A stretch of 64,000 nucleotides of DNA, taken from positions 4,622,414 through 4,686,413 of the forward strand of contig OZ241348.1 of assembly GCA_965199915.1 (NCBI GenBank), given 5' to 3'. Numbering within the stretch: the first letter of the stretch is position 1; each line of letters starts with the position of its first letter. The position numbers and the translations under genes were made by a program. The DNA is from Candidatus Azotimanducaceae bacterium. GTDB taxonomy: Bacteria; Pseudomonadota; Gammaproteobacteria; Pseudomonadales; Azotimanducaceae. This document shows, piece after piece, positions 1 to 64,000 of this stretch. Below the pieces are notes generated by a model. The model had not been told where the DNA came from. It made no database searches and saw nothing but the letters and a program-made list of their open reading frames with translations.

Positions 1-1658
1 GTGCCGCCGGAGATCCGCGCCGCCAACTCGGTGCGCCGAAGGACGCGGCGCGCCGCCGCGTTGCGGGTGCTGCGGCTCTCCTCCTTCACATGGCCGTGGT
101 AGAGCAGCCGTCCGTCTTGGAAACCACCGGCGCGCACGCCCTCCACCAGCCAACCGCGCAGCTTCGGCTTCAAGGTGAGTGGCAGGTAGGCGCGCGCCAG
201 TGTTAGGTCCGCGTGGTCGAAGGCGAGATCCGCGCTCACGCGCGCCTCCAACGGATCCCTCGGCCGCGTCCAAGCGAAACCGCCGCTGGCCCGCGCTCCG
301 CCTTGCTCGCCCCAGAACTCGGTGCCGCGCATCCCCACGTAGCCGGGCGCGAACGCAAACGTCAACACGCCGCCGGCGCGCTCGAAGGGCGCTCGGTTGG
401 GAAAGAAGTTGGGGAACGCCAACGTCAGCTGTTCGCCATCAAGCCGCAGGCGCAGCGCGTGGCCGTGGCCGCCAAACACGAAGTTGACGTTGGCCAGCTT
501 GGGCACGCCCTTGTAGCCCGCCAGGCGGCCGTCCGTGCCGCGGCCGCGAAAAGCGAGACCGGCGCTGTCGGCGCGCAGGACGAAGCCGCGAACCTGGCCG
601 CCCGGCGCGAGGTGGCGCAACCACCGGCCGCTCGCGTGGTCGGCGCCGAGAAACGCCGCGACGGGAGACGCCAGGGCCGCGATGTCCAGCGTCGGCAACC
701 ACAGATCAAACGCCGGGCCGCCATCGTTGGTGGCAAAACGAAAGCCGCCGTCCAAGAACCGCGCCTTGGCGTCGCCACTTGCGAGCGCGATCTCGGGGAT
801 CCGTCCGCGGTAGCCGTCCGCCTCGCTCCACGCCGTCAGTTTGGTCGCCACGCGCGCCGGCTGGCCGCCAGTCGGCGAAGGCGCGTCCGCGGCGATTTCA
901 AGCGTTGCCTTGGCAGCGCCAGTCGCCTCCCGTCGCCAGTCTCCACGCACCGCGAACACGACCTGCTTGATGGCGTCGGGCGCGTGCGGCACGGTGGCGG
1001 GCGCACCGAGCATGGTCTCCAGTTCGCGGCCCAGGGAAAACCGCGTCGCCACCGCCTGCGCCGCGCCCGCGCCGCCTTCGTGGATTGTCCCGTCCACGGT
1101 CAACGCGCAATCAACGCAGTTCGGCTCGCTTTGGGCGCTGACGTGGAAGCGGTGTTCGCGGTCTTCGTTGATCAGCATCGCCTCGACATGCACGGCGGCC
1201 TCGCGCCCACCGTCTTGGGCCACTAGGCGTCCGCGCAGCCAGACTTCGTCACTGTGCAAGAGCAGCGCCATCGCATCGCCCGTGTTCGGCCCCTCGGACC
1301 CGCGCAGCCGCCAGCCGTCAACCGTCTTCTCGAACGCGAGGTGGCCATCCGCCACGGTGAGCCGCCGGGCGACGACGCGGTTGCGCACCAAGCTCTCCAC
1401 GAGGTCGAGTTCGAAGTCCAAGCCGAACGCCTCGCCGGCGGGAAAGCGCGCCCACTCCGCAAAGAAGCCCGCGTTGAGGCCGTGCCAACGGCCTTCAATG
1501 CCATGCACGACAACGCCCCGGGAAGCGAGCATCAGATTGACCACGCCCTCCAAGCGGGGAAGTTGCCAGCAGAGCAGCCGCCCCCCGAGTTGCATCGTGG
1601 CGAAACACACGGCAACGACGGTCGCCAGAACAGCCGCCGTGGTCGCCAGCTTTTTCAA
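1..1658 (-). CDS. yhdP: YhdP/AsmA-like large envelope protein, N-terminal part (gene continues beyond window start)
   Basis: Absent from the ORF track because it is open at the window edge. My own translation of the minus strand from TTG at 1658 gives LKKLATTAAVLATVVAVCFA (N-terminal TM helix) ... TLKPKLRGWLVEGVRAGGFQDGRLLYHGH, open down to position 1. It resembles the N-terminal/DUF3971 region of E. coli YhdP. Its position downstream of mreBCD-maf matches enterobacterial synteny. Confidence 0.6.
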   Translation of the reverse strand, partial: MKKLATTAAVLATVVAVCFATMQLGGRLLCWQLPRLEGVVNLMLASRGVVVHGIEGRWHGLNAGFFAEWARFPAGEAFGLDFELDLVESLVRNRVVARRLTVADGHLAFEKTVDGWRLRGSEGPNTGDAMALLLHSDEVWLRGRLVAQDGGREAAVHVEAMLINEDREHRFHVSAQSEPNCVDCALTVDGTIHEGGAGAAQAVATRFSLGRELETMLGAPATVPHAPDAIKQVVFAVRGDWRREATGAAKATLEIAADAPSPTGGQPARVATKLTAWSEADGYRGRIPEIALASGDAKARFLDGGFRFATNDGGPAFDLWLPTLDIAALASPVAAFLGADHASGRWLRHLAPGGQVRGFVLRADSAGLAFRGRGTDGRLAGYKGVPKLANVNFVFGGHGHALRLRLDGEQLTLAFPNFFPNRAPFERAGGVLTFAFAPGYVGMRGTEFWGEQGGARASGGFAWTRPRDPLEARVSADLAFDHADLTLARAYLPLTLKPKLRGWLVEGVRAGGFQDGRLLYHGHVKEESRSTRNAAARRVLRRTELAARISGG

Positions 1659-1670
1659 CGCGGACGCTCC

Positions 1671-2345
1671 CTAGCGAACGCGCGCAGACACGTTGGCGGC
1701 GGGCGCCCGCGCCGCCAAGACGCCGCGGTTCCGGCGCGTCGCCGCGGACCGTGTGGTTCGCCAGCGCCAAGTGTCGATGCCAAACCTTCTCAAGAGCATC
1801 TCGGTCTCGGCGAGCGGCAAGCCCACGACGGCGCTCGGACTGCCGCGGACGCAACGCACGAATACGCCGCCAATGCCTTGCAGCCCATATCCCCCGGCTT
1901 TGTCGCGCGGCTCGCCGCTCGCCCAGTACGCCGTCATTTCCCGTTCTTCAATGGCCCGCAGCGTGACCTCGGCGCGCACGACTTCGGCTTCGGTGCGGCG
2001 TCCCGCCCGCAACGCGACGGCGGTGAACACCGTGTGCGTGCGCCCGGACAGCGCTTTGGCCATGGTCTCGAAAGCGCGCCGATGCTTGGGTTTGCCGAAG
2101 ATGCGCAGCGTCTCGCCTTGGCCGACCGCCACGACGGTGTCCGCCGCCAAAACCGGCAGCGCGGATCGGATGGCCTTGGCCTTTGCAATGGCGACGCGGC
2201 GCGTCAACGCGGGCGGCGCCTCGTCCGGCAAGGGGGTCTCGTCAATGGCGGCTGGTTGCGCCACGAACGGCAGTCCGATTTGCCGCAGCAGCGCCGCGCG
2301 GCGAGGGGAAGTGGACGCCAGCACGATGGCGGGGGACGCGCTCAC
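1671..2345 (-). CDS. maf: Maf-like nucleoside triphosphate pyrophosphatase (septum formation inhibitor family)
   Basis: Sequence IVLASTSPRRAALLRQIGLPF ... DKAGGYGLQGIGG is typical of Maf. GTG at 2345 overlaps the mreD stop (GTGA). The 398-aa track ORF (to 2867) is an upstream read-through across mreD. Confidence 0.85.
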   Translation of the reverse strand: MSASPAIVLASTSPRRAALLRQIGLPFVAQPAAIDETPLPDEAPPALTRRVAIAKAKAIRSALPVLAADTVVAVGQGETLRIFGKPKHRRAFETMAKALSGRTHTVFTAVALRAGRRTEAEVVRAEVTLRAIEEREMTAYWASGEPRDKAGGYGLQGIGGVFVRCVRGSPSAVVGLPLAETEMLLRRFGIDTWRWRTTRSAATRRNRGVLAARAPAANVSARVR

Positions 2346-2830
2346 GGGCGCACCAGCCGCCTCGCCACTGGCTGCATCACTAGACGCAACGGCGGATACG
2401 CCAGCGCGGCACCGACGCCGGCCAATGGCGCCGTCCAAAGAAAATCCCCGCCCACAACCAACTGCACGGCACTTTGCAACAAAGCCAGCGCCGCGCTGGC
2501 GACGGCCAACACCGCGGTCTGTTGCGTCAGGGTGTACATCGCCAAGCGCGGTTGGAAACGCATCGCCAAGTAGGTGATGGTGGCGAAACCAACACCGTGC
2601 AGCCCAAGCGGTTCGCCGAGCAGGACATCGAAGAAGAAACCCGCCAGCCACGCCGACACCACGCCGGTGCGTCCCGGCGCCGCCACCGTCCAATAGAAGA
2701 AGAAAACGACTCCCCAGTCCGGGCGCAGCCAACCAAGCCAGTCGGGCACCTCCGGCAGTCGAACAACCGCGAGCAGCATGGCGACGACAACCGACAGGCC
2801 AATCAACCACCCGCCTCTCCTTGGATTCAA
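2342..2830 (-). CDS. mreD: rod shape-determining protein MreD
   Basis: 162-aa polytopic membrane protein directly after mreC, overlapping it by 4 nt. mreBCD synteny. Confidence 0.85.
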   Translation of the reverse strand: MNPRRGGWLIGLSVVVAMLLAVVRLPEVPDWLGWLRPDWGVVFFFYWTVAAPGRTGVVSAWLAGFFFDVLLGEPLGLHGVGFATITYLAMRFQPRLAMYTLTQQTAVLAVASAALALLQSAVQLVVGGDFLWTAPLAGVGAALAYPPLRLVMQPVARRLVRP

Positions 2831-3645
2831 TTGGCATGTTCCCGGTCATGGGAGACGGCTTGGCCAAGCCCTTCCGATTGTGCCGTCAACACCACAAGCA
2901 CTTGCCGCGACCGGTCGAGAGCGGCGGTCGGACGCACCGTGGCGTTTGCGAACAACTCGCCGGGGTCGTACACCACCTCGGTCACTTCGCCCACCGGATA
3001 GCCGGGCGGAAACCGACCGCCGAGGCCGGAAGTCACCAAGCGGTCGCCTTGGCGAACATCGAGCGTGGAGGGGATGTCCTTGAGCACCAAGCCGTCGTCG
3101 CCGTCGCCGGCCGCGATGGCGCGCACGTCGTTGCGCAACACGCGCACCGGCACGGAGTGGCTGGAATCCGTGATCAACAACACCCGGCTCGTGAGCGCCG
3201 ACGTCTCCACGACTTGCCCAAGCAAGCCCGCGGAGTCCGTCACCGCGTGGCCGATGCGAACATCGCGCAGATGTCCCTTGTCGATGGTGATGCCGATCGG
3301 GTTCTCGGACACGCCAACGAGTTCCGCGACCAGCATGTCCTCTCGCGCCCGCTCGCGGGACTCGTACAGTTCGCGCAAACGGGCGTTCTCCCGCAACACC
3401 GCGTCGTGGCGGGCCAGCAAGCCGCGCAGTTCCAGCAATTCGCGGCGCAACGCCAAGTTCTCGCGCCGAACCTCGGCGTGGCCGGCGAACATCCGCACGA
3501 CGAATCCGCCAACCGTGTACGGCAGCTGTGCGCCGAAATGCAGCGGGCTGGCGATCGTCCAAAGGACGGATCGAGTGCGGTCGAGCAGCGAGCTGTTGGT
3601 GTCCACCAGCATGGTCAGGCACGAGGCGAGCAACACCGCCGTCAA
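2827..3645 (-). CDS. mreC: rod shape-determining protein MreC
   Basis: Coiled-coil region (ENLALRRELLELRGLLARHDAVLRENARLRELY) plus a beta-rich C-terminal domain (GDRLVTSGLGGRFPPGYPVGEV). The track start is TTG 3645. The conserved N-terminal PLF motif lies upstream of it, so the true start may be non-canonical (CTG 3678 or ATC 3687). Confidence 0.85.
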   Translation of the reverse strand: MTAVLLASCLTMLVDTNSSLLDRTRSVLWTIASPLHFGAQLPYTVGGFVVRMFAGHAEVRRENLALRRELLELRGLLARHDAVLRENARLRELYESRERAREDMLVAELVGVSENPIGITIDKGHLRDVRIGHAVTDSAGLLGQVVETSALTSRVLLITDSSHSVPVRVLRNDVRAIAAGDGDDGLVLKDIPSTLDVRQGDRLVTSGLGGRFPPGYPVGEVTEVVYDPGELFANATVRPTAALDRSRQVLVVLTAQSEGLGQAVSHDREHAN

Positions 3646-3750
3646 TAGACGCCCGGCGGCGGTCGCGGAGGCGAACAGCGGGTTGATGGCCTACCCTGCG
3701 GTTGGTCGAGCAGACATCGGCTGGTGGCCCGCGCTCGGCGTCACGTCAGG

Positions 3751-4788
3751 TCACTCCGTCCAGAGAATGTCCAAATAGGAGTCGAACGCATCGAGCACCT
3801 TGCCGCCGCCGCGCGCCACGCAGGTGAGGGGATCTTCGGCGACGATCACCGGCAAGCCGGTCTCTTCCGCGAGCAGCACGTCCAGATCCTTCAACAGCGC
3901 GCCACCGCCGGTGAGCACCATGCCGGTTTCGGCGATGTCGGCGGAAAGTTCCGGCGGCGTGGCCTCCAGCGCGTTCTTGACGGATTGCACGATCATCGTG
4001 AGCGGGTCGCTGAGCGCTTCCAAAATGTCGTTGCTGGTCAAGGTGAAGGTTCGCGGCACGCCGAGTTGAAGATTGTGTCCGCGCACCTTCAACTCGTTGG
4101 GTTCTTTTTGCTTGTAGGCGGCGCCGATCTCCTGCTTGATGCGCTCGGCGATGGCTTCGCCGATCAACGTGCCTTGGGTGCGGCGCACGAAGTTGACGAT
4201 GGACTCGTCGAATCGATCCCCGCCGACGCGCACGGTGTCCGCGTACACAACGCCGCTCAAAGACAGCACGGCGACCTCGGTGGTGCCGCCGCCGATGTCC
4301 ACCACGAGCGTCCCGACCGCTTCGTGGACCGGCAGGCCGGCGCCGAGCGCGGCCGCCATCGGCTCTTCGATCAAACGCACGTCGCGAGCGCCGCACTCCT
4401 GGGCGCTTTGCAGTATCGCCTTTCGCTCCACGGCGGTGGAACGGCACGGCACGCTGACGATGACCAGCGGGCTCGGCCGCAACAACGTGTTCTCGTGTAC
4501 TTTGCCGATGAAGTGCTGGAGCATCTGCTTGGTGACGTCGAACTCGGCGATCACGCCGTCCTTCAACGGCCGGATGGCGCTGATGTTGGCGGGAGTGCGG
4601 CCGAGCATGCGTTTCGCCTCCAAGCCCACCGCGATGACGCGGTGGTTTTGCCCTTTCTGGACGCGGTAGGCGACGACGGACGGTTCGTTGAGGATTATGC
4701 CTTGCCGCTGCGCGTATACGAGGGTGTTCGCCGTGCCCAAGTCAATGGACAGGTCCCGCGAGAACACTCCGCGAAATTGCTTGAACAT
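3751..4788 (-). CDS. mreB: rod shape-determining actin homologue MreB
   Basis: 345 aa from ATG 4788: [25 protein letters not shown] ... [11 protein letters not shown] ... LTGGGALL. The upstream part of the 521-aa track ORF is not MreB-like. Confidence 0.97.
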
Positions 4789-5103
4789 GGCAGCTTTGGG
4801 GCGCGCAACGTATTGGCAGACTCTATCACACGTTGGGCGCCGCCGTGCCGCGCGCGAGCGGGATTGGTTCGACCACGCTCGAAATCCCTTCCGCGGTGGC
4901 GCCGTCCTTTCGCCGTGGTCTAGGATCACCCGCGGCGAACCGGCACTGCCGGCTTGTTCCCGCACACTGTTTCTTGGAGCGAACTCTAGGTGGAAGACTG
5001 CGAATCCGCTAGCGCGGCGCCGGGGGCGGACACGAGCGTTTCGGCTGGCCAAGCGGACGCGGCCGGGCGCCGCCGTGCCGCCCCGCCACTCGCCCCCGGC
5101 GCG

Positions 5104-5370
5104 ATGGACAAGCTCATGCGCCTCGCCGCGCTCACCTTGGAGGCGGAAGAACAGCGCAAGTTGGAGCGGGATCTCGGCATGATCATCGAGCTGATCGACA
5201 TCATGCGCGCGGTGGACACCACCGGCGTGGCGCCGCTCGCGCATCCTCTGGAAGTCGAGCAGCCGCTGCGCGTGGACGAGGTCACCGAAAAGCCGAATCG
5301 GACGCGCTTTCAACACGCCGCGCCGGCCGTGCGGGACGGGCTCTATCTTGTGCCGCGCGTGGTGGAGTGA
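5104..5370 (+). CDS. gatC: Asp/Glu-tRNA amidotransferase subunit C
   Basis: [18 protein letters not shown] ... APLAHPLE ... LRVDEV pattern of GatC. It overlaps the gatA start by 4 nt. Start is uncertain: ATG 5104 is chosen, and the track ORF opens at 4990. Confidence 0.8.
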
Positions 5371-6830
5371 GGCGAATGCCCACGAACGGCCGCGCCACCC
5401 TGGTGGAACTGCGCGACGCTTTGGCGAGCAAGGCCATGAGCGCGGCGGAGCTCGCCGGCGAGCACCTGCGGCGCATCGCCGCCGACGCCAGCGGCAGCTT
5501 CATCACCGTCTGCGAGGAGATTGCGCTCGCCCAAGCGAAACAAGCGGACGCCACCATCGCCCGGCATGGCCACAGCGGCTTGCTCGGCTTGCCAATTGCA
5601 CACAAGGACATTTTCTGCACCGCCGGCGTGTACACCACCTGCGCCTCCAAGATGCTCGTGGATTTCGTTCCGCCCTACGACGCCACGGTGGTCGCCAAGT
5701 TGAAGACGGCCGGCGCCGTGCTCCTTGGCAAGACGAACATGGACGAGTTCGCGATGGGGTCGTCCACGCAAACCAGCCACTTCGGCGCGACGCGCAATCC
5801 CTGGGACCGGGCGCGGGCGCCCGGCGGCTCGTCCGGCGGTTCGGCCGCCGCCGTGGCCGCCGGCCTCGCGCCGGCGGCCACCGGCACGGACACCGGCGGC
5901 TCCATCCGTCAACCGGCGGCGCTGTGCGGCATCAGCGGGCTCAAACCCACCTACGGGCGGGTGTCGCGCTACGGCATGATCGCGTTTGCGTCCAGCTTGG
6001 ACCAAGGCGGCCCCATGGCGCGCTCCGCCGCGGATCTGCGCCTCCTGCTCGCGCACATGGAAGGCCACGACGAGCGCGACTCCACGAGCGCCCGGGCAGA
6101 CGGCACCGGCGTTGCCAGCGCGGACGCGCGGCTCACCATCGGCGTGCCCCGCGAATACTGGGAAGACACCGAACAAGGTCTCGATGCCGGCATGGCGGCC
6201 GCGCTCGAGGAGGCCGCGGTGGCGTTTGAGCGGCTAGGGCACGCGCGGCGCGCGATCTCGCTGCCGCACACGCGGTTCGCGGTGCCGACCTACTACGTGG
6301 TCGCCAGCGCCGAGGCGTCCACCAACTTGGCGCGTTACGACGGCGTGCGCTACGGGCACCGGGCGGACGGCGCGCAAAGCCTTGAAGAACTCTACTGCCG
6401 ATCGCGCAGCGAGGGCTTTGGCGCGGAAGTGAAACGGCGCATTCTCACGGGCACCTACGCGCTCTCCGTGGGCTACTACGACGCCTACTACCGGAAGGCC
6501 CAGCGCGTGCGCCGACTCATCCGCCAAGACTTCCTGGACGCCTTTCGAGAAGTGGACGCCATTCTCGCGCCGGCCACGCCGTCGGTGGCGTTTCCTTTGC
6601 AGGGGCAAAGTGGCGCTCAGGATCCAACGGCCATCTATCGCCAAGATGCGTTCACCGCGCCGGCCAGCTTGGCCGGCTTGCCGGCGCTGAGCGTGCCTTG
6701 CGGACTCACCGCGCATCCGCTGCCGATCGGCATGCAGCTGATCGGCCCGCATTTCTGCGAAGATCGGTTGTTGGCGCTCGGCGAAGCGTTCCAGCGCGAG
6801 ACCGATTGGCACTTGCGCCGGCCGCCTTGA
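5367..6830 (+). CDS. gatA: Asp/Glu-tRNA amidotransferase subunit A
   Basis: 487 aa with the amidase signature ([26 protein letters not shown]). gatCAB order. Confidence 0.97.
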
Positions 6831-6896
6831 GGCGGCGCGCTCAAAGGGACAGCGACGGTCGCGACCGCGGGCGGTTGGCGACAAACGGAGAACTCC

Positions 6897-8336
6897 ATGA
6901 GCTGGGAAAGCGTGATCGGCTTGGAAGTGCATGTGCAGCTGTACACGCGCTCCAAACTGTTCTCCGGCGCCGCCACGGCGTTCGGTGCAGCCCCGAACAC
7001 GCAGGCGTGCGCGGTGGATCTGGCGTTGCCGGGCGTGTTGCCGACGCTGAACGCCGAGGCGGTGCGCATGGCGGTGCTGTTCGGCGTGGCCGTGGGCGGG
7101 CAGGTTGCCAAGCGCTGCCGCTTCGACCGCAAAAACTACTTCTACCCGGACTTGCCCAAGGGCTACCAGATCAGCCAACTGCGAGAGCCCATCGTGCGCG
7201 GCGGCCAACTGGAAATCGACGGCGCGGACGGCCCGCGCCGCATCGCGCTCACCCGCGCCCACTTGGAGGAGGACGCCGGCAAGTCGCTGCACGAGGACTA
7301 CGCCGGCCACACGGGCATCGACCTCAACCGCGCCGGAGTGCCGCTCTTGGAGGTTGTCAGCGAACCGGAATTGCGCGCGCCCGCGGAGGCGGCGACCTAC
7401 TTTCGCGCCTTGCACACGCTGGTGCGCCATCTCGGCATCTCGGACGGCAACCTGCAGGAAGGTTCGCTGCGTTGCGACGCCAACGTTTCGGTGCGGCGGC
7501 CCGGCGCGGCACTCGGCGAGCGCACGGAGATCAAGAACCTGAACTCCTTTCGCTTCTTGGAGAAGGCGCTGCGCCACGAGATCCGCCGGCAGATCGACCT
7601 GCTCGAATCCGGCGGCGCGGTGCGGCGGCAAACGCTGCTTTACGACGCCGAACGCGACGAGACGCGGCCCATGCGCGGCAAGGAGCTCTCGGACGACTAC
7701 CGCTATTTCCCCGATCCGGACTTGCTGCCGGTGGCCGTCACCGCGGAAATGCTGGAAGACGCAAAGGCGAAACTGCCGGAGCTGCCAACAGCCAAGCGGC
7801 GGCGCTACGTTGCCGAATATCGTTTGGCCGATGACGACGCGGCGCGGCTAGTCGCCGATCCGGACACCGCGGCGTATTTCGAGGCCGTGGCGCGGGCGTG
7901 CGGCAACCCGAAGGCGGCCGCGAACTGGACGATGGGCGAGGTCGCAGCCGCGCAGCGCCAAGACGGTGTGGCCGCCGCGGACATTCCGATCGCGCCGCCG
8001 GTGCTGGCGCGCCTCATCGACCGCCTGGCCGATCAGACGATCTCCGGCAATTCCGCCAAGACGTTGTTCGAGGGGTTGTGGCGCAGCGGCAGCGACCGCG
8101 CGGACGAGGTGGACCGCCGCATTCGCGGCGAAGGGCTCGAACAGCTAAGCGACGGCGGCGCGCTCGACGCCCTGGTGCGCGAGGTGCTCGTCGCCAACCC
8201 CGCGCAGGTGGAGCAATACCGCGCCGGCCGCGAAAAGCTGCTCGGCTACTTCGTCGGCCAAGTGATGAAAGCGAGCCAAGGCAAGGCCAACCCGCGCCAA
8301 GTACACGCGCTCTTGCGCGAGGCGCTTTCTGGCTGA
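6897..8336 (+). CDS. gatB: Asp/Glu-tRNA amidotransferase subunit B
   Basis: 479 aa. MSWESVIGLEVHVQL ... RCDANVSVR ... EIKNLNSFR are typical GatB motifs. Confidence 0.97.
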   Translation: MSWESVIGLEVHVQLYTRSKLFSGAATAFGAAPNTQACAVDLALPGVLPTLNAEAVRMAVLFGVAVGGQVAKRCRFDRKNYFYPDLPKGYQISQLREPIVRGGQLEIDGADGPRRIALTRAHLEEDAGKSLHEDYAGHTGIDLNRAGVPLLEVVSEPELRAPAEAATYFRALHTLVRHLGISDGNLQEGSLRCDANVSVRRPGAALGERTEIKNLNSFRFLEKALRHEIRRQIDLLESGGAVRRQTLLYDAERDETRPMRGKELSDDYRYFPDPDLLPVAVTAEMLEDAKAKLPELPTAKRRRYVAEYRLADDDAARLVADPDTAAYFEAVARACGNPKAAANWTMGEVAAAQRQDGVAAADIPIAPPVLARLIDRLADQTISGNSAKTLFEGLWRSGSDRADEVDRRIRGEGLEQLSDGGALDALVREVLVANPAQVEQYRAGREKLLGYFVGQVMKASQGKANPRQVHALLREALSG

Positions 8337-8370
8337 CTCGAGCGGGCGCCGGGCAAATCCGAGGACATCC

Positions 8371-8425
8371 ATTGCCACGAAAGTCGCCACCGCCGAATCC
8401 CTTGCCGCCCTCGCGGCCGGCACCG
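8371..8425 (+). repeat. about 55-nt imperfect copy of the 5' coding region of brxF (partner at 10521..10577)
   Basis: attgccacgaaagtcgccaccgccgaatcccttgccgccctcgcggccggcaccg versus attgccacgaaaaccaccacccgccgaatcccttgccgccatcgcggccggcatccg. Aligned by eye: a few substitutions and a 1-nt indel. Confidence 0.75.
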
Positions 8426-8427
8426 CG

Positions 8428-8480
8428 GAGTCGTGGCTGCGGACGTTTCTGGCGCTGGAGAACGGGATTCCGAGCCACGA
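8428..8480 (+). mobile_element. short relic resembling the N-terminal (DDE_Tnp_1_assoc) region of ISAs1-family transposases
   Basis: In-frame translation ESWLRTFLALENGIPSHEA resembles the conserved W/FL..F..L.NGIPxHDT segment of ISAs1/H-repeat transposases (E. coli YhhI has FENGIPVHDT). No remaining transposase body follows. Confidence 0.3.
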
Positions 8481-8509
8481 GGCTTCAACGCCAACCGCAT
8501 TTCCTCACG

Positions 8510-8935
8510 TCACCGACTTGTGAAGGTCTTGATCACCCGACCAACCGTGGTGATCACCCCGAAGCCAGCAATACCGACCAAGCCGTAGCCACCCACTGCC
8601 TGCGCTAGTGCGCGTTGGGCATCGTTGCCAAAGAAGGCGAAGCCCAGTATCGCAATTGTCAAGACACCGAAGAATCCAGAAAACACCCACACCACACGAC
8701 GCAGGAACGCTTGGCGATCAGCTAGCTGCCGCAAGTTCGCGTCCCGGGTTGCGGTCGCAAAATCGAACTGGCGCTTATCTTGAGCGTCGACCAATTCCAG
8801 TGCCTTTTCCATCACCTGCGACCGTCGGTTGTCGCGCTCGATGCGCGCCCGCTCAGTGTCGATTAGCTCGCGAATGGTCGGCAGCTGGCGAGTGGACTCC
8901 GCGCCGTCGTTGGGGGTTGATTCGCCAGTCGGCAC
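8510..8935 (-). CDS. hypothetical membrane protein (N-terminal charged helical region, two C-terminal TM helices)
   Basis: 141-aa ORF. VVWVFSGFFGVLTIAILGFAFF and GGYGLVGIAGFGVITTV are hydrophobic helices. GTG start sits immediately after the stop of the upstream small gene. Locally more A/T-rich than the flanks. Confidence 0.55.
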   Translation of the reverse strand: MPTGESTPNDGAESTRQLPTIRELIDTERARIERDNRRSQVMEKALELVDAQDKRQFDFATATRDANLRQLADRQAFLRRVVWVFSGFFGVLTIAILGFAFFGNDAQRALAQAVGGYGLVGIAGFGVITTVGRVIKTFTSR

Positions 8936-9175
8936 TTACGGCTCTGCGTAGGCAGACTGGCCATGTGCTACGGTCACATGTCGTAGCTCCGGCTCAGCGA
9001 GCAAGTCCAATGGCCAAGAGCGAATGACGTACCCCCCGTAAGGGGATCTCACCACTCTGGTCACCATGCCGTCGCTCCCGTCTTGACCGCGTCGGGCGGC
9101 TTCTTGACGCGCTTCCTGATAGGTCGCGAAGACCGGGGATTCGGGAATCGCATCGGCCTTGCCGTGTTCCAGCAT
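8936..9175 (-). CDS. hypothetical small soluble protein (about 79 aa)
   Basis: ORF with an internal ATG at 9175 (MLEHGKADAIPESPVFATYQEARQEAARRG...). No spacer before the downstream membrane-protein gene. No family recognised. Confidence 0.45.
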   Translation of the reverse strand: MLEHGKADAIPESPVFATYQEARQEAARRGQDGSDGMVTRVVRSPYGGYVIRSWPLDLLAEPELRHVTVAHGQSAYAEP

Positions 9176-9553
9176 GTCTTCTCCTTCAATGCGCACCCTA
9201 GGCGGGCGGGGGCATGTTCGACGCTGCTCGTAGTTGCTACGACCACGCCAAACATCCTCATGCAATGAAACCCCCATCCGTTCTTGCCTGTCAAGTGTTT
9301 GTTTAATCTCAGGTTGGGCTCGTGGATGCGTTGCGGCGGCTGATCGATCCGGCGACGCGGTGGAACCGTCAGGGCCGCGGCTGTGGGCGGCGCTGAGCCC
9401 GGCGCGGCTGTCGGAGGCGCTGGTGAAGGAGTGGGCCGGAGGCCGTTCGCCTCACAAGGTAGTAGGGTCGCGCCGTGCGAACCGGCGGACGCCCGCCGCT
9501 GGTTCCCCGTGCCGGCCAAAGGAGGACCGAGTGAACGATCGCAAGCGCCACGC

Positions 9554-9615
9554 GGCGAGATCGCCGCGCAGCACCAAGACGGTGTGGCCACCGCGGACAT
9601 TCCGATTGCGCCGCC
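9554..9615 (+). repeat. degenerate 62-nt copy of an internal gatB segment (partner 7935..7999)
   Basis: ggcgagatcgccgcgcagcaccaagacggtgtggccaccgcggacattccgattgcgccgcc versus gatB ggcgaggtcgcagccgcgcagcgccaagacggtgtggccgccgcggacattccgatcgcgccgcc. Four substitutions and one 3-nt gap by eye. Encodes EIAAQHQDGVATADIPIAPP versus gatB EVAAAQRQDGVAAADIPIAPP. Confidence 0.8.
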
Positions 9616-9725
9616 TTGGCTGGACATTGACGGTCAGGTGCGACAAGCATAGGGTTTGACCAACTTGGTCGTAGAGGCGATGGGGCGTGGCAAACCGCAT
9701 GCAACAGGAGCCTTCCCGCGCATCG

Positions 9726-9980
9726 ATGCCGGTGTGGAAGCTGGGGGAGGCAAAAACGAAGCTGAGCAAGGTCGTGCGCCTCGCTGCGGCGGGTCGGCCG
9801 CAGCAAGTGACCGTGAGTGGCCGCCCTGCGGTGGTGGTGGTCTCGACCGACGAGTTCGACAGGCTCCGCGCTGCCAGCGTCGCACGGACGCTGCACGAAC
9901 TCCTGTCGCGGTCGCCGCTGAATCGCGTGGAGTTCGAGCGCGAACCCATCCAAGGGCCAGTGCGCGAGGTGGACATTTGA
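9726..9980 (+). CDS. Phd/YefM-type antitoxin
   Basis: MPVWKLGEAKTKLSKVVRLAAAGRPQQVTVSGRPAVVVVSTDEFDRL is the typical Phd/YefM N-terminal pattern. Its stop overlaps the start of the vapC-like gene. Confidence 0.8.
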   Translation: MPVWKLGEAKTKLSKVVRLAAAGRPQQVTVSGRPAVVVVSTDEFDRLRAASVARTLHELLSRSPLNRVEFEREPIQGPVREVDI

Positions 9981-10428
9981 GCGGGTGGTTGGTGGACACC
10001 AACGTCGTGTCCGAGTTGCGCAAGACCAACCCAACCCGACAGTGAAGGCTTGGTCTGACGCGCAGGCGTCGCACAGGTTCTTTCTGAGCACGGTTACCCT
10101 TGCGGAAATCCGCTATGGCATCGAACGTCAGCAAGACGCGGCGCTGCACGAGCAACTGAGCCTGTGGCTCGATCTGGAACTTCGGCCATGGTTCGCCGGC
10201 CGAATACTCGCCATTGACGAGGAAGTGCTTCTTGAGTGGCGACGCATGGTGGTGTCCGGGCGGTCGCGCGGCATCATCTTCAGCCATCCGGACGTGTTCA
10301 TTGCTGCAACGGCGCGGGTGCATGGCTTGGCCGTATGCACACGCGACGAGCGCGGCTTCCAAAGCGCGGGCATTTCCGTCCTGAATCCTTGGCGCATGTT
10401 CGCAACCCCGGGTTCCGGCAACGATTAG
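9977..10428 (+). pseudogene. vapC: VapC-type PIN-domain toxin, disrupted by a 1-nt frameshift
   Basis: Frame A from TTG 9977 gives SGWLVDTNVVSELRKTNPTRQ-stop (10043..10045). Frame B continues PNPTVKAWSDAQAS ... LAEIRYG ... FIAATARVHGLAVCTRDERGF to 10428. The switch lies in the aaccc-aaccc repeat at 10028..10037, consistent with a missing base. Confidence 0.8.
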
Positions 10429-10437
10429 CCGACCAAG

Positions 10438-11028
10438 GTGGGCAATGCAGTGGACGAACTGGTGTCAAGCACGGGCGGAGCGCAGCGTCCCTTGACCCGC
10501 GAAGAGCCGCGAGCACAAGAATTGCCACGAAAACCACCACCCGCCGAATCCCTTGCCGCCATCGCGGCCGGCATCCGGCAGGCCGCCACGCTCTACTACC
10601 AGTTGCTGCTGGTGGTGGGGCGCAGCGGAGCGGGCAAGACGCAAGCCTTGACGTCCGCAAGCAAGCCCGCCGGTGCCCTCGTGGTCAACGTGGGCTTGGA
10701 ACTCGCATCGCGTCTGCTCGAACGAACAACGCGGCAACGCCGCTTGGAGGTGCAGGGATTCCTTGAGGAGCTTGTTGCGACCGCCAGCGCGGCCAGCGGT
10801 GTGGCGCTGCTGGACAACATCGAGGTGCTGTTCGATGCCGATCTGCGACAGGACCCGCTCCGCTTGCTGCAAGCCGTCTCGCGCAACAGGACGGTGGTTG
10901 CCGCGTGGCCGGGGACGCTGCGCGGCGGCACGCTGCGCTATGCTCCGCCCCCACACCGCGAGTATCGAGAGTATCCGGCGCATGGCCTGTTGACGGTGGC
11001 GCTCGAACACGGCGACGAAACACCATGA
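10438..11028 (+). CDS. brxF: BREX type 3 P-loop protein BrxF-like
   Basis: 196 aa with Walker [14 protein letters not shown]. It is a small ATPase immediately upstream of, and overlapping (ATGA), the brxC-like gene. Confidence 0.7.
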
Positions 11029-14000
11029 AATACCGTGAACTGATTCAATTCGAGCCCATCGAGTCCGTGGTGCAGCTGCGCAACGCGAACCGTGCGGAGC
11101 ACGCCCGACGGCTGGTTGAGACCTACGTCGTTTCCGACGAAATGGCGGAGCGGCTAGCCAACCTAGCCATCCCCCACCTCCAGTTCGACCGGCCGGCGGA
11201 CAACAAGGGCCTCTTGGTGGTGGGCAACTACGGCACCGGCAAGTCGCACCTGATGTCCGTGGTTTCGGCGGTGGCGGAGAACGGCGACTTCGCAGCTTGC
11301 GTTGGCCAGGCGGAAGCGGCGGCCGCGCTGGCGCTAGTCGCCGGCAGATTCCAAGTGGTGCGCACCGAGATCGGCGCTTCCACCATGTCGTTGCGGGACA
11401 TTCTGACCGGCGAGCTGGAGCAGGGGTTGGAACGGGCGGGCGTGGAATACCGCTTTCCGCCCACCAGCCAAGTGGTGTCCAACAAGCACTGCTTTGAGGA
11501 GATGATGTCCGCGTTCCACCGCGCGTTCCCGGACCAGGGCCTGCTGCTGGTGGTGGACGAACTTCTGGACTATTTGCGCTCGCGCAAGGATCAGGAGCTC
11601 ATCTTGGACTTGAACTTCCTGCGCGAAATCGGCGAAGCGTGCAAAGACCTGCGCCTGCGCTTCATGGCCGGCGTGCAAGAGGCCATCTTCGACAACGAAC
11701 GCCTTGCCTTCGCCGCCGACTCCCTGCGCCGCGTGCAGGATCGCTTCGCGCAGATCGTCATCGCCAAGAGCGACGTGAAGTTCGTGGTGGCCGAACGGCT
11801 GCTGCGAAAGACCGCCGAGCAGCAAGCGAAGATACGCGACTATCTGACGCCGTTCGGGAAGTTCTACGAGCGCTTGAACGAAGGCATGGACGAGTATGTG
11901 CGCTTGTTCCCCGTCCATCCGCAGTACATCGACACTTTCGAGCGCGTGGCGGCTGCGGAAAAGCGCGAGGCTCTGCGCACGCTCTCCAATACCATGAAGG
12001 GGATGCTGGATGCCCATGTGCCCAACGACCACCCGGGTCTCATCGCCTACGACAGCTATTGGGGAAACCTGATCGGCAACCCGGCGTTCCGCGCCGTGCC
12101 GGACATCAAGGCCGTGATGGATTGCAGCGAGACGCTGGAAGGGCGCGTGCAGCAAGCGTTCACGCGCCCGGCGTACAAGCCGATGGCGTTGCGGCTGATC
12201 CATGCGCTTTCCGTGCATCGCCTGACGCAGAACGACATCCACGCCGCCCTGGGCGCCACCGCCAAGGAACTGCGCGACGGTCTGTGCCTGTACCAGCCGG
12301 GCATCGAGGACCTGGGCGGCGACCCCGCCGACGATTTGCTCACCCAAGTGGAAACCGTGCTCCGCGAAATCCACCGTACGGTGAACGGCCAGTTCATTTC
12401 CTCCAATGCGCACAATGGCCAGTTCTACTTGGATTTGCAGAAGACGGACGACTTCGACGCCCACATCGAGCGCCGCGCCGAGAGCCTGGACGCCTCAAAG
12501 CTGGACCGCTACTACTATGTGGCGCTGTGCCAGCTCATGGAGTGCTCGGACGAAACGTACGTGACCGGCTTCAACATCTGGGAACACGAGCTCACTTGGC
12601 TTGAGCGCAAGGCGGCGCGCAACGGCTACTTGTTCTTCGGCGCTCCGAACGAGCGATCCACGGCGGTGCCGCCGCGGGATTTCTACCTCTACTTCGTCCA
12701 GCCCTTCGAGCCGCCACGCTTCAAGGACGAACAGAAGGCCGACGAGGTCTTCTTCCATCTCGCCGGCATGGATGAGGACTTTCGCCAACCGCTACGCGCC
12801 TACGCCGCTGCTCTGGACCTCGCGGCGACATCCTCTGGCCACGCCAAGCACACTTACGAAAACAAGGCGGCCGAATCCCTGCGCGAACTGGTGAAGTGGT
12901 TGCGAACGCACATGGCGCAAGCGTTTCGCGTCACCCACCGAGGCCGTGCGCGGGCCATGCTTGATTGGGCCCGAGGCGGCAGGTCGTTGCGCGAACTGTC
13001 CGCAACCCCGGACGACGAACGCATCAACTTCCGCGACTTGGTGAACACCATCGCCGGCATCTGCCTGGCCCCCCACTTCGAGGATCAAGCGCCCGACTAC
13101 CCCGTGTTCTCGGTACACATCACCGGCGGCAACCGCGCTCAAGCCGCTCAAGACGCTCTACGCGCCATCGCCGGCCAGCATCGCAGCCGTCAGGCGACGG
13201 CAATTCTCGATGCCCTGGAACTGCTCGACGGCGACCGGCTAGCGCCGGAAAACTCGAAGTACGCCCAACACATCCTCAACGCGATGGCGGAAAAGGGGCA
13301 TGGTCGCGTGTTGAACCGGGTCGAGTTGATTCGCGACGAGCTCGGCGTGGAATACATGGCCCCGTCGCGGTTGCGGTTGGAACCGGAATGGGTGGCGGTG
13401 GTGTTGGCCACGCTCGTCTATTCCGGCCATGTGGTGTTGGCCACCACCGGCCGGAAGTTCGACGCGGTTGGATTGCCACAGTTGGCAGCCGTTGCCATCA
13501 GCGATCTGACCAGCTTCAAGCACATCGAGCGCCCCAAGGAGTGGAACCTGCCGGCATTGACCGCCCTCTTCGAGTTGCTCGAACTGGCGCCGGGGATGGC
13601 CCAGCTCATCACCCAAGGCAAGGACGAGCCGGTGCAGCAAATGCAGAAAGCGGCTGGCGCGACGGTTGAACAGCTGGTGGTCGCCGGCCAGCACCTGCGC
13701 GATGGCTTCGTATTCTGGGGCCGAACCTTGCTGACCGAAGACGAAGCCAAGCTACTGCACAGCCGGCTTGACAACGCCAAGGCGTTCCTGGAAGCGCTGC
13801 AACCCTACAACTCGCCCGGCAAGCTGAAGAACTTCCGCTACGAGGCCCAAGAGGTCGCCGCGCATCGCGACGGTTTTCAAGCCCTGCAGGAGGCGCAAGC
13901 GCTCGCCACGTTGTGCGCCGATCTGGGCACGCTGGCGTCCTATCTCGCAACTGCCGAAGCCGGATTGCCGACGGAGGGCAACTGGGCGGCCAAGGTGAAA

Positions 14001-14753
14001 GCCGCCAAGAACGACATCGCCGCCCAACTCGGCGATCCGAAGGCGCGGTCCGCCCCCAACTTCCGGCAGCAGACCAAACGCCGCCTTCTGCAACTCAAGG
14101 CGGAGTATGTGCGGGACTACTTGGCCCAGCACACGAGAGCGCGCCTTGGTGTGGAGGGCGACGAGCGCAAAGCGAAGCTGCTCGGCGATGTACGCTTGCG
14201 AACGCTGCAGCGCCTGACCGCCATCGACTTGATGCCGGAGCAGCATCTGAACAGCTGGCTCCGCCGGATCGTCGAGCTCGAGAGCTGTTTCGCGCTGACC
14301 GAGCAGGACTTGCAAGCCGCCCCGGCGTGCCCGCATTGCGGCTTCAAGGCAGGCACGGGGTCTGGCCCTTCCGCGGAGGCGATGCTCACCGGCTTGGACG
14401 CCGAGCTCGATGCCTTGACGGATGCTTGGACGCAAACGCTCTTGGCCAACTTGGACGACCCCGCGGCCAGGGCCAGCATGACGTTGCTGGAATCCGACGC
14501 GGCCAACTTGGTGGCCGAGTTCGCCCAAGCCGGCCGCTTGCCGGGCGAAGTAGGCGACGACTTCGTGCAAGCCTTGAAGGATGTGCTCTCCGGCCTAGAG
14601 AAGGTCTCGGTGACCACCGAGAGCCTCCGCGCCGCCCTGCTCGCCGGCGGCGTGCCCGCCAAACCGGAGGAGATGAAGCAGCGCTTCGGTGCGTATGTGG
14701 ACGGGTTGGTGAAGGGCAAGACGCCCAGCAAGACGCGGATTGTGGTGGAATAG
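11025..14753 (+). CDS. brxC: BREX ATPase BrxC/PglY-like (DUF6079-type)
   Basis: 1242 aa from ATG 11025. [38 protein letters not shown] ... [16 protein letters not shown] (Walker A). Size and N-terminal pattern are typical of BREX BrxC. Confidence 0.8.
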
Positions 14754-14757
14754 CCAC

Positions 14758-16668
14758 ATGACCCGTGAAGAGCTAGTCGAGCGCCTGCGGAAATACGAGT
14801 GGTCGGACATCGAGTTCAAGCAAGCTCGCCGAGGCGTTCCACAGGACGCCTACAAGACCGTTTCCGCATTCGCCAACACCGCTGGCGGCTGGCTTGTGTT
14901 TGGCGTCCGCGACTCCAGCGGCACCTTGGATGTGGTTGGCGTGGTGGAAGTGGACAAGGTGCAGAACGACTTCCTGAGCACCCTCCGGGCTGGCAACAAG
15001 CTGAACCGCGTGATCGCGGTGGACGAGCAAGCCGAGGAAATGGATGGCAAGACCTTGCTGGTGTTCCACGTTCCCGAGTCGCCGAGGGGCGACAAGCCGG
15101 TCTACCTCGGCGGCGACATTCGCGAGTCCTACATCCGTCGCGGCGCTGGCGACGAGCGTTGCACGATGCCGGAGATCGAGCGGTTCCTGCGCGATGCCGC
15201 CGCCGACTACGACGGCCAAGTGGTGGACTTGGACGCCGAGCGGTTCTTCGACCCCGATTCCCTGGGTTGGTATCGCCGCGTATTCGACGATCGCAATCCC
15301 GGCCGGCGACGAGAGCTGCCGGACATGGAGTTCCTGCACGAGTGGGGCTTTGTCGTCGAGCGTGGCGGCCGTCTCGCGCCTACGCTGGCGGCGGTGTTGG
15401 TGTTGGGCAGAGGGCGCTATGTGCGCCAAGTCTTGCACCGGCCGGTGGTGGATTGCCAGTTCATCGACTCTACTTTCGATGCTTGGCCGCCCGATCTGCG
15501 CTGGAGCGATCGCGTCGTGGTCGAGGAAAACTTGGTGCAGGCATGGCTCATACTTTCCGAGCGCTATGTGCGGCGGGCCGACCGCCCGTTCCGCATCGAC
15601 CCGGCGACGCTGCGGCGCGATGACGACCCGCCGGACTACATATCCTTCCGGGAGTCGGCCATCAACCTGCTGCTCCATCAGGACTACGGCGATCAGGGGC
15701 GGCACGCCAGCATCCGTCTGTTTCGGGATCGGATGGAGTTCCGCAATCCAGGGGACGCCTTCGCGACCATAGATGAGCTCTTGGAACCCGGCGCCAAGGA
15801 CGAGCGTAATCCGAAAATCGTCGCGGCGTTCCGCCGGCTAGGCCTGAGCGAACAGGCAGGCGCCGGCATCCGGGCGATTTTCCGCAACTGGCAGGCGTTG
15901 GGCCATGTGCCACCGATGATCGACAACGACAAGACGAAAAAAGCCTTTGAGGTATGCCTCGTACGGGAAACGCTGCTGAGCGAGGAGCAACGTCTCTTCC
16001 AGTCCCGCTTGGGGCTGCGCTTGAACGACGCGCAAGCGCGGGTGTTCGCCTTTGCCTGCCGTCAGGGGCGCGTTTCGCTTGTTGACGCGAAGGCGGTGAC
16101 AGGGTGGAGCGGTGCGGAAGCATCCGCCACCTTGGAGGCGCTCCAAGTGCAGAGCGTGTTGCAGCCCCTGCAGGAGGGGTCGTACAGACTTGCGGAGCAC
16201 CTTGAAGGGCATGCCGACCTCCCGCTGCTTGGTCAGTCCGAGAGTGACCAAGTACGCGGCAGCCCCAGCGACTTAGGCAGTGACTTGGTCACTGACCCAC
16301 CTGACGCAGTGGACATCGATGCCATGTCCACTGCACAAGTAGCCCATAGGCCAAGCTCCATGTCCACTGAACATGGGAGCGATGTTCACATGCCGGCTGC
16401 CGCACTTTCCGACATCCAATGGCGCATCGTGGCCTCTTGCGACGTGCCCCGCCTGCTGGCCGAGATCATGGATGATCTCGGTGTCGTCAACCGCGGCTAC
16501 TTCAAGAAAACGCACCTAGACCCGTTGATCCGCGCAGGCTTCATCGCCTTGACGAATCCGGCCCAGCCGCGAGCGCCCAGCCAGCGGTACATGCTGACCG
16601 AGGCCGGGGTGGAGTTGAAGACATCCCGCCTCCTCCTCACAGGCGATGAGAACGTTGGCCCAGACTGA
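14758..16668 (+). CDS. AlbA_2/Schlafen-type putative DNA-binding protein with RecG-C-terminal-like (HATPase_c_4) and winged-helix regions
   Basis: EWSDIEFKQARRGVP ... SAFANTAGGWLVFGVRD (AlbA_2 pattern). ERNPKIVAAFRRLGLSEQAGAGIRAI (HATPase_c_4-like). C-terminal KKTHLDPLIRAGFIALTNP..SQRYMLTEAG (wHTH-like). Starts 5 nt after the brxC stop. Confidence 0.65.
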   Translation: MTREELVERLRKYEWSDIEFKQARRGVPQDAYKTVSAFANTAGGWLVFGVRDSSGTLDVVGVVEVDKVQNDFLSTLRAGNKLNRVIAVDEQAEEMDGKTLLVFHVPESPRGDKPVYLGGDIRESYIRRGAGDERCTMPEIERFLRDAAADYDGQVVDLDAERFFDPDSLGWYRRVFDDRNPGRRRELPDMEFLHEWGFVVERGGRLAPTLAAVLVLGRGRYVRQVLHRPVVDCQFIDSTFDAWPPDLRWSDRVVVEENLVQAWLILSERYVRRADRPFRIDPATLRRDDDPPDYISFRESAINLLLHQDYGDQGRHASIRLFRDRMEFRNPGDAFATIDELLEPGAKDERNPKIVAAFRRLGLSEQAGAGIRAIFRNWQALGHVPPMIDNDKTKKAFEVCLVRETLLSEEQRLFQSRLGLRLNDAQARVFAFACRQGRVSLVDAKAVTGWSGAEASATLEALQVQSVLQPLQEGSYRLAEHLEGHADLPLLGQSESDQVRGSPSDLGSDLVTDPPDAVDIDAMSTAQVAHRPSSMSTEHGSDVHMPAAALSDIQWRIVASCDVPRLLAEIMDDLGVVNRGYFKKTHLDPLIRAGFIALTNPAQPRAPSQRYMLTEAGVELKTSRLLLTGDENVGPD

Positions 16669-19444
16669 AGATTCCAGCCTGTTGCCCGATGCGCCAACCG
16701 CGGACCGAAAGGGCCCCGTCGAGTGCTTCGGCATGATGTTCGACTCCGACGATGACCGGCGGAGCTATTTCCTCGCCCGACTGAAGGCGAAACTCCCCGA
16801 CTTGCGGCAGCGCACGGACTTTCCCATCGGCGAAGACGAGGACATCCTGCGCCTTTCGGACCCGCCCTACTACACGGCCTGCCCCAACCCGTTCCTCGCC
16901 GAGTTCGTGGAACACCACGGCAAGCCCTACGACCCCGACGAGCCGTACCATCGGGAGCCTTTCGCCGTGGACGTGAGCGTGGGCAAGACCGATCCGCTCT
17001 ACAAGGCCCACGGCTACCACACCAAGGTGCCCCACCGCGCCATCGTGCCGTCCATCCTCCACTACACGGTGCCGGGCGACGTTGTGCTCGATGGCTTCTG
17101 CGGATCCGGGATGACTGGCGTTGCCGCCCAATGGTGCGGCACGGCGCCGCGCGAATACCGCATGGAGTTGGAGCAGCAGTGGAGGAAGGAGGGCCGGCAA
17201 CCGCCCAAGTGGGGCGCTCGGCGAGCTATTCTCGGCGACCTCTCCCCGGCTGCCACCTTCATTGCCGCCAACTACAACATTCCCTTTGACGTGGATGCGT
17301 TCGCAGACGCCGCGCAGAAGCTCTTGGACGACGTCGAGGAAGAGATCGGCTGGATGTACGAGACGCAGCACACGGACGGGAAGACGAAGGGGCGGATCCG
17401 CTACACCGTATGGAGCGAGTGCTTTACCTGCCCGGCGTGCGCGGAAGAAATCGTGTACACCGAACAAGCGCTTGACAGCGCCACCGGTAGGATAAAACCT
17501 GCGTTCCCGTGCCCCAATTGTGGTGCCACATTGACGAAGAGGCAGCTCAATCGTTCCTATTTGTCCACCCGCGACGCCGCGCTCGGCAACGTGGTGAAGA
17601 CGACGAAACGAGTACCCGTTTCCATCGTCTACGCCGCGAATGGCCAAGTTTGCGCGAAGGCACCGGACGAGGGCGATGTGGCAAGGCTGCGCGAGATCGA
17701 GGACCTGCCGGTTCCGGCTGACCTCCCGGTGGACGCGATGATGCACAAGCCGGCTGGAGAAGTTTGGGGGGACCAATGGCGAAAGGGCGTGTCGTCATTT
17801 ACGCATGTTCACCACCTGTTCCTACCGCGTGCGCAACATTCCCTCTCGGCAATATGGCGGCGCGCGACCGAGTGCCCAGACAACCGACAACGAAACATGC
17901 TCCTGTTTCTAACGGAGCAGGCAATTGTTGGCATGTCGTTGCAGAACAGGTACGGACCCTTGCACTATTCGCAAGTCAACCGCCACATGGCCGGCCGTGT
18001 GCAGGTCAGCTCCCAGCACTCCGAACCAACGCCCTGGTATGTGCTTGGCGGAAAGCTAGGGCGCTTGACGAAGACTTTTCGACAAAACCCGTTCCACGAC
18101 GCCACAATTGGATTGACGACCGCGGACTGTTCCAATCTGCCCCTCCTCGACAATTCGGTGGATTATGTTTTCACCGATCCCCCCTTCGGCGACAATTTGG
18201 CCTACAGCGAGCTCAATTTCCTCAACGAATCCTTTCTGCGCGCCTTCACGCGAAACAAGCCGGAAGCCATCGTCAGCCGAACGCAGCGGAAGGACGCCGC
18301 CGCCTATCAGCGCCTCATGCAACGCTGCTTCCAAGAGTGTCAACGAGTGCTCAAGCCGGGCCGCTGGATGACGCTGGTCTTCCACAATTCGAGAAACGCC
18401 ATCTGGAACGCCGTCCAAGAGGCCATGATGGCCGCCGGCTTCGTCGTCGCCGACGTCAGAGTTCTGGACAAGCGGCAGGGGACGTTCAACCAAGTCAAGG
18501 CGTCCCAAGCCGTCAAGCAGGACCTCGTGATCTCCGCCTACAAGCCGAACGGCGGCCTGGAGAAGAGATTCCAGCTAGCGGCCGGCACTGAGGAAGGCGT
18601 TTGGGACTTCGTCCGCACGCATCTCGGTCGCCTTCCTTTGTTCGTGGAGAGAGATGGCAGCGTGGAGGTCGTGTCGGAGCGCCAAGACTACCTCTTGTAC
18701 GACCGCATGGTCGCCTTCCACGTCCTGCGCGGTGTCACCGTGCCGCTGTCCGCCGCCGAGTTCTACGAGGCCCTCCGCCAACGCTTCGCGCAGCGAGACG
18801 GCATGTGCTTTCTTCCGGAGCAAGTCGTCGAGTACGACCGCAGGCGCGCAAAAGCAAACGGCGTACTGCAGCTCGAACTCTTTGTCAAAGACGAAGAGAC
18901 GGCGATCCAGTGGCTGCGCCACCAACTCGACAAGAAGCCGCAGACCTTCCAGGACATCCACCCCGCCTACATCCAAGAGCTCGGCGGCTGGGCCAAACAC
19001 GAGAAGATGCTGGAACTCTCCCGCCTGCTCAAGGAAAACTTCCTCCACTACGACGGCACCGGCGAAGTGCCCCCGCAGATCCACACCTACCTCTCGACCA
19101 ACTTCAAGGACCTTCGCAACCTCTCGAAGGACGCCCTCGCCCTCCGAACCAAGGCGAAGGCTCGCTGGTACGTCCCGGACCCCCACAAAGCCGCCGATTT
19201 GGAGAAGCTCCGCGAACGCACGCTGCTTCGCGAGTTCGCGGAGTACCAAAACGCAGACCTGCGCCGCCTCAAGGTCTTCCGCTTGGAAGCCATCCGCGCC
19301 GGCTTCCGCCGCGCCTGGCAGGAACAAGACTACGCCACGATCGTTGCCGTGGGCGGGAAGATCCCCAGCGGCGTCATCCAAGAGGATCCGAAGCTCCTCA
19401 TGTGGCTAGACCAAGCGACTGTTCGCCAAGAACAGGCAGTGTAG
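16646..19444 (+). CDS. pglX: BREX methyltransferase PglXI-like (N6/N4 DNA methylase)
   Basis: 932 aa. SAM-binding motif VLDGFCGSGMTGVAA and catalytic VDYVFTDPPFGDNLAY. Start is uncertain: it overlaps the previous gene by 23 nt, with an alternative ATG near 16733. Confidence 0.8.
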   Translation: MRTLAQTEDSSLLPDAPTADRKGPVECFGMMFDSDDDRRSYFLARLKAKLPDLRQRTDFPIGEDEDILRLSDPPYYTACPNPFLAEFVEHHGKPYDPDEPYHREPFAVDVSVGKTDPLYKAHGYHTKVPHRAIVPSILHYTVPGDVVLDGFCGSGMTGVAAQWCGTAPREYRMELEQQWRKEGRQPPKWGARRAILGDLSPAATFIAANYNIPFDVDAFADAAQKLLDDVEEEIGWMYETQHTDGKTKGRIRYTVWSECFTCPACAEEIVYTEQALDSATGRIKPAFPCPNCGATLTKRQLNRSYLSTRDAALGNVVKTTKRVPVSIVYAANGQVCAKAPDEGDVARLREIEDLPVPADLPVDAMMHKPAGEVWGDQWRKGVSSFTHVHHLFLPRAQHSLSAIWRRATECPDNRQRNMLLFLTEQAIVGMSLQNRYGPLHYSQVNRHMAGRVQVSSQHSEPTPWYVLGGKLGRLTKTFRQNPFHDATIGLTTADCSNLPLLDNSVDYVFTDPPFGDNLAYSELNFLNESFLRAFTRNKPEAIVSRTQRKDAAAYQRLMQRCFQECQRVLKPGRWMTLVFHNSRNAIWNAVQEAMMAAGFVVADVRVLDKRQGTFNQVKASQAVKQDLVISAYKPNGGLEKRFQLAAGTEEGVWDFVRTHLGRLPLFVERDGSVEVVSERQDYLLYDRMVAFHVLRGVTVPLSAAEFYEALRQRFAQRDGMCFLPEQVVEYDRRRAKANGVLQLELFVKDEETAIQWLRHQLDKKPQTFQDIHPAYIQELGGWAKHEKMLELSRLLKENFLHYDGTGEVPPQIHTYLSTNFKDLRNLSKDALALRTKAKARWYVPDPHKAADLEKLRERTLLREFAEYQNADLRRLKVFRLEAIRAGFRRAWQEQDYATIVAVGGKIPSGVIQEDPKLLMWLDQATVRQEQAV

Positions 19445-19446
19445 TC

Positions 19447-19920
19447 ATGGTGCCTGAACCGAGCGTAACCGCGCTTTCGCCTAACGACGTGTCGGACGTT
19501 GAGGCGCTCCGGGCTATGAACAACGAGACCTTGGGCTTCATGGCTATGTCAGTAATCGAAGGCTACCTGAGAAAGGGCGGCGGAGTTGGCATTCGGGGCG
19601 ATGATGGCCTTCGTGGCTATGCCCTCTACGCAGTTCACCGCCATCATGTTCGGCTCATCCACCTCTGCGTCGCAGACCAATACCGGGGTTCGAGTTATGC
19701 AGAGCGCCTTACCGATGCGGTAGTTGATGCAGCGAAGCAGGCGAGGGTCGGCACCGTCAAGCTGACCAAGCATCCATCGCGAAAGGGTTGCAGGCGGACT
19801 TTGTCACCGGTGCTCTTGAGCTGTACATTGCAAAAGAGGTGTTCAATGAGATTAATCGAGCCGGGTCAGACCAACGTGCGCGGTCGCGGGACATCGCGCG
19901 AGCTTATCCTCATCAACTGA
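19447..19920 (+). CDS. GNAT-like N-acetyltransferase domain protein
   Basis: ATG 2 nt after the pglX stop. RLIHLCVADQYRGSSYAERLTDAVVDAAKQ resembles GNAT motif A (Q-x-x-G-x-S/A). The C-terminal 50 aa look non-GNAT and overlap the next ORF, so a frameshift or fusion is possible. Confidence 0.5.
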   Translation: MVPEPSVTALSPNDVSDVEALRAMNNETLGFMAMSVIEGYLRKGGGVGIRGDDGLRGYALYAVHRHHVRLIHLCVADQYRGSSYAERLTDAVVDAAKQARVGTVKLTKHPSRKGCRRTLSPVLLSCTLQKRCSMRLIEPGQTNVRGRGTSRELILIN

Positions 19921-19937
19921 CTCACGATGCTGGCAAA

Positions 19938-21242
19938 ATGCAGGCCGTGGTGAAGCGCCTAGAGAGCATTCTACCGTCAGATCGGCCCAGCGAAGAGTCT
20001 GATATACGGCAGTTGGCCATGACAGCCACCTCAGACGTTTACATATTTCTGACGCGAGACGAGGGCATTCTAAATAGAGCTGCACAGATCAAGTGCGTGG
20101 CGTCCGTGGATGTCATGCATCCAGATGAGCTGATCGTTCGCCTAGATCAGTTCACCGACAGCGACGCCTACCAGCCCGTAGCGGTGTCTGGATCGAACCT
20201 TGGTTGGCGACGGGTGGTAGCCAATGAAGTGGCGAAGTTTCGTAGCGGGGACGACCTCTTGGGGACGCACGAGAAGAAGTGGCGTTACAAGAGGCAGTTG
20301 GACAAAGCGCTGAGCCACCCGAAGATTTGGCGAACCGAGGCGCTTTGGTCCGAAGACAGGTTGCTAGCCTTGCGTAGCCTGCGGTGCGATGGCGGTCGTC
20401 TGGTGGCGGGCCTTTGTCGGGCCTCGCGGGGCAGAGCCCAAGAGATGTTCACTGAGTACGCCGCCGCAACCCTCATACATGAGGCAGTCAGCCGTGGCTG
20501 CCTTGCTGTGGAAATAGAGCCGCACGGTGCAGTGCCAGAAGCGAGAATGCAGTTGACGCGCCTAGGGTTCGCGGACGACGGTGGCAGGCTTGTGCGGATG
20601 TGCCCTGCGGCTGTCATGTCGGCAGTAGACCTTCGAGAGGCCGCTGCTGCTGTGGCCGACAGCACGAGCTTGGAGGAACTGGAGAGACTATGCTCGCCTG
20701 TTGCCTTGCGAGATGGCCACACGGAATGTCTATTGGTGCCCATCAAGCCAGGCTACGCTAGGGCGCTGTTCAACACGAGACGGGCCGCGGGCGACCTTTT
20801 TGGTGCCGACGAGAAGGTGCTCCTTCGATGGGAGAACGTCTACTTTCGGAAGAAAAACCAACACCGCATGATCCAAGCACCGGCGCGGATATTGTGGTAC
20901 GAGAGTAACAGCCAAGGAGTCGTAGCCGTCTCCCACCTTGACGATGTGGAAATCGGGCAGCCAAAGGACGTGTTCTACAACAACAGGTCGTTGGGAACGC
21001 TCAGCTGGCAGGAAATCCAAGAAATGTGCGGTGGCGGTCGAGTTCAGGGTGTTCAAGACATAATGGCGCTTCGGTTTTCGCACACCCATCTGTTTCGATC
21101 TTCGGTGAGTTTCGCGGCCCTCAAAGATGTCTACGGCAGCCACAATTTGAAGAACCCCGTGGTTCAATCGCCATCACGGGTGCCGCGAGCGGTGTTTTTA
21201 GACATCTTTCGTCTGGGGTTTCCGGCGCAGGCATCGGCATGA
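19938..21242 (+). CDS. multidomain protein with C-terminal ASCH/PUA-like domain (N-terminal and central regions of uncertain family)
   Basis: Track ORF opens at 19788 (TTG). The first ATG, at 19938, lies just after the GNAT ORF stop. The C-terminal region LLVPIKPGYARALFN ... ARILWYES ... GVVAVSHLDDVEIGQPKDVF ... ALRFSHTHLF parallels the ASCH pattern of the next gene. The N-terminal DIRQLAMTATSDVYIFLTRDEGIL resembles the last strand-helix of PIN-like folds. Confidence 0.45.
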   Translation: MQAVVKRLESILPSDRPSEESDIRQLAMTATSDVYIFLTRDEGILNRAAQIKCVASVDVMHPDELIVRLDQFTDSDAYQPVAVSGSNLGWRRVVANEVAKFRSGDDLLGTHEKKWRYKRQLDKALSHPKIWRTEALWSEDRLLALRSLRCDGGRLVAGLCRASRGRAQEMFTEYAAATLIHEAVSRGCLAVEIEPHGAVPEARMQLTRLGFADDGGRLVRMCPAAVMSAVDLREAAAAVADSTSLEELERLCSPVALRDGHTECLLVPIKPGYARALFNTRRAAGDLFGADEKVLLRWENVYFRKKNQHRMIQAPARILWYESNSQGVVAVSHLDDVEIGQPKDVFYNNRSLGTLSWQEIQEMCGGGRVQGVQDIMALRFSHTHLFRSSVSFAALKDVYGSHNLKNPVVQSPSRVPRAVFLDIFRLGFPAQASA

Positions 21243-21712
21243 AGCCGCTGCTTCTGTCGCTCAAGCCTGTGTATGCGGATTTGGTATTCAGTGGCTTGAA
21301 GACTGCTGAGTTGCGGCGATGGATGCCGCGGGAAGTAAAGGGCCGGGACGTTTTCATCTATGTCTCCAGCCCGGAGAGAGTGCTTAGAGGGGGGTTCAGA
21401 GTGGCCGATGTCTGGCAGGGTGCGCCAAAAGACGTCTGGCATCGAGTAAAGGACTTGGCGAAGGTTGACGCGAGCACCTACAACGCCTATTACCAAGGGC
21501 GATCGACGGCCTTCGCCCTAAGCATCGCGGATGCGTGGGAATATAAGCATCCGCTTGCCTTGGAAGAATTGCGGCGCAAGTTCGGGAACTTTGTTGTACC
21601 CCAATCGTGGCGATATCTGACGCCTTGTGAGCGTCGGTCTTTCGGCAAGATGAAGCGCGTGCCAATAGACACAGCGGAGAGCGCGGAATGCTCGAAGCGA
21701 GCTGCGGCATGA
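21239..21712 (+). CDS. ASCH domain protein (PUA-like fold, COG4933-type)
   Basis: MKPLLLSLKPVYADLVFSGLKTAELRR ... DVFIYVSSPERVLRGGFRVADVWQGAPKDVW ... FVVPQSWRYL matches the recurrent ASCH pattern. ATGA overlap with the upstream gene. Confidence 0.65.
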   Translation: MKPLLLSLKPVYADLVFSGLKTAELRRWMPREVKGRDVFIYVSSPERVLRGGFRVADVWQGAPKDVWHRVKDLAKVDASTYNAYYQGRSTAFALSIADAWEYKHPLALEELRRKFGNFVVPQSWRYLTPCERRSFGKMKRVPIDTAESAECSKRAAA

Positions 21713-21736
21713 TCGGTTGGCACATGCGAGTCGCCC

Positions 21737-23737
21737 ATGCCTCACGAGCGTAGCTGGCAAGACTCCGTTCTCGACGAGTTCACGCCCGGCCTCTCGCCCA
21801 TCACCATCGTCTCCGATCCTGACGGGCTCTTGTGCAACGAGGGTCTCCTAGCCGCTTTGCGCGAACGGCGCTTCGCCCTGCTTCCGTTCGAAGACCCCGT
21901 CGCCTTTCGCTACGCCTACGAGTCGCGCTACCGCCCGCTGTTGCGGAGTGCGGACGCGGCAGGCCTCGTGGTTTGCGTAGCTGGCCCTCCCGCTGCGCTG
22001 GACGATCTCCCCTACGACATCCTCGCGAGGGCCCGTCGCGTGTCGCTCAGTTTGGCGGCGCTGTTCCCTCGGCTGGATCAGGCGGTGTTGCGCACGTTGG
22101 CCCCGCACGATTGGGAGGCGCTCCACCTCGCTAAGGCCCGCTTCACCCCAACCGCAGCCCTCGGCGAATCCGCGACCAAGGATTTCGTCTTGCGACACGT
22201 CTTCGGCATCCAGCCGGAGCTGTTGTCTTCGGCGGCGGCGTTGCTGGCGGCCCTCTTGCGTCGTCACTATCCCGCTCGGCGCATACCAACGACTCTGAAC
22301 GAGCGCATCGTTCAAGTCCTCCGTGCGCGGTTCCAAGATTGGCCGCTCGAACGCATCGTGCCGGATCGGGCGGCGTTCCTCGGCTTCCTGCAAGAGCGCT
22401 GGCCGATCTTCTTGAACGCCCAGGCCGATGGGGCTGGCACAGTAAGAGAAGGCGAGGGCCTCGCCTACCTTGGACCCGCGCTATTGCCTTTCGAGCACGC
22501 GGACGTGCGCGTCTACATGGACAACCTGTTCGCGGAGGGATTGCTTTGTCCCGTGGTCCACTGGCGTGCGAACGCGCTCGGCAAGACGTGGCTTGGCGTC
22601 GGTGTGCGTTCGGAGCCGCAAGCGGATCGCAATCGGCAGCTGGATCGGCTGCTCGCCATCGCACTGAAAGCCCTGCCGGAGCCAAACGCGCACCACGAGC
22701 GTTGGGCCCACTTCGCCAGCGTCTGGGCGAACGTGTTGGCGCTAACGCACGAGACCGGCCATCGGCCAAACGCAAGCCACCAGCACCAAGTGGACGCTCT
22801 GCGAACGCGCATGGACGCGGCGTTCGCCGATTGGCTTGGCGGCCGCTACAGCGGGCTTGCCAATCTGCCGCCCACACCGCCGGTGATGCTGCACCACATT
22901 CCCCGCTTTCTGGCACGGGAGATCGGCGATGCCGCGAAGGATGCGCCCAAGAAAGCCGCATTGATCGTGGTGGACGGGTTGGCACTCGATCAATGGGCCG
23001 TCATGCGGCGGGAACTCGGCGAGCAGCGTCCCGGCTGGCGGTTCCGCGAGCAGGCCGTGTTCGCATGGGTTCCCACCGTCACATCGGTCTCGCGCCAAGC
23101 CATCTTCGCCGGAACCCCGCCGTTTCTGTTCCCGAGGAGCATCCACCACACCAACAAGGAGGAAGCGCTGTGGCGGCGCTTCTGGGGCGACGAGAACATA
23201 GACCAAGTTGGGTATTTGAAGGGCTTGGGCGACCGGCCCTTTGACGACGTTGCCGCACTCATCGATCCGCCCCACATGCGCGTCGTCGGCTTGGTGGTGG
23301 ACAAAGTGGATCGCATCATGCACGGCATGGAGCTCGGCACCGCCGGCATGCACAACCAAGTGCGCCAGTGGGCAGCGCTCGGCCACTTCGCAGCGCTTCT
23401 GGATCTGCTGTTCGCAAACGGATTCCGCGTCTACCTCACCGCCGATCACGGCAACATCGAAGCCACCGGCTGCGGCCGGCCGAACGAAGGCGCAGTGGCG
23501 GATCTTCGGGGCGAACGTGTGCGTGTCTACTCCGACGAAGGCTTGCGCGGGCCGGTTGCCGAGCGCTTTCCCGAAGCGTGGCAATGGCCCGCGGATGGCC
23601 TGCCGGTGGATTATCTGCCGTTGCTGGCGCCCGGCCGTTTCGCCTTCGTGGGCGAAGGCGAGCGCGTGGTGGCGCACGGCGGCGTCTGCCTCGAGGAGCT
23701 CGTCGTGCCGTTCGTGGAAGTGGCGGTCGGGCGCTGA
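21737..23737 (+). CDS. pglZ: BREX alkaline-phosphatase-family protein PglZ
   Basis: 666 aa. LIVVDGLALDQWAVM and YLTADHGNIEA are PglZ-domain motifs. Confidence 0.85.
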   Translation: MPHERSWQDSVLDEFTPGLSPITIVSDPDGLLCNEGLLAALRERRFALLPFEDPVAFRYAYESRYRPLLRSADAAGLVVCVAGPPAALDDLPYDILARARRVSLSLAALFPRLDQAVLRTLAPHDWEALHLAKARFTPTAALGESATKDFVLRHVFGIQPELLSSAAALLAALLRRHYPARRIPTTLNERIVQVLRARFQDWPLERIVPDRAAFLGFLQERWPIFLNAQADGAGTVREGEGLAYLGPALLPFEHADVRVYMDNLFAEGLLCPVVHWRANALGKTWLGVGVRSEPQADRNRQLDRLLAIALKALPEPNAHHERWAHFASVWANVLALTHETGHRPNASHQHQVDALRTRMDAAFADWLGGRYSGLANLPPTPPVMLHHIPRFLAREIGDAAKDAPKKAALIVVDGLALDQWAVMRRELGEQRPGWRFREQAVFAWVPTVTSVSRQAIFAGTPPFLFPRSIHHTNKEEALWRRFWGDENIDQVGYLKGLGDRPFDDVAALIDPPHMRVVGLVVDKVDRIMHGMELGTAGMHNQVRQWAALGHFAALLDLLFANGFRVYLTADHGNIEATGCGRPNEGAVADLRGERVRVYSDEGLRGPVAERFPEAWQWPADGLPVDYLPLLAPGRFAFVGEGERVVAHGGVCLEELVVPFVEVAVGR

Positions 23738-23742
23738 AGACC

Positions 23743-24480
23743 ATGGGCAACCAAGTGGGCATCAGCCAGCGCATTCGCTTGGAGTGGCTGGAAGCAACCG
23801 CCAACCTCGTCTTGGCGGGCCAAGACAAAGAGGCCATTCAACGCGCCTTGAACGAGATGCTGGTGGACAAGCTCTCGGTGAACAGCCGCGCTGTGCGGGG
23901 CAGCCGCCACAAGACCGTCACCATCCTTGCGAAGATCTGGCGCAGTGTGCCGCCGGAACTGAAGGCGCTGCGCGACGACGGCTTGGAACGCCTGCCCGCG
24001 CTGGATTCCGTCCATCGCCAAGCCATCCACTGGGGCATGACCATCGCCGCCTATCCGTTCTGGGGCGTCGTGGCGGCGCAGACCGGACGCTTGCTGCGCT
24101 TGCAGAGCACCGCCAGCGCCGCCCAGGTTCAGCGCCGAGTGCGGGAACGGCACGGCGAGCGGCAAACCGTGTCGCGCGCCACCGCCCGCGTGCTGCGGTC
24201 GTTCGTTGATTGGGGCGTTCTTGAGGACACGAAAGCCAAGGGCGTGTACGTCGCGGGCAAACGGGGAGAGATCACGGACCCGCACGTTGCCGCGTGGTTG
24301 GCCGAGGCGTTGCTGCGCTCGAACGTCGGCGGCGGCAAGCCGAGCGCTGTGCTGCGCCACCCGAGCTTGTTTCCCTTTCAACTGCCGCGCGTTGGCGCCG
24401 GCCAGCTAGCGGCCCGGTCGAGCCGGTTGGAAGCGGTGCGCCAGGGGCTGGACGGAGAAGCGTTGCTGCTCCGCAACTGA
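23743..24480 (+). CDS. brxA: BrxA-like (DUF1819-like) terminal BREX protein
   Basis: 245 aa from ATG 23743, 6 nt after the pglZ stop. The helical protein is in the position of brxA in type 3 BREX. Assignment is by position and general pattern only. Confidence 0.45.
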   Translation: MGNQVGISQRIRLEWLEATANLVLAGQDKEAIQRALNEMLVDKLSVNSRAVRGSRHKTVTILAKIWRSVPPELKALRDDGLERLPALDSVHRQAIHWGMTIAAYPFWGVVAAQTGRLLRLQSTASAAQVQRRVRERHGERQTVSRATARVLRSFVDWGVLEDTKAKGVYVAGKRGEITDPHVAAWLAEALLRSNVGGGKPSAVLRHPSLFPFQLPRVGAGQLAARSSRLEAVRQGLDGEALLLRN

Positions 24481-24533
24481 CGCATCGCTTGTAGAATACG
24501 GCCCGTTACGCCACGGGACGGCAGCGCACGCCA

Positions 24534-25442
24534 ATGTCCGCTCGCGCGCTCACGCATCTTGAGCAGTTGGAAGCCGAGAGCATTCACATCATCCGCGAGG
24601 TGGCGGCGGAGTTCGAGCGTCCGGTGCTGCTTTATTCCATCGGCAAGGACTCCTCCGTGCTGCTGCACTTGGCGCGCAAGGCGTTTTTCCCCGGCCCGCT
24701 GCCCTTCCCCCTGTTGCACGTGGACACCACTTGGAAGTTCCGCGACATGATCGCCTTTCGCGACCGCATCGCGCGCGAGTTCGCCTTGAACCTCATCGTC
24801 CACACGAACGAGGAGGGCCGCGCCGCCGGCGTGAGCCCGTTCACCCATGGCAGCCGCCGCTACACGGACATCATGAAAACCGAAGCGCTCAAAACGGCGT
24901 TGGAAAAGCACCGCTTCGACGCCTGCTTCGGCGGCGCGCGCCGGGACGAAGAGGCGTCGCGCGCCAAGGAGCGCGTGTTCTCCGTGCGCGACCGTAACCA
25001 CCGCTGGGATCCGAAAAACCAACGCCCGGAGCTGTGGAGCCTGTACAACGGCCGCATCAATCCGGGCGAGGAAGTGCGCGTGTTTCCGCTCTCCAACTGG
25101 ACCGAGCTGGACGTGTGGCAATACGTGCACCTGCAGAACATCGACATCGTGCCGCTGTACTTCGCCGCCATGCGCCCGGTGGTGGAACGCGACGGCATGC
25201 TCATCATGGTGGACGACGAGCGCATGGAATTGGCCGCCGGCGAGACGCCGCGGATGCGTTCTGTGCGCTTCCGCACGCTCGGCTGCTACCCCCTCTCCGG
25301 CGCCATCGAGTCACGCGCCGCCACCGTGCCGGAGATCATCTTGGAGATGCTGGCCGCCAAACACTCCGAGCGCCAAGGCCGCCTGATCGACCACGACGCG
25401 AGCGGCTCCATGGAACGCAAGAAACGCGAGGGCTATTTCTGA
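24534..25442 (+). CDS. cysD: sulfate adenylyltransferase subunit 2
   Basis: [36 protein letters not shown] ... PAPS-reductase fold motifs, 302 aa. Confidence 0.96.
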
Positions 25443-27376
25443 TGGCCGCGGCGCCGGCGACAGCGGAACAACCGGACATCCACGCCTACTTGGCGCGGCA
25501 CCAGCGCAAGGAGATTCTGAAGTTCCTCACCTGCGGCAGCGTGGACGACGGCAAGAGCACCTTGATCGGCCGCTTGCTGCACGACACGCAGATGATCTAC
25601 GAGGATCAGCTCGCCGCCCTGCGCCGCGACAGCAAAACCGCCGGCACGCAACGCGACGGCATCGACTTGGCGCTGTTGGTGGACGGCCTGCAGGCCGAGC
25701 GCGAGCAGGGCATCACCATCGACGTGGCGTACCGCTACTTTTCCACGGGCAAGCGCAAATTCGTCATCGCCGACACGCCGGGGCACGAACAGTACACGCG
25801 CAACATGGCCACCGGCGCCTCCAACTGCCACTTGGCCGTGATCCTCATCGACGCCGGCAAGGGCGTGGTCGCGCAAACCCGCCGGCACACGTTCATCGCC
25901 CATCTGCTCGGCATCCGCCATCTGGTGGTGGCGGTGAACAAGATGGACGCGGTGGGGTTTGCCGAATCCGCGTTCGACGCCATTCGCGCGGACTACCACG
26001 CCTTCGCCGCGCGCCTCGCCGCGCAGGACCTGCACTTCGTACCGGTCTCCGCCCTCAAAGGCGACAACGTGGTGGCGCAATCCGCCAACATGCCGTGGTA
26101 TCAAGGCGCGACGTTGCTGCACCTGCTGGAGAACATCCCCGTGGACGCGGACCGGAACGTGGAGCACTTCCGCTTGCCGGTGCAGCATGTGAACCGGCCG
26201 GACGCGAGCTTCCGCGGCTACAGCGGCTCCGTGGTCGGCGGCGTGGTGCGCCCCGGCGACGAAGTGCGCGTGCTGCCTTCCGGCAAGACCACCACCGTGG
26301 AGCGCGTTGTCACCGCCGACGGCGACTTGGACGAAGCCACCGCGCCGCAGGCGGTGACGCTCACCTTGGCGGACGCGCTGGACGTGAGCCGCGGCGACGT
26401 GCTGGCCGCGCCGAGCGCGCCGCCGCACATCGCCGACCGCTTGGACGCCATGCTGGTTTGGATGAGCGAAGACGCCCTTGCCCCCGGCCGCCGCTATCTG
26501 CTGAAGCAAGGCACGCGGCAAGTGGTGGGGCACGTCGCCTCCATCCGCCACCGCGTGAACGTGAACACCTTGGCGCGCGAGGCAGCGGACACCTTGCGGT
26601 TGAACGAAGTGGCGCGGGTGGAGCTTTCGCTCACCGAACCCATCGTGTTCGACCCCTACGCGGTGAACCGCGCCCTCGGCGGCTTCATTCTCATCGACCG
26701 CGCCCACAACGGCACGGTGGGCGCGGGCATGGCGCTGGCGCCGGTGGGTGCCGCCGGGGCCGCTTGGGACGAAGCGCCGCACGGCGAACTGCGCCCCACC
26801 ACCAGCCCGGTGGCGGCGAAGGAACGCGCCGCGCGGCTTGGCCAACAGCCGGCCACCGTGCTGCTAACCGGCCTCGTTCGATCCGGCAAGACGACCATCG
26901 CGCACGCTGTGGAGCGCAAACTGTTCGACGCCGGCTGCTTGGCGATGGTGCTGGACGGCCAGAGTTTCCGCCTGGGCATGAGCCGCGACCTCGGCTTTTC
27001 GGCCGGCGAGCGTTCGGAGAACATCCGCCGCGCCGCCGAGACGGCGCGGTTGATGAACGAGGCGGGGCTGATTTGCGTCACCGCCTTCATCGCCCCGGAA
27101 GCGGCCGTGCGCGACCGCGCCCGGCGCACGATTGGCGCGGAGCGTTTCTTGGAAGTGTTCCTCACCGCGCCGCTCGACGTGTTGCGGGCGCGCGACGACG
27201 CGGGCATCTACGCCGCCGCCGACCAGGGCGGCGCGCACTTGCCCGGCGTGAGCACGGCGTTCGAGCCGCCGTCCGCGCCGGACCTGGTGTTGGAAACCGA
27301 CGCGCTCGACATCAACGCCTGCGCGGACCGCATCTTGGCGCTGTTGCGCGCCAAGGGTTTCCTCAACCAGCCTTGA
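25442..27376 (+). CDS. cysNC: bifunctional sulfate adenylyltransferase subunit 1 / adenylylsulfate kinase
   Basis: ATG 25442 overlaps the cysD stop. GTPase motifs [16 protein letters not shown] and DTPGHEQY. C-terminal APS kinase P-loop [13 protein letters not shown]. Confidence 0.95.
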
Positions 27377-27419
27377 CGGGCGAGCGGCCGGGCGCCGGCA
27401 CCAGAGCGGAGGTGGGAGA

Positions 27420-28439
27420 GTGAGCATTGCGGCGGACGTGGTGATCGTGGGCGCGGGGCCGTGCGGCCTGTTCCAAGTGTTCGAGCTCGGCTTGCTCGGC
27501 ATCAAAGCGCATGTGGTGGACGCGCTTGCCGTACCCGGCGGCCAGTGCGCCGAACTCTATCCGGACAAGCCCATCTACGACATTCCCGCCATTCCCGTGT
27601 GCGACGCGCAGGACTTGGTGGCGCGCCTGCTCGAACAGATCAAGCCGTTCAACGCCGCGTTCCACCTCTCCAGCCAAGTGACCGAAGTGCGGCGCACGGA
27701 CGACAAGACGTTTCACCTCGCCACCAGCCGCGGCGAGCAGTTCGCCGCGCGCGCCATCGTCATCGCCGGCGGCGTGGGCTCGTTCCAGCCCATGCCGCTG
27801 CGCGTTGCCGGCGTGGAGCGCTTCGTGGACCGGCAGGTGTTCTACCGCGTGCGCGACGGCGCCGAGCACGCCGGAAAGCACTTGCTGGTGCTCGGCGGCG
27901 GCGACTCCGCCTTGGACTGGACGGTGGAGTTGGCCCCCAAAGCGCAATCGCTCACCTTGGTTCACCGCAGCGACACGTTCCGCGCCGCGCCGGCCACCGT
28001 CGCCCGCATGCGCGAACTAGAGGCCGCCGGCAAAGTGCGCTTTCTGGTCGGCAACTGCGTGGCTTTCGCGGCCGAAGGCGACACCTTGCGCGAACTGCAC
28101 ATCCGCCACCCGGACCAATCCATGACGCCGCTGGCGATAGACCACGCGCTGGTGTTCTTCGGCCTGTCGCCCAAACTCGGCCCCATCGCGGACTGGGGCC
28201 TCGGCCTTGAGAAGAACCAGATCACCACGGACACCGAGCGCTTCGAAACGAACATCCCCAGCATCCACGCCGTAGGCGACATCGCCACCTACCCGGGGAA
28301 AAAGAAACTGATCCTCTCCGGCTTCCACGAAGCGGCGCTGGCCGCCTTCGCCATCAAGGCGCGGCTGAACCCGGAGGAGAAAGTGTATTTGCAGTACACG
28401 ACCACCAGCCCGGTGATGCACCAGCGGCTGGGGGTTTGA
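27420..28439 (+). CDS. ferredoxin-NADP+ reductase, thioredoxin-reductase-like type
   Basis: VVIVGAGPCGLFQVFELG ... GGQCAELYPDKPIYDIP ... LVLGGGDSALDW. 339 aa. Confidence 0.9.
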   Translation: MSIAADVVIVGAGPCGLFQVFELGLLGIKAHVVDALAVPGGQCAELYPDKPIYDIPAIPVCDAQDLVARLLEQIKPFNAAFHLSSQVTEVRRTDDKTFHLATSRGEQFAARAIVIAGGVGSFQPMPLRVAGVERFVDRQVFYRVRDGAEHAGKHLLVLGGGDSALDWTVELAPKAQSLTLVHRSDTFRAAPATVARMRELEAAGKVRFLVGNCVAFAAEGDTLRELHIRHPDQSMTPLAIDHALVFFGLSPKLGPIADWGLGLEKNQITTDTERFETNIPSIHAVGDIATYPGKKKLILSGFHEAALAAFAIKARLNPEEKVYLQYTTTSPVMHQRLGV

Positions 28440-28745
28440 GAACTCAAGGTCTGAGCACTAGACGGCGGTGCCAGTCAAGGAACTCAGGAGCCGGCCGTTC
28501 TTCCATCGTCTCGGGAACGACCGGCAGCGCTGCCCCGTTGAAGCGGCCCAGCGCGTCGTGGTGACCGCGCCCCTCTGCCTGTTCGGAAATGCGGATCACC
28601 AAATTGTCATCCAATGCGAAAGCTCCGCGGTCGAACAAGCGGTGATGCAACGCGCACAAGGCGATTCCATTGCGCACTACCGAGGGCCCGGCATGGCTGT
28701 GCCAATGAATGTGTGCGGCTTCCACGGCCAGAACGGTTCCCTCCA

Positions 28746-30381
28746 CCCTATTGTTGCAGTTTGAGGTCACCCGAGGTTGGAGAAATGCGGTGATTTGCTT
28801 AGTAGGCTTTGAGGGCGGTGTGGTTGCCGGTCAAGGTCACTGGCAGTGAGGTTGTCCGGGTGGCCGACTTTCGGGCATCCGCGGGACCCGGAAGCGATTG
28901 CCCTGTTGTTTTCGGGAACGAAAAAAGCGGTCTCCTTTGGTACGATGTCGCTGTGTGGAACAAACATCGAAGGAGACCGCCGAAGTGAATCGTATCAGGA
29001 AAGAAGTCAGCGGCAAAACCGCAAGCGCGCTGGAAATCCGGTTCGAGCCCCAGAGCCTCACGTCGCACGCCGGCCTGGTGGTGTTCCAGCGCCTGTTCTC
29101 GCGCCTCCAACTGAAGGAGCGGCTGCGCGGCTGCTTTCGGCACGAGTCGGGACGGCGCGCCTACGCGCCGCACGTGGTGACGCTGCTGCTGGTGGTGCAT
29201 CTGCTGCTCGGCTGCCGCGAGCTGCGCGACATGGCGCGCTACCGGAACGACGAGGCGGTGCGGCGCGCGGTCGGTCTGCGGCGGCTGCCGGACGTGTCGA
29301 CGGTGTCGCGGGCGCTGTCGGACGTGGACGCGCGCGGCGCCGACCGGGTGCGGGCGCTGTCGCGGGACATGGCGCTGGAGCGGCTGCGCGCGCTGGGGCC
29401 GCGGCGGGTCACGGTGGACTTCGACGGCACGGTGCTGGCGACGCGGCGGCTGGCGGAAGGTTCGGCGGTGGGCTACAACCCGGGCAGGAAGGGCGAGCGC
29501 AGCTACTGGCCGCTGTTCGCCACCGTGGCGCAGACTGGCCAAACGCTCGACCTGCTGCATCGGCCGGGCAACGTGGCGGACTCCACGGGAGCTGTTGATT
29601 TCATTGGCGAAAGCATGGAGCGGCTGCGCGCCGCGCTGCCGCGCGCCCGCCTGGAGACGCGCATGGACTCGGCGTTCTTCGACGGCGGGCTGCTGGACGA
29701 GCTGGAGCGGCGCGGCGTCGACTACTCGGTGTCCGTGCCGTTCGCCCGCTTCGCCGACCTCAAGGCGGCGGTCGAGGGCCGCCGCCTCTGGCGCCGCGCC
29801 GGCCCCGGCCTGGCGTTCTTCGAGCCGCGCTGGAAGCCCGCCAGCTGGGATGGCCGCCGCCGCGTGGTCGTCGTCCGCCGCCGCGTTCCGGCGCGCCGCA
29901 AGGAGCCTCTCCAACTCGACCTGTTCGAGCCCCGCGAGCACGGCTTCGAGTTCAAGGCCGTCGTCACCAACAAGCGCGTCCGCGCCCGCGCCGTCGCGCT
30001 GTTCCACGAAGGCCGCGGCACCCAGGAGGCGACGTTCGCCGAACTCAAGTCCCAATGCGGACTCGGCTACGCGCCCAGCCGCAAGGAAGCCGCCAACCGG
30101 CTCTTCTCCCTCGCCGCCGTGCTCGCCCACAACCTCGGCCGCGAACTCCAAATGGCCACCCGAGCGCCTCTCCGGAGCACCACCGCCAAACGCTCCCCGC
30201 TCTGGGCCTTCGCCCAATTGCGAACGATGCGCAACGACTTCCTGCTTCGCGCCGGCCGATTCCTCAACCGCGCCGGAAAACCCGTCCTTTCCATCATGAG
30301 CGACGACAAGGCGGAAACCGTCATGTCCGAATACCTTGCCGCCCTCGCCACATAGTTCGGCAAAAACCTGCAACAATAGGG
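28746..30381 (+). mobile_element. IS1380-family insertion sequence (1636 bp)
   Basis: Perfect 14-bp terminal inverted repeats ccctattgttgcag (28746..28759) and ctgcaacaataggg (30368..30381). Flanking 4-bp direct duplication tcca (28742..28745 and 30382..30385). Single transposase ORF inside. Confidence 0.9.
28985..30355 (+). CDS. IS1380-family DDE transposase
   Basis: LTSHAGLVVF ... VDFDGTVLATRRLAEGSAVGYNPGRKGERSY ... RMDSAFFDGGLLDELERRGVDYSV ... FHEGRGTQEATFAELK parallels ISEcp1-type transposase blocks. GTG 28985 is chosen; the track ORF opens at 28898. Confidence 0.88.
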   Translation: MNRIRKEVSGKTASALEIRFEPQSLTSHAGLVVFQRLFSRLQLKERLRGCFRHESGRRAYAPHVVTLLLVVHLLLGCRELRDMARYRNDEAVRRAVGLRRLPDVSTVSRALSDVDARGADRVRALSRDMALERLRALGPRRVTVDFDGTVLATRRLAEGSAVGYNPGRKGERSYWPLFATVAQTGQTLDLLHRPGNVADSTGAVDFIGESMERLRAALPRARLETRMDSAFFDGGLLDELERRGVDYSVSVPFARFADLKAAVEGRRLWRRAGPGLAFFEPRWKPASWDGRRRVVVVRRRVPARRKEPLQLDLFEPREHGFEFKAVVTNKRVRARAVALFHEGRGTQEATFAELKSQCGLGYAPSRKEAANRLFSLAAVLAHNLGRELQMATRAPLRSTTAKRSPLWAFAQLRTMRNDFLLRAGRFLNRAGKPVLSIMSDDKAETVMSEYLAALAT

Positions 30382-31042
30382 TCCAGACGCACTGAGAACG
30401 CGCAAACCGCACACCGTTCGGCATAGGCTTTCAGCACCGCCGCTTTGAAGTCTGCGGTGCGCCTTCGGCGGCGGGTCGTTTCGTACACCTCGCGTTCTTC
30501 GCGCACTTCGTGTTCTTCACGCATTTGTTCAGTGTTGGCGAATGTGTCGCCTTGGTTCTCCGTTTCAGTGCTTCCAATCCCCGTGGCCCGCAGCACGTCG
30601 GCGTGGTAGGTGACGGGAAAGTGCGCGTGCAGGATTTCGCTTGCCAATTCGTGCACGCGCTGCGGCTCGGCGCGCAGCGCTTTGTAGTGGGAAGCCAGGA
30701 AGCCGCCGCAGATGTCGTGTTTACGCAGATCTCCAACGTGTGCGTCGCCGCTCGCCGTTTGCCCCACCAACTGGGGACGATCGACCTCCCAGATTCCGTC
30801 TCCCCTGAGTCGCCAGAAGGGAAACTCGGGGTGGGAGGTCCGGCGAGGTGGCCCGAAATCGCGCAACAAGCCGCGGAGGTTCGCCTCCACAAGCTCAAAT
30901 GGTGCCAAGCGTTCCTCGCCGCGCAGGCACCGACCGATGGCCCAAAGAACCAGCAGGGGTTTGTGCGGCGCTCGTTCCCCGTTCTGGCTGCGCCACAGCC
31001 GCAACGACCGGAATTGCTGCCGCAGTTCCGCCAAGTCGGCGC

Positions 31043-31726
31043 TCACTCGGCCTCCGCGCAATGTTGTCGAGCATCCGCCCGCCAATTGGTCCCTGGGGAA
31101 ACAATGTCCCCTTTTATGTCGATCTGGTCGCGCAGGCTGCCGATGAGAGCGGGGCGGCGGGCGAACAGGCGCGCCAAGGCGGCCACGGTGCCGTCCGGCT
31201 CGGTGACCAAGCCCTCGTCTTGGCGCTGGACTTCCAAGTTGACCGCGAGGCGCGACAACGCGCCGGGGGCAACCCGGAACGCCGGATTCTCCGGGCCGGT
31301 CACCTTCTCGCTGCCGCCCCACAGCAGGTGCTGCTCGACCACCAGTGCGCCGCCGGGGCGCAGCGACGGCAGCAACGCGGTTAGCAGATCCAGTTGCACA
31401 TAGCGGATGTTGACGATCACGTCGTATTCGTGCGCGGGCGCGAAACCGGCGTCCAGATCCGCTTCCAGCCAGTGGATGGGGAGTGTTCCAGCGCTGCGCC
31501 GCCCGCGTTCCAACGCCACCGGGGAGATGTCCACCGCGTCCACGACCAACCCGTGGCGGGCGAGGAACAGCGCGTTGCGGCCCGCGCCGCAGGCCACGTC
31601 CAACGCCCGCCCGCGGCTGGGCAGCAGGTCCGCGCACTCGGCCAAGAACGCGCTGGGGCGGGGCCTGCTCTGGTAGGCGCCCTGCCGATAGCGGGCGTCC
31701 CACTTGCGCTGGTCTTCTGCGCTCAA
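31043..31726 (-). CDS. class I SAM-dependent methyltransferase (TehB-like, no DNA-MTase catalytic motif seen)
   Basis: RALDVACGAGRNALFLARHGLVVDAVDISPVAL is SAM-binding motif I. TTG 31726 overlaps the stop of the upstream membrane-protein gene. Its stop overlaps the HNH gene start. Confidence 0.7.
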   Translation of the reverse strand: MSAEDQRKWDARYRQGAYQSRPRPSAFLAECADLLPSRGRALDVACGAGRNALFLARHGLVVDAVDISPVALERGRRSAGTLPIHWLEADLDAGFAPAHEYDVIVNIRYVQLDLLTALLPSLRPGGALVVEQHLLWGGSEKVTGPENPAFRVAPGALSRLAVNLEVQRQDEGLVTEPDGTVAALARLFARRPALIGSLRDQIDIKGDIVSPGTNWRADARQHCAEAE

Positions 31727-32145
31727 CGCGCCTTCGCCGCGGGTGGGTTGCCGGTTGTGGGCGCGCGCCTGCGCCGCCGGCGCGTCGCCAAGAGGATGGC
31801 GAATCCCAGCAGGCTGGTGGCCAAGCCGGCGGCGGCGAGGTGCCACAAATCGGCGATGTTGATGAAGGCGGGCAGCAGCAGGCAGATTCCGCCGAAGGCC
31901 AAAACGGCACCGATCTGCGCCAACGCCGTGGGCGCCGCCGGCGCGTCGGCGAGCGGTTCGCGTTCCGCCGCCGCGGGAGCGTCGCCGGATTCCTCTGCCA
32001 CCTGCGCCGCGGCAGTGCCCCGGCCGGCGGCGTCAATGGCTTCTCCCTCCCCTCCGGCGGCGCGCACCAGCCGCCACGCGAACCACAGCGCGGCGGTGCC
32101 CACGCCGAGCCCGGCCAGCGCAACCGCCGCGGCGCCGACGTTCAC
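31723..32145 (-). CDS. hypothetical small membrane protein
   Basis: 140 aa. N-terminal helix AAAVALAGLGVGTAALWFAW and C-terminal helices IGAVLAFGGICLLLPAF and AAAGLATSLLGFAILLA. Lies between the MOSC and methyltransferase genes on the same strand. Confidence 0.5.
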   Translation of the reverse strand: MNVGAAAVALAGLGVGTAALWFAWRLVRAAGGEGEAIDAAGRGTAAAQVAEESGDAPAAAEREPLADAPAAPTALAQIGAVLAFGGICLLLPAFINIADLWHLAAAGLATSLLGFAILLATRRRRRRAPTTGNPPAAKAR

Positions 32146-32157
32146 GGCTTGGCCTCG

Positions 32158-32793
32158 TTACGCGATGGCGGCAAGCTGACGCTCCTTGCGCTCCCGCTCG
32201 CGCGCCGAAAGCGGCACGCGAAGGTGGCGGCGAAGCACGTCCGCGGCGGGGGCCGCGTCGTACGCGGCGCGGAACAGCTCGGCCATCGTCACGCGCTCGC
32301 CGGCAACCGGCGTGTGCGTCACCGGCAACCCCGCGGACGCCTCGCCGCCGCGCACCACCCGGCAATAGCAACCCGGGCGCTCGGCGGCGCGGAAGTGGCG
32401 CGGCAGGGCGGGTTTGCCAAGGCTCGTCGCCAGCGTGTTGCAGGGAATGCGCGGCGCGGTGGCTTCCAGCACCACCGCGCCGAACGCGAAGCGGTCGCCC
32501 ACCGCCACCGCGCCGCTCTCGCAGCCGTCCAAGGTGAGGTTCTCGCCGAACGCGCCGGCGGCGAAGCCCCAACCGAGCGCGCGCTCGAACCACGCGTAGT
32601 CGTCCGTGGTGTAGACGTACACCGCTTGGTCGGGCCCGCCGTGATGTCGCGCGTCGCAAACGGCGTCGCCGGCGAGACCGGCGGCACCGATGCGCACCGA
32701 CGGCACGGCGCGTTTGAAAATGCCGGTGCGTATGCCGCGCCCACGCACTTCGAGCGGGCGCGCGGCCCCAACGTTTACGCTCACCAGTTCCAT
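32158..32793 (-). CDS. MOSC domain protein (YiiM-like)
   Basis: 211 aa from ATG 32793. GLAGDAVCDARHHGGPDQAVYVY ... GAFGENLTL ... RIPCNTLA is the MOSC beta-barrel pattern with the conserved Cys. Confidence 0.8.
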   Translation of the reverse strand: MELVSVNVGAARPLEVRGRGIRTGIFKRAVPSVRIGAAGLAGDAVCDARHHGGPDQAVYVYTTDDYAWFERALGWGFAAGAFGENLTLDGCESGAVAVGDRFAFGAVVLEATAPRIPCNTLATSLGKPALPRHFRAAERPGCYCRVVRGGEASAGLPVTHTPVAGERVTMAELFRAAYDAAPAADVLRRHLRVPLSARERERKERQLAAIA

Positions 32794-33003
32794 TCCGCGC
32801 TCCCGCCGCGATGATTCCTCATGGTAGCCCTGCCGGTGCGCGGTGAACAAGCTGCGTTGTCGGCACTTGGGCGGATTGCGACACTTGACAACCCGTCGAG
32901 CGGCGACTAATGTTCCATTCACGCGGTTGGGAGGGCTGTGGTTACACGGTCCGCTGGGGCTAGGTGCCCCACCTAGCTGCGGTCGGCTTTGAGTTCCCTC
33001 TGA

Positions 33004-33778
33004 ATGTACCTCCTCTACTTGGATGGGTCGGGCTCCGTGAAGAATCCGACCGAACGCCACTTTGTGCTTGCGGGCGTCGCGGTATTCGAACGCCAAATCT
33101 ACCATCTCATCTCCAAGTTCGATTCGTTCGTCACGTCGTTGAATTTGGGAAATGCGCAACGCGTCGAGCTGCACGCGAGCGTAATGGCCAATGGCAGCAA
33201 GGCACCTTGGAAGGGCATCGTTAGGAAGGAGCGGCTCCGGATTCATCGAGTCTGGCTTGAAGATGTTGGACGACGCTCACAGAAGCGTACGCACGTTCGC
33301 CACCGTGGTGGACAAGCAGGCCCTTGAAGGGGACCCAGTCGAGTATGCATTCGAGGAAATCTGCAATCGATTCAACCTCTTCCTCTCTCGGCTGTGGCGC
33401 AATGAAGACGACAAACAAAGAGGCTTGGTGGTCATGGACGAGTCTCGCTACGAGCAAGCACTGCAAGGCTTGGCCCGGCAGTTTAGGGAGGAAGGCACGA
33501 GGTGGGGAAGCCTGCGCAACATGGCGGAAGTGCCCTTGTTTGCGGATTCAACAGCGTCCCGTCTGATTCAGATCGCGGATCTGCTCGCTTGGGCCGTGTG
33601 GCGACGCTACGAGTACGGCGACACGCGATACTTCGATCTGATCGTGCGGCGCTTCGACCGGGAAGGTGGCGTGCTGCATGGCTTGGTGCATCGCAAGGAT
33701 CCTCGCGACGACTGCCATTGTCCCGGTTGTTTGAGCCGTACCTTACATAGTGAATCCGGTCGCAGGATGGACGGCTAA
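33004..33778 (+). pseudogene. DUF3800 family protein, frameshifted
   Basis: Frame 1: MYLLYLDGSGSVKNPTERHFVLAGVAVF ... ELHASVMANGSKAPWKGI.RKERLR. The +1 frame continues FIESGLKMLDDAHRSVRTFATVVDK ... RLIQIADLLAWAV. The frame switch is near 33236..33245. The region is more A/T-rich. Confidence 0.7.
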
Positions 33779-33908
33779 TTTAGCGCCCCGCCGCGATGAT
33801 TCGTCATCGCAAAAACCCGGTTGCCGGCGAGCGAGCGGAGTGGCAGGCGGTGTGTTGCCAAGGCTCGTCCAGCGTGTGGCCGAACTGGACATCGGACTCC
33901 GCCACCGC

Positions 33909-34334
33909 TCACGTCCGCCGCTGCTTCGCGGACGCCTCGAGAAGCGCCAACAAGGACGTTGGCGAGTAGACCGAGACCGATGTTTTGGCGAAATCCCGTT
34001 CATTGCGCGTGGCGATCGCGCCAACCTGCATCTGACGTGCCGATGCCGCGACCACGGCATCCTCAAAGTCGCTCACCTTGCTTTCGACAGCCTCCCGCAG
34101 CACCGCGCCAGTCACCGGCGCCACGTCGAGAATCGAGAGGATGGCGTACACCTGCCGACGGGCTTCGTCCAGCCCAACCGCCTTGCGCGCCAGATAGAAG
34201 ATGGTGGTGACCACGCTGGCGCAGATGTAGCCCTGAATGTCGCCCCGTTCCGCCCGCGAAAGCAGTTGGCCGGCCGGCTCGTCGAACGGTTGACGCCGCA
34301 ACAGAACATCGAGAACGACATTGGCATCGAACAT
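33909..34334 (-). CDS. PIN-domain toxin (VapC-like)
   Basis: MFDANVVLDVLLRRQPF ... DFEDAVVAASARQMQVGAIATRNERDF. The ATG shares 1 nt with the antitoxin stop. Confidence 0.8.
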   Translation of the reverse strand: MFDANVVLDVLLRRQPFDEPAGQLLSRAERGDIQGYICASVVTTIFYLARKAVGLDEARRQVYAILSILDVAPVTGAVLREAVESKVSDFEDAVVAASARQMQVGAIATRNERDFAKTSVSVYSPTSLLALLEASAKQRRT

Positions 34335-34579
34335 CACCCGCAAAGGTACTTCCTTTCCAAGTGGGTGCGATAATCCGCCTCGTCAACGCCAGCGCCCGCG
34401 AGGGCACCCATCAACCGCGACACCTTGGGCGCCAAAGTCGATGGCCGAGATTCCGCGGAAGCAATGGCGGCAAAGTAGTCCGAAACCATCTGCGAGACGG
34501 AGCACCCGGCTTGCCTCGCGTGCTGCTTCGCCGCCTTGACAAGCTGGTCGTCCAGCCTGAGCGTCAGCTTGGTTTGCAT
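34334..34579 (-). CDS. putative antitoxin (RHH/DUF6364-like)
   Basis: 81 aa. MQTKLTLRLDDQLVKAAKQHARQAGCSVSQMVSDYF is the typical ribbon-helix-helix antitoxin N-terminus, immediately upstream of the PIN gene. Confidence 0.7.
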   Translation of the reverse strand: MQTKLTLRLDDQLVKAAKQHARQAGCSVSQMVSDYFAAIASAESRPSTLAPKVSRLMGALAGAGVDEADYRTHLERKYLCG

Positions 34580-34743
34580 TTCAAGCCCTTTGAGACGTAT
34601 AGATGGCAGAAGAACGTACGTCCACCACGTCCATGTGTCAAGGCAAGGTAACGCACCCTCTTCTTCATACTCACCTAGCGTTGGACAGCGGGCGGAAGGT
34701 ACAATCGCATCCGTTGAATGGGAGGATTCTCTTGACGGGCAGA

Positions 34744-35154
34744 ATGTTGGTGGTCGCAGCGACCTTGCTTGGCGGCTTCGCGCTCGCGCAAGCCGTGCCG
34801 TCCGACACCGTGGCGGACATTGACGAGCGCACCCGTCCATTTGGCGAACTTTGCTTGCAGGGCCAAGATTGCGGCGGTCAAGCCGCGGCGCCGGCACCGG
34901 CGGCCACGGGCCGCAGCGGCGAAGAGGTCTACAACGCGCATTGCCATGTGTGCCACGCCACCGGCCTGAACGACGCGCCGAAGTTCAAGGACGCCGCCGG
35001 TTGGGCCACGCGCCTCCCCAAAGGCGCGCAAGAGCTGCTCGCGGTTACCAAGAAAGGCCTCAACACGATGCCGCCAATGGGCACTTGCATGAACTGCACG
35101 GACGCCGAATTGCGCGCCGCCATCGACTACATGACCCCTCCGCCCGCGCAATAG
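34744..35154 (+). CDS. cytochrome c5 family class I c-type cytochrome
   Basis: Signal peptide MLVVAATLLGGFALAQA, heme motif CHVCH, then GLNTMPPMGTC..C. Start is chosen at ATG 34744 inside the 183-aa track ORF. Confidence 0.85.
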   Translation: MLVVAATLLGGFALAQAVPSDTVADIDERTRPFGELCLQGQDCGGQAAAPAPAATGRSGEEVYNAHCHVCHATGLNDAPKFKDAAGWATRLPKGAQELLAVTKKGLNTMPPMGTCMNCTDAELRAAIDYMTPPPAQ

Positions 35155-35221
35155 CGGCGCCGCGAGCGGTTTCGCTGCCACTCGCTGGCAAGAACGCCGT
35201 CGCCGCCATTCCCCGCCGCCT

Positions 35222-36715
35222 TCAAGTCCGGTAACCGAGCGCCTCCGCCACATGCGCCGTGGCAATGTCCTCGGCGCCGGCCAGATCGGCCACCGTGCGC
35301 GCCACCTTGCGCAGCCGGTGAACGGCTCTCGCGGACAGGCGGAAGCGCTTGGCGGCGCGGCGCAGAAGGGTGCGGGCGTCGCCGTCCAAAACGCAGAACG
35401 CATCCACCTCGGCCGCCGTCAGCGCGGCGCTCGCCTTGCCGCAGCGCCGCACCTGCCGCTCGCGCGCCGAGGCGATGGCGTCGCGCAGCGCGTCGTCGTC
35501 GCCGGTGCGCACTTTGGTCTCCCACAAGTCCGCATCCGAGACCGGGCCCACCTCCACGCGAATGTCGATGCGGTCCAGCAGCGGCCCGGACACGCGCCCG
35601 CGGTACTGGCGCACTTGCTGCGGCGTGCAGCGGCAACGCGCCTCGTCGCAGACGTAGCCGGCGGGGCAGGGATTCATCGCCGCGATGAGTTGAAAGCCGG
35701 CCGGAAACCGCACCGTCTGCTGCACGCGCGCGATGGCAATGGTGTTCGCCTCCAACGGCTCGCGCAGCGCCTCCAGGACGTCGCGTTGGAACTCGGGCAA
35801 CTCGTCCAAGAACAACACGCCGCAGTGCGCCAGCGTCACCTCGCCGGGCGCCACCGGATTGCCGCCGCCCACCATCGCGGCGGCCGAGGCCGTGTGGTGC
35901 GGGTCGCAATACGGGCGCACGCCGAACGGCGGCGGTGGACGGCTGGAGACCGAATACACATTGGCCACGTCGATGGCTTCGGCGTTGGTGAGTGGGGGAA
36001 GCAGTGCGGCAAGCCGTCTCGCCAACATCGTCTTGCCCGTGCCGGGCGGTCCGGTCATCAACATGTGGTGGGCGCCTGCGGCCGCCACCGCCAAGGCGCG
36101 CTTCGCGTGCGCTTGGCCACGCACATCCGAGAGCGCGAGGTGCCGCCGCGGCGGTGGCGCGGGTTGCGGCAACGTCGCCGGCGGCGGCAGCGCTTCGGCC
36201 TGCAGCAAGCGCACCACGTCGAGCAGCGTGGCCGCAGGATGCACCGCCACGTCCGCGAGCGGCGCGAGCTCGAGACGATGGGCGCTCGGCACCACCAGGC
36301 GCACGCCCCGCCCGTCGTCGGCCGCGGCGCGGAGCTTCGCGGCGGCGCAGAACGCGCCGCGAACGGGACGCAACTCGCCATAGAGCGAGAGCTCACCAAG
36401 GAACTCAAGCCGCGGCAAGTGGCGACTGTCCACTTGCTCCGTGGCGGTGAGAATGGCAACGGCGATCGCGAGGTCGTAGCGGCCGCCGTGTTTCGCCAGA
36501 TCCGCCGGCGCGAGGTTGACCACCACGCGGCCTTGCGGGTACTTGAAGCCCACGTTCTTGATGGCGCTGCGCACCCGATCGCGGGCTTCGCGCACCGCCT
36601 TCTGCGCCATGCCCACCAACGTGAAGGAAGGGGTGCCGGTTTGGAAGTGCGCTTCCACCAGCACCGGCGGCGCATCGACGCCCATCTGGGCGCGCGTTCG
36701 TACGGGTATGGACAT
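35222..36715 (-). CDS. comM: YifB/ComM family Mg-chelatase-like ATPase
   Basis: From ATG 36715: MSIPVRTRAQMGVDAPPVLVEAHF ... LMTGPPGTGKTMLARRL ... GVLFLDELPEF. About 497 aa. Confidence 0.92.
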   Translation of the reverse strand: MSIPVRTRAQMGVDAPPVLVEAHFQTGTPSFTLVGMAQKAVREARDRVRSAIKNVGFKYPQGRVVVNLAPADLAKHGGRYDLAIAVAILTATEQVDSRHLPRLEFLGELSLYGELRPVRGAFCAAAKLRAAADDGRGVRLVVPSAHRLELAPLADVAVHPAATLLDVVRLLQAEALPPPATLPQPAPPPRRHLALSDVRGQAHAKRALAVAAAGAHHMLMTGPPGTGKTMLARRLAALLPPLTNAEAIDVANVYSVSSRPPPPFGVRPYCDPHHTASAAAMVGGGNPVAPGEVTLAHCGVLFLDELPEFQRDVLEALREPLEANTIAIARVQQTVRFPAGFQLIAAMNPCPAGYVCDEARCRCTPQQVRQYRGRVSGPLLDRIDIRVEVGPVSDADLWETKVRTGDDDALRDAIASARERQVRRCGKASAALTAAEVDAFCVLDGDARTLLRRAAKRFRLSARAVHRLRKVARTVADLAGAEDIATAHVAEALGYRT

Positions 36716-36814
36716 GCCGCAAGTCTGTGGCGCCCCCGTTGCGGGCGGTAGCGGAAAACGGCTATGCGCGGTGTAGGAAATCGCCTTGACGACAAGCCCA
36801 TTTGCACACGCGAT

Positions 36815-36833
36815 TGGCACTGTTTTGGTGCGT
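36815..36833 (+). promoter_or_regulatory. NtrC-type enhancer site (GCAC-N7-GTGC)
   Basis: ttggcactgttttggtgcg fits the TGCACC-N5-GGTGCA dyad spacing. It lies about 100 nt upstream of the sigma-54 element. Confidence 0.55.
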
Positions 36834-36918
36834 CTGCACCGTAATGTTGCTCTCCGGGCGCGGTGGTGAGCGAACGGGCGTTAAGTAACGCATTGATTAA
36901 ACAGGAAATTAATGTATG

Positions 36919-36934
36919 TGGCACGCTCCATGCA
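36919..36934 (+). promoter_or_regulatory. sigma-54 (-24/-12) promoter of the porin-glnK-amtB operon
   Basis: TGGCACgctccATGCA matches TGGCAC-N5-TTGCW in the GG and GC positions. It lies 96 nt upstream of ATG 37030 in an A/T-rich intergenic region. Confidence 0.65.
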
Positions 36935-37029
36935 CTTATGCGAAAGTGTGTGTGTGGGCGCGTTGCGTGGATGAACATCCTCAAGACGCCCCGTTTTCGC
37001 AACACCACTCGACAAGTGAGGATTGACAC

Positions 37030-37713
37030 ATGAAGATGGTACTGAAAGCGCTTGCCGCGGCGGGTTTGCTCGCCGCTTCGGGGGCAACCGGCGCCGAGTA
37101 CTCGGCCAACGTGACGTTGACGTCGGACTACTCCTTTCGCGGTTACTCGCAGACCTTGCGCGACCCGGCTATCCAAGGCGGTTTCGACGTCGCGTTCGAC
37201 TCGGGATTCTCCGTCGGCACCTGGGCGTCCAACGTCAACTTCGGCGAGACGTCCATGGAATGGGACTTGTACGTCGGCTGGAGCAAGGAACTCCGCGAGG
37301 GGGTGTCTTTGGACGTCACCGCCATCTACTTCGACTACCCGAACGACCGTGACGCGTTGAACTACCAAGAGTACGCGGCGTCCGTCTCGTACGGCGATGT
37401 CTCGTTCAGCGTCAACTACTCGCCGGCGTATCTGGGCGTGGACGACGTGTCCTTCATCTACCCCGCCGTCTCCTACAGCAAGGGATTGTCGGACGGCGTC
37501 ACTGTTTCCGCGGCCATTGGCTACAGCAAAGCGAGCTCGCCGGGTGGCGATTTCTTCGGCGACGACGACGACTACGTCGATTACAGCGCCAGCGTCTCCT
37601 ACAGCACCGGCATCGGCATCGACGTGAGCGTGGGACTGGTCGGCACCAACAACGAGGACTGTGGCGACGACTGCAAGCTGCGGCCGGTGTTCTCGCTGTC
37701 GAAGAGCCTCTGA
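37030..37713 (+). CDS. TorF-family putative outer-membrane porin
   Basis: Signal peptide plus the TSDYSFRGYSQT ... GFSVGTWASNV ... EWDLY pattern of the TIGR02001 family, which is commonly found upstream of glnK-amtB. Confidence 0.8.
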   Translation: MKMVLKALAAAGLLAASGATGAEYSANVTLTSDYSFRGYSQTLRDPAIQGGFDVAFDSGFSVGTWASNVNFGETSMEWDLYVGWSKELREGVSLDVTAIYFDYPNDRDALNYQEYAASVSYGDVSFSVNYSPAYLGVDDVSFIYPAVSYSKGLSDGVTVSAAIGYSKASSPGGDFFGDDDDYVDYSASVSYSTGIGIDVSVGLVGTNNEDCGDDCKLRPVFSLSKSL

Positions 37714-37877
37714 CCAAAGGCGCGCCGCCGCGCCGATCTTCCACGAGACGCGCGGCGGAGAGGCCTTCCTAGCGGCTCGGCGCGCCGGGCCGCGAAGGCC
37801 GAAACCAAACGACCAACATCGCCGATGAAGCGCGGGTGGCGCTGACCAAAAAACGGCATCGGCCAAATTGGAGGTAG

Positions 37878-38219
<342 letters not shown>

Positions 38220-38409
38220 CGCCCGGCAACCCTTTAGTGTGCCGCTTCGGAAACAACGTGCGTCCCAGTGGGGCAGGTTTCGTCGCAGGGTCGGGACACC
38301 GGCGGCATTGCGGGGCGGCACATCCGCAAGTAGCACGTTCCAGGGCGACGCCAGACGGACGCGCCATTCGCCACGTCAATGCGGAATCGAACCGCTAGGG
38401 AGAAGATTC

Positions 38410-39666
38410 GTGGAAGATCTCATTCAAACCAACTACGCGCTGGACACCTTCTACTTTCTGTTGATGGGTGTGCTGGTGATGTTCATGGCGTGCGGCTTTT
38501 CGATGCTCGAAGCCGGCATGGTGCGCGCCAAGAACACCACCGAAATCCTCACCAAGAACGTGGCGCTCTACTCCATCGCGTGCATCATGTACCTGCTGGT
38601 TGGCTACAACCTCATGTACATGGACGCGCCGGAAGGGGGATGGCTGCCCAGTTTTGGCTGGTTGATCGGCGTGGAGAACACCACCGAGCAGATCGTCGGC
38701 GGCACCGCCGGCGGCGTGGCCACGGATCACTCGGAGCGTTCGGACTACTTCTTCCAAGTGGTGTTCGTGGCCACCGCCATGTCCATTGTCTCCGGCGCGG
38801 TGGCGGAGCGCATGAAGCTGTGGGCGTTCCTCGTCTTCGCCGTGGTGATGACCGGCGTCATCTATCCGGTGCAGGGCATGTGGACTTGGGGCGGCGGCGG
38901 GTTGAACGAGTTCGGCTACTCGGACTTCGCCGGCTCCGGCATCGTTCACCTTTGCGGCGCGGCGGCGGCTTTGGCCGGCGTCATTCTGCTCGGCCCGCGC
39001 AGCGGCAAGTACCGGCCCGATGGCGCGGCCAACGCCCTCCCCGGCTGCAACATGCCGTTGGCGACGCTCGGCATGTTCATCCTCTGGTTCGGCTGGTTCG
39101 GCTTCAACGGCGGCTCGGAACTCAAGATCTCCAACGTGGACGAAGCGAACGCGGTGGCGCAGGTGTTCGTGAACACCAACATCGCCGCCTGCGGCGGCTT
39201 GGTGGCGGCGTTGGTTCTTGCCCGGGCGTGGTTCGGCAAGGCGGACCTGACCATGGCGCTGAACGGCGCGTTGGCGGGCTTGGTAGCCATCACCGCCGAC
39301 CCGCTTTCCCCGTCGCCTTTCTGGGCGATGTTGATCGGCGCGGTGGGCGGCTTGATCGTGTTGGCGTCCATCGTCCTGCTGGACAAGATCAAAATCGACG
39401 ACCCGGTGGGCGCCATCAGCGTTCACGGCACCTGCGGCATCTGGGGCGTCATGGCCGTTGTGTTCAACAACGGCGACGCGACGGTGGGCGGCCAGCTGGT
39501 CGGCATCTTCGTCATCTTCGTGTGGGTGTTCTTGGCGGCTTCGATCGTCTGGGGGATTCTCAAGGTGACGATGGGCATCCGCGTCTCCGAGGAAGAGGAG
39601 CAGGAGGGCGTGGACCTCTCCGAAACCGGGATCGATGCCTACCCGGAGTTCGTGCAAGCCGCTTAG
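38410..39666 (+). CDS. amtB: ammonium transporter
   Basis: GTG 38410. Polytopic membrane protein with GFSMLEAGMVRAKN ... DFAGSGIVHLCGG-like ... WFGWFGFNGGS motifs. The upstream part of the 509-aa track ORF is rejected. Confidence 0.93.
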   Translation: MEDLIQTNYALDTFYFLLMGVLVMFMACGFSMLEAGMVRAKNTTEILTKNVALYSIACIMYLLVGYNLMYMDAPEGGWLPSFGWLIGVENTTEQIVGGTAGGVATDHSERSDYFFQVVFVATAMSIVSGAVAERMKLWAFLVFAVVMTGVIYPVQGMWTWGGGGLNEFGYSDFAGSGIVHLCGAAAALAGVILLGPRSGKYRPDGAANALPGCNMPLATLGMFILWFGWFGFNGGSELKISNVDEANAVAQVFVNTNIAACGGLVAALVLARAWFGKADLTMALNGALAGLVAITADPLSPSPFWAMLIGAVGGLIVLASIVLLDKIKIDDPVGAISVHGTCGIWGVMAVVFNNGDATVGGQLVGIFVIFVWVFLAASIVWGILKVTMGIRVSEEEEQEGVDLSETGIDAYPEFVQAA

Positions 39667-39696
39667 ATCCTTGGCTGAGCCCGACGTCTTGATGAA

Positions 39697-39721
39697 GGGG
39701 CACCGATCGGTGCCCCTTTTT
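39697..39721 (+). terminator. Rho-independent terminator after amtB
   Basis: ggggcaccgatcggtgcccc is a perfect GC-rich hairpin followed by ttttt. Confidence 0.8.
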
Positions 39722-39850
39722 CGCGCACCGGCCGCCGTGCCACGCGGCGGCTTTTCTTTCCCCGATCCGGCCCTTTCTTTTCCCTCAACGCCTTGGCTAT
39801 GATGTGCGCTGTCCGCCCAACCCCGTGGTCGCATCGTCTGGGGAGCGAAA

Positions 39851-40810
39851 GTGTTGATGAGAACTGCCGCGTGTTCTTGCGTTTTGAGCCTCGCCGCATC
39901 CTTCGCCATGCCAGTCACCGCCGAAGACATCTTTGACGAAGTGGAGCACCGCTACGCGGTCAACGGCGACGTGCGCATCCACTACGCGGTGACGGGGCCG
40001 AAAGACGCGCCCTTGGTGGTGTTTCTACACGGCTTTCCGGACTTCTGGTACTCGTGGCGCGAGCAGATGGCCGCGCTGCGCGACCGCTTCCAAGTCGCGG
40101 CGCTGGATTTGCGCGGCTACAACCGCAGCGACAAGCCAAAGGGAGTGGCCAACTACGCCATGCCGCACTTGGTTGCGGACGTGGCCGCCGTCATCGCCGC
40201 CGAAAAGCGCGAGCAGGCGGTGGTGGTGGGCCACGACTGGGGCGGCGCGGTGGCGTGGAACGTGGCCATGACGCGACCGGAGCTGGTGCGCCTGCTGGTG
40301 ATTCTGAACCTGCCGCATCCGCGCGGCCTCTTCCGCGAACTCACCACCAACGCCGCGCAACGCCGCAACAGCCAGTACGCCTTCAACTTCCAGCAGCCGG
40401 ACGCGCACAAGACGCTCACCGCCCAAGGGCTGGCGTTCTGGGTGCGCGATCCCGAGGCCAAGAAACGCTATGTCGCGGCTTTCGAGCAGTCGGACTTCGA
40501 GGCCATGCTGAACTACTACAAGGCGAATTACCCGCGGCCGCCCGAACCCGCCGCCGAGGGCGCCGCGCCAACCACGGCGGGCACCGGTCTCGCCGCCCCC
40601 GACATGCCCAACGTGCGCTGTCCGGTGTTGATGTTCCACGGTTTGGACGACACCGCGTTGCTGCCGGGCGCGCTCGCCGGAACGTGGAACTGGGTGGACG
40701 CCGACCTCACGCTGGTGACCATTCCGGGCGCCGACCATTTCGTGCAGCAGGACGCGAGCGACTTGGTTTCCACCACCATGCGCGACTGGCTCTTGCGGCG
40801 CGCGGACTGA
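39851..40810 (+). CDS. alpha/beta hydrolase (epoxide-hydrolase-like), exported
   Basis: Signal-like N-terminus, [21 protein letters not shown] nucleophile elbow. Confidence 0.85.
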
Positions 40811-40822
40811 CCGGACAACGAC

Positions 40823-41920
40823 TTGCCGGACCTCGGCGAGATACCGCTCTGGGAGGGCGCGGTCCCAGCGGCGCAGGGAAACGACCCGGCCGACTTGCCC
40901 CGCATCACGGCCCACCTGCCCGAAAGCGCGCCCACGGGCGTGGGCGTTGTGGTGGCGCCGGGCGGCGGCTACCGCATCCTCGCCTCCGACCACGAAGGCC
41001 TGCAGGTGGCGCGTTGGCTGAACCGGCGCGGCATCGCCGCCTTCGTGCTGCGCTACCGCCTCGGCCCCCGCTATCACTCCGACATCTCCTTGCGCGACGG
41101 CTTGCGCGCCGTGCGTTTGGCGCGCAGCCGCGCCGGCGCGTTTGGCGTGGCAGCGGACCGCCTGGGCATGTTGGGCTTCTCCGCCGGCGGCCACTTGACG
41201 GTGGCGGTGGGCACGCGCTGGGACGAAGGCGACCCGGCATCGGACGACCCCGTGGAACGCGTTTCGAGCCGGCCGGACTTCCTCGTGCCGGTATACGCCG
41301 TAACCAACGGCGTGCTGCGCGGACGCAAGGCGGACGAATACACGCCGGCGGACGTCCGCGTGGACCGCCGCACGCCGCCCGCGTTCTTGGTTCACAGCCA
41401 CGAGGACGGCATCGTGCCGGCCTCCCAATCCACGTTGTTCTACGACGCGCTGCTGCGCGCCGGGGTGCCGGCCGAACTGCATGTCTTCGGCCACGGCGGC
41501 CACGGCATGGGGCTCGGCGTCGGCGACCCGGACTTCGGCGGCTGGCCGAAACTGCTGCTCAACTGGCTGCGGCGGCGCGGATTGCTCACCGCCAAGGCGC
41601 GCGTCCCGGTGCGCGGGCGTGCAACGCTGCGCGGCCAGCCGATGGGCATGACGTGGGTGACGTTGCTGCCCGTGGACGACAACGCCCCGCCGGCGGGAGC
41701 GCACATCTCCAAGGGCAAGGACGGGTGTTTCGCCATAGCGGCCGCGGACGGCGTGGTGCCGGGGCCGCATCGCGTCTCGCTGACGCACTTGAGCGAGCAG
41801 TTCCTGCCCACCAACACCGGTGTTTACACCTTGCCGGACGCGCGTCGCTACGACCTCGGCGTGCTGGAGGTTGGCGAACGACCGCTCCTGCTGGACGCCG
41901 CGGACGCCACCGGCGATTAG
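40823..41920 (+). CDS. alpha/beta hydrolase (esterase/lipase-like) with extra C-terminal beta-rich domain
   Basis: VVVAPGGGY ... GMLGFSAGGHL (GxSxG) ... HGGHG. TTG start is uncertain. Confidence 0.75.
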   Translation: MPDLGEIPLWEGAVPAAQGNDPADLPRITAHLPESAPTGVGVVVAPGGGYRILASDHEGLQVARWLNRRGIAAFVLRYRLGPRYHSDISLRDGLRAVRLARSRAGAFGVAADRLGMLGFSAGGHLTVAVGTRWDEGDPASDDPVERVSSRPDFLVPVYAVTNGVLRGRKADEYTPADVRVDRRTPPAFLVHSHEDGIVPASQSTLFYDALLRAGVPAELHVFGHGGHGMGLGVGDPDFGGWPKLLLNWLRRRGLLTAKARVPVRGRATLRGQPMGMTWVTLLPVDDNAPPAGAHISKGKDGCFAIAAADGVVPGPHRVSLTHLSEQFLPTNTGVYTLPDARRYDLGVLEVGERPLLLDAADATGD

Positions 41921-41939
41921 AACGCGTTCGCCGGCCCGG

Positions 41940-42842
41940 TCAACCAGCCGCGGCCAGCACCGGAATGGGCTGGTTCTGCTTCGCGTAGGGGAACACGTCC
42001 GCGAAGCCGGCGAGCGCGCGGAACAGTTCGGGATCGTCGCAGTCCTCCGCGAGTTCTTGCGGGAAGGTGCCTTGAATGTCCTCTTGCGACGTCACCATCA
42101 CATGCCGGTAGTAGTTGGCGATGGAGAGCCGCATGCCGGGAATCACGCGCGGAAACGCGCCGTGCCAAGTGGCGCCGTGGAAGACGATGACGGAGCCTTT
42201 CGGACATTCCACCGGCACCGCCTCCTCTGCCGCGCGGGGCTGGTCGGGCCGTCGTCCACGCCGATGCGAACCCGGCACATAGGCGAAGGCGCCGCCCTCC
42301 TTGGTGTAGTCCGTAAGGCACCAGTTGGTGTTGGCGGTGAGCGCCGTCCGCCCCCAGGGCAGCGGCAAGGCGGTCTGATCCGCGTGCAGGCCGAGGGTCG
42401 GCCCGTAGCCGAACGCGCCCTGCCACTTCACGAACGAGTTGTGGCTTGAGAAGCGGGCGAACGCTTGGCCGATCATGTGCCGCATCAACGCCACCGCGGC
42501 CGGATTCACGGCCAGATCGCGGAACAGACGGTGCACGCGGCCCAGCTGCTGAATCAGGAACTGGCTTGGGCGGCGGTTTTCCTTGTCCACCGCCGCGAGC
42601 CCGCTCGCATTCGGCGCGAAGTCCAACGCGGTGTGCGGCCCGCGCGCCAAGCTGAACGGGCAGCCGACCATCTCCTCGCTCTTGGCGAGCAGCAGTTCCA
42701 CCATCCGGTCGATGCGGTCCATGCCCACGCCGTGAACTTTCGGCGGCAGCACGGTGAGGCCATCGACCTCCAGATCCAACACGTGCTGTTCCAGCCGGAG
42801 TTCCTTCACCTCGTCGCTGAGCTTGGTTGGCATGGGCCGCAC
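41940..42842 (-). CDS. phytanoyl-CoA dioxygenase (PhyH) family Fe(II)/2-oxoglutarate oxygenase
   Basis: LGLHADQTALP ... VFHGATWHGAFPR pattern. 300 aa. Confidence 0.8.
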   Translation of the reverse strand: MRPMPTKLSDEVKELRLEQHVLDLEVDGLTVLPPKVHGVGMDRIDRMVELLLAKSEEMVGCPFSLARGPHTALDFAPNASGLAAVDKENRRPSQFLIQQLGRVHRLFRDLAVNPAAVALMRHMIGQAFARFSSHNSFVKWQGAFGYGPTLGLHADQTALPLPWGRTALTANTNWCLTDYTKEGGAFAYVPGSHRRGRRPDQPRAAEEAVPVECPKGSVIVFHGATWHGAFPRVIPGMRLSIANYYRHVMVTSQEDIQGTFPQELAEDCDDPELFRALAGFADVFPYAKQNQPIPVLAAAG

Positions 42843-42856
42843 CCGCCGGCGGTCGC

Positions 42857-44497
42857 TTAAGCGGCGTGGCGCAGCACGCGCCCGGCGCGCGCGCCGGTGT
42901 GCTCGCCGTCTTCCAGCGTCACCGCGCCGTTGACGATGGTGGCCTTGTAGCCCTTGGACTTCTGGATGTAGCGCGGAGCGCCGCCGGGGAAGTCGTGTAC
43001 CAGCTCGGGCTGGCGTTCGGCGACGTTGGCGGGATCCAACACGTTCACGTCCGCCTTCATGCCGGTAGCCAAGGTGCCGCGGTCCGCCAATCCCAACACC
43101 CGCGCCGGGCCGGAGGTCAGGCGTCGGACGCCTTCCTCCAAGCTATAGAGCCCGGCGGCGCGGATCCAGTGCGAAAGCACGAAACTCGGCCAGCCGGCGT
43201 CCATGATTTGGGAGACGTGCGCGCCGGCGTCGCCGAGGCTGGGGAAGATGTGCTCGCTCTTGAACAGATCGCCGAGCTCTTTGAGGCTTTGGTTGAACAT
43301 GCGCAGGTTGAAGAGCGCCTTGCCGTCCGTCTCGTCCGAGAGGCGCAGGAAGGTCTCCACCCAGTGTTCGCCGGCGGCGGCGGCTTGCGCTTCCAAGTTC
43401 TGCTCCGGCGGGGCGGTGTAGTTCGGGGATTCGCCATCGCCGAGGTAGAACACGTTGGTCATCGGGAAACGGCGCTTCATGTCGCGGCCCTCGGCCGCCA
43501 ACTTGGCGCGAACGTCCGCGTCGCGGATGGCCGCCAGCCGTTCGGCAAGGCCCATCTTGCGCAGCTTTTCCCACGTCTCGCCCTGCACCGGCAGCGCGGA
43601 TTGCAGACCGAACATGAAGCCGGAGCCGCGCACTTGGGTGATGGCCGTGAGGTCGCCGTGCTTGCACAGCTTGGCCAGGTTCTCCGCCTGCGCCTTGCCG
43701 GAACCGGGCTGCGGCCCGGTGCCGTAGCTGAAGAGAATGCGGCCGCCGGTGGTCTCGGCCATGGCCTTCAACACGTCGAAATTCGCGCCGACGGCTTGCA
43801 TCAAGCCGTTGCGCGGCCCAACCGCCTTGGCGATCTCCACGAGCTCGACCGGGTCGGCGAAGGTGCCGGGAATGGAGCGCCCGTCCGGCAGCTTGTGCGG
43901 CGGGTAGCGATTGGTGGAAAAGCCAACGGCGCCGGCGTCGATGGATTTCGCCACCACGTTCGCCATTTGCGCGCGTTCCTCCGGCGTCGCCTGCTCTTCC
44001 ACGGCGCGCTCGCCCATGACGTAGAAGCGCACGGCGCAGTGGCCCACCATGCCGGCCACGTTCAACGCCGGATCGAGGCCCTCGATGGCGTCCAAATAGC
44101 CGCCGTAATCCTCCCAATTCCACGGCAGGCCGGTGAGGATGGCGTTCTTGGGGATGTCCTCCACCGTTTCCATCATCGCCGCCAGGAGTTCCACGTCCCG
44201 CGGCTTGCAGGGCGCGAACGTGACGCCGCAGTTGCCGAGCAGGGCGGTGGTCACGCCGTGCCAACTCACCGGCGTCATTTCCGGATCCCAGCCGATCTGG
44301 GCGTCCAAGTGGGTGTGCAGGTCCACGAAGCCGGGCGTTACCGCCATGCCCTTGGCGTCGATTTCGCGCTTGCCCTTGCCGGCCACTTGGCCGATGGCGG
44401 TGATGCGGTCGCCGTCGATGGCGAGGTCGCCCTGCCGCGGCGCGGCGCCGGTTCCGTCCACGAGGTCGCCGCCCCGAATCACGATGTCGTGTGTCAT
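42857..44497 (-). CDS. N-acyl-D-amino-acid deacylase (D-aminoacylase) family amidohydrolase
   Basis: MTHDIVIRGGDLVDGTGAAPRQGDLAIDGDRITAIG ... PGFVDLHTHLD. 546 aa. Confidence 0.88.
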   Translation of the reverse strand: MTHDIVIRGGDLVDGTGAAPRQGDLAIDGDRITAIGQVAGKGKREIDAKGMAVTPGFVDLHTHLDAQIGWDPEMTPVSWHGVTTALLGNCGVTFAPCKPRDVELLAAMMETVEDIPKNAILTGLPWNWEDYGGYLDAIEGLDPALNVAGMVGHCAVRFYVMGERAVEEQATPEERAQMANVVAKSIDAGAVGFSTNRYPPHKLPDGRSIPGTFADPVELVEIAKAVGPRNGLMQAVGANFDVLKAMAETTGGRILFSYGTGPQPGSGKAQAENLAKLCKHGDLTAITQVRGSGFMFGLQSALPVQGETWEKLRKMGLAERLAAIRDADVRAKLAAEGRDMKRRFPMTNVFYLGDGESPNYTAPPEQNLEAQAAAAGEHWVETFLRLSDETDGKALFNLRMFNQSLKELGDLFKSEHIFPSLGDAGAHVSQIMDAGWPSFVLSHWIRAAGLYSLEEGVRRLTSGPARVLGLADRGTLATGMKADVNVLDPANVAERQPELVHDFPGGAPRYIQKSKGYKATIVNGAVTLEDGEHTGARAGRVLRHAA

Positions 44498-44582
44498 TGA
44501 AATCTCTCCATTTGGAATTGCTCAGCCTCCCTCAGAGGAGGCGTCGCGTGTAGTGGGTTTGTAGTCCAACGCCGGGTGCCGG

Positions 44583-45506
44583 TCAATCGAAGGCGGCGAC
44601 GATCTCCTCCTCCAAGCGCTCGAAGGCCTCGGTGTTGCCGGTGGGTACGCCGCCGAACATGATCTCCGCAACCCCCTCGCGCTCGAACGCGCCGATGCGG
44701 TCGATGATCTCGTTGGCGGGGCCGGCCATGGAACCGGGGCCCAGCGCCCGTTGGAAGCGCTCGATGCGCTGCTTGTCGTCCGTGATCTGCACGGGCATCA
44801 GCAATGTGCGCTTGATCTCGGACGGGTCGCGTCCGACGTTGGCGCAGTGCTTCTCCAACACGCCGATCTTGTGCCGGTACACCTCGAGGGACATGCCCTG
44901 CCCGGCCCAGCCGTCCAAGTTGAAGATGTCGCCGAACAGGGCCAGCGTGCGCAACGTGCGCCGTTCGCCGGTGCCGCCCACCATGATGGGGATGTGCGGC
45001 TTTTGGTGGCAACCCGGGGAAAGCGGCGCTTGCTCCAGCCGGTAGTACTTGCCGTTGTAATCCACCGGCCCCGCGGACGTGAAGAGCAAACGCAGCAGTT
45101 CGCAGGCTTCCTGGAAGCGGTCCTGCCGCTCCTTCATGGAAGGGAAGGTCCAGCCGTACGCTTCGTGTTCGCGTTTGAACCACGCCGCCCCCAGCGCCAG
45201 CTCGAAACGGCCTTCGGAAGCGTGATCCAGCGTGGTCGCCATCTTGGCGAGCAACGCCGGGTTGCGGTAGGTGTTGCCGAGCACCAAGTGGCCAAGGCGC
45301 AGCGTTTTTGTCATGCCGGCGGCCACGGCGATGAGGGTGTAGCCCTCGAACGCGGAGAGATGCTCATCTTCGCGCCGTCCCGGCGGCGGCAGGAAGTGGT
45401 CCGCGAACCAGACGCTGTTCCAACGCCGCCCGTCCATCGCCAAGATGGACGCCTTGATGGCATCCCAAGTGGTGCGGTAGCAGTTCACTTGCACACCGAA
45501 CTTCAT
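44583..45506 (-). CDS. LLM-class (luciferase-like) flavin/F420-dependent oxidoreductase
   Basis: MKFGVQV ... WFADHF ... LGLGAAW-like (LALGAAWFKREHEAYG) pattern. 307 aa. Confidence 0.85.
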   Translation of the reverse strand: MKFGVQVNCYRTTWDAIKASILAMDGRRWNSVWFADHFLPPPGRREDEHLSAFEGYTLIAVAAGMTKTLRLGHLVLGNTYRNPALLAKMATTLDHASEGRFELALGAAWFKREHEAYGWTFPSMKERQDRFQEACELLRLLFTSAGPVDYNGKYYRLEQAPLSPGCHQKPHIPIMVGGTGERRTLRTLALFGDIFNLDGWAGQGMSLEVYRHKIGVLEKHCANVGRDPSEIKRTLLMPVQITDDKQRIERFQRALGPGSMAGPANEIIDRIGAFEREGVAEIMFGGVPTGNTEAFERLEEEIVAAFD

Positions 45507-45582
45507 AGGCCCCTCCCCGTTGCCCGTTTACCGAAGTGTACTACCCCGGCGTGTTAGTGGCGCATCGTCCCGCGGCGCGGCT

Positions 45583-46452
45583 TCAATCAACCCGCACGGC
45601 GCCGGACGCCCGCCGGCGCTGCCGCTGTGCCCGCCGCTCCTCTCCCATGCGCCGCAACTCGGGCAGATCCGCCGCGCCGAACGTCATGTAGGTCTCGCGC
45701 CACTGCCCGCCTTCGCCCCAGCGCACCGGCACCGGCAGCGTCGCGCGCGGCGCGCGCGCTTCTGCAAACAAGCGCAACGCCGCCGCCACGGTGTCGCGCT
45801 GCATGGCGCGGTCGTACGGTTTGCCGCAGGGGTTGCCGAGCGGAAAGTCCGTGAACGCGAAGCGCGGCACGCCGCAATGCTCCACCACATCGCGCGCCGA
45901 GCCGAGGATCACGGTGGGCAAGCCGTTCGCTTCGAGGTGCCGGGCGACCAGACCCACGGTCTGGTGGCACACCGGTCACAACGGCACGAGCAGCGCGATG
46001 TCCGCGCCGTCCTGCCGACAGCGCTTGAGCAGCTCCGGCGCGTCGAACGCGCGCGTGCGCCTCTGGCTGTATTCGGTGGGCGCGCAGTGGAAGCGTTGCG
46101 CCAAGCCGCCCAAGCGGCCTTCGGCCACTAGGTCTTCGAGCGCCTCAATGGGCAGGTAGGTACCGCGGTCGTCCATGTGCGTGGCTTGCCGGTGCCAAGC
46201 GAGATCGCCGGCGAACAGCCGCTCCGGCGGATGCGCCGTGGACGCGGACGCGACGAAGCGCGGTTCGGACTCTTGGCGGTCGTACAGCGCGCCGGTGGTT
46301 ACGAGCGCCAAGGTGGCGCGCGCCAGCGGCTTGGACAGCGGCGCGAAGGGCACGTCCTCAAAACGCGCCCACGCATACGGCTTCGCAAAGCCCTGCGCCT
46401 CGTAGTAGCGCCGGGTGCGCTCCATGTACCGGACGGGTTCGCTCACGCGCAA
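45583..46452 (-). CDS. GrdB/PrdB-like reductase family protein with in-frame TGA (candidate selenocysteine at 45976..45978)
   Basis: Track ORFs 45976..46452 and 45583..45972 are in the same frame, separated only by TGA-CCG. The junction reads DIALLVPL-U-PVCHQTVGLVARHLEANGLPTV (U-x-x-C). A SECIS-like hairpin begins 6 nt downstream. Confidence 0.6.
45937..45970 (-). ncRNA. SECIS-like stem-loop within the coding sequence
   Basis: The RNA is GUGCC-A-CCAGACC-GUG-GGUCUGG-UCGCCC-GGCAC. It has a 7-bp apical stem plus a 5-bp basal stem. The apical loop lies about 20 nt after the UGA. Confidence 0.5.
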
Positions 46453-46548
46453 GGATCATACACCCTCGCCGCTGGCGGTCCCGTCGCGTCTGGAGCGGTA
46501 TTATCGCCTTGGGATTCACGGTCGAAGACACGGGGCGGAGGCGCAAGC

Positions 46549-46773
46549 ATGGACTATCGAGGGCTAATCACTATCGAGCCGGGCAAGCGGGGTGGCAAGC
46601 CTTGCATCAGGGGCATGAGGATCACGGTCTACGATGTCCTCGAATACTTGGCGGCTGGCATGAGCTACGACGAGGTGCTTGGCGAGTTTCCGTATCTGCG
46701 CCGAGAGGACATTCTCGCCTGCTTGAGCTTTGTGGCGGACCGAGAGCGCAAGGCCTTGGTCGTGGATGGATGA
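46549..46773 (+). CDS. DUF433 protein (antitoxin-like partner of DUF5615)
   Basis: MDYRGLITIEPGKRGGKPCIRGMRITVYDVLEYLAAGMSYDEVLGEFPYLRREDILACLSF is the canonical DUF433 pattern. ATGA overlap with the next gene. Confidence 0.85.
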   Translation: MDYRGLITIEPGKRGGKPCIRGMRITVYDVLEYLAAGMSYDEVLGEFPYLRREDILACLSFVADRERKALVVDG

Positions 46774-47103
46774 AACTGCTTTTCGATCAGAACTTACCGC
46801 CACGCTTGGAGCGAACCTTGGTCGATCTGTTTTCCCGGTTCACGCCATGTTGGTGGTTTGGGGCTTGACCGAGCATCCGACAGTGAAATCTGGACATTCG
46901 CCCGTGGGCACGGGTTCACCATCGTCACCAAGGACACGGATTTCGAGGAGCTCAATGTCGTTCTTGGATTCCCACCCAAGACAGTGCTGATCCGCGGCGC
47001 AAATCGCAGCACTGGGGAAGTGGAAAAACTGTTGCGGGAACGCTCTCCAGCCATCCTCGCACATCGCGAGAACAAGCAGTCTGGAACCTTGGTGTTGCTT
47101 TGA
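46770..47103 (+). pseudogene. DUF5615 (PIN-like) protein, frameshifted in a T-run
   Basis: Frame A: MKLLFDQNLPPRLERTLVDLF then stop at 46866..46868. The other frame gives PGSRHVGGLGLDRASDSEIWTFARGHGFTIVTKDTDFEEL to 47103. The switch is at tttt 46830..46833, one T more than an intact frame requires. Confidence 0.8.
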
Positions 47104-47299
47104 GTCGCAGGCGTTTTCTCTGCCTGTGGTGCCTGTGGTTGAGAAGGATGGCGAAACGACGCGCCACATGGTTGGCGACGGCGACGACGGGGCATTGCGA
47201 TCGGGGGCGGACGGTACGCCCAACTGCCGTTTTCAGTAGAATCCACCATCTTGCGACCGCGGCTCAATCACGGTCAACGTAAGAGGAGGGGAACAAAAC

Positions 47300-47602
47300 A
47301 TGGCTGCCTTGGCACCCGGCAAGCGAATGAAGAGCGCTGTCTGCGCGACCGAGATCATGGTTATCACCGCGCCCGATGGGGAGGTGGACCTGCGCTGTGG
47401 CGGGGCGACGATGGCGGAGGATGGCGCCGGCGCCGGCAGCGTCGACCCGGCGCACGCCAAGGGCAGCGCCATCGGCAAGCGCTACGTCAACGGCGACGGT
47501 TCGCTGGAAGTGTTGTGCGTGAAAGCCGGCGACGGCTCGCTCGCGGTGGGCAACGACGCGCTCGCCGTGAAGGACGCCAAGAAGCTGCCAAAGACCGACT
47601 AG
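47300..47602 (+). CDS. small conserved hypothetical protein
   Basis: 100 aa. GKRYV...LEVLCVKAGDGSL ... AKKLP resembles a widespread small protein family with a degenerate zinc-ribbon-like pattern. No function is inferred. Confidence 0.5.
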   Translation: MAALAPGKRMKSAVCATEIMVITAPDGEVDLRCGGATMAEDGAGAGSVDPAHAKGSAIGKRYVNGDGSLEVLCVKAGDGSLAVGNDALAVKDAKKLPKTD

Positions 47603-47603
47603 G

Positions 47604-47644
47604 CGCGCCCTGCAGGGCGCGTTGGAGTTTGCTGGCGCAAACTC
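47604..47644 (+). terminator. two tandem GC-rich hairpins after the small ORF (possible terminator)
   Basis: cgcgccc-tgca-gggcgcg (47604..47621) followed by ttggagttt. A second hairpin gagtttgc-tggc-gcaaactc lies at 47625..47644. The T-tract is weak. Confidence 0.35.
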
Positions 47645-47699
47645 TGCGCTCGGCGTGTGAACATCACTTGCGCCATTATTCGCCATTGAGGACGCGGTC

Positions 47700-49595
47700 G
47701 TGAACACCATGATGCTGTTGGAGATGGCCGCCGGCGGGTTCGGCGACCGCGTCGCCTTCACCGATTCGCGCGCAGGCGCGTCCATCACCTATCAGCAGCT
47801 GTACGACGCCGCCGGCGCGGCGGCGCGCGACATCCGCGCCTCCGGGGCGACCCGCGCCGCCATGCTCGATGTGAGCAACCTCGCCGTGCCGGTGGCGTTG
47901 TTCGCGGCCGGTTGGGCCGGGGTGCCGTATGTGCCCATCAACTACCGCCTCACGGCCGAAGAGATCGACGCGCTGCTCGCCCGCGTGCAACCCGCCTACT
48001 TGGTGACGGACGCGGAGCGCGTTCCCCGCCTCCAAGGCCGGGACGGCGTGGCCCTGCGCGAGCGCGACGGCTTCTTGGCAATGGCGCGCGCCGGCGGCGG
48101 CAGCGACGAGCAACGCTCCATGGACCCGGACGACGTCGGCGTGCTGCTCTTCACCAGCGGCACCACCGGCGCGCCGAAAGCCGCCATGCTGCGCCACCGG
48201 CACTTGGTGTCCTACATCCTCAGTTCGGTGGAGTTCCACTCCGCCGCCGAGGAGGAAGCCGCGCTGGTGTGCGTGCCGCCTTACCACATTGCCGGCATCG
48301 CCGCGGCGCTGAGTTCCGTGTACGCCGGCCGCCGCGTGGTGCAGTTGCCCAACTTCAGCGCCGATGCGTGGATCGACGCGGCGCGCGCCGAGCGCATCAC
48401 CACCGCCTTCGTGGTGCCCACCATGCTCGCCCGCATCGTCGCCGCTCTGGAAGGCGAGAAGACGGCGCGCATGCCGCACCTGCAATCGCTCTCCTACGGC
48501 GGCGGCAAGATGCCGTTGCCGGTGGTCGAGAAGGCCATGGCGCTGTTCCCGGACACGGACTTCACGAACGCCTACGGCCTCACCGAGACCAGCTCCACCG
48601 TCACCGTGCTCGGTCCGGACGAGCATCGCGCCGCCATGTCCGCGCGCGACGAAGCTGGTCGGCGCCGCCTGGTGTCCGTGGGCGTCGCCATGCCCGGCGT
48701 GGAAATCGAAATCCGCGATGACCAAGGCAGATCCCTGCCGCCGGGCGAGCGCGGCGAGATCCACGTGCGCGGTGAACAGGTTTCCGGCGAATACGAGGAT
48801 CGCGGCAGCCTGGTGGACGCCGATGGCTGGTTCCCCACCCGCGACGCCGGATACATGGACGAGGACGGCTACCTGTTCCTGGACGGACGCGCCGACGACG
48901 TGATCGTGCGCGGCGGCGAGAACCTCTCGCCCGGGGAGATAGAAGACATGCTGATCGCGCACGCGGCGGTGGCCGACGCCGCCGTGGTCGGCGTGCCCAG
49001 CGTGGAGTGGGGCGAAGCCGTGGCCGCGGTGGTGGTGGCCAAGAGCGGCACGCCGGTGGGCGAGCCCCTAGCGGGCGAACTGCAAGCCTGGGTGAAGGAA
49101 CACATGCGCTCCTCGCGCGTGCCGGAGCGTGTGGACTTCTGGGGCGAGCTGCCTTACAACGAAACCGGCAAACTGCTGCGCCGGGTGGTGAAGGCGCGCC
49201 TGGTCGAGCCGCGCCGGAACGTCCGCGCCACGGTGCCGCTGGTGCGCGTCGCGGACATCGAACGCTCCCTCGCCTTCTATTGCGATCAGCTGGGGTTCAC
49301 CCTGCGGGGCCGCTGGGACCCGGACGGCAAGCTCGCTTGGTGCCTGCTGGCGATGGAAGGCGCCCAGCTAATGCTGCAACAGGCGGGACCGCAGAACGCG
49401 GACGGCCTCGCCCAAAGCGGCGGCGACATCGAGCTGTTCTTCGTTTGCGAGGACGTGGACGCGCTGCGCGAACGCTTCCTGGGCCGCGGCGTGGACGCCC
49501 CGCCGCCAACGGTGGCGTTCTACGGCATGCGCCAACTCGCCGTCGCGGACCCCGACGGGCGCTCGCTCTGCTTCGAGCACCCGGTTGCCTCTTAA
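47700..49595 (+). CDS. AMP-dependent acyl-CoA synthetase/ligase fused to a C-terminal glyoxalase/VOC domain
   Basis: LLFTSGTTGAPKAAML, YGLTETS, GWFPTRDAGYMDEDGYLFLDGRADDVI are adenylation motifs. The last 120 aa or so (VPLVRVADIERSLAFYCDQLGF ... GMRQLAVADPDGRSLCF) look like a VOC fold. Confidence 0.85.
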   Translation: MNTMMLLEMAAGGFGDRVAFTDSRAGASITYQQLYDAAGAAARDIRASGATRAAMLDVSNLAVPVALFAAGWAGVPYVPINYRLTAEEIDALLARVQPAYLVTDAERVPRLQGRDGVALRERDGFLAMARAGGGSDEQRSMDPDDVGVLLFTSGTTGAPKAAMLRHRHLVSYILSSVEFHSAAEEEAALVCVPPYHIAGIAAALSSVYAGRRVVQLPNFSADAWIDAARAERITTAFVVPTMLARIVAALEGEKTARMPHLQSLSYGGGKMPLPVVEKAMALFPDTDFTNAYGLTETSSTVTVLGPDEHRAAMSARDEAGRRRLVSVGVAMPGVEIEIRDDQGRSLPPGERGEIHVRGEQVSGEYEDRGSLVDADGWFPTRDAGYMDEDGYLFLDGRADDVIVRGGENLSPGEIEDMLIAHAAVADAAVVGVPSVEWGEAVAAVVVAKSGTPVGEPLAGELQAWVKEHMRSSRVPERVDFWGELPYNETGKLLRRVVKARLVEPRRNVRATVPLVRVADIERSLAFYCDQLGFTLRGRWDPDGKLAWCLLAMEGAQLMLQQAGPQNADGLAQSGGDIELFFVCEDVDALRERFLGRGVDAPPPTVAFYGMRQLAVADPDGRSLCFEHPVAS

Positions 49596-49633
49596 CGGGT
49601 TTCGCGGCGAGCGCGCACCCGAAAGGGCGCGCC

Positions 49634-52624
49634 TTAACCCCTCGTCATGCGCAGGTCGATGTAGAAGTTCCTGCCGTAGTCGGAGTGGACGTCCGACATG
49701 TAGCCGAAGTAACGATCGGCGAAGGGCGCGCGCTCGTCGGTTAGGTTGCGCACCCCGAAGCGCAACCGCATGTCGGCCTCGCCGAAGCTCTCGAAGCGGT
49801 AGTCGAAGGTGGTGTTCCATGTCGTCATCGGCGCCAGCCAAAACCGTCGGCCGTCCTCCCACGTCAAGGATTCCTGGTAGACCTTGCCGATCTTCACCGC
49901 GGACAACGCGGCGCCGAAGGCGGCGCGCCGCCAGGAAAGCGAGAAGTTGTGCTTCTGCCGCGGGTTGCCGTCGTTCTCCACCAAATCCGCGAAGCCGCCC
50001 ACCGGAATGTTCGCGGGGATGGTGCCGTCCCGTTTCGCGGCCACCAATTCGGCGGCGTCTCCGCCGGCGTCCTGCTCCAGCTTGCGCAGGAACGACGCGG
50101 AATACTTCAGCGTGAACCGTCCCACGTTGCTTTCCAAGCGGTAGCGCAGGCCGACATCGTAGCCTTCCACGGTGCGCGTGTCCAAGTTCGCGTAGCGGTC
50201 GTTGATGCGCTCGATGTCGCCGGCCGGGCAAATGCCGGCCGCCAAGTACACGGCCGCGGCGGCGGCGTCCACTTCGGAGGAGCGCAGCACCGCCGGGTTC
50301 GGCGCCAAGGAAGCGCAGTCGGCGGTGCCGTGGCGCAGGCGCAACAGCAAGTCCCGCACGGTGTGGTTCTCCTCGCCGAGCAGACCGATGGTGTCGATCT
50401 TCTCAATGCTCCAGTAGTCCAGCGTCAGCGTGAGGTTGTCGGACGGCGTGACCACCACGCCGGCCGAGTAGTTGTCGGACTTCTCCGCCACCAGCGCCTT
50501 GCTGCCTTGGGCGGTGCGCTGAATCGAGTTCCGGCAGTCGAGCTTGGTTTGTTCCGGATCCGCGTACAGGCAGGTGTAGTCGTTGCGCGGGTTCTGCCGC
50601 GCCACGATGGTCTCGTTCACGGTCACCAGATTGGGCGCGCGGAACGCCTGCGACCAGGAGCCGCGCAGCAGCACGGCATCGTGCGGGCGCCAGCCGGCGG
50701 CCACCTTGCCCACCACCGTGTCGCCCACGTCCGAGAAGTTCTCGTAGCGCGCCGCGACCTGCACATCAACGGTCTCGAAGAGCGGTGCTTGCAACTCCAC
50801 GAACAGCGAGGTCACCGTGCGGTCGCCGGAGTTGTCCGGCGTTGGGCTGGAGTTCATCACGTCCGACACGAACGGGAAGGTGTCGCCTTGGAAATCCGTG
50901 AACGCGATGGTGCCGTCCAGGCGCGGGTCGCGGTCGTCTTCGAAGGATTCGCGGCGAAACTCGGCGCCGGCCACCAGCCCGGCCGCGCCGGCCGGGAGCG
51001 CGAACAGCGCGTCGTGGCTCAGCTGGAAGTCCGTCAGGAACAGCGCGCTCTCGTTGTCGCGCCGCACGCTAACCAAGGCGCGCTCGAGGTTGCTGTCCAC
51101 GCCGCCGCTGAACGGGTTGTAGGCCGCCGGCGTGGGATCGGCCAAGGCTTCCACCATGAGCGTGTTGGAAATCCGGTTGCGCGTGACGTCGCTGCGCTCG
51201 GCCTTGGCGTACAGCACCGCGCCCTCCCAATCCCATTCGTTCCACGCGCCGCGCAGACCTTGCAGCAGACGGTAGGAGGTGCCGTCCACGTCCACGACGC
51301 GCGGCAGCTCGGCGTAGCGGTAGTTGTCGATCTCCAGTTGCAATCCGCTGCACGGCACATCGGGAATCGCCTCCTCCGGCAGCCGGTTGGGCGAGTCGCA
51401 GGGACCGAACGGGTTGTAGTAGTTCTCCGCGCCCACGCGCAGTTTCACCGCGGTGAACGCAAATGATGGATGGCGCAACAAGTTGTTCTCGGAGCGGTAG
51501 TACAGCACCTCCGTGAACGCCTCCACGGCGTCCAATTGATGGGTTACGAAGGCGAGCGCGCTGTAGCGGGTGAGCTCTCCGGAGAGGTCGCGGTACTCGT
51601 TCACGTTGTAGCGGATCAGATCCAACGAGGAGGAATCGGCGGCGCCGCACACGTGCGCGTTCAGCTCCCACTCGCAGCGCGAATCGCCGACGGGATAGAC
51701 GTGGAACTCGCCGCGCTCGTCCGTGAAGTCGTCGCGAAGAAGCCCGGTGCGGCGCGCGCTGGTGACGACATCGAACTGGCCGTAGAAAGAGTGGGCACTG
51801 GAGTTGAGAAACGCCGTTGCGCCCGCCCAAGGCCATTCGGTGGCGCGGCTGCGCAAGTCCGCGTTCGCCCAGCGTCCATCCTCCTGGGCGTTCACGCGCT
51901 CGCGTTTCAACAACCGGCCGGAGACGTTCACCGTGGTGCGTCCGTCGTTCAAGGTGGTGCCCCAGGCCGCGTTCAAGCTGATGGGAGAGCGCTCGATGTG
52001 GTCGTAGAAGCCGTAGCGCGCCTGCACCTTGAAGCCCTCGAAATCGCTCTCGAGCACGTTGTTCACCACGCCGGCCACCGCGTCCGCGCCGTAGATGGCC
52101 GAAGCGCCGTCCTTGAGGATCTCCACGCGGTCGAGGCCGAAGGTGGGCACCACGTTCGAGTTGGCGGTGTTCACCGGCACGAAACTGCCGCCCACCTCCT
52201 CGGTTTGGAAGCCGGCGGCGTTCACCATGCGCCGACCGTTCAGCAGCACAAGCGTGTTGCCGGTGCCGAGGTTGCGCAGGTTGAACGCGCCCACATCGCC
52301 GCGCGCCGAGTTCACGCCGCCGCTGATGTTCTCCGCCTCGTTGAAGAAGTTCTGGCCCTGCTCGGGCAGCAATTCAAGCAGATCGTCGCCGGATTCGACG
52401 CCGAACAGCTCGATTTGCTCGCTGTCGAAGACCGACACCGGCAAGACGCCGCTGATGTTCGCGCCCTTGATGTGCGTGCCGGTGACGATCACCTCCTCGA
52501 TGACGTCGTTCGCCGCGGTGGCGGTGGGCGCAGCGTCTTCGGCGGCGACCGCCGCGGCGATGGCGCACACGCCCGCGGCGATTGCCGCGCGGCGGATGGC
52601 GGCACGGTGTCGGTGTGCTGTCAT
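49634..52624 (-). CDS. TonB-dependent receptor
   Basis: Signal peptide from ATG 52624, plug region EEVIVTGTHIKG ... VEILKDGASAIYGADAVAGVVN, and a long beta-barrel. About 996 aa. Confidence 0.9.
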   Translation of the reverse strand: MTAHRHRAAIRRAAIAAGVCAIAAAVAAEDAAPTATAANDVIEEVIVTGTHIKGANISGVLPVSVFDSEQIELFGVESGDDLLELLPEQGQNFFNEAENISGGVNSARGDVGAFNLRNLGTGNTLVLLNGRRMVNAAGFQTEEVGGSFVPVNTANSNVVPTFGLDRVEILKDGASAIYGADAVAGVVNNVLESDFEGFKVQARYGFYDHIERSPISLNAAWGTTLNDGRTTVNVSGRLLKRERVNAQEDGRWANADLRSRATEWPWAGATAFLNSSAHSFYGQFDVVTSARRTGLLRDDFTDERGEFHVYPVGDSRCEWELNAHVCGAADSSSLDLIRYNVNEYRDLSGELTRYSALAFVTHQLDAVEAFTEVLYYRSENNLLRHPSFAFTAVKLRVGAENYYNPFGPCDSPNRLPEEAIPDVPCSGLQLEIDNYRYAELPRVVDVDGTSYRLLQGLRGAWNEWDWEGAVLYAKAERSDVTRNRISNTLMVEALADPTPAAYNPFSGGVDSNLERALVSVRRDNESALFLTDFQLSHDALFALPAGAAGLVAGAEFRRESFEDDRDPRLDGTIAFTDFQGDTFPFVSDVMNSSPTPDNSGDRTVTSLFVELQAPLFETVDVQVAARYENFSDVGDTVVGKVAAGWRPHDAVLLRGSWSQAFRAPNLVTVNETIVARQNPRNDYTCLYADPEQTKLDCRNSIQRTAQGSKALVAEKSDNYSAGVVVTPSDNLTLTLDYWSIEKIDTIGLLGEENHTVRDLLLRLRHGTADCASLAPNPAVLRSSEVDAAAAAVYLAAGICPAGDIERINDRYANLDTRTVEGYDVGLRYRLESNVGRFTLKYSASFLRKLEQDAGGDAAELVAAKRDGTIPANIPVGGFADLVENDGNPRQKHNFSLSWRRAAFGAALSAVKIGKVYQESLTWEDGRRFWLAPMTTWNTTFDYRFESFGEADMRLRFGVRNLTDERAPFADRYFGYMSDVHSDYGRNFYIDLRMTRG

Positions 52625-52882
52625 GGTTCCCCTTGGTTTCCCTTCGTGTTTCGCGTCGCGCGAACGCGCCATGCTAAGGCGAATCGCCCAAACTGTCCAT
52701 GCCGCGGGCCGCGCGAAGCCGTTTGGAGCGCGCCTTCGGCGGGGTCAATCACGCGACACCGCGGCGGCGCAACCGTCGCTACTTCGCGCGCGGCGGTTGC
52801 AGGCGTTGGCCGCCGCCCACTACGCTGCCGTCACCGCGTCCGTGCCTTGCCGCGCGGCCGCGCGGCGACTTGGAGATCACCT

Positions 52883-54475
52883 ATGCGCCATGCCACACGC
52901 CTGTTCACCCTGTTGACCATTGCCGGCGCGCTCGCCGGCGGTGTTCGCGCCGCGGAAGTGGTGTTCGACCGCTACGCGGTGAACACCGGCGCCCAGCGCG
53001 AGACGGTGTTGACAGGGTCTTTCCTAGGCAATCCGTTCGCGGACATCGCCCTCGTCGGAGAGGACGAGCACGGCAATCGCCGGGTGCGCGTCTTCGCTCT
53101 CGAAGCTCTGGAAGAAGGAGGTTGGAAGCCGGCGGTGTCCGCGTCGTTGCGGCCGGGGGCGCTGTTCGCCGGTGTGGTGGGCGTCGACGCGCCGCCGGGG
53201 GCGAAGACCGATCGCTTGTTCATCTACGAACGGGGACAGTTGAGGTGGTTCGACCCCGAGACCAAGACGGAACGACCATTGGTGCCCTTGGAGACCCGTT
53301 ACCGCGGCAGCGGCGACGGGGGCGTCCCGGCCATGGACATCGCCCGGGACCTCAACGGCGACGGCCGCGACGATCTGCTGGTGCCGGACACGGATGGCTT
53401 TTGGATTTCCATCCAAGCACCGGGCGGCACGTTCGCGCAGCCCGTCAAGCTCGGGCCGCCGGATCCGTACTTGGCCGCTGTCGCCTTGGGCGAATCCCGC
53501 ACCCACGGCGAGACGGGCGTCAACCCCACGACTTGGCCTTGGTACTCAAGCCGCGTCCATCAGGCCGACTACGACCGCGACGGACGCATGGACCTCGTGT
53601 TTTGGAACCAAGATCACTTCGATGTCCACTTCCAAGACGCGCATGGTCAATTCGACCCGGTCGCCAAGGCGTTCCCCGCCGACGTCCCGTTCGACGCGGA
53701 CGGCACCTACGCGCTGATGTTCGAATACACCGACGAGAACACGCTCAGATTGATTCTGGGATTGCGGAAGAAGACCCAGATCACGATGCTGCACGCCTTG
53801 CGCGACATGAACGGCGACGGCATTGCGGATTTGACCACCCTGTCGCTCGAAGGCCGCAGCCTCGCCAACCACCGCGGCGTGTACCGAGTGCATTTCGGCG
53901 CGGCCGCGCCGGGGGGCACCGCTTTTGGCCGCGAGGCGGACGTCACGATTCGACCGCGCGGCAAGGCCGGCGCCTTGCAAGCGTCCGGCTACTCGTCCGT
54001 TTGGATGCGGGATTTCGATGCCGACGGCGACACCGATGTGCTGTTCCGGGACGTCGCCGTGGGCATTGGCGGGATGGTGCGGGCGATGGCCGGCAAGTCC
54101 GTGGCCTTGAACGTGGAGTTCTACCGCATGGAGGAAGGCGGCTTTCCCCGCGGGCGGGCGGTTCGGCGCCGGGTCCGACCGCGCCTCTACCCCATCGGCG
54201 CCGGCGTGTTCTTTCCGCCGGTGCTGATCGGCGACCTGCACGGCGACGGACGCTTGGACCTGGTGTTCGGCAAGAGCCGGAAGGAACTGCGCGTATTCGC
54301 CGGCGTCGACGGGCCGGACGCTTTCGCGCGGCGGCCGCAGAAGCTGTCCGTCGCGCTGCCCGACGACGAGCGCAACACGCGGTTGGTGGATTTCAACAGC
54401 GACGGCAAGCAGGACATCCTCATCTACAACACGCGCGCCAAACCGCACCAGCTAACGACGCTGATCACTCGCTGA
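52883..54475 (+). CDS. secreted FG-GAP/VCBS-repeat (beta-propeller) protein
   Basis: Signal peptide MRHATRLFTLLTIAGALAGGVRA. Six D-x-[ND]-x-DG-x-x-D repeats (DLNGDGRDDL, DYDRDGRMDL, DMNGDGIADL, DFDADGDTDV, DLHGDGRLDL, DFNSDGKQDI). Only the last 530 aa of the 1001-aa track ORF are called. Confidence 0.85.
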   Translation: MRHATRLFTLLTIAGALAGGVRAAEVVFDRYAVNTGAQRETVLTGSFLGNPFADIALVGEDEHGNRRVRVFALEALEEGGWKPAVSASLRPGALFAGVVGVDAPPGAKTDRLFIYERGQLRWFDPETKTERPLVPLETRYRGSGDGGVPAMDIARDLNGDGRDDLLVPDTDGFWISIQAPGGTFAQPVKLGPPDPYLAAVALGESRTHGETGVNPTTWPWYSSRVHQADYDRDGRMDLVFWNQDHFDVHFQDAHGQFDPVAKAFPADVPFDADGTYALMFEYTDENTLRLILGLRKKTQITMLHALRDMNGDGIADLTTLSLEGRSLANHRGVYRVHFGAAAPGGTAFGREADVTIRPRGKAGALQASGYSSVWMRDFDADGDTDVLFRDVAVGIGGMVRAMAGKSVALNVEFYRMEEGGFPRGRAVRRRVRPRLYPIGAGVFFPPVLIGDLHGDGRLDLVFGKSRKELRVFAGVDGPDAFARRPQKLSVALPDDERNTRLVDFNSDGKQDILIYNTRAKPHQLTTLITR

Positions 54476-54545
54476 CGGTTTCCGGCACCGTCGCGTTGGG
54501 ACGCAAACCGGATCTTCTGGAGCGGCGAGCTGATCTTGCACCCCT

Positions 54546-54562
54546 TGCACCATATTGGTGCG
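54546..54562 (+). promoter_or_regulatory. NtrC-type enhancer site
   Basis: tgcaccatattggtgcg is a near-consensus TGCACC-N5-GGTGC dyad (GCAC-N7-GTGC). An extra half-site ttgcacc lies just upstream. Confidence 0.6.
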
Positions 54563-54638
54563 TTCGGCTGCTCCATTGTGCGTCGCGGTTGCCTCGAACC
54601 GACGCTCCCCCACGGCCAAGCCGCGCTTGTTCGCCGTT

Positions 54639-54654
54639 TGGCACGCGCATTGCT
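54639..54654 (+). promoter_or_regulatory. sigma-54 (-24/-12) promoter of the urea/guanidine carboxylase cluster
   Basis: TGGCACgcgcaTTGCT matches TGGCAC-N5-TTGCW exactly. It lies 48 nt upstream of ATG 54702. Confidence 0.7.
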
Positions 54655-54701
54655 TGCACGGAGAGCAGCGCCTCCCAAGTCACCACCACTGAGGAGCCAC
54701 C

Positions 54702-55769
54702 ATGTCCATTCGCTTCGTTCGGCGCGCGCTGCTTGCCGCCACCGTCTCTCTGCTTGCTTTCGGCTCTTCCCCGGCACTCGCCAAGGACGACTACAAGATC
54801 GCCTGGAGCATCTACGTCGGCTGGATGCCCTGGGACTACGCCGCCGAGGCCGGCATCGTCGAGAAATGGGCGGACAAGTACGGCATCACCATCGAGGTGG
54901 TGCAGTTCAACGACTACATCGAGTCCATCAACCAATACACCGCCGGCGCCTTCGACGGCTGCACGATGACCAACATGGACGCGCTGACCATCCCCGCGGC
55001 GGGCGGGCGCGACTCCACGGCCTTGATCGTCGGCGACTTCTCCAACGGCAACGACGGCATCGTGCTCAAGGGGGCGGGCAAGACCCTCGCGGACATCAAG
55101 GGCCAGAACGTCAACCTGGTGGAGCTGTCCGTCTCGCACTACATGCTGGCGCGCGCCTTGGCCACCCTGGAGATGTCCGAGCGCGACCTCACCGTGGTCA
55201 ACACCTCGGACGCGGACATCGTCGCCGCCTTCGCCACCGACGACGTGACCGCGGTGGTCACTTGGAATCCCCTCCTGGCGGAAGTGCGGGCGCTGCCGGA
55301 TGTGAGCCCGGTGTTCGACTCCTCCATGATCCCCGGCGAGATCATCGACATGCTGGTGGTGAGCACCGGCGCGCTCGCGGACGCGCGCTTTGGCAAAGCC
55401 CTCGTCGGCGCTTGGTACGAGACCATGGCGGCGATGTCCGCGCCCGGCGCGGCGGGCGATGCGGCGAAAACGCACATGGCCGAGGCTTCGGGCACGGACC
55501 TCGCCGGCTACAACGCGCAACTCGCCGCCACGCAGATGTTCTACACGCCGCAGCCGGCGGTGCGGTTCGTGCGCTCGGCGGCGCTCGGCGAGACGATGGC
55601 CAACGTCACCGCCTTCTCCTTCGAGCACGGCTTGCTCGGCGAAGGCGCGACGGACGCGGGCTTCATCGGCGTCGCGTTGCCGGGCGGCGAGATTCTGGGC
55701 GCCAAGGACAACGTCCAGCTGCGCTTCGACGACACCTACATGCAAATGGCGGCGGACGGCAAGCTGTAG
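54702..55769 (+). CDS. ABC transporter periplasmic substrate-binding protein (NitT/TauT family, urea-carboxylase-region type)
   Basis: Signal peptide, then KIAWSIYVGWMPWDYA pattern. First gene of the cluster. Confidence 0.85.
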   Translation: MSIRFVRRALLAATVSLLAFGSSPALAKDDYKIAWSIYVGWMPWDYAAEAGIVEKWADKYGITIEVVQFNDYIESINQYTAGAFDGCTMTNMDALTIPAAGGRDSTALIVGDFSNGNDGIVLKGAGKTLADIKGQNVNLVELSVSHYMLARALATLEMSERDLTVVNTSDADIVAAFATDDVTAVVTWNPLLAEVRALPDVSPVFDSSMIPGEIIDMLVVSTGALADARFGKALVGAWYETMAAMSAPGAAGDAAKTHMAEASGTDLAGYNAQLAATQMFYTPQPAVRFVRSAALGETMANVTAFSFEHGLLGEGATDAGFIGVALPGGEILGAKDNVQLRFDDTYMQMAADGKL

Positions 55770-55792
55770 CGGTGCAACGAAGGGGCGCGACC

Positions 55793-56602
55793 GTGCGGGC
55801 GATCAACCGCCAGCCCGGCCGCCTGCGCGTCCTCGCCGCGGCGGCGCCGTTCGCGCTGGCGCTGCTGGTCTACGCGCTCGCCTCCAGCGCCCGCTTGGCC
55901 GAAAACCCCAACGACAAGCTGCTGCCGAGCATGGCCGGCATCGCCGCCGCCGTCGAGCGGATGGCGTTCGCGCCGGATCGGCGCAGCGGCAAGTACCTGT
56001 TCTGGAACGACACCGCATCAAGTCTGCGGCGGCTCTCCGTCGGCGTAGCGACCGGCGCCGCGCTCGCTTTGGGCGTCGGCGTGTTGAACGGCCTCGTGCC
56101 TTGGTTCGGCGCGTTCTTCTCGCCGTGGGTGCGGGCGCTTTCCATGATCCCGCCGCTGGCCGTGCTGCCCATATTGTTCATCGCGTTCGGCATCGGCGAA
56201 CTGGCGAAGGTGATGCTGATCGTGCTCGGCACAACGCCGTTTCTGATGCGCGACGTCGAACAGCGGGTGCGCGAGCTGCCGCGGGAACAGTTGGTGAAAG
56301 CGCAAACCCTGGATGCTTCGAGTTGGCAAATCGCCATCCGCGTGGTGTTGCCGCAAGTGCTGCCGCGACTGATCGACGGCGTGCGGTTGTCGCTGGGCGC
56401 CGCGTGGCTCTTCCTGATCGCCGCCGAAGCCATCGCTTCCACCGACGGACTGGGCTACCGCATTTTTCTGGTGCGCCGCTACTTGGCGATGGACGTGATC
56501 CTGCCCTACGTCGCGTGGATCACGCTGCTGGCGTTCCTGCTGGACTTCGGCTTGAAGCGCGCCAACAGGTTGCTCTTTCCCTGGTACGGGGCGGATTCGT
56601 GA
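55793..56602 (+). CDS. ABC transporter permease
   Basis: GTG 55793. EAA-loop-like region LVKAQTLDASSWQIAIRVVLPQVLP. Six predicted TM segments. Confidence 0.85.
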   Translation: MRAINRQPGRLRVLAAAAPFALALLVYALASSARLAENPNDKLLPSMAGIAAAVERMAFAPDRRSGKYLFWNDTASSLRRLSVGVATGAALALGVGVLNGLVPWFGAFFSPWVRALSMIPPLAVLPILFIAFGIGELAKVMLIVLGTTPFLMRDVEQRVRELPREQLVKAQTLDASSWQIAIRVVLPQVLPRLIDGVRLSLGAAWLFLIAAEAIASTDGLGYRIFLVRRYLAMDVILPYVAWITLLAFLLDFGLKRANRLLFPWYGADS

Positions 56603-57390
56603 CGCTCATCAAGGTGCGCAACGTGTGGAAACGGTATCGCGCCGCCAACGGCGGGCGCGGCGGGTGGAAAGTCGTGCTGGAGAACATCCGCTTGGAGGTC
56701 GAGGAAAGCGAGTTCGTCACCATCGTCGGCGCCTCGGGCTGCGGGAAGACTACCTTCCTGCGTTTGCTGCTCGGCGACCTCGCGCCTTGCGAAGGAGTGA
56801 TCGAATTGGCCGGCGAACCCCTCGCGCCCGAGCCGAACGCCCACCGCGGCGTCGTCTTTCAGCGCTATTCGGTGTTCCCCCACCTCACCGCGCTTGGCAA
56901 CGTGCTGCTCGGCTTGGAGTTCGGCGCGTCGCGCTTCCTCGGGCGCACGTTCGGCGCCAAGCGGGCGCGCAACATCGAGCAAGCCGAGAAGATGTTGGAT
57001 CGCGTGGGGCTGCTGGCATCGGCGAGCGCCTACGCGGCGCAGCTGTCCGGCGGCATGCAGCAGCGTTTGGCGCTCGCGCAAACGCTCGTCACCGCGCCGC
57101 GCGTCCTGCTGCTCGACGAGCCGTTCGGAGCGCTGGACCCGGGCATTCGCGCCGACATGCACGACCTCGTGCGTCAGCTCCACGCCGAATTGGCGCTCAC
57201 CGTGTTCATGGTGACGCACGACATCGCAGAGGGGTTCAAGCTGGGCACGCGCCTGCTGGTGTTCGACAAACCGCGCGTCGATCCGCACGAACCGGACCTC
57301 TACGGCGCCACGATCACCTTCGATCTCCCCGTGGCCAACGCGACCGCGGCGACCAAAGAACCGATTGCGCGGATTGAGCAGGCCGCATGA
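56599..57390 (+). CDS. ABC transporter ATP-binding protein
   Basis: GTG 56599 overlaps the permease stop. Walker A GASGCGKTT, signature LSGGMQQR, Walker B LLLDEPF. Confidence 0.92.
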   Translation: MTLIKVRNVWKRYRAANGGRGGWKVVLENIRLEVEESEFVTIVGASGCGKTTFLRLLLGDLAPCEGVIELAGEPLAPEPNAHRGVVFQRYSVFPHLTALGNVLLGLEFGASRFLGRTFGAKRARNIEQAEKMLDRVGLLASASAYAAQLSGGMQQRLALAQTLVTAPRVLLLDEPFGALDPGIRADMHDLVRQLHAELALTVFMVTHDIAEGFKLGTRLLVFDKPRVDPHEPDLYGATITFDLPVANATAATKEPIARIEQAA

Positions 57391-58109
57391 GCGGTTCGGA
57401 CGTTCTTTATCAAGACGTGCTGCCCGGCGGCAGCCACTGGTCCTTCGTGGTCAACGCCGGCGTGCTCTTGCGGCTGATCGACGTCGAGGGCGGCGGCAAC
57501 GCCGCGATGCTGGCCTACAACCCCGACAATCCGTTGGAACGCCTCAATCTGCCGGACACCCTGAAGTGCCAACACACCTTTCGACTCACCGCCGGCCACT
57601 GCCTGTATTCGGACATGGGACGCATCTTCTGCTCCATCGTCGCCGACGATGTGGGCTGGCACGACGCGGCGAGCGGCACCTGCGACGCCGCGCTGGTGCG
57701 GCGCAAGTGGGGCGAACGCCGCTTTCAAGAGGCGCGCAACGACCACCACCGCAATGGCCGCGACAGCTTTCTGGTGGAGCTCGGCAAATACGGCCTCGGC
57801 CGCCGCGACTTCGCCGCCAACGTCAACTGGTTCTCCCGCGTGGACGCGGACGCGAGCGGCAACCTCGCCTACCGCGAGAACCATTCCCCGGCCGGCGGCG
57901 CGGTTGCCCTGCGTTTCGAGATGCGCGCGCTGGTGGTGCTGCACACCTGCCCGCATCCGCTCAACCCCGCCGCCGAATATCCACGCCGACCCATCGGCTA
58001 CGAGCTGGGCCGCGCCGAATCGGTGGCCGAAAACGACGCCTGCCGACTGTCGCGACCGGAAAACGGGCGCGGTTTCGCCAACAACCGCTTGTACGCCTTG
58101 GGGACGTAA
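57387..58109 (+). CDS. urea-carboxylase-associated DUF1989 protein 1 (carboxyguanidine deiminase subunit-like)
   Basis: 240 aa. Paralogous pair with the next gene, immediately upstream of the carboxylase. 4-nt overlap with the ATPase gene. Confidence 0.75.
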   Translation: MSGSDVLYQDVLPGGSHWSFVVNAGVLLRLIDVEGGGNAAMLAYNPDNPLERLNLPDTLKCQHTFRLTAGHCLYSDMGRIFCSIVADDVGWHDAASGTCDAALVRRKWGERRFQEARNDHHRNGRDSFLVELGKYGLGRRDFAANVNWFSRVDADASGNLAYRENHSPAGGAVALRFEMRALVVLHTCPHPLNPAAEYPRRPIGYELGRAESVAENDACRLSRPENGRGFANNRLYALGT

Positions 58110-58115
58110 ACCGCG

Positions 58116-58769
58116 ATGTTGCAGGAAAGCAATCGAAACGCCGCGGACGCGCGCCGCCGCGAAGTGGTGCCGGCCGGCGAATACTGGATCGGCGAAATCG
58201 CCAAGGGCGACGTGCTGCGCATCACGGATTTGCACGGCAACCAGGCGGTGGACACGTTGTTCTTCAACGCCAGAAATCCGCGCGAACGCTACAGCGCCAT
58301 GGACACCATCCGCGCCCAGGCCAACCTGTACCTCACCACCGGCACCACGCTGCTTTCGGACGCGGGCAACGCGCTGCTCGCCATCGTCGCGGACACGTGC
58401 GGACGCCACGACACCCTGGGCGGCGCCTGCGCCGGCGAGAGCAACACGGTGCGCTACGCGCTCGGCAAGAAGACGATGCACTCCTGCCGCGACAGCTGGC
58501 TGTTGGCCTTGGGCACGCACGAGCAGTGGGGTCTCGACAAGCGCGACCTCGCCCACAACATCAATTTCTTCATGAACGTGCCGGTGACGCCCGAAGGCGG
58601 CTTGACCTTCGAGGACGGCATCAGCGCGCCCGGCAAGTACGTGGAACTCGAAGCGAAGATGGACGTGTTGGCGCTGATCTCCAACTGTCCGCAGCTCAAC
58701 AATCCCTGCAATGGCTACAACCCGACGCCCGTCGAACTCGCGGTGTGGGCGGGCGCCGGCCCAACGTAG
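58116..58769 (+). CDS. urea-carboxylase-associated DUF1989 protein 2 (carboxyguanidine deiminase subunit-like)
   Basis: 217 aa. [29 protein letters not shown] ... pattern typical of DUF1989. Confidence 0.75.
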
Positions 58770-58781
58770 CCCACGCCGACG

Positions 58782-61700
58782 ATGTTCAAGAAGGTCCTCG
58801 TTGCCAACCGCGGCGAAGTGGCCGCGCGCATCTGCCGGACGCTCGACGCCCTCGGCGTCGCCAGCGTTGCCGTGTACGCGGAAGCGGACCGCGACTCGCC
58901 ACATGTGGAAGCGGCCCGGGAAGCGGTGTCGCTGGGCGAGGGTGGCGTGGCGCAAACCTATCTGGCGCAAGCCAAACTCCTTGCCGCCGCGCGCGGGACC
59001 GCTGCCGACGCGGTTCACCCCGGCTACGGTTTTCTGAGCGAAAACCCAACCTTCGCCCAAGCGCTGGACGACGCCGCCGTGGCCTTCATCGGCCCCCGCC
59101 CGGCGCACATCCGCTCCTTCGGGCTGAAGCACGAAGCGCGCGAGTTGGCGGCGGCGGCGGGCTTGGCGCTGCTGCCCGGCAGCGCCGTGTTGACCGGCGT
59201 GGACGAGGCGCGCGCGTGGGCCGAGCGCATCGGCTATCCGGTGATGCTGAAGAGTTCCGCCGGCGGCGGGGGCATCGGCATGGCGCGCTGCGACGACGCG
59301 GTGGCGCTTGATCGCAACTTCGCCGCCGTGCGGCGGCTGGCCGCGGCGCAGTTCGGCGACCCGCGGCTGTTCGTCGAGCGTTGCGTTCCCGCGCCTCGGC
59401 ATGTGGAAGTGCAGGCGTTCGGCGACGGCCACGGCGGCGTGCTCGTGCTTGGCGACCGCGATTGCTCGCTGCAACGCCGCCACCAGAAGGTCGTGGAAGA
59501 GTGCCCGGCGCCGAACCTCGCGGACGCGGTTCGCGCGCGCATGCACTCCGCCGCCAAGGCGCTGCTGGAGAGCGTGGCGTATCGCAGCGCCGGCACGGTG
59601 GAGTTCCTCTACGACGCGGACCGGCAAACCGCCTACTTCCTCGAAGTGAACACGCGCCTGCAGGTGGAACACGGGGTCACCGAGCTGGTTTTCGGCATCG
59701 ACCTGGTGCGTTGGATGATCGAGTTGGCCGCCGGCGACTTGCCGCCGCTAGACGCGCTGGCGGGCGACGCCAAACCTACCGGCTGCGCCATGCAGGCGCG
59801 GCTCTGCGCCGAAGACCCGCACCGGGGCTTTCGCCCTTCGCCGGGCACCGCGTCGGTGGTTTCGTTCCCGCGCCGTCGCAGCGTTCGCGTGGACACGTCG
59901 TTGCGTTCCGGCGCCGAGATTCCACCGCTCTACGACTCCCTGGTCGCCAAGGTGATGGCGCACGCCGCGGACCGCGACGCGGCGCGACGGGACTTGCGCG
60001 CGGCGTTGGGCGAGACCGTCGTGTTCGGCGTGCAAACCAACCGCGACTATCTGCGCCAAGCGTTGGCCTCGGCGCCGTTCGCGCAGGCGCGGCACGACAC
60101 CGGCACGCTGGCGACTCTCGACTATCGGCCACGCGCCTTGGAAGTGGTGGCCGGCGGCTTCCACGCCACCGTGCAGTCCTGGCCCGGTCGGCGCGGCTAT
60201 TGGTCGGTGGGCGTGCCGCCTTCGGGGCCCATGGACGACCTTTCCTTTCGCCTTGGCAACCGTCTGCTCGGCAACGCCGAGGGCGCGTCCGGCTTGGAGT
60301 TCGCCCTGCACGGGCCGACGTTGCGCTTCCACACCGCCGCGACCGTGTGCGTGACCGGTTTCTGTGCGCTCGAAAGCGGCGCTTGCTGGGAACCGTTCGC
60401 GGTGGCGGCCGGCGATGTGCTCGCCATTGGCAAGGTGACGCAGGGCGCGCGCGGCTATGTGCTCGTGGCCGGCGGCCTCGACGTGCCACCGACGATGGGT
60501 TCGGCGGCCACGTTCACCTTGGGCGGCTTTGGCGGCATGAACGGTCGCGCGTTGGCGGCGGGGGATGTCTTGCCGATCGCAAAGGCAGCGGCGCCCGGCG
60601 CCAAAGCGCTCCCTCAAACACCGGACTGGTCGCGCCGGCTGGAGCTGCGCGTGACGATGGGGCCGCACTGCACGGACGAGTTCCTCACCCACGACGGCAT
60701 CCGCGCCTTCCTCGAAGCCGAATGGACGGTGCATTACCATTCCGACCGCACCGGCGTGCGCTTGATCGGTCCGCGCCCGGCGTGGTCGCGCAGCGACGGC
60801 GGCGCCGCCGGCTTGCACCCCTCCAACATCCACGACAACGCCTACGCCTTCGGGGCCATCGATTTCACCGGCGACATGCCCGTGGTGCTTGGCCCCGACG
60901 GACCCAGTTTGGGCGGCTTCGTCTGCCCGGCGGTGGTGATCGAAGCGGATCGGTGGAAACTCGGCCAACTCGCGGCCGGCGACAAGCTGCGCCTGCGCGC
61001 CGTCACCGAGGCGGAGGCACGTCGGCTGCGCCGCGAACAGAACGGCGCCTTGGCCGCCGCGCGCGGCTTGGCGGCCAAGCCATCCGCCAACGCGAAACAC
61101 CACATCGAACGCTCCGTCGTGCTCGAACACGAAGACGTGCGCGTGCGCCGCGCCGGGGACGAAGCGCTGTTGTTCGAGTTCGGTCCGAACACGCTGGACA
61201 TCGAATTGCGCCTGCGCGCGCATGCCTTCGATGCCGCCATCAAGGACGAACGGCCTTCCGGCGTGGTGGAGACGACGCCCGGCATCCGCTCGCTGCTCGT
61301 CCGCTACGACTCGGAGCGCTTCTCCGGCACCGGTTTCGCCCACCGCCTGCTGCCGCTTCTCGAGTCCTCGCGCGGGCGCCAAGTCGGCGCGGTGGAGTCG
61401 CGCATTGTTCGGCTGCCGTTGTCGTGGGACGACCCGGCCTGTCGGGAAGCCGTCGAGCGCTACACCGCAAGCGTGCGCGCCGACGCGCCGTGGTGCCCCG
61501 ACAACATCGAGTTCATTCGCCGCATCAACGGTCTCGCGGACCGGCAAGCCGTCAAGGACATCGTCTTCAACGCCGACTACCTGGTGCTGGGCCTCGGCGA
61601 CGTCTACCTCGGCGCCCCGGTGGCCACGCCGCTCGACCCGCGCCAGCGCCTGGTGACCACCAAGTACAACCCCGCGCGCACTTGGACCGCCGAAAACTCG

Positions 61701-62339
61701 GTGGGCATCGGCGGCGCGTATCTGTGCGTCTACGGCGTGGAGGGCCCGGGCGGCTACCAGTTCGTCGGCCGCACGCTGCAGGTGTGGAATCGGCACCGGC
61801 GCGGGCGCGCGTTCGACGAACATTGGCTGCTGCGCCCCTTCGACCGCATCCGCTTTCACGAGGTGGACGCCGCGGAACTCGCGGCCATGCGCGAGGCGTT
61901 CCCCCGCGGACGTTTGAACATCGACATCGAAACGGGATCGTTCGACATCGAACAACACCGCGCCTTCGTCGCGGCACACCGCGACGACATCGACGGCGTC
62001 GAGGCGCGGCGCCGCCAAGCGTTCGCCAAGGAACTGGAGGATTGGCGGGCGCGGGGCCTGTTGACGTTCGAGCAATCGGCAACCGGGGACGGCGCGGACC
62101 GCGCCGCCCCGGCGCAATCGGCAGATGCGCCGGCCCCGTTCGTCGTCAGCCCCATGGCCGGTTCCATCTGGACGGTGGCCGTTCAACCCGGACAGCATGT
62201 GGCCGCCGGGGAAACGCTGTTCGTCGTCGAATCGATGAAGGCGGAGTTCGAGGTGGCCGCGCCAAGCCCCGGCGTGATCGACCAAGTGCTGGTTGCGAAA
62301 GGGCAGACCGTCGGGGCCGGGCAGCCGCTGGCGCTGTAG
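58782..62339 (+). CDS. uca: urea (or guanidine) carboxylase: biotin carboxylase + carboxyltransferase (KipA/KipI-like) + biotinyl carrier domains
   Basis: 1185 aa. N-terminal MFKKVLVANRGEVAARI ... biotin carboxylase. C-terminal EAMKAE-like VVESMKAEFEV biotinylation motif. Confidence 0.92.
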   Translation: MFKKVLVANRGEVAARICRTLDALGVASVAVYAEADRDSPHVEAAREAVSLGEGGVAQTYLAQAKLLAAARGTAADAVHPGYGFLSENPTFAQALDDAAVAFIGPRPAHIRSFGLKHEARELAAAAGLALLPGSAVLTGVDEARAWAERIGYPVMLKSSAGGGGIGMARCDDAVALDRNFAAVRRLAAAQFGDPRLFVERCVPAPRHVEVQAFGDGHGGVLVLGDRDCSLQRRHQKVVEECPAPNLADAVRARMHSAAKALLESVAYRSAGTVEFLYDADRQTAYFLEVNTRLQVEHGVTELVFGIDLVRWMIELAAGDLPPLDALAGDAKPTGCAMQARLCAEDPHRGFRPSPGTASVVSFPRRRSVRVDTSLRSGAEIPPLYDSLVAKVMAHAADRDAARRDLRAALGETVVFGVQTNRDYLRQALASAPFAQARHDTGTLATLDYRPRALEVVAGGFHATVQSWPGRRGYWSVGVPPSGPMDDLSFRLGNRLLGNAEGASGLEFALHGPTLRFHTAATVCVTGFCALESGACWEPFAVAAGDVLAIGKVTQGARGYVLVAGGLDVPPTMGSAATFTLGGFGGMNGRALAAGDVLPIAKAAAPGAKALPQTPDWSRRLELRVTMGPHCTDEFLTHDGIRAFLEAEWTVHYHSDRTGVRLIGPRPAWSRSDGGAAGLHPSNIHDNAYAFGAIDFTGDMPVVLGPDGPSLGGFVCPAVVIEADRWKLGQLAAGDKLRLRAVTEAEARRLRREQNGALAAARGLAAKPSANAKHHIERSVVLEHEDVRVRRAGDEALLFEFGPNTLDIELRLRAHAFDAAIKDERPSGVVETTPGIRSLLVRYDSERFSGTGFAHRLLPLLESSRGRQVGAVESRIVRLPLSWDDPACREAVERYTASVRADAPWCPDNIEFIRRINGLADRQAVKDIVFNADYLVLGLGDVYLGAPVATPLDPRQRLVTTKYNPARTWTAENSVGIGGAYLCVYGVEGPGGYQFVGRTLQVWNRHRRGRAFDEHWLLRPFDRIRFHEVDAAELAAMREAFPRGRLNIDIETGSFDIEQHRAFVAAHRDDIDGVEARRRQAFAKELEDWRARGLLTFEQSATGDGADRAAPAQSADAPAPFVVSPMAGSIWTVAVQPGQHVAAGETLFVVESMKAEFEVAAPSPGVIDQVLVAKGQTVGAGQPLAL

Positions 62340-63657
62340 GCTGGACTCGCCGCCGACCATCGCCGGCTTGCGTCGCGCCTACGCGCGCGGCGCCATCGAA
62401 CCGCGTTCCCTGCTGGATGCGCTGCGGGCGCGGGCCGAGCGGTGCGAAGACCACGCGGCGTGGATTCACCGATTGGACGCTGCGGCGCTTGACCGCCATC
62501 TCGCGCGGGCCGCAACAGCGGATCCGGCGGCGCCGCTCAAAGGCATCCCGTTCGCGATCAAGGACAACATCGACTTGGCGAACGTGCCCACCACCGCCGC
62601 GTGCCCCGCCTACGCCTATGTTCCCAAGCGTTCCGCCACGGTGGTCGAGCGCCTGCTCGACGTCGGCGCGATCCCGCTTGGCAAAACCAACATGGATCAA
62701 TTCGCCACCGGCTTGGTGGGCACCCGCTCCCCCTACGGCGCCGTCCGCAACGCGGTGCATCCGGCTTACGTCGCCGGCGGCAGCAGCAGCGGCTCCGCGG
62801 TGGCGGTGCGGCTTGGTCTGGCGGCCTTCGCGCTGGGCACGGACACGGCGGGTTCGGGCCGCGTGCCGGCCGCCTTCAACGGCATCGTCGGCTTCAAGCC
62901 CACGCGCGGCTGGTGGCCCACCAGGGGCGTGGTGCCGGCCTGCCGCACGCTCGATTGCGTGAGCGTGTTCACCCGCACGGTGGCGGACGCCCGTGCGGTG
63001 GCGGAGGTGGTCGGAGGCTTTGACGCCGCCGATCCGTTCTCGCGTCGCGTCGCTTTCCGGGGATTCGCGGCGGCAAGCGCCAGATTCGGCTTTGCGCCGC
63101 CGAGCGCGTTGCCGTTTCAAAGCGACGCCTACCGCGACCTCTACGCGGCGTTCGTGGCGCGTCTGCCCAGCCAACCGCACCCGGTGGGGCTGGAACCGTT
63201 CCACGCCGCGGCGCGCCTCCTCTACCGAGGCCCGTGGCTCGCCGAGCGCTTCGCCGCGGTGGGCGACTTCCTGGCCGCGCAGCCGCACAGCGTGCATCCG
63301 ATCACCCGCGCGGTGATTGCCGAAGGCGAGAAGATCAGCGCCGCGGACTATTTCCGCGGCGCGCACCGCTTGGCCGAACACAAACGCGAAGTCGAAGCGG
63401 TTTTCGACGCCATTGACGTCTTGGTGTTGCCGACCGCCCCCACCATCTACACCTTGGCCGAAGTCGAACGCGATCCCTTCGCGACCAACACCGCCCTCGG
63501 CGCCTTCACCAATTTCGCAAACCTGCTGGACCTTTGCGCGATCGCCATTCCCGCCGGCGAGACGCCGCGCGGACTGCCCTTCGGCGTGTCGTTGATCGCC
63601 GCCGCTGGACGCGACCGCGCTCTGCTCGACACCGCCGAACTGCTCCTTGGCGGGTAA
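62293..63657 (+). CDS. atzF: allophanate hydrolase (amidase-signature domain)
   Basis: IPFAIKDNIDLANVPTTAACP ... GGSSSGSAVAV ... GTDTAGSGRVPAA. Start is uncertain: TTG 62293 overlaps uca by 47 nt, and an alternative lies just after 62339. At about 440-454 aa it appears to be the amidase domain only. Confidence 0.88.
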   Translation: MRKGRPSGPGSRWRCRLDSPPTIAGLRRAYARGAIEPRSLLDALRARAERCEDHAAWIHRLDAAALDRHLARAATADPAAPLKGIPFAIKDNIDLANVPTTAACPAYAYVPKRSATVVERLLDVGAIPLGKTNMDQFATGLVGTRSPYGAVRNAVHPAYVAGGSSSGSAVAVRLGLAAFALGTDTAGSGRVPAAFNGIVGFKPTRGWWPTRGVVPACRTLDCVSVFTRTVADARAVAEVVGGFDAADPFSRRVAFRGFAAASARFGFAPPSALPFQSDAYRDLYAAFVARLPSQPHPVGLEPFHAAARLLYRGPWLAERFAAVGDFLAAQPHSVHPITRAVIAEGEKISAADYFRGAHRLAEHKREVEAVFDAIDVLVLPTAPTIYTLAEVERDPFATNTALGAFTNFANLLDLCAIAIPAGETPRGLPFGVSLIAAAGRDRALLDTAELLLGG

Positions 63658-63834
63658 AGCCGGCGCTGACAGCCGCCAACGTCCAGCGGCGCGTCGTCAC
63701 GTCAACCGGCCGGCCCCGGTCAAAGAGACGTCGGTTCTCATCGCATGGCGGAAACGGCTTCGCGGCTTCGCCGGCGTTGACTTCGCCCCTCCCCTTGCGT
63801 ATGTTCGCCGCGTCTCCCGGTGGGGTCGCCCCGC

Positions 63835-64000
63835 ATGTCCAAAGCGCACATCGCTTGCGTCGCGGTGTTGCTTTTCTTGTGCTTTTCTCAAGGCGTCCTG
63901 GCGCAGGAGCGGCGGAGCGCCCGCATTGGCGCGCTGGCGACGCCGCCCACGTTGGATGGCGACGTTCGTTCGGACCCGGCTTGGCGCGGGACGTTGCCGC
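63835..64000 (+). CDS. exported protein, N-terminal fragment (gene continues beyond window end)
   Basis: My own translation gives MSKAHIACVAVLLFLCFSQGVLAQERRSARIGALATPPTLDGDVRSDPAWRGTLP. It has a clear signal peptide and is open to the window end. Confidence 0.55.
   Translation, partial: MSKAHIACVAVLLFLCFSQGVLAQERRSARIGALATPPTLDGDVRSDPAWRGTLP

Follow-up and report, generated by a model that had tools for sequence, protein, structure and literature searches.

The question raised by this locus is whether a type 3 BREX operon that lacks the BrxHII helicase can be an intact defense system, and whether the genes embedded among its core genes have taken over the helicase role, as a sequence-only reading had proposed. 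The window, the whole 64-kb stretch of DNA that was analysed, was examined with profile searches, and the operon was compared with related loci.

Co-directional ORFs on the + strand were confirmed at 10438-24480, with junctions that overlap or abut (Table 1). ATGA start/stop overlaps were found at 11025-11028 and 21239-21242, the prokaryotic Schlafen (pSlfn) gene and pglXI overlap by 23 nt (16646-16668), and the remaining gaps are 2-24 nt. The count of nine co-directional genes in the sequence-only reading holds for ORFs, but these derive from eight ancestral genes, with 19447-19920 and 19788-21242 belonging to one split gene. Upstream, the island is bounded by a gene that we take to be gatB from its translation. 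The downstream boundary is cysD, whose translation was read, followed by cysNC. Syntenic genes on the cysD, cysNC side of two related loci, L037 and L038, contain PAPS_reduct and GTP_EFTU/APS_kinase domains.

Table 1. Coordinates of the features of the island and its borders.
Feature	Position	Strand	Description
gatA	5367-6830		
gatB (presumed)	6897..8336	+	upstream housekeeping boundary of island
phd-family (VapB-like) antitoxin	9687..9980	+	immediately upstream of BREX operon; NCBIfam TIGR01552 phd_fam
vapC-like PIN toxin	9977..10428, start approximate	+	Pfam PIN 6.5e-10 (ORF 9985-10428)
brxF	10438..11028	+	P-loop GRSGAGKT; PADLOC BrxF 1.8e-46
brxC/pglY	11025..14753	+	ATPase, 1242 aa; Pfam DUF6079
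pSlfn	14758..16668	+	Slfn/AlbA_2 RNase domain, HATPase_c_4, C-terminal wHTH
pglXI (BrxXI)	16646..19444	+	adenine methyltransferase; Pfam N6_N4_Mtase
PglXI inserted target-recognition domain (TRD), 4-Cys finger	~17300-18500	+	domain described in PMC12839542
GNAT-PIN-GNAT-ASCH 5' fragment	19447..19767	+	GNAT domain minus C-terminal part; ORF continues out of frame to 19920
Deletion junction	19755..19767	+	224-nt frameshifting deletion, TGAC microhomology
GNAT-PIN-GNAT-ASCH 3' fragment	19768..21242	+	PIN without strand 1, second GNAT-like, C-terminal ASCH-like; ORF listed 19788-21242
ASCH partner	21239..21712	+	stand-alone ASCH domain; Pfam ASCH 9.8e-06
pglZ	21737..23737	+	alkaline-phosphatase-superfamily BREX effector; Pfam PglZ 2.4e-24
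brxA	23743..24480	+	DNA-binding; PADLOC BrxA
cysD	24534..25442	+	downstream housekeeping boundary, then cysNC

The motifs quoted in the earlier reading were all found in the translations, and searches with PADLOC, NCBIfam and Pfam profiles confirmed its BrxF, BrxC, PglXI, PglZ and BrxA names as type 3 families. BrxF scored 163 bits with NCBIfam BREX_3_BrxF (cut-off 50). The real brxF start is probably downstream of 10438, because homologues are ~164 aa long (164 aa in the close locus L026). DUF6079 covers residues 1-1242 of BrxC (E=0), which also matched PADLOC PDLC02482 at full length (E=0). Residues 10-930 of PglXI aligned with positions 4-918 of the 919 in the PADLOC profile (E=0), and the motifs FCGSGMTG and TDPPFG were read in its translation. 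The PglXI TRD, a domain described in PMC12839542, is only 46-60% identical to that of L026, while its flanks are 95-99% identical. PglZ belongs to the type 3 subfamily (PADLOC 1.6e-252, full length; NCBIfam BREX_PglZ_3 725.5 bits, cut-off 250). For BrxA, residues 3-244 matched positions 6-248 of 251 (PADLOC 5e-90). Type 3 profiles cover each of the five core proteins from one end to the other.

The Swi2/Snf2 helicase BrxHII, expected between pglXI and pglZ, was found neither in the operon nor in the window. Pfam and PADLOC profiles identified no helicase domain in the nine operon ORFs, Pfam identified none among the 10 largest other ORFs of the window, and tblastn with two verified BrxHII proteins (L013 and L015) gave no match across the 64 kb. 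The claim that this type 3 gene set lacks a helicase motif was thus borne out by profile annotation, which matched BREX families and zero helicase domains. PMC12839542 counts BrxHII in 77% of type 3 systems (702 taxa), so it is a common feature of type 3 loci, not a universal one. The window locus belongs to the 23% without BrxHII, a group undiscussed in that paper.

The helicase-less layout is a real variant and not a rearrangement artefact, since it recurs in two near-identical strains, in the close locus L026 and in a related clade. The conspecific strains represented by L037 and L038 (95-97% DNA identity, same cysD flank) have the same gene order. Quick neighbor-joining trees of BrxC, PglZ and BrxA (20-25 loci, nearly all MAGs or metagenome contigs) placed the window in a helicase-less clade (clade A) with L001, L002, L004, L009, L017, L018, L020 and L026; L019 and L022 are probably members as well. 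The clade spans several phyla, and the five-gene set is kept despite deep divergence (BrxA 53-68% identity). The core genes are under purifying selection, with dN/dS values of 0.14-0.27 for BrxC, PglZ and BrxA within the clade. The distant relatives L029, L031, L032 and L034 retain the canonical PglXI-BrxHII-PglZ order, which indicates that loss of BrxHII is derived.

Parts of the island are damaged. A 13-nt stretch was common to the two blastn alignments that flank the deletion junction, and 224 nt of L026 are absent from the window. The 5' fragment, which has weak Pfam GNAT matches, aligns to residues 1-107 of the 673-aa homologue P0121 and to L026, and the 3' fragment has 98.8% amino acid identity to L026. 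By these alignments, the ORFs called "GNAT" and "multidomain" are pieces of one ~670-aa gene. The missing segment encodes the invariant GNAT residues C108-W142 plus the PIN catalytic D169, and the deletion has inactivated the large cassette gene in this genome. The earlier tally of four extra genes is correct in that extra genes are embedded, but is better put as three units: the pSlfn gene, a GNAT-PIN-GNAT-ASCH gene that is disrupted, and the ASCH gene that partners it. Upstream, the antitoxin scored 42.4 bits with TIGR01552 (cut-off 20.8). It is followed by a PIN ORF that is frameshifted relative to L001, where the copy is intact in a single frame; one nucleotide has been lost from a run of A near 10030-10040, which puts the N-terminal 'LVDTNVVSELRKTNP' in a different frame. 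Two accessory PIN genes of the island, the vapC-like gene and the GNAT-PIN gene, are thus broken.

Could the whole operon be a decaying or re-purposed remnant, which no longer excludes phage after helicase loss and is either methylation-only (an epigenetic or orphan methyltransferase) or heading to pseudogenisation? The two broken PIN genes, together with the clearly degraded type 3 sibling loci L024 and L025, indicate that some decay is under way, and according to PMC13326643 only a subset of the type 1 BREX genes is necessary for methylation, whereas restriction as a rule requires the complete set. Against this, each of the five core ORFs keeps its full length, the purifying selection covers BrxC, PglZ and BrxA and not a methyltransferase alone, and the set has persisted across several phyla. 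A methylation-only role would also leave the conservation of PglZ, treated as the primary nuclease effector in PMC12839542, unexplained. We regard this explanation as unlikely.

It is also quite unlikely that the operon is only apparently incomplete and is served in trans by BrxHII or another helicase encoded elsewhere. The window covers 64 kb of a ~4.8 Mb genome, and the related genome OY282447.1 has two type 3 loci, L004 and L025. However, L025 is also without BrxHII, and in none of the clade A loci was BrxHII found in the ~10 kb to each side of the matched gene (less at contig ends). Wherever BrxHII does occur among the compared loci, it is directly upstream of pglZ. An arrangement in trans, kept across several phyla, would be unusual.

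The embedded genes themselves were then considered as helicase substitutes. The pSlfn protein matched SLFN_AlbA_2 (3.9e-17), HATPase_c_4 (2.9e-15, residues 314-399) and a Fic-like_C wHTH (1.2e-08, residues 568-614). Its nuclease domain has the Ex4ExK motif EWSDIEFK at residues 21-28 (protein started at 14758), in agreement with the Ex4(E/D)xK Schlafen motif defined in bioRxiv 10.1101/2025.07.24.666596. The fusion of a histidine-kinase-like ATPase with an HTH places it in the HisKinase-HTH class. HATPase_c_4 was considered as a helicase and rejected: Pfam labels it 'putative helicase recG C-terminal', but the name is misleading, as the fold is that of a GHKL/histidine-kinase-like ATPase. In at least 10 loci a full-length pSlfn homologue likewise lies between BrxC and PglXI. 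The window pSlfn is likely an abortive-infection tRNase. The pSlfns tested for defense have other architectures, namely DUF262 and Ig-like fusions (bioRxiv 10.1101/2025.07.24.666596). PMC12839542 counts at least 1017 taxa in which BREX carries an embedded Schlafen-HisK-wHTH gene, and lists the class as a 'backup effector'.

The gap between PglXI and PglZ is a cargo hotspot. It houses SIR2-HerA in L002 and L004, PDC-S19 in L007, Gabija in L014, a ThsA/SIR2-like gene in L017, a HEC-03B-like gene in L019, PDC-S28 in L020, Ppl in L021, and a C5 MTase in L001 together with a phd-vapC pair homologous to that of the window. In L006, where PglZ is not in view, pAgo lies downstream of PglXI. BREX systems in general harbor embedded genes (bioRxiv 10.1101/2024.01.29.577857).

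The small ASCH protein matched PADLOC PDC-M11B (PDLC04425, 4e-27; residues 4-128 against 3-123 of 132). For PDC-M11A, the matches of both the window fragment and the intact 670-aa homologue P0002 were confined to the ASCH-like C-terminus (profile positions 314-458 of 486). An AF2 model of P0002 (pLDDT 88) gave Foldseek matches to GNAT and to Zymomonas ASCH 5gus with TMt of about 0.8. In annotated cassette loci the short gene begins overlapping the 3' end of the ~670-aa gene. The two-gene cassette is autonomous: in L028 it adjoins a type I RM system, while in L027 it is without an annotated defense neighbor.

The proposal that these genes functionally replace BrxHII draws on their position in or next to the usual BrxHII site, co-directional and with overlapping stops and starts, on how often helicase-less loci carry the Schlafen gene between BrxC and PglXI, and on the ATP-binding fold of HATPase_c_4, but it is very unlikely: profiles, the P0002 model and Foldseek identified zero helicase or translocase domains in them, the slot is empty in helicase-less L009 and L018 and its content varies among the other loci, the Schlafen gene is absent from helicase-less L008, L019 and L020 and Schlafen-type genes coexist with BrxHII in L013 and L021, and the GNAT-PIN gene is disrupted in both the window and L037 while the BREX core is intact.

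We therefore favor, with a probability of about 0.72, an intact type 3 BREX from a BrxHII-losing lineage, in which the embedded genes are independent defense cargo. By analogy with studied BREX systems, PglXI would methylate a non-palindromic host motif set by the inserted TRD, after which BrxC, PglZ, BrxA and BrxF would keep out phage DNA that is unmodified; in this lineage they would do so with no dedicated SF2 motor. The BrxC/PglXI and PglXI/PglZ junctions would serve as insertion hotspots for independent cargo, here a pSlfn RNase with fused histidine-kinase-like and wHTH domains, and a two-gene module of GNAT-PIN-GNAT-ASCH plus small ASCH related to the PADLOC candidate PDC-M11. Such genes would be co-transcribed passengers or back-up layers. 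The literature searched yielded no functional data on type 3 BREX, whether BrxHII is present or absent. A bolder and more tentative idea is that the helicase-less clade is a distinct sub-lineage of type 3, able to exclude phage by means of BrxF, BrxC, PglXI, PglZ and BrxA only. In that case BREX exclusion would have no intrinsic need of a dedicated helicase or motor, be it BrxL, BrxHI or BrxHII. A secondary and also tentative idea concerns the cassette. Within a single population, the window and L037 have lost the PIN catalytic N-terminus through two independent deletions, which would mark the GNAT-PIN-GNAT-ASCH plus ASCH cassette as a toxic, uncharacterised abortive-infection system.

As an architecture the locus is less new than was first thought. 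Incomplete BrxHII prevalence and embedded Schlafen-HisK-wHTH genes are already on record (PMC12839542), as are the PDC candidates, which Payne et al. derived by a guilt-by-embedding screen of BREX-embedded genes (bioRxiv 10.1101/2024.01.29.577857). It is an ordinary but well-supported example. What it adds to the literature is a BrxHII absence that is clade-wide and under purifying selection.

Compared with canonical type 3 BREX (brxF-brxC-pglXI-brxHII-pglZ-brxA; PMC12839542), the core genes of the window are full length and in the same order, but BrxHII is absent. The pSlfn has the same Slfn/AlbA_2 Ex4ExK domain, HATPase_c_4 and C-terminal wHTH as the HisKinase-HTH class of Taboada et al. (bioRxiv 10.1101/2025.07.24.666596), and like the reported members it is embedded inside a BREX operon. 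PDC-M11 (A+B), too, consists of two genes that lie within BREX; the small protein of the window resembles PDC-M11B over nearly its whole length, and the ASCH-like domain at the C-terminus of PDC-M11A is also present in the large protein. Unlike PDC-M11A, the large protein is of a ~670-aa GNAT-PIN-GNAT-ASCH type whose first ~485 residues have no match to the PDC-M11A profile, and its gene is split by a deletion in the window. Other BREX-embedded systems, for example BrxU/GmrSD of pEFER and the PARIS system of type 1 BREX, are also co-oriented defense genes nested among core genes, and in the relatives of the window slot content differs from locus to locus. These documented examples are from type 1 BREX, whereas the hotspots described here are the BrxC/PglXI and PglXI/PglZ junctions of type 3.

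The BREX operon is a compact array of co-directional genes, with overlapping stop and start codons or gaps of 2-24 nt elsewhere. The motifs cited by the sequence-only reading were all found in the translations, and its BREX protein names were upheld by profile searches with PADLOC, NCBIfam and Pfam. That reading had also claimed that the operon lacks BrxHII, the Swi2/Snf2 helicase usually placed between pglXI and pglZ in type 3 BREX, and profile searches indeed detected no helicase domain in any ORF of the operon. A tblastn search of the entire 64-kb window with two verified BrxHII proteins returned no BrxHII, and no helicase was present among the ten largest ORFs elsewhere in the window, which include the IS transposase and metabolic and transport genes. 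The product of gene 3 matches HATPase_c_4, described in Pfam as 'putative helicase recG C-terminal'. This was rejected as a helicase match; the fold is that of a GHKL/histidine-kinase-like ATPase, and this part has been described as a (minimal) histidine kinase (PMC12839542; bioRxiv 10.1101/2025.07.24.666596).

Features of the window, the compared loci (L numbers) and the full-length cassette protein P0002 (670 aa, numbered in residues). Junction 2 lies between PglXI and PglZ; its content was read just downstream of PglXI where no PglZ was in view.
Sequence	Position	Feature	Detail
Window	to 8336	gatB (presumed)	
Window	8336-9687	gatB to phd	about 1.3 kb, gene-poor; sole ORF 141 aa, minus strand, 8510-8935, membrane-protein-like
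Window	9687-9980	phd-family antitoxin gene	TIGR01552 score exceeds cut-off
Window	9687-10428	phd-vapC	
Window	10438-24480 (+)	BREX operon	
Window	11025-11028, 21239-21242	ATGA stop/start overlaps	
Window	16646-16668	stop/start overlap	23 nt
Window		BrxF	PADLOC 1.8e-46; NCBIfam BREX-3 BrxF 163 bits (curated cut-off 50)
Window		BrxC	PADLOC E=0, full length; Pfam DUF6079
Window		Gene 3	Pfam SLFN_AlbA_2, HATPase_c_4, Fic-like_C
Window		PglXI	PADLOC E=0, 10-930 vs 4-918 of 919; Pfam N6_N4_Mtase
Window		Gene 5	weak Pfam GNAT matches
Window		Gene 7	Pfam ASCH
Window		PglZ	PADLOC 1.6e-252; NCBIfam BREX-3 PglZ 725 bits (curated cut-off 250); Pfam PglZ
Window		BrxA	PADLOC 5e-90
Window	17300-18500	PglXI target-recognition insert	46-60% DNA identity to L026 7860-9060
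Window	15.2-17.3 kb, 18.8-21.2 kb	Flanks of insert	95-100% DNA identity to L026
Window	18-22 kb	G+C drop	0.59-0.60, from 0.64-0.70
Window	19426-21162	Cassette allele	about 99% identical to L026
Window	19755-19767	13 nt common to both L026 alignments	
Window	from 24534	cysD, cysNC	
Window	28745-30382	IS element	DDE_Tnp_1_4 transposase ORF 28898-30355
L037, L038	14705-16766	Genes that follow cysNC and an oxidoreductase gene	window equivalent about 30.4-32.9 kb
L001	17100-17852	Intact phd-vapC pair	VapC 73% aa identity
L003	4261-6684	BrxHII	internal gap and frame change
L011	16845-17933	BrxHII	cut down to about 364 aa
L013	7355-8818	Schlafen-type gene	with Ex4ExK motif
L037	5707-7500	Large cassette gene	in-frame 78-aa deletion
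L038	5473-7500	Large cassette gene	intact, 675 aa
P0002	about 1-150	GNAT	best Foldseek matches Ard1 (4pv6), RimI
P0002	about 163-300	PIN	invariant D169, E206, E210, D261, D280; Pfam PIN_3 in distant members
P0002	about 320-480	Second GNAT-like domain	profile matches weak only
P0002	about 490-670	ASCH-like C-terminal domain	Zymomonas ASCH (5gus), TM-score about 0.8 on target
L009		Junction 2	nothing (89 nt)
L018		Junction 2	nothing (about 0.4 kb)
L002, L004		Junction 2	SIR2-HerA
L007		Junction 2	PDC-S19
L017		Junction 2	ThsA/SIR2-like gene
L019		Junction 2	HEC-03B-like AAA_15 ATPase
L020		Junction 2	PDC-S28 (DinG-like)
L021		Junction 2	Ppl and Schlafen paralogue, upstream of BrxHII
L014			Gabija, 5' of BrxHII, just downstream of PglXI; no PglZ in view
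L006			class II pAgo, just downstream of PglXI; no PglZ in view
L001		Junction 2	C5 MTase and phd-vapC pair
L008, L024, L025, L026, L037, L038		Junction 2	the window's GNAT/ASCH cassette

BrxHII, or another helicase serving BREX, could be encoded elsewhere in the genome and act in trans. The searched DNA amounts to 64 kb of the source genome, which leaves room for such a gene; we felt that this explanation was unlikely. A rearrangement artefact, a case that the sequence-only reading had set among its refutations, is not supported. L037 and L038, two loci from one metagenome, belong to the window's species (95-97% DNA identity, same cysD/cysNC/oxidoreductase flank) and have the same helicase-less gene order. 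That reading had further proposed that the helicase role is dispensable or taken over by other components. Schlafen-type genes are found alongside BrxHII in L013 and L021, and therefore the embedded Schlafen gene is no helicase substitute. Compensating extra domains in the core proteins were ruled out, since all fit the type 3 profiles end to end and have normal lengths.

The reading we prefer, loss of BrxHII in a whole lineage, draws on comparison loci that are almost all MAGs or metagenome contigs. The genome collection was scanned with PglXI, which generated 25 loci, all MAGs, with 48-75% identity in the best tblastn segment. They derive from Pseudomonadales, other Gammaproteobacteria, Acidobacteriota, Planctomycetota, Verrucomicrobiota and others. 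Mapping the window proteins gave a common frame, BrxF-BrxC-(junction 1)-PglXI-(junction 2)-PglZ-BrxA. A Swi2/Snf2 protein of about 930 aa in relatives was identified as BrxHII (PADLOC PDLC02500 E=0, full length; Pfam SNF2-rel_dom and Helicase_C). It lies immediately 5' of pglZ in L003, L005, L013, L015 and L021, and is also present in L011 (truncated) and L014, neither with pglZ in view. BrxHII was not found in the remaining loci within the span covered, at most about 10 kb on each side of PglXI.

Quick neighbour-joining trees (simple distance) were built for BrxC, PglZ and BrxA. All three agree on a BrxHII-free clade containing the window, L001, L002, L004, L009, L017, L018, L020 and L026; L019 and L022 probably belong to it as well. 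Its sister is mixed for BrxHII. A PglZ scan of metagenomes added eight loci, mostly short and distant, which served as outgroup and did not enlarge the helicase-less clade. Four distant type 3 loci from metagenomes (L029, L031, L032 and L034; PglZ 40-47% identical) keep the canonical BrxHII-PglZ-BrxA order, and the helicase-less state is therefore derived. Inside the helicase-less clade dN/dS was 0.14-0.27 for BrxC, PglZ and BrxA. Purifying selection has maintained the five-gene core ever since BrxHII was lost. BrxHII is degraded in L003 and L011, and only PglXI fragments are kept in L024 and L025. The loss may have proceeded via degraded intermediates such as these four.

The content of junction 2, the PglXI-PglZ slot, varies among the loci (see table), and the slot is a cargo hotspot. 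Junction 1 holds a full-length gene 3 homologue in at least 10 loci. Its other cargo comprises vapC in L006 and L016 and an ABC/OLD-type ATPase in L011, recognized from its N-terminal P-loop sequence alone.

Gene 3 encodes a Slfn/AlbA_2 domain, HATPase_c_4 and a C-terminal wHTH. Its EWSDIEFK fits Ex4ExK, the catalytic signature (bioRxiv 10.1101/2025.07.24.666596); in the same study HisKinase-HTH fusions make up 19.2% of prokaryotic Schlafens. Slfn-HisK-wHTH proteins are embedded in BREX and related loci of at least 1017 taxa and have been read as a back-up endoRNase effector (PMC12839542). Gene 3 thus belongs to a kind of BREX passenger already known and is a candidate defence gene.

Genes 5 and 6, previously read as separate, are actually one broken gene. 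A single ORF spans the GNAT domain through the gene 6 homologue in L008, and a search for gene 6 homologues returned mostly proteins of 650-700 aa with N-terminal GNAT domains. Clustering at 90% places the window fragment with the 673-aa full-length P0121, which is encoded by L026, a close locus. Comparison of the window with L026 by blastn gave two colinear alignments, between which 224 nt of L026 are absent from the window; the junction lies at a TGAC microhomology and the frame is shifted. The deletion removed the GNAT C-terminal part with residues invariant in the family alignment (C108, R109, D111, W119, F124 and W142) and the first PIN strand with invariant D169. That the GNAT and PIN ORFs are joined by programmed frameshifting was ruled out, since 224 coding nt of L026/P0121 are missing. 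In L025 the gene is interrupted after its GNAT part by about 1.5 kb of additional DNA, which carries a 429-aa ORF.

P0002 was modelled with AlphaFold (56-sequence alignment, mean pLDDT 88, pTM 0.74) and compared to the PDB using Foldseek. Its domain boundaries are our reading of secondary structure, invariant residues and weak profile matches. The PADLOC model PDC-M11A matches the ASCH-like end alone of the large protein, intact protein included, while PDC-M11B matches the downstream 157-aa ASCH protein nearly end to end. The PDC models are candidates derived from cassettes nested within BREX, DISARM or type I RM systems (10.1101/2024.01.29.577857). The cassette lies beside a type I RM system in L028 and has no annotated defence neighbour in L027; it is a portable module that stands on its own. 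The small ASCH protein might, at a guess, antagonise the large one, by analogy with ASCH enzymes such as YqfB.

The large gene is intact in L038. In L037 an independent in-frame deletion removed the catalytic PIN N-terminus, as in the window. That PIN was knocked out by deletion twice, independently, within one population suggests that the PIN RNase may be toxic, selected against and inactivated. The cassette in the window genome is probably dead. The window allele is nearly identical to that of L026, even though the genomic context differs and the two BrxC proteins are just 79% identical. Against the allele of L037/L038, strains that are otherwise closely similar, blastn yields no alignment of it. 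This pattern indicates allelic replacement, in which embedded cargo was swapped by recombination within the same slot. PglXI shows signs of a further exchange. Its target-recognition (TRD) insert has diverged from L026 between well conserved flanks, and the window's TRD is common to L037 and L038. A TRD cassette has apparently been swapped here, which would alter the methylation motif.

The island is flanked by housekeeping genes, gatB on one side and cysD on the other. The upstream genes we take from their translations to be gatA, gatB and mreBCD; cysD and cysNC were named from translations, with Pfam support via the syntenic positions of L037/L038. G+C falls within the operon, and the window contains no tRNA genes, so a tRNA-linked integration site is not evident. 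Directly upstream of brxF lie a phd-family antitoxin gene and, after it, a vapC PIN gene. This vapC has lost 1 nt in an A-run and is thereby frameshifted relative to the intact copy of L001, which lies within the PglXI-PglZ slot. It is the second inactivated PIN RNase gene in the island that the window's vapC represents. The IS element is a window-specific insertion, and the alignments of L037 and L038 continue across its position without it. Downstream of their BREX genes, both loci encode a ScoMcrA-like DNA-sulfur-binding-domain/HNH protein, a methyltransferase, a DUF3800 protein and a PIN/DUF6364 pair, which hints at a wider defence island.

The core would be expected to act in the manner of other BREX systems. 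A host motif set by the internal TRD of PglXI would be marked by this enzyme, and BrxC, PglZ, BrxA and BrxF would block incoming unmodified DNA, in this lineage with no SF2 motor involved. For the Schlafen protein the most likely role is that of a tRNase activated under certain conditions. The cassette is predicted to be a toxin-like module that combines RNase and acetyltransferase with ASCH reader domains.

What the helicase or motor contributes is among the questions of BREX mechanism, and a conserved, selected helicase-less type 3 lineage would offer a natural minimal system. Natural controls exist in close relatives that carry BrxHII and in others whose slots are empty or filled differently; they would let one test whether the motor is required for exclusion or merely modulates it. 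The locus also supplies material on two defence candidates. One is the Schlafen-HisK-wHTH class; the other is the GNAT-PIN-GNAT-ASCH/ASCH cassette, whose intact and naturally inactivated alleles coexist in one population.

No experiments on type 3 BREX were found in the searchable literature. This analysis adds that BrxHII absence is derived, holds across the clade and is under purifying selection, defines the two type 3 junctions as cargo hotspots, describes the GNAT-PIN-GNAT-ASCH architecture with its recurrent PIN deletions, and identifies the probable PglXI TRD swap. Current views are not overturned; BrxHII absence and cargo embedding are both published. About a quarter of type 3 loci are already on record as lacking BrxHII, in a study that did not analyse those loci (PMC12839542), and auxiliary effectors, Schlafen-HisK-wHTH included, are pervasively embedded in BREX (PMC12839542; Payne et al., 10.1101/2024.01.29.577857).

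What the first reader, a model, noticed from the sequence alone, without database searches (positions are those of the whole stretch)
19447..21712. GNAT / multidomain / ASCH gene triad occupying the BrxHII slot: candidate undescribed defence-associated module
Seen in the sequence: three genes are wedged between the methyltransferase stop (19442..19444) and the pglZ start (21737). Gene 1 starts 2 nt after the pglX stop. Genes 2 and 3 share an ATGA overlap. Gene 3 ends 24 nt before pglZ. They must therefore be expressed from the BREX transcript rather than as an independent cassette. Gene 1 has a GNAT motif-A-like segment (LIHLCVADQYRGSSYAERL). Gene 3 shows the ASCH pattern (LSLKPVYADLVFSGLKTAELRR ... 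VFIYVSSP ... VPQSWRYL). The C-terminal third of gene 2 repeats that pattern (LVPIKPGYARALF ... ILWYES ... ALRFSHTHLF), so the triad encodes two ASCH-like domains and at least one acetyltransferase-like domain. Established: ASCH belongs to the PUA-like superfamily, whose members (EVE, SRA, YTH, ASCH) bind modified bases. E. coli YqfB (ASCH) has been characterised as an N4-acetylcytidine amidohydrolase. GNATs transfer acetyl groups. Inference: the triad could form an acetyl writer plus reader/eraser pair acting on nucleic acid or nucleotides. It might add a second self/non-self mark or a sensing step to BREX. I know of no described BREX accessory of this composition.
Basis: partly seen in the sequence, partly recalled or inferred. 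Interest (0 to 1): 0.85.

Follow-up and report, generated by a model that had tools for sequence, protein, structure and literature searches.

The report
Broken GNAT-PIN-ASCH pair inside BREX
The "three genes" between the BREX methyltransferase and pglZ are a two-gene module of a kind already predicted by computation (a large acetyltransferase–RNase–ASCH protein plus a small ASCH protein), it sits where the BREX helicase normally lies, and in this genome its large gene has been broken by a 226-base deletion.

Summary
The coordinates and domain calls are right, but the gene count and the novelty claim are not. "Gene 1" and "gene 2" are two pieces of one gene (A). Intact orthologues are 660–675 aa with four domains: GNAT, PIN RNase, a second GNAT-like fold, and an ASCH-like domain. 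Against the closest intact allele (98.5–99.4% nt identity over A) the window differs by one indel, a 226-nt (3n+1) deletion after position 19767. It removes the C-terminal half of the first GNAT and the first catalytic Asp of the PIN domain. Gene 3 (B, 157 aa) is intact. B is a close structural relative of Zymomonas ZmASCH, an in-vitro ssRNA nuclease, and only a distant one of the ac4C amidohydrolase YqfB. A is followed by B in all 83 loci with a B match. Most pairs stand alone, often directly behind a restriction-modification methyltransferase gene. One clade sits between pglXI and pglZ of a helicase-less type 3 BREX; relatives carry BrxHII in that slot. The module matches PADLOC candidate PDC-M11 and the published (PIN)-GNAT-EVE/ASCH operons, with an extra N-terminal GNAT. 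I read it as an RNA-targeting back-up effector. No experiment on it was found.

The parts
19447..19767 (+). Gene A, 5' fragment. It encodes residues 1-107 of the N-terminal GNAT domain, including the acetyl-CoA motif RGSSYA. The open frame then runs on out of frame to the TGA at 19918-19920.
   Evidence: Pfam GNAT, E 5e-5, residues 49-111. 99.4% nt identical to intact L086. Collinear with P0002/P0003/P0241 residues 1-107.
19767..19768 (+). Deletion junction. 226 nt (3n+1) are missing relative to the closest intact allele. The lost segment is the C-terminal half of GNAT1, the linker, and PIN strand 1 with the invariant first Asp (D169 in P0003 numbering).
   Evidence: Global alignment of window and L086 shows a single indel of 226 nt. 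The same gap appears against L001/L003 as 199 nt. Invariant residues are listed.
19768..20180 (+). Gene A, remainder of the PIN (VapC-like) domain. It keeps the E-x-x-x-E (ELYIAKEVFNEI, from 19818), SDIRQ (19995) and TRD (20040) motifs but lacks the first strand and first Asp. Possible starts are TTG 19788 or ATG 19938.
   Evidence: Pfam PIN_3 in 15 of 46 family members, best E 4e-10. PADLOC PDC-M11A profile positions 2-158 align to this domain in orthologues. The AF2 model shows an alpha/beta domain at 164-305.
20181..20666 (+). Gene A, middle domain. It is probably a second, divergent GNAT fold with no conserved glycine-rich acetyl-CoA motif.
   Evidence: AF2 secondary-structure order is beta-beta-beta-alpha-beta-alpha-beta-beta. 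hhalign against GNAT1: E 8e-4, probability 25%. Weak PDB GNAT matches at 373-456, E 0.06-0.8.
20667..21242 (+). Gene A, C-terminal ASCH-like (PUA-like) domain, ending at the TGA stop at 21240-21242.
   Evidence: PADLOC PDC-M11A, E 3.8e-10. hhalign against the B family: 91% probability, E 1e-6. Foldseek ZmASCH 5y6b, E 3e-7.
21239..21712 (+). Gene B, an intact 157-aa ZmASCH-type ASCH protein. It has the GxKxxELRR motif (K21, E24, R26) and conserved Y41 and S123.
   Evidence: PADLOC PDC-M11B, E 4e-27. Pfam ASCH, E 1e-5. PDB 5GUS/5GUQ, E 2e-11 (profile 9e-19). AF2 pLDDT 90.5; Foldseek TM 0.82-0.90 to ZmASCH.
16646..19444 (+). Context: pglXI, the type 3 BREX methyltransferase.
   Evidence: PADLOC PglXI, E=0.
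21737..23737 (+). Context: pglZ.
   Evidence: PADLOC PglZ, E 1.6e-252.
11025..14753 (+). Context: brxC (DUF6079 type). A brxF-like P-loop gene lies just upstream at 10438-11028.
   Evidence: PADLOC BrxC, E=0; Pfam DUF6079.
14740..16668 (+). Context: a Schlafen/AlbA_2 + HATPase_c_4 + wHTH gene, a second embedded RNase-type accessory, lying between brxC and pglXI.
   Evidence: Pfam SLFN_AlbA_2 E 4e-17 and HATPase_c_4 E 3e-15. This class is described as a BREX back-up effector in PMC12839542.
23743..24480 (+). Context: brxA-like gene closing the BREX locus.
   Evidence: tblastn to L001 BrxA: 86% identity, E 9e-124.

Best explanation
The region holds a two-gene module. Gene A encodes GNAT, a PIN RNase, a GNAT-like fold and an ASCH-like domain. 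Gene B encodes a small ZmASCH-type ASCH protein. The module is a GNAT-extended relative of the (PIN)-GNAT-EVE/ASCH operons, which PADLOC lists as candidate system PDC-M11.

The pair is a self-contained unit. It usually lies in defence islands and often sits directly behind the methyltransferase gene of a restriction-modification system. In one clade it is fixed between pglXI and pglZ of a type 3 BREX that lacks the BrxHII helicase.

Proposed mechanism of the intact module (inference only): it is a second-line, RNA-directed effector transcribed with the modification system. The two ASCH-type domains bind RNA or a modified nucleic acid. The PIN domain cleaves RNA. The N-terminal GNAT acetylates an RNA-linked substrate such as aminoacyl-tRNA. 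The outcome would be a halt to translation when the primary system is bypassed, much as PrrC backs up EcoprrI.

In this window A is inactivated by a recent 226-nt frameshifting deletion. Only B and a PIN-crippled 434-484-aa remnant can be made, so the module is most likely non-functional here.
For: Shown:
- One gene, not two: intact 660-675-aa orthologues cover both ORFs. The single 226-nt indel is against a 98.5-99.4% identical allele. The fragments have no further stops, and dN/dS is 0.12, so the deletion is recent.
- Domains: Pfam GNAT in 46/46 and PIN_3 in 15/46 family members. D169, E197, E201, D251 and D270 are invariant. The AF2 model has pLDDT 86 with four domains. Foldseek finds GNAT folds and ZmASCH.
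- B is ZmASCH-type. ZmASCH is a Mg-dependent ssRNA nuclease in vitro, and its functional Tyr47 and Ser128 (PMC5615036) align to the invariant Y41 and S123 of B.
- Linkage: A is followed by B in all 83 loci with a B match, with a 0-46 nt gap in intact loci.
- Context: BREX type 3 in the window and in L001-L004, L030, L086 and L095-L097. A type IIG RM-methyltransferase gene lies upstream on the same strand in 13/77 loci, directly adjacent in 11. A type I RM system lies upstream in L084.
- PADLOC PDC-M11A/B hits.
- A and B have 57-58% GC against 66-67% for pglZ and the genome.
- Literature: PMC7641849 sections 10 and 24; PMC5499597; PMC12839542 section 35.
Against: - No experiment on any member was found in the held literature. 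The substrate, the trigger and the role of B are therefore all inferred.
- A simple toxin-antitoxin reading is weakened by L095, where A is intact but B carries an internal deletion.
- A is disrupted in 13/83 loci against 1/83 for B. This excess is not significant once gene length is allowed for. Some frameshifts may be long-read assembly errors.
- The middle GNAT-like assignment is weak (E 8e-4, probability 25%).
- The consistent position behind DNA methyltransferase genes would also fit a DNA-directed role.
Confidence: 0.6

Rival explanations
1. The module writes and reads or erases an acetyl (for example N4-acetylcytosine) mark on DNA or nucleotides, giving BREX a second self/non-self mark.
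For: - The module has a GNAT with a canonical acetyl-CoA motif plus two PUA-like domains.
- It sits directly behind DNA methyltransferase genes in BREX, type IIG and type I RM loci.
- Iyer et al. 2013, as summarised in PMC7641849, proposed DNA-base acetylation for (PIN)-GNAT-EVE proteins.
- PMC12839542 proposes GNAT/TGT-based DNA modification in a different BREX-related system.
Against: - A carries a PIN nuclease with invariant catalytic residues.
- B is close to the RNase-active ZmASCH. It is only remotely like YqfB (TMq 0.5, 10-12% identity) and has Glu where YqfB's triad has Thr (the YqfB triad is from my own knowledge).
- Most loci have no adjacent modification system.
- A self-marking enzyme would not be expected to be lost in 16% of loci while the partner defence genes persist.
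- In this window the GNAT is truncated.
Confidence: 0.12
2. A-B functionally replaces the BrxHII helicase as an integral BREX component in this type 3 sub-clade, and BREX immunity depends on it.
For: - A-B occupies exactly the BrxHII position. The junction to pglXI is a 2-nt gap or a 4-nt overlap, conserved across A identities of 35-100% (L030, L097, L001, window).
- No BrxHII is present in these loci.
- BREX-embedded copies form one main clade in the A tree.
Against: - The module has no helicase or ATPase domain.
- The same pair is autonomous in most genomes.
- 23% of type 3 BREX systems lack BrxHII anyway (PMC12839542).
- The slot also accepts unrelated cargo such as CBASS, reverse-transcriptase genes and transposases.
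- The window and L003 keep intact BREX core genes with A broken.
Confidence: 0.1
3. A-B is a selfish addiction (toxin-antitoxin) cassette that merely stabilises the islands it rides in. It has no sensing or defence role, and here it is a decaying remnant.
For: - PIN and GNAT are classic toxin domains, and the PIN_15/17 families were predicted to be TA toxins (PMC5499597).
- A is often inactivated: IS-sized insertions in five loci, deletions in two, one nonsense mutation and frameshifts in five.
- The GC content is atypical.
- Alleles are shuffled by recombination.
Against: - L095 keeps A with B broken.
- B has no recognisable DNA-binding or antitoxin fold in this clade.
- The placement behind methyltransferase genes and in defence islands is non-random.
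Confidence: 0.15

Closest known systems
PADLOC candidate system PDC-M11 (genes A and B), equivalent to the (PIN)-GNAT-EVE + ASCH operons of Iyer et al. 2013 and Bell, Wolf & Koonin 2020
   Same: It is a two-gene unit. The large protein has PIN, GNAT-like and C-terminal PUA-like domains in the same order. It is followed by a small ASCH protein. The unit is associated with RM systems and defence islands. B matches PDC-M11B over its full length (E 4e-27).
   Different: A carries an extra N-terminal GNAT of about 150 aa. It matches the ~490-aa PDC-M11A profiles only weakly and only over the PIN and PUA-like parts (E 1e-10 to 1e-18). Its PUA-like domain is nearer to ZmASCH/B than to EVE. BREX embedding is not mentioned in those papers.
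PIN_15 / PIN_17 families (Matelska et al. 2017)
   Same: VapC-like PIN domains fused to GNAT and PUA-like domains, encoded upstream of ASCH-containing genes, and predicted to be toxin-antitoxin-like.
   Different: Those partners are HTH-ASCH fusions (COG4933), whereas B here has no HTH. I could not test membership directly because those profiles are not in the libraries available.
ZmASCH (Zymomonas mobilis ASCH protein; PDB 5GUQ/5GUS)
   Same: B shares the fold (TM 0.82-0.90) and 27-28% identity with it. The functionally tested Tyr47 and Ser128 are conserved.
   Different: Lys53 is not conserved (it aligns to position 47 of B, which is variable). The genomic partner of ZmASCH was not examined here. 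B's own activity is untested.
PrrC anticodon nuclease within the EcoprrI type I RM locus (from my own knowledge), and the 'backup effector' RNases (PIN, HEPN, Schlafen) in BREX loci described in PMC12839542
   Same: Both are RNA-targeting effector genes embedded between the genes of a DNA-modification-based defence system and apparently co-transcribed with it.
   Different: There is no sequence relationship to PrrC. No evidence exists that A-B is held in check by, or senses inhibition of, the BREX or RM proteins.
E. coli YqfB (ASCH, N4-acetylcytidine amidohydrolase)
   Same: It belongs to the same ASCH/PUA-like superfamily.
   Different: The structural match is weak (TMq ~0.5, 10-12% identity, E 3e-3). 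B is 157 aa with extra helices and has the canonical GxKxxExR motif rather than the YqfB Thr variant.

Membership tests
PADLOC PDC-M11 / (PIN)-GNAT-PUA + ASCH operon | A small ASCH protein (M11B) is encoded next to the large protein. | tested here: met
   B matches PDC-M11B at E 4e-27 over profile positions 3-123 of 132. A-B adjacency holds in 83/83 loci.
PADLOC PDC-M11 / (PIN)-GNAT-PUA + ASCH operon | The large protein has an N-terminal PIN domain with catalytic acidic residues. | tested here: met
   For the family: Pfam PIN_3 in 15/46 members, best E 4e-10; D169, E197/E201, D251 and D270 are invariant; PDC-M11A profile 2-158 aligns to residues 163-321. In the window copy the first strand and first Asp are deleted.
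PADLOC PDC-M11 / (PIN)-GNAT-PUA + ASCH operon | A GNAT domain lies between the PIN and PUA-like domains. | tested here: inconclusive
   The AF2 topology is GNAT-like. hhalign against GNAT1 gives E 8e-4 but only 25% probability. PDB GNAT hits score E 0.06-0.8. No acetyl-CoA motif is conserved.
PADLOC PDC-M11 / (PIN)-GNAT-PUA + ASCH operon | A C-terminal PUA-like (EVE/ASCH) domain is present. | tested here: met
   PDC-M11A profile 314-457, E 1e-10 to 1e-12. hhalign to B: 91% probability. Foldseek ZmASCH, E 3e-7.
PADLOC PDC-M11 / (PIN)-GNAT-PUA + ASCH operon | Full-length match of the large protein to the PDC-M11A profiles. | tested here: not met
   Only partial, weak matches are found. A has an additional N-terminal GNAT absent from the 376-501-position profiles. 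It is therefore a variant architecture rather than a plain member.
Type 3 BREX (context) | BrxF, BrxC, PglXI, PglZ and BrxA are present. | tested here: met
   PADLOC BrxC E=0, PglXI E=0, PglZ E 1.6e-252. BrxF-like and BrxA-like genes are identified by tblastn to L001.
Type 3 BREX (context) | The BrxHII Swi2/Snf2 helicase lies between pglXI and pglZ. | tested here: not met
   tblastn with L090 BrxHII finds nothing in the window or in L001, L003, L004, L030 or L086. BrxHII is present in L090 and L092. The literature reports BrxHII in 77% of type 3 systems (PMC12839542).
YqfB-type ac4C amidohydrolase | A minimal ~100-aa ASCH fold with the Lys-Thr-Glu catalytic triad. | tested here: not met
   Foldseek to 9kyh/9kyf gives TMq 0.49-0.50 and 10-12% identity. 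B has K21 and E24 in GLKTAELRR. The triad definition is from my own knowledge. Enzymatic activity is not testable here.
ZmASCH-type ASCH ribonuclease | The fold plus Tyr47, Lys53 and Ser128 in the basic cleft. | tested here: inconclusive
   The fold is shared (TM 0.82-0.90). Tyr and Ser are conserved and invariant (Y41, S123). Lys53 aligns to a variable position (R47). Nuclease activity is not testable here.
Type II toxin-antitoxin pair | The toxin cannot persist without its antitoxin, and the antitoxin has a DNA-binding or neutralising fold. | tested here: inconclusive
   A is disrupted in 13/83 loci against 1/83 for B. However, L095 has A intact with B broken. B has no HTH domain.

The most novel reading that the evidence does not exclude
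In a helicase-less sub-clade of type 3 BREX, the GNAT-PIN-GNAT-ASCH protein and its ASCH partner are an integrated arm of the system and not passive cargo. Their PUA-like domains would read the modification state, or the products, of the upstream methyltransferase. They would then switch on RNA cleavage and acetylation when BREX is inhibited. The same logic would explain why the pair so often sits directly behind type IIG and type I RM methyltransferase genes.
Probability: 0.12. Interest if true: 0.8.

Novelty: new variant of a known kind. Interest (0 to 1): 0.4.

Why it matters
The family is large: at least 1,606 clusters at 50% identity score E ≤ 1e-30, and the 150 best hits are nearly all near-full-length four-domain proteins. 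I found no experimental work on it. It is repeatedly placed directly behind DNA methyltransferase genes of BREX, type IIG and type I RM systems.

An intact BREX-embedded copy such as L001 would be a tractable test of two questions. The first is whether embedded RNase/acetyltransferase modules act as a second line behind BREX. The second is what a BrxHII-less type 3 BREX needs in order to work.

For this window the practical message is a correction to annotation. The locus carries a pseudogenised effector, so it is a poor choice for experiments.

Tried and rejected
- Three independent genes: rejected. Orthologue lengths and the DNA alignment show one gene with a deletion.
- Programmed frameshift or alternative start to explain ORF 1 and ORF 2: rejected. 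75 codons of conserved sequence are physically missing.
- ac4C eraser (YqfB-like) for B: not supported by the structure comparison.
- BrxHII relocated elsewhere in the window: no hit.
- Profile search with the 46-sequence alignment A1 in genome contigs failed because no stretch was conserved enough. It was redone with 17 sequences.
- The metagenome scan with PglZ returned only 8 loci, mostly short. Only L090 and L092 were informative.
- Iyer et al. 2013 could not be retrieved, so it is cited only through PMC7641849.
- The asymmetry 'A often broken, B never' as proof of toxin-antitoxin logic: about 3 B disruptions would be expected by length and 1 was seen, so it is not significant. L095 is a counter-example.
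- Promoter and terminator scan: no terminator-like site in the short gaps. Two promoter-like matches inside A are not above chance (3 found against 1.7 expected).
- Foldseek on the whole A model does not report aligned ranges. The identities of the PIN and middle domains therefore rest on Pfam, PADLOC, hhalign and secondary structure only.
Full report
**1. What is in the sequence**

The + strand carries a type 3 BREX locus:
- a brxF-like P-loop gene at 10438-11028;
- brxC at 11025-14753 (PADLOC E=0, Pfam DUF6079);
- a Schlafen/AlbA_2 + HATPase_c_4 + wHTH gene at 14740-16668;
- pglXI at 16646-19444 (PADLOC E=0);
- the region in question at 19447-21712;
- pglZ at 21737-23737 (E 1.6e-252);
- a brxA-like gene at ~23743-24480.

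Housekeeping genes flank the locus: gatB upstream and cysD/cysNC downstream.

- The pglXI stop TAG at 19442-19444 is followed by an ATG at 19447.
- An ATGA overlap lies at 21239-21242.
- The stop at 21710-21712 lies 24 nt before the pglZ ATG.

No terminator-like site lies in these gaps. Promoter-like matches are at chance level. Co-transcription with BREX is therefore plausible but inferred.

**2. Two genes, not three**

A protein search with ORF 2 found 138 relatives. Nearly all are 650-700 aa and begin with a GNAT domain. The nearest intact ones (P0002 at 82% identity, P0003 at 78%, and P0241 in the same 90% cluster) read straight through from the start of 'gene 1' into 'gene 2'.

I aligned the DNA to the closest intact allele, L086. 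Identity there is 99.4% over the 5' fragment and 98.5% over the 3' fragment. The alignment shows one indel only: 226 nt (3n+1) are missing from the window after position 19767. The same gap is seen against L001 and L003.

The deletion removes the C-terminal half of the first GNAT, the linker, and the first strand of the PIN domain with its invariant Asp. The last ~50 residues of 'gene 1' are out-of-frame read-through. 'Gene 2' can start only at TTG 19788 or ATG 19938; the database entry P0001 (434 aa) uses the latter.

The two fragments have no other defects. dN/dS against L086 is 0.12 on 22 differences. The deletion therefore looks recent. A 226-nt gap is not the usual kind of sequencing error, but I could not check the reads.

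**3. Domain anatomy of the intact protein (A)**

An AlphaFold2 model of P0003, built on a 46-sequence alignment, has pLDDT 86 and pTM 0.71. It has four compact domains.

- **GNAT1, residues 1-148.** Pfam GNAT matches 46/46 family members. The R-G-x-G-x-A acetyl-CoA motif is conserved. Foldseek top hits are Ard1 and RimI.
- **PIN, residues ~164-305.** Pfam PIN_3 matches 15/46 members, best E 4e-10. D169, E197, E201, D251 and D270 are invariant across sequences sharing only 25-77% identity. PADLOC PDC-M11A profile positions 2-158 align here.
- **Middle alpha/beta domain, residues ~306-472.** Its strand/helix order is that of a GNAT fold. Sequence support is weak: hhalign against GNAT1 gives E 8e-4 at 25% probability, and PDB GNAT hits score E 0.06-0.8. 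No acetyl-CoA motif is conserved. I call it 'probably a divergent GNAT fold'.
- **C-terminal PUA-like domain, residues ~473-660.** It is homologous to protein B (hhalign 91% probability, E 1e-6). It matches ZmASCH by Foldseek (E 3e-7) and PDC-M11A positions 314-457.

**4. Protein B**

B is 157 aa and intact. It matches PADLOC PDC-M11B over its full length (E 4e-27) and Pfam ASCH (E 1e-5). Its only clear relative with a solved structure is the Zymomonas mobilis ASCH protein:
- sequence E 2e-11, profile E 9e-19;
- Foldseek TM 0.82-0.90 at 27-28% identity, using a model with pLDDT 90.5.

ZmASCH binds nucleic acids and cleaves single-stranded RNA in a Mg-dependent way in vitro. Tyr47, Lys53 and Ser128 are needed for this (PMC5615036). 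Tyr47 and Ser128 align to Y41 and S123, which are invariant in the B family. Lys53 aligns to a variable position.

B is much more conserved than A across the same loci: 50-60% against 33-37% identity to L001.

**5. Distribution and context**

The A-B order holds in every locus examined (83/83 with a B match), with a 0-46 nt gap wherever A is intact. A profile search of 1.84 billion representative proteins found 1,606 clusters at E ≤ 1e-30. The top 150 are nearly all near-full-length four-domain proteins. The family is therefore large, mostly from uncultured bacteria, and where a source names it the name is 'GNAT family N-acetyltransferase'.

*Stand-alone loci.* 72 of the 77 complete loci from the genome scan (L004-L082) have no BREX gene within 10 kb by tblastn with type 3 queries. 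Among the 77 loci analysed for neighbours:
- 13 have a type IIG restriction-methyltransferase gene upstream on the same strand, directly adjacent in 11 (Pfam Eco57I/N6_Mtase/TaqI_C; PADLOC REase_MTase_IIG, best E 3e-250).
- 11 have an FRG-like + TPR protein among the three genes downstream. That identification rests on reading the sequence only.

Three further loci were recovered separately through the look-up of encoding contigs. L084 follows a type I hsdR-M-S operon. L083 lies near DUF499 and other defence-type genes. L085 lies among housekeeping genes.

*BREX-embedded loci.* These copies (window, L001-L004, L086, L095-L097) fall in one clade of an NJ tree of A. L030 sits apart. In all of them A starts within a few bases of the pglXI stop.

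More distant type 3 BREX loci (L090, L092) carry BrxHII (941/949 aa; PADLOC E=0) in exactly that position. None of the A-B-bearing loci has a BrxHII homologue. The 'BrxHII slot' statement is therefore correct. According to PMC12839542, BrxHII is present in 77% of type 3 systems, so helicase-less variants are a known minority.

The slot is also a landing site for other cargo behind A-B:
- a CBASS operon, a Phd/PIN pair and a transposase in L097;
- a reverse-transcriptase gene trio in L004 and L096;
- a second Schlafen-type gene in L030;
- a transposase in L086.

The brxC-pglXI gap likewise holds either the Schlafen-type gene or SIR2-HerA. A and B have 57-58% GC against 66-67% for pglZ, brxA and the flanking genome.

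**6. Decay and shuffling**

A is disrupted in 13 of 83 loci:
- IS-sized insertions in L004, L059, L063, L069 and L077;
- internal deletions in the window and L074;
- a nonsense codon in L003;
- frameshifts in L048, L055, L062, L070 and L073.

B is disrupted in only one of the loci tallied (L059). Allowing for gene length, about 3 disruptions of B would be expected, so the asymmetry is not significant. Some frameshifts occur in long-read MAGs and may be errors.

L095 was recovered later. It shows the opposite state: A is intact, B is internally deleted and BREX has decayed.

The window's BREX is a mosaic:
- brxC and pglXI are closest to L001 (89.5% and 91.8% nt).
- The Schlafen gene and A are closest to L086 (95.8% and 98.5-99.4%).
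- B is only 82-84% identical to L001, L003 and L086. dS against L086 is 0.84 for B and 0.03-0.05 for A.

This indicates recombination with breakpoints at gene borders.

**7. What it most likely does**

*Shown:* the domain content, the obligate A-B pairing, the defence-island and methyltransferase-adjacent context, and the broken state in this window.

*From the literature:*
- (PIN)-GNAT-EVE proteins with an adjacent ASCH gene were described as putative toxin-antitoxin or defence modules. They are often next to type I RM systems, and none of their domains has been tested experimentally (PMC7641849, sections 10, 19 and 24).
- The PIN_15 and PIN_17 families are PIN-GNAT-PUA fusions encoded upstream of ASCH genes (PMC5499597).
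- PIN, HEPN and Schlafen RNases embedded in BREX operons have been interpreted as back-up suicidal effectors (PMC12839542, section 35).

*Inference:* the intact module is an RNA-directed second-line effector. The two ASCH-type domains would provide nucleic-acid recognition. PIN would cleave RNA. GNAT1 would acetylate an RNA-linked substrate. The module would be expressed with, and perhaps kept in check by, the upstream modification system, as PrrC is by EcoprrI (my own knowledge).

I put about 0.85 on the identification as a PDC-M11-like GNAT-PIN-GNAT-ASCH + ASCH dyad broken by a deletion. I put about 0.4 on the RNA-effector mechanism itself. The combined figure I report is 0.6. The rivals are set out separately: a DNA or nucleotide acetyl mark, a true BrxHII replacement, and a purely selfish toxin-antitoxin cassette.

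**8. Novelty and score**

The kind of module is already catalogued by computation: in PADLOC as PDC-M11 and in three comparative-genomics papers. The general idea of RNase accessories inside BREX was published in 2026.

Three things seem not to be described in what I could read:
- the four-domain architecture with an additional N-terminal GNAT;
- its fixed position behind pglXI in a BrxHII-less type 3 BREX clade;
- its frequent position directly behind type IIG RM-methyltransferase genes.

I rate it a new variant of a known kind. Interest is 0.4 rather than 0.85. The family is uncharacterised and testable, but the composition is not new, the ac4C idea lacks support, and this particular copy is a pseudogene.

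Noticed in passing
window 9697-10428 (+): A Phd/YefM-like antitoxin (~9697-9951) is followed by a VapC/FitB-like PIN toxin. The toxin reading frame is split by a 1-nt frameshift in the tract ACCAACCCAACCC near 10025-10040. This is either a pseudogene or a long-read indel error.
   Followed up: partly
window 14740-16668 (+): A Schlafen/AlbA_2 + HATPase_c_4 + Fic-like_C (wHTH) gene is wedged between brxC and pglXI, overlapping both neighbours. It is a second embedded RNase-type accessory in the same BREX locus. In L092 the same gap holds SIR2-HerA.
   Followed up: partly
window 10594-24480 compared with L001, L003 and L086: The BREX locus is a recombinational mosaic. brxC and pglXI are closest to L001 (89.5% and 91.8% nt). 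The Schlafen gene and A are closest to L086 (95.8% and 98.5-99.4%). B is only 82-84% identical to L001, L003 and L086. dS against L086 is 0.84 for B and 0.03-0.05 for A.
   Followed up: yes
L097:12621-21252; L096:12554-17002; L004:12276-15987; L030:12552-16641; L086:12539-13588: In relatives the stretch between gene B and pglZ has taken up other cargo. L097 has a CBASS operon (SMODS, HORMA, AAA, Cap17-like/RNase_T), a Phd/PIN pair and a transposase. L004 and L096 have a three-gene unit with a reverse transcriptase. L030 has a second Schlafen-type gene and two unknown genes. L086 has a transposase.
   Followed up: partly
L006-L009, L012, L014, L016, L019, L021, L045, L057, L061, L071 (upstream of position ~10000): In 13 of 77 stand-alone loci a type IIG restriction-methyltransferase gene (950-1230 aa where intact, fragmented in some loci) lies upstream of A on the same strand, directly adjacent in 11. 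In several of these its end overlaps the start of A by 4 nt.
   Followed up: partly
L012, L014, L017, L025, L028, L053, L057, L068, L069, L072, L073 (downstream of B): A protein with an FRG-like N-terminal region fused to TPR repeats (about 400-640 aa) recurs among the three genes downstream of B in 11 of 77 loci. It was identified by reading the sequence only and was not run against Pfam.
   Followed up: no
L095:9459-14097: This is a decayed BREX locus. Only the last 141 codons of pglXI remain and pglZ is in fragments. A is intact at 669 aa, but B has an internal deletion. This is a counter-example to a simple reading in which B is the antitoxin of A.
   Followed up: yes
window 19447-21712: A and B have 57-58% GC, against 62-64% for brxC, the Schlafen gene and pglXI, and 66-67% for pglZ, brxA and the flanking chromosome.
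   Followed up: yes

Follow-up and report, generated by a model that had tools for sequence, protein, structure and literature searches.

INTRODUCTION

Selenoproteins with a UxxC motif and the family name PrdB were predicted in the Sargasso Sea (Zhang, Fomenko & Gladyshev 2005, PMC1088965; 42 Sec genes) and in the GOS metagenomes (Zhang & Gladyshev 2008, PMC2398784; 235 Sec and 110 Cys genes), and this PrdB-like family is among the most abundant selenoproteins of the surface ocean (PMC1088965, PMC2398784). UxxC is the motif type of PrdB (PMC13188914, PMC1088965), the subunit of clostridial D-proline reductase for which both of these papers cite Kabisch et al. 1999. The GrdB/GrdF/GrdH selenoprotein B also has a UxxC-type Sec center. 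Bacterial SECIS (bSECIS) elements lie inside the ORF directly 3' of the UGA and have a small G-then-U loop; many of them resemble neither one another nor those of Escherichia coli (PMC13188914).

Here, we present an analysis of a gene with an in-frame UGA in a 64-kb stretch of DNA (the window) from a high-G+C Pseudomonadales-like genome. The encoded protein is 51% identical (E = 1e-68) to the Sargasso PrdB of AACY01093821, which has the identical junction ...LLVPL-U-PVCHQTVGLVARHLE... and, after the TGA, the same RNA core, CAGACCGTGAGTCTG. The Sargasso and GOS proteins share the UxxC motif, a weak pfam07355 assignment, and the existence of both Sec and Cys forms; we see no essential difference from them other than that the gene described here is a new sequence. 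Judged by sequence, the family is thus not new, since the junction and the RNA core are already in Zhang et al. 2005 (PMC1088965), and a specialist in selenoproteins would not be surprised; published work has described the family, with its Sec/Cys dichotomy, since 2005. Our analysis adds a comparison of Sec with Cys forms as a control for the hairpin, shows that its conservation is confined to a 17-nt core, and provides evidence from gene context against a role as D-proline reductase.

RESULTS

A single minus-strand frame is interrupted only by TGA

The first-pass annotation, made from the sequence alone, had proposed that two ORFs sharing one frame and separated by TGA are a single selenoprotein gene and not a pseudogene. 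The two ORFs (45976..46452 and 45583..45972) do share a frame and are split by TGA, the junction reading ...ADIALLVPL*PVCHQTVGLVARHLEANGLPTVILG as it had been given; the strand, on which that annotation was silent, is minus. TGA 45976-45978 is the sole interruption of the 289-codon frame 46452..45583 and sits within L-V-P-L-U-P-V-C-H-Q-T. The features of the gene are as follows.

45583..46452, minus strand: full candidate selenoprotein gene, 289 codons plus stop (single frame; end-to-end Cys homologues)
45976..45978, minus strand: predicted Sec codon UGA, residue U150 numbered from ATG 46425 (Cys column; TGA in at least 120 genomes)
45967..45978, minus strand: predicted U-P-V-C redox motif (UxxC), followed by invariant H-Q-T (alignment and AlphaFold model)
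45583-45585, minus strand: the gene's own terminator TGA
46463..46467, minus strand: putative Shine-Dalgarno-like GAGGG, 10 nt upstream of the TTG start (reading of the sequence)
46570..46598, minus strand: weak sigma-70-like promoter match TTGCCA-17-GATAGT, ~120 nt upstream of the start (consensus scan, 9/12)

Translation from TTG 46452 gives 289 aa and from the alternative ATG 46425 gives 280 aa. The N-termini of homologues favor the TTG, with which the length of 289 aa first proposed is correct. The expectation that gene callers would split the gene is borne out by the public calls, which comprise proteins of 149 aa and 129 aa. GC3 is 0.87-0.88 in both halves, i.e., the coding signature is the same. 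UGA is a normal stop codon in the source genome, where it ends 16 of 30 genes and is the commonest stop; the only other TGA-bridged coding pairs in the window, at 40808 and 39423, are a normal junction between genes and an antisense artefact, respectively.

The identical TGA is present in two other public assemblies, one without mismatches (L001) and one from a different sample with 97.7% nucleotide identity (L243). With three independent assemblies, derived from two samples, that agree on it, the TGA is not a sequencing error. The strains do not differ across the 60 nt after the UGA; over the gene, the window and L243 differ in seven codons, which are too few to show selection.

The UGA column is Cys in homologues and the downstream frame is under purifying selection

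Full-length Cys homologues of 281-299 aa align over the entire length of the protein, and Cys forms of the family are common. The first-pass annotation had suggested aligning the UGA column to homologues; 119 of 120 full-length homologues have Cys in this column, within an invariant C-P-V-C-H-Q-T, in which the residues corresponding to P151, V152, C153, H154, Q155, and T156 are invariant in the alignment. In contrast, at least 120 of the closest protein clusters (98-64% identity) all stop at the U column and end with ...LVPL or ...LVPI. Homologues ending here had been named as evidence against a selenoprotein, but these ends are only apparent: TGA occupies the U column, with the frame intact beyond it, in no fewer than 120 species-representative genomes of about ten phyla, and in nearly all of these genomes ~100-140 conserved codons follow the TGA. 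The TGA carriers include Gamma-, Alpha-, Beta-, and Deltaproteobacteria, Acidimicrobiia, Dehalococcoidia, Rokubacteria, Methylomirabilia, Binatia, and Myxococcota.

In 14 orthologue pairs, dN/dS was 0.02-0.38 downstream of the UGA and 0.055-0.30 upstream. Because the downstream values are as low as those upstream, the two parts are under the same purifying selection. Moreover, codons 2-5 after the UGA differ at third positions only and are hence translated.

A 17-nt hairpin core is conserved in Sec forms but not in Cys forms

A two-tier hairpin, GUGCC/GGCAC and CCAGACC/GGUCUGG, had been described as beginning six nt after the UGA, and both stems are present. With the UGA numbered U1-G2-A3, the two structures are as follows.

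45948..45964, minus strand: 17-nt hairpin C15-G31 beginning 11 nt downstream of the UGA, the predicted SECIS core (Sec-specific conservation and covariation)
45937..45970, minus strand: extended hairpin with the lower tier GUGCC (9-13)/GGCAC (38-42), present here but not conserved as RNA

The upper helix is formed by CCAGACC (15-21) and GGUCUGG (25-31) around the loop GUG (22-24); the core stem is CCAGAC(C)/(G)GUCUGG, and the apical loop, GUG in the window, is CGUGA in most of the family. Folding energies are -10.0 kcal/mol for positions 15-31 and -18.7 kcal/mol for positions 9-42. A stretch of 71 nt folds with -33.4 kcal/mol (z = -2.1); however, because 7 of 200 shuffles of this 66% G+C sequence fold equally well, the single-sequence fold is only mildly above chance. 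The real support for the predicted hairpin is comparative.

The first-pass annotation had proposed conservation in Sec-containing orthologues as a check of the hairpin; in these orthologues, unlike in the Cys ones, the upper stem shows both conservation and covariation. The 5-bp core (CAGAC-CGUGN-GUCUG) is intact in 116 of 119 UGA forms versus 2 of 114 Cys forms, core cells are paired in 98.2% versus 70.9%, and the hairpin folds with -6.8 kcal/mol in Sec forms versus -2.05 kcal/mol in Cys forms (p = 1e-35). Compensatory changes occur in Sec forms only, at 15:31 (CG 82, UA 20) and 18:28 (GC 102, AU 7), and the covariation score is reached by 0 of 500 shuffles in Sec forms versus 160 of 500 in Cys forms. 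Sec forms alone have frozen synonymous sites, namely 21, 24, 27, and 30; entropy at positions 21-27 and 30 is about 0 in Sec forms versus 1.0-1.8 bits in Cys forms. Likewise, the codons for H-Q-T-V-(S/G/C)-L are fixed to the synonymous level in Sec forms, and the Ser codon is always AGU. The window contains a single match to the core pattern.

The lower tier behaves differently. It is about equally paired in Sec forms (76.8% of cells) and in Cys forms (75.8% of cells), the wobble pairs 9:42 and 12:39 form in only ~40% of sequences, and its invariant pairs are invariant because Cys, His, and Arg codons fix them. With neither Sec-specific conservation nor covariation, the lower stem was rejected as a conserved RNA element. 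Folding energies computed over the whole 45-60 nt after the codon do not distinguish Sec from Cys forms (p = 0.3 and 0.9); the 17-nt core alone makes this distinction.

All values for the window hairpin lie within the bSECIS ranges of PMC13188914 (loop of 3-9 nt, stem of 4-16 bp, G in the first two loop positions, spacing of 16-37 nt, MFE <= -7.5 kcal/mol): the loop has 3-5 nt with G within its first two positions followed by U, the stem has 6-7 bp, the UGA-to-loop distance is 17-18 nt, and the MFE is the -10.0 kcal/mol given above. At gathering thresholds, Rfam has nothing at the hairpin site, and its one match in the window is an unrelated DUF3800-VI RNA. The hairpin resembles the bacterial SECIS consensus in its location inside the ORF directly 3' of the UGA and in its small G-then-U loop, while its sequence differs from that of the prototype, the SECIS of E. 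coli fdhF, and no bulged U is evident. Liu et al. are said to have found in 1998 that the minimal fdhF element is a 17-nt stem-loop located 11 nt after the UGA. Unlike many bSECIS elements, the core described here is unusually invariant across about ten phyla.

The protein is related to PrdB and GrdB but falls below the family cut-offs

The protein had initially been assigned to the GrdB/PrdB proteins of PF07355, which overstated the relationship. TIGR04483 (PrdB) is the best-scoring curated model (E = 1.9e-20), with 73.4 bits versus an equivalog cut-off of 300; PF07355 (Pfam GRDB) scores 18.1 bits, under the gathering threshold of 22, and TIGR01918 scores 32.8 bits versus a cut-off of 65.45. 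The TIGR04483 match is nearly colinear (residues 27-224 versus profile positions 20-222 of 238), and by this colinearity the Sec column would be equivalent to that of clostridial PrdB. The protein described here resembles clostridial PrdB in its UxxC Sec motif and its size; it differs in scoring below the equivalog cut-off and in its partners, as neither the PrdA proprotein nor PrdC is encoded close to it in the window or recurs at the other loci. The GrdB profile matches residues 13-218 with its C-terminal half only (positions 200-418 of 431), indicating distant homology: GrdB has ~430 aa, while the protein described here (280-289 aa) is without the N-terminal ~200 residues of GrdB.

An AlphaFold2 model of moderate quality (pLDDT 69, pTM 0.76) places the UxxC motif at the junction of strand 143-147 and helix 153-166. 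A Foldseek search of the PDB with this model had no meaningful result (best E = 0.04, TM < 0.4), and sequence and profile searches of the PDB gave no match even at E = 10.

The gene neighborhood differs from that of D-proline and glycine reductases

Three co-oriented genes lie downstream (Pfam).

44583-45506, minus strand: luciferase-like monooxygenase
42857-44497, minus strand: amidohydrolase
41940-42842, minus strand: PhyH-type dioxygenase

These genes (41940..45506) may form an operon. The luciferase-like and amidohydrolase genes are syntenic in L030 and L114, the nearest Sec-form genomes, and all three genes are syntenic in L243. DUF433 and AMP-ligase genes are also neighbors in the window. 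Across ~240 loci, the recurrent neighbors are CoA-transferase III, acyl-CoA dehydrogenase, AMP-ligase, SDR, and TctC, the commonest being a family III (CaiB-type) CoA-transferase immediately downstream. Neither the surroundings of the gene in the window nor the recurrent neighbors of the ~240 loci include a PrdA/GrdA-type partner, and the same sets contain neither a prd operon (PrdA pyruvoyl proprotein, PrdC/D/E) nor a grdA/grdC/grdD/grdE context. The gene context argues against a canonical D-proline or glycine reductase.

Carriers of the gene include Bradyrhizobium (Cys form), Reyranella, and Pseudohongiella; we take such carriers to be mostly aerobic lineages and not Stickland fermenters.

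ARAGORN and Pfam scans of ~50 ORFs found none of selA, selB, selC, and selD in the 64-kb window. Among 120 orthologous loci, Sec machinery lies within 8 kb (ARAGORN tRNA-SeC; selB homologues) at one only, L068, at which selB, a trxB-like gene, and tRNA-SeC directly adjoin the orthologue.

DISCUSSION

We conclude that the gene at 46452..45583 on the minus strand very probably encodes one ~31-kDa PrdB/GrdB-related oxidoreductase, in which the active-site residue 150 is a UGA-encoded selenocysteine. The gene has an in-frame UGA, its family forms a Sec/Cys pair, the frame beyond the UGA is conserved, and the hairpin that follows is conserved and covaries specifically in Sec forms; from these observations, we infer SelB dependence, incorporation of selenium, and redox chemistry. 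During translation, the 17-nt hairpin located 11 nt after the UGA would act as a bacterial SECIS and recruit SelB-GTP-Sec-tRNA(Sec) to the ribosome, so that the UGA would be read as Sec and not as a stop; being within the coding sequence, this RNA element would also constrain the codons there. By analogy with the GrdB/PrdB-type reductases of the family, the U-x-x-C pair would cycle between selenol/thiol and selenenylsulfide.

An alternative is that TGA arose from a TGC or TGT Cys codon by mutation or misreading, so that the gene is dead or truncated. One base change suffices to turn TGY into TGA, and databases and gene callers do treat the two halves as separate hypothetical proteins. However, TGA occupies this column in at least 120 species of about ten phyla with an intact frame beyond, the downstream frame is under purifying selection with a GC3 of ~0.88 in both halves, three assemblies from two samples reproduce the TGA, and a Sec-specific conserved hairpin follows it. 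The comparative data effectively refute this reading, to which we give almost no weight. We consider it equally far-fetched that translation stops at the UGA and re-initiates at the GUG of codon +2 or +7, so that two polypeptides assemble. In the window, a GUG located 3 nt after the UGA is taken by gene callers as the start of the 129-aa ORF, and nearly all Sec forms have the GUG at codon +7; however, codon +2 is GTG in 44 of the 119 Sec forms and GTC, GTT, or GTA in 75, and the near-invariance of the GUG at codon +7 is explained by its position in the apical loop of the hairpin. Moreover, the P-V-C-H-Q-T stretch between the UGA and codon +7 is invariant in amino acids yet synonymously variable and hence translated, and such a split would remove the residue that is the invariant Cys of the CxxC center in homologues.

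Very unlikely, in our view, is read-through without selenium, i.e., by a near-cognate tRNA (Cys or Trp) or by low-level suppression, for instance in a lineage that lost the Sec machinery while retaining the gene. It would fit with the Sec machinery not being found in the 64-kb window and with Cys being functionally acceptable at the UGA position. On the other hand, the hairpin keeps every SECIS feature of the family and is unchanged between strains, and the same arrangement is kept in related Pseudomonadales genomes. In a lineage without SelB, one would expect TGA to have been replaced by TGY, given how common Cys forms are, or the hairpin to have decayed as it has in those forms.

The correct annotation of this gene would be one selenoprotein and not two hypothetical proteins. 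Hundreds of database entries suffer from the same misannotation: no fewer than 120 protein clusters stop at the Sec column, and NCBI MAGs contain some of these as "hypothetical protein". Such split calls could be mended with the 15-nt core CARACCGUGNGUYUG after UGA-CCN-GUN-UGY, a simple and specific diagnostic. The name PrdB is probably misleading for the family, whose database labels are D-proline reductase PrdB or glycine reductase. We tentatively speculate, as one possibility that may well prove wrong, that the family so labeled is a stand-alone Sec/Cys-x-x-Cys reductase, not of the Stickland type, of largely aerobic soil and marine bacteria, and that it works in the metabolism of acyl-CoA or betaine-like carboxylates, next to the CoA-transferase, acyl-CoA dehydrogenase, and AMP-ligase genes that recur beside it; if true, this would be a new selenium-dependent enzymatic activity. 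Finally, the predicted SECIS is unusually invariant across about ten phyla, and the gene and its RNA element may therefore have been transferred horizontally as a unit, and repeatedly.

A single reading frame interrupted by one UGA

The gene lies on the reverse strand (46452..45583) and comprises the following features, from the ORF listing and translation:

45976..46452, reverse strand: upstream ORF, 158 aa, TTG start
45583..45972, reverse strand: downstream ORF, 129 aa, GTG start
45583-45585, reverse strand: TGA, the gene's own terminator

The first-pass annotation had described two ORFs that share a frame and are split only by the TGA at 45976..45978, and both the ORF listing and the translation bear this out: 46452..45583 reads as 289 codons in a single frame, the sole internal stop is this TGA (U150 if decoded as selenocysteine), and the junction is ...ADIALLVPL*PVCHQTVGLVARHLEANGLPTVILG.... 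The two halves of the gene have the same strong coding signature (GC3 0.87 and 0.88; GC2 0.51 and 0.55; window 66% G+C), and in a scan of all TGAs in the window this was the only non-trivial case of a TGA joining two coding-like stretches. UGA is also the commonest stop in the window, ending 16 of the 30 Pfam-supported genes as well as this gene; therefore, any recoding must be local rather than a change of the genetic code. The TGA is not an assembly artefact because it recurs in two further assemblies, i.e. ERZ26167708 from ENA (locus L001), which holds an identical gene (0 mismatches and 9 indels over 13.3 kb), and ERZ23495684 (locus L243), a 97.7%-identical strain from another sample, in which the TGA is kept and the next 60 nt are identical. 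As anticipated, gene callers split the gene: both public assemblies call products of 149 aa and 129 aa.

The UGA form and its Cys counterparts

We scanned one genome per GTDB species with the pattern TGA-CCN-GTN-TGY-CAY-CAR-AC-(16 N)-MGN-CAY-YTN-GAR-GC and obtained at least 120 matches. The taxa listed with this TGA form (Sec form) include Gamma-, Alpha-, Beta-, and Deltaproteobacteria, Acidimicrobiia and other Actinomycetota, Dehalococcoidia, Rokubacteria, Methylomirabilia, Binatia, Myxococcota, and others; the orthologues listed are 72% down to 32% identical to the window protein. Among these loci, the frame before the TGA stays open over at least 160 codons (the tested maximum) wherever the contig permits, and in nearly all of them the frame after the TGA runs for ~100-140 codons, corresponding to the conserved C-terminal half. 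Homologues thus do not end at the UGA. Nei-Gojobori dN/dS values for 14 pairs of Sec-form orthologues were 0.055-0.30 upstream and 0.02-0.38 downstream of the UGA; the latter range implies that the part after the UGA is maintained as protein. Several genomes carry two Sec paralogues each (OZ245851.1, L032 and L104; CAZTXP01, L068 and L120; CAWJJJ01, L053 and L105; JAFAZJ01, L059 and L084). The family also contains divergent Sec-form subgroups (L007, L008, L018, L034, L035 etc.), and in one genomic subgroup ...GRPPRA... replaces ...HCGVPRF... after the motif.

With U replaced by C, the full-length sequence was searched against 5.8 billion proteins; the full-length homologues recovered were ~281-299 aa long and 53-58% identical, including Bradyrhizobium proteins labelled 'glycine reductase' or 'D-proline reductase PrdB'. 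At the UGA column, Cys precedes PVCHQT in 119 of the best 120 of these homologues, and L149, P151, V152, C153, H154, Q155, and T156 are invariant in a 17-sequence alignment. When only the N-terminal 149 residues were used as the query, the 120 top-ranking clusters, with identities ranging from 98% to 64%, were all 149-192 aa long and all stopped at the U column with ...LVPL, ...LVPI or a close variant. These close relatives are truncated gene calls. At least 120 public protein clusters are such N-terminal fragments (P0121-P0240; e.g. P0195, P0227, P0230, and P0238), among them NCBI MAG entries filed as 'hypothetical protein', a pattern indicative of a systematic gap in annotation.

The GrdB/PrdB-like (PF07355) label of the first-pass annotation holds in the sense of a distant relationship and does not extend to family membership. 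The match to Pfam GRDB (PF07355) is weak (E = 1.8e-3; 18.1 bits versus a gathering score of 22). The best NCBIfam model is D-proline reductase PrdB (TIGR04483), which is almost colinear with the protein (E = 1.9e-20) but gives 73 bits, below its equivalog cut-off of 300; GrdB-type NCBIfam models are weaker, and no NCBIfam model attains its cut-off for the PrdB-like family. Because the scores fall below these cut-offs, we place the protein as a distant PrdB/GrdB relative outside the curated families.

A 17-nt hairpin core is specific to Sec forms

Numbering the UGA as 1-3, the predicted two-tier hairpin is present in the window with both tiers and its loop: a lower tier (G9-C13/G38-C42), an upper tier (C15-C21/G25-G31), and a G22-U23-G24 loop. 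The folding energy is -10.0 kcal/mol for positions 15-31 and -18.7 kcal/mol for positions 9-42. In this G+C-rich sequence, the fold alone is only mildly unusual and not compelling by itself (z = -2.1; 7 of 200 shuffles equally stable).

As a control, we collected 120 Cys-form genes (114 distinct) from metagenomes using the same pattern with TGY and compared them with 119 distinct Sec forms. Because Cys forms encode the same amino acid motif, nucleotide differences between the sets report constraint at the RNA level. In the Sec forms, position 21 is C in 116/119, positions 22-23 are GU in 119/119, position 24 is G in 112/119, and position 30 is G in 119/119; positions 26-27 are GU in all, such that the residue is encoded by Ser-AGU, Cys-UGU or Gly-GGU and by no other Ser codon. 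In the Cys forms, by comparison, the same columns have entropies of 1.0-1.8 bits, and position 27 is C in 76, G in 26, U in 10, and A in 2. Of the Sec forms, 116/119 retain the 5-bp stem 16-20/26-30 in full, versus 2/114 Cys forms, and the mean folding energy of the 17-nt hairpin (positions 15-31) is -6.8 versus -2.05 kcal/mol (Mann-Whitney p = 1e-35). Double-sided changes in the Sec forms occur at 15:31 (C-G 82, U-A 20) and 18:28 (G-C 102, A-U 7), and their covariation was reached by 0/500 shuffles; in the Cys forms, A18 is mostly opposite C28 and U15 opposite G31, and the covariation score matches the mean of the shuffles (160/500).

Paired cells in the two helices, by pair counting
Upper helix, 15-20/26-31: Sec 98.2%, Cys 70.9%
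Lower helix, 9-13/38-42: Sec 76.8%, Cys 75.8%

Thus, conservation of the proposed two-tier hairpin among Sec orthologues holds for the upper stem only. We rejected the lower tier as a conserved RNA element: it is paired to similar extents in both sets, three of its pairs are fixed by Cys, His, and Arg codons, and the wobble-position pairs 9:42 and 12:39 are paired in only ~40% of either set. It arises incidentally from the coding sequence and is by chance complete in the window. The conserved element is CAGAC-CGUGN-GUCUG plus C15:G31, which spans 17 nt, begins 11 nt past the UGA, and occurs exactly once in the window. It agrees in every respect with the bacterial SECIS model summarised in PMC13188914, which calls for an apical loop of 3-9 nt, an upper stem of 4-16 bp, a loop that has G in its first two positions and then G or U, a UGA-to-loop distance of 16-37 nt, and an MFE no higher than -7.5 kcal/mol.

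Sec decoding and alternative explanations

The conserved frame, the Cys column, and the Sec-specific hairpin core support the original proposal of one selenoprotein, and we consider it very probable that this is a SECIS-dependent selenoprotein gene. A pseudogene or a sequencing error is excluded by the recurrence of the TGA in L001 and L243, by the TGA with an intact and constrained downstream frame in at least 120 species genomes, and by the retention of the hairpin core in Sec forms and not in Cys forms. A split gene with re-initiation could use the GUG located 3 nt past the UGA; however, no more than 44/119 Sec forms have a start codon at this site, and the P-V-C-H-Q-T codons ahead of the next GUG vary at third positions only, as translated codons do, so this explanation fails.

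No tRNA gene of any kind is present in the 64-kb window, and SelA, SelB, and SelD had no match among the ~50 ORFs scanned there. Non-Sec read-through in a lineage that has lost the Sec machinery is nevertheless improbable: the strains share an intact, identical hairpin, which Cys forms do not retain. In one orthologous locus (L068, CAZTXP010000203.1), the Sec machinery adjoins the gene:

9-1328, forward strand: selB, C-terminal part (SelB beta-barrel, wing 2, and wing 3 domains)
1339-2241, forward strand: thioredoxin-reductase-like gene
2267-2362, forward strand: tRNA-SeC (anticodon TCA)
3' end at 2370, convergent with tRNA-SeC: PrdB-like Sec-form orthologue, its stop 8 nt from tRNA-SeC

L068:1-3300 is thus a compact cluster of Sec machinery and a selenoprotein gene; the 'Enterobacteriaceae' label of this record looks doubtful. 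Such a neighbourhood was absent within 8 kb at the other loci among the 120 listed. The arrangement in L068 provides indirect support for Sec decoding in the family.

Other features of the window and of L001

A BREX-like defence island lies between gatAB and cysD/cysNC; it encodes a 1282-aa DUF6079 protein (full-length match, 1722 bits), an SLFN/AlbA_2 plus HATPase_c_4 protein, a 932-aa DNA methylase, an unassigned 484-aa ORF, and a PglZ-domain protein. An insertion sequence separates the sulfate-activation genes from the methyltransferase/MOSC region. The Rfam DUF3800-VI RNA motif (55 bits versus a gathering score of 35) is antisense inside the domain-free N-terminal part of ORF 32158-33246 (-), in which the MOSC domain covers residues 198-310 only, so the start of this ORF probably lies too far upstream. 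Downstream of the motif there was no DUF3800 gene to be found; 33750-34373 (+) has no Pfam match and a PIN-domain gene is present. The urea carboxylase/allophanate hydrolase cluster comprises two DUF1989 genes, a 1185-aa biotin carboxylase with carboxyltransferase domains, and an amidase, and is preceded by genes for an NMT1-like binding protein and an ABC ATPase.

10905-23737, forward strand: BREX-like defence island
28898-30355, forward strand: DDE transposase (DDE_Tnp_1_4) of the insertion sequence
32924-32979, forward strand: DUF3800-VI RNA motif
33909-34343, reverse strand: PIN-domain gene
57387-63657, forward strand: urea carboxylase/allophanate hydrolase cluster

L001 (ERZ26167708:ctg186318) diverges from the window inside the AMP-ligase gene after 13.3 kb (L001:1-6288 versus the window beyond 49216) and, in place of the TonB receptor of the window, carries genes for a beta-lactamase and an aldehyde dehydrogenase; indels split several L001 genes. 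The divergence reflects either misassembly or a real rearrangement between near-identical strains.

Relation to the known family and function

'Proline reductase PrdB' (UxxC) was listed by Zhang, Fomenko & Gladyshev 2005 as the third most abundant selenoprotein family of the Sargasso Sea, with 42 genes (PMC1088965), and the GOS data contain 235 Sec and 110 Cys forms (Zhang & Gladyshev 2008, PMC2398784). The window protein is 51% identical over 176 residues (E = 1e-68) to AACY01093821 of the 2005 supplement (...DAALLVPLuPVCHQTVGLVARHLESNGIPTV...; PMC1088965), and the Sargasso nucleotide records have the same RNA core past the TGA. The gene is, therefore, a further member of a family already predicted in silico. 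A divergent Sargasso subgroup, U-P-L-D-H-Q-T (e.g. AACY01465730, PMC1088965 supplement file 1), is without Cys at +3; it has CAAACCGUGGGUUUG, an A18:U28 compensatory variant, and keeps the hairpin via a compensatory CAAAC/GUUUG stem.

Closest among the Sec-form genomes are those of uncultured Pseudomonadales and Ca. Azotimanducaceae (L114 and L030; 72%). Both have the downstream luciferase-like monooxygenase and amidohydrolase of the window (Pfam), and L114 also has the upstream AMP-dependent ligase, which in the window is an AMP-ligase and glyoxalase fusion (47700-49595). Over ~240 Sec and Cys loci (L002-L241), the commonest neighbour is a family III CoA-transferase (PF02515; 53 loci), which in 33 loci is on the same strand and immediately downstream or overlapping; other recurrent neighbours are acyl-CoA dehydrogenase, AMP-ligase, SDR, and TctC genes, and no PrdA/GrdE-type or GrdA-type partner was found among the neighbours. 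From this context, a connection with acyl-CoA or carboxylate metabolism seems likelier than one with Stickland reduction. In the AlphaFold model (pTM 0.76), U150 is predicted to lie where strand 143-147 meets helix 153-166, as would be usual for a redox CxxC; Foldseek and PDB sequence searches returned no solved relative. On the basis of homology and the motif, the best-supported mechanism for the protein would be redox cycling between selenol/thiol and selenenylsulfide, as in enzymes of the GrdB/PrdB type.

The new elements here are the Sec-versus-Cys control for the hairpin, the delimitation of the SECIS core to the exclusion of the lower stem, the view of how broadly the TGA form is spread over genomes and of how far present databases mis-annotate the family, and the context evidence against the 'PrdB' functional label. 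The finding is useful for annotation and will not surprise a specialist. A canonical role as D-proline or glycine reductase is improbable, and from its gene context the 'PrdB' label is probably functionally wrong.
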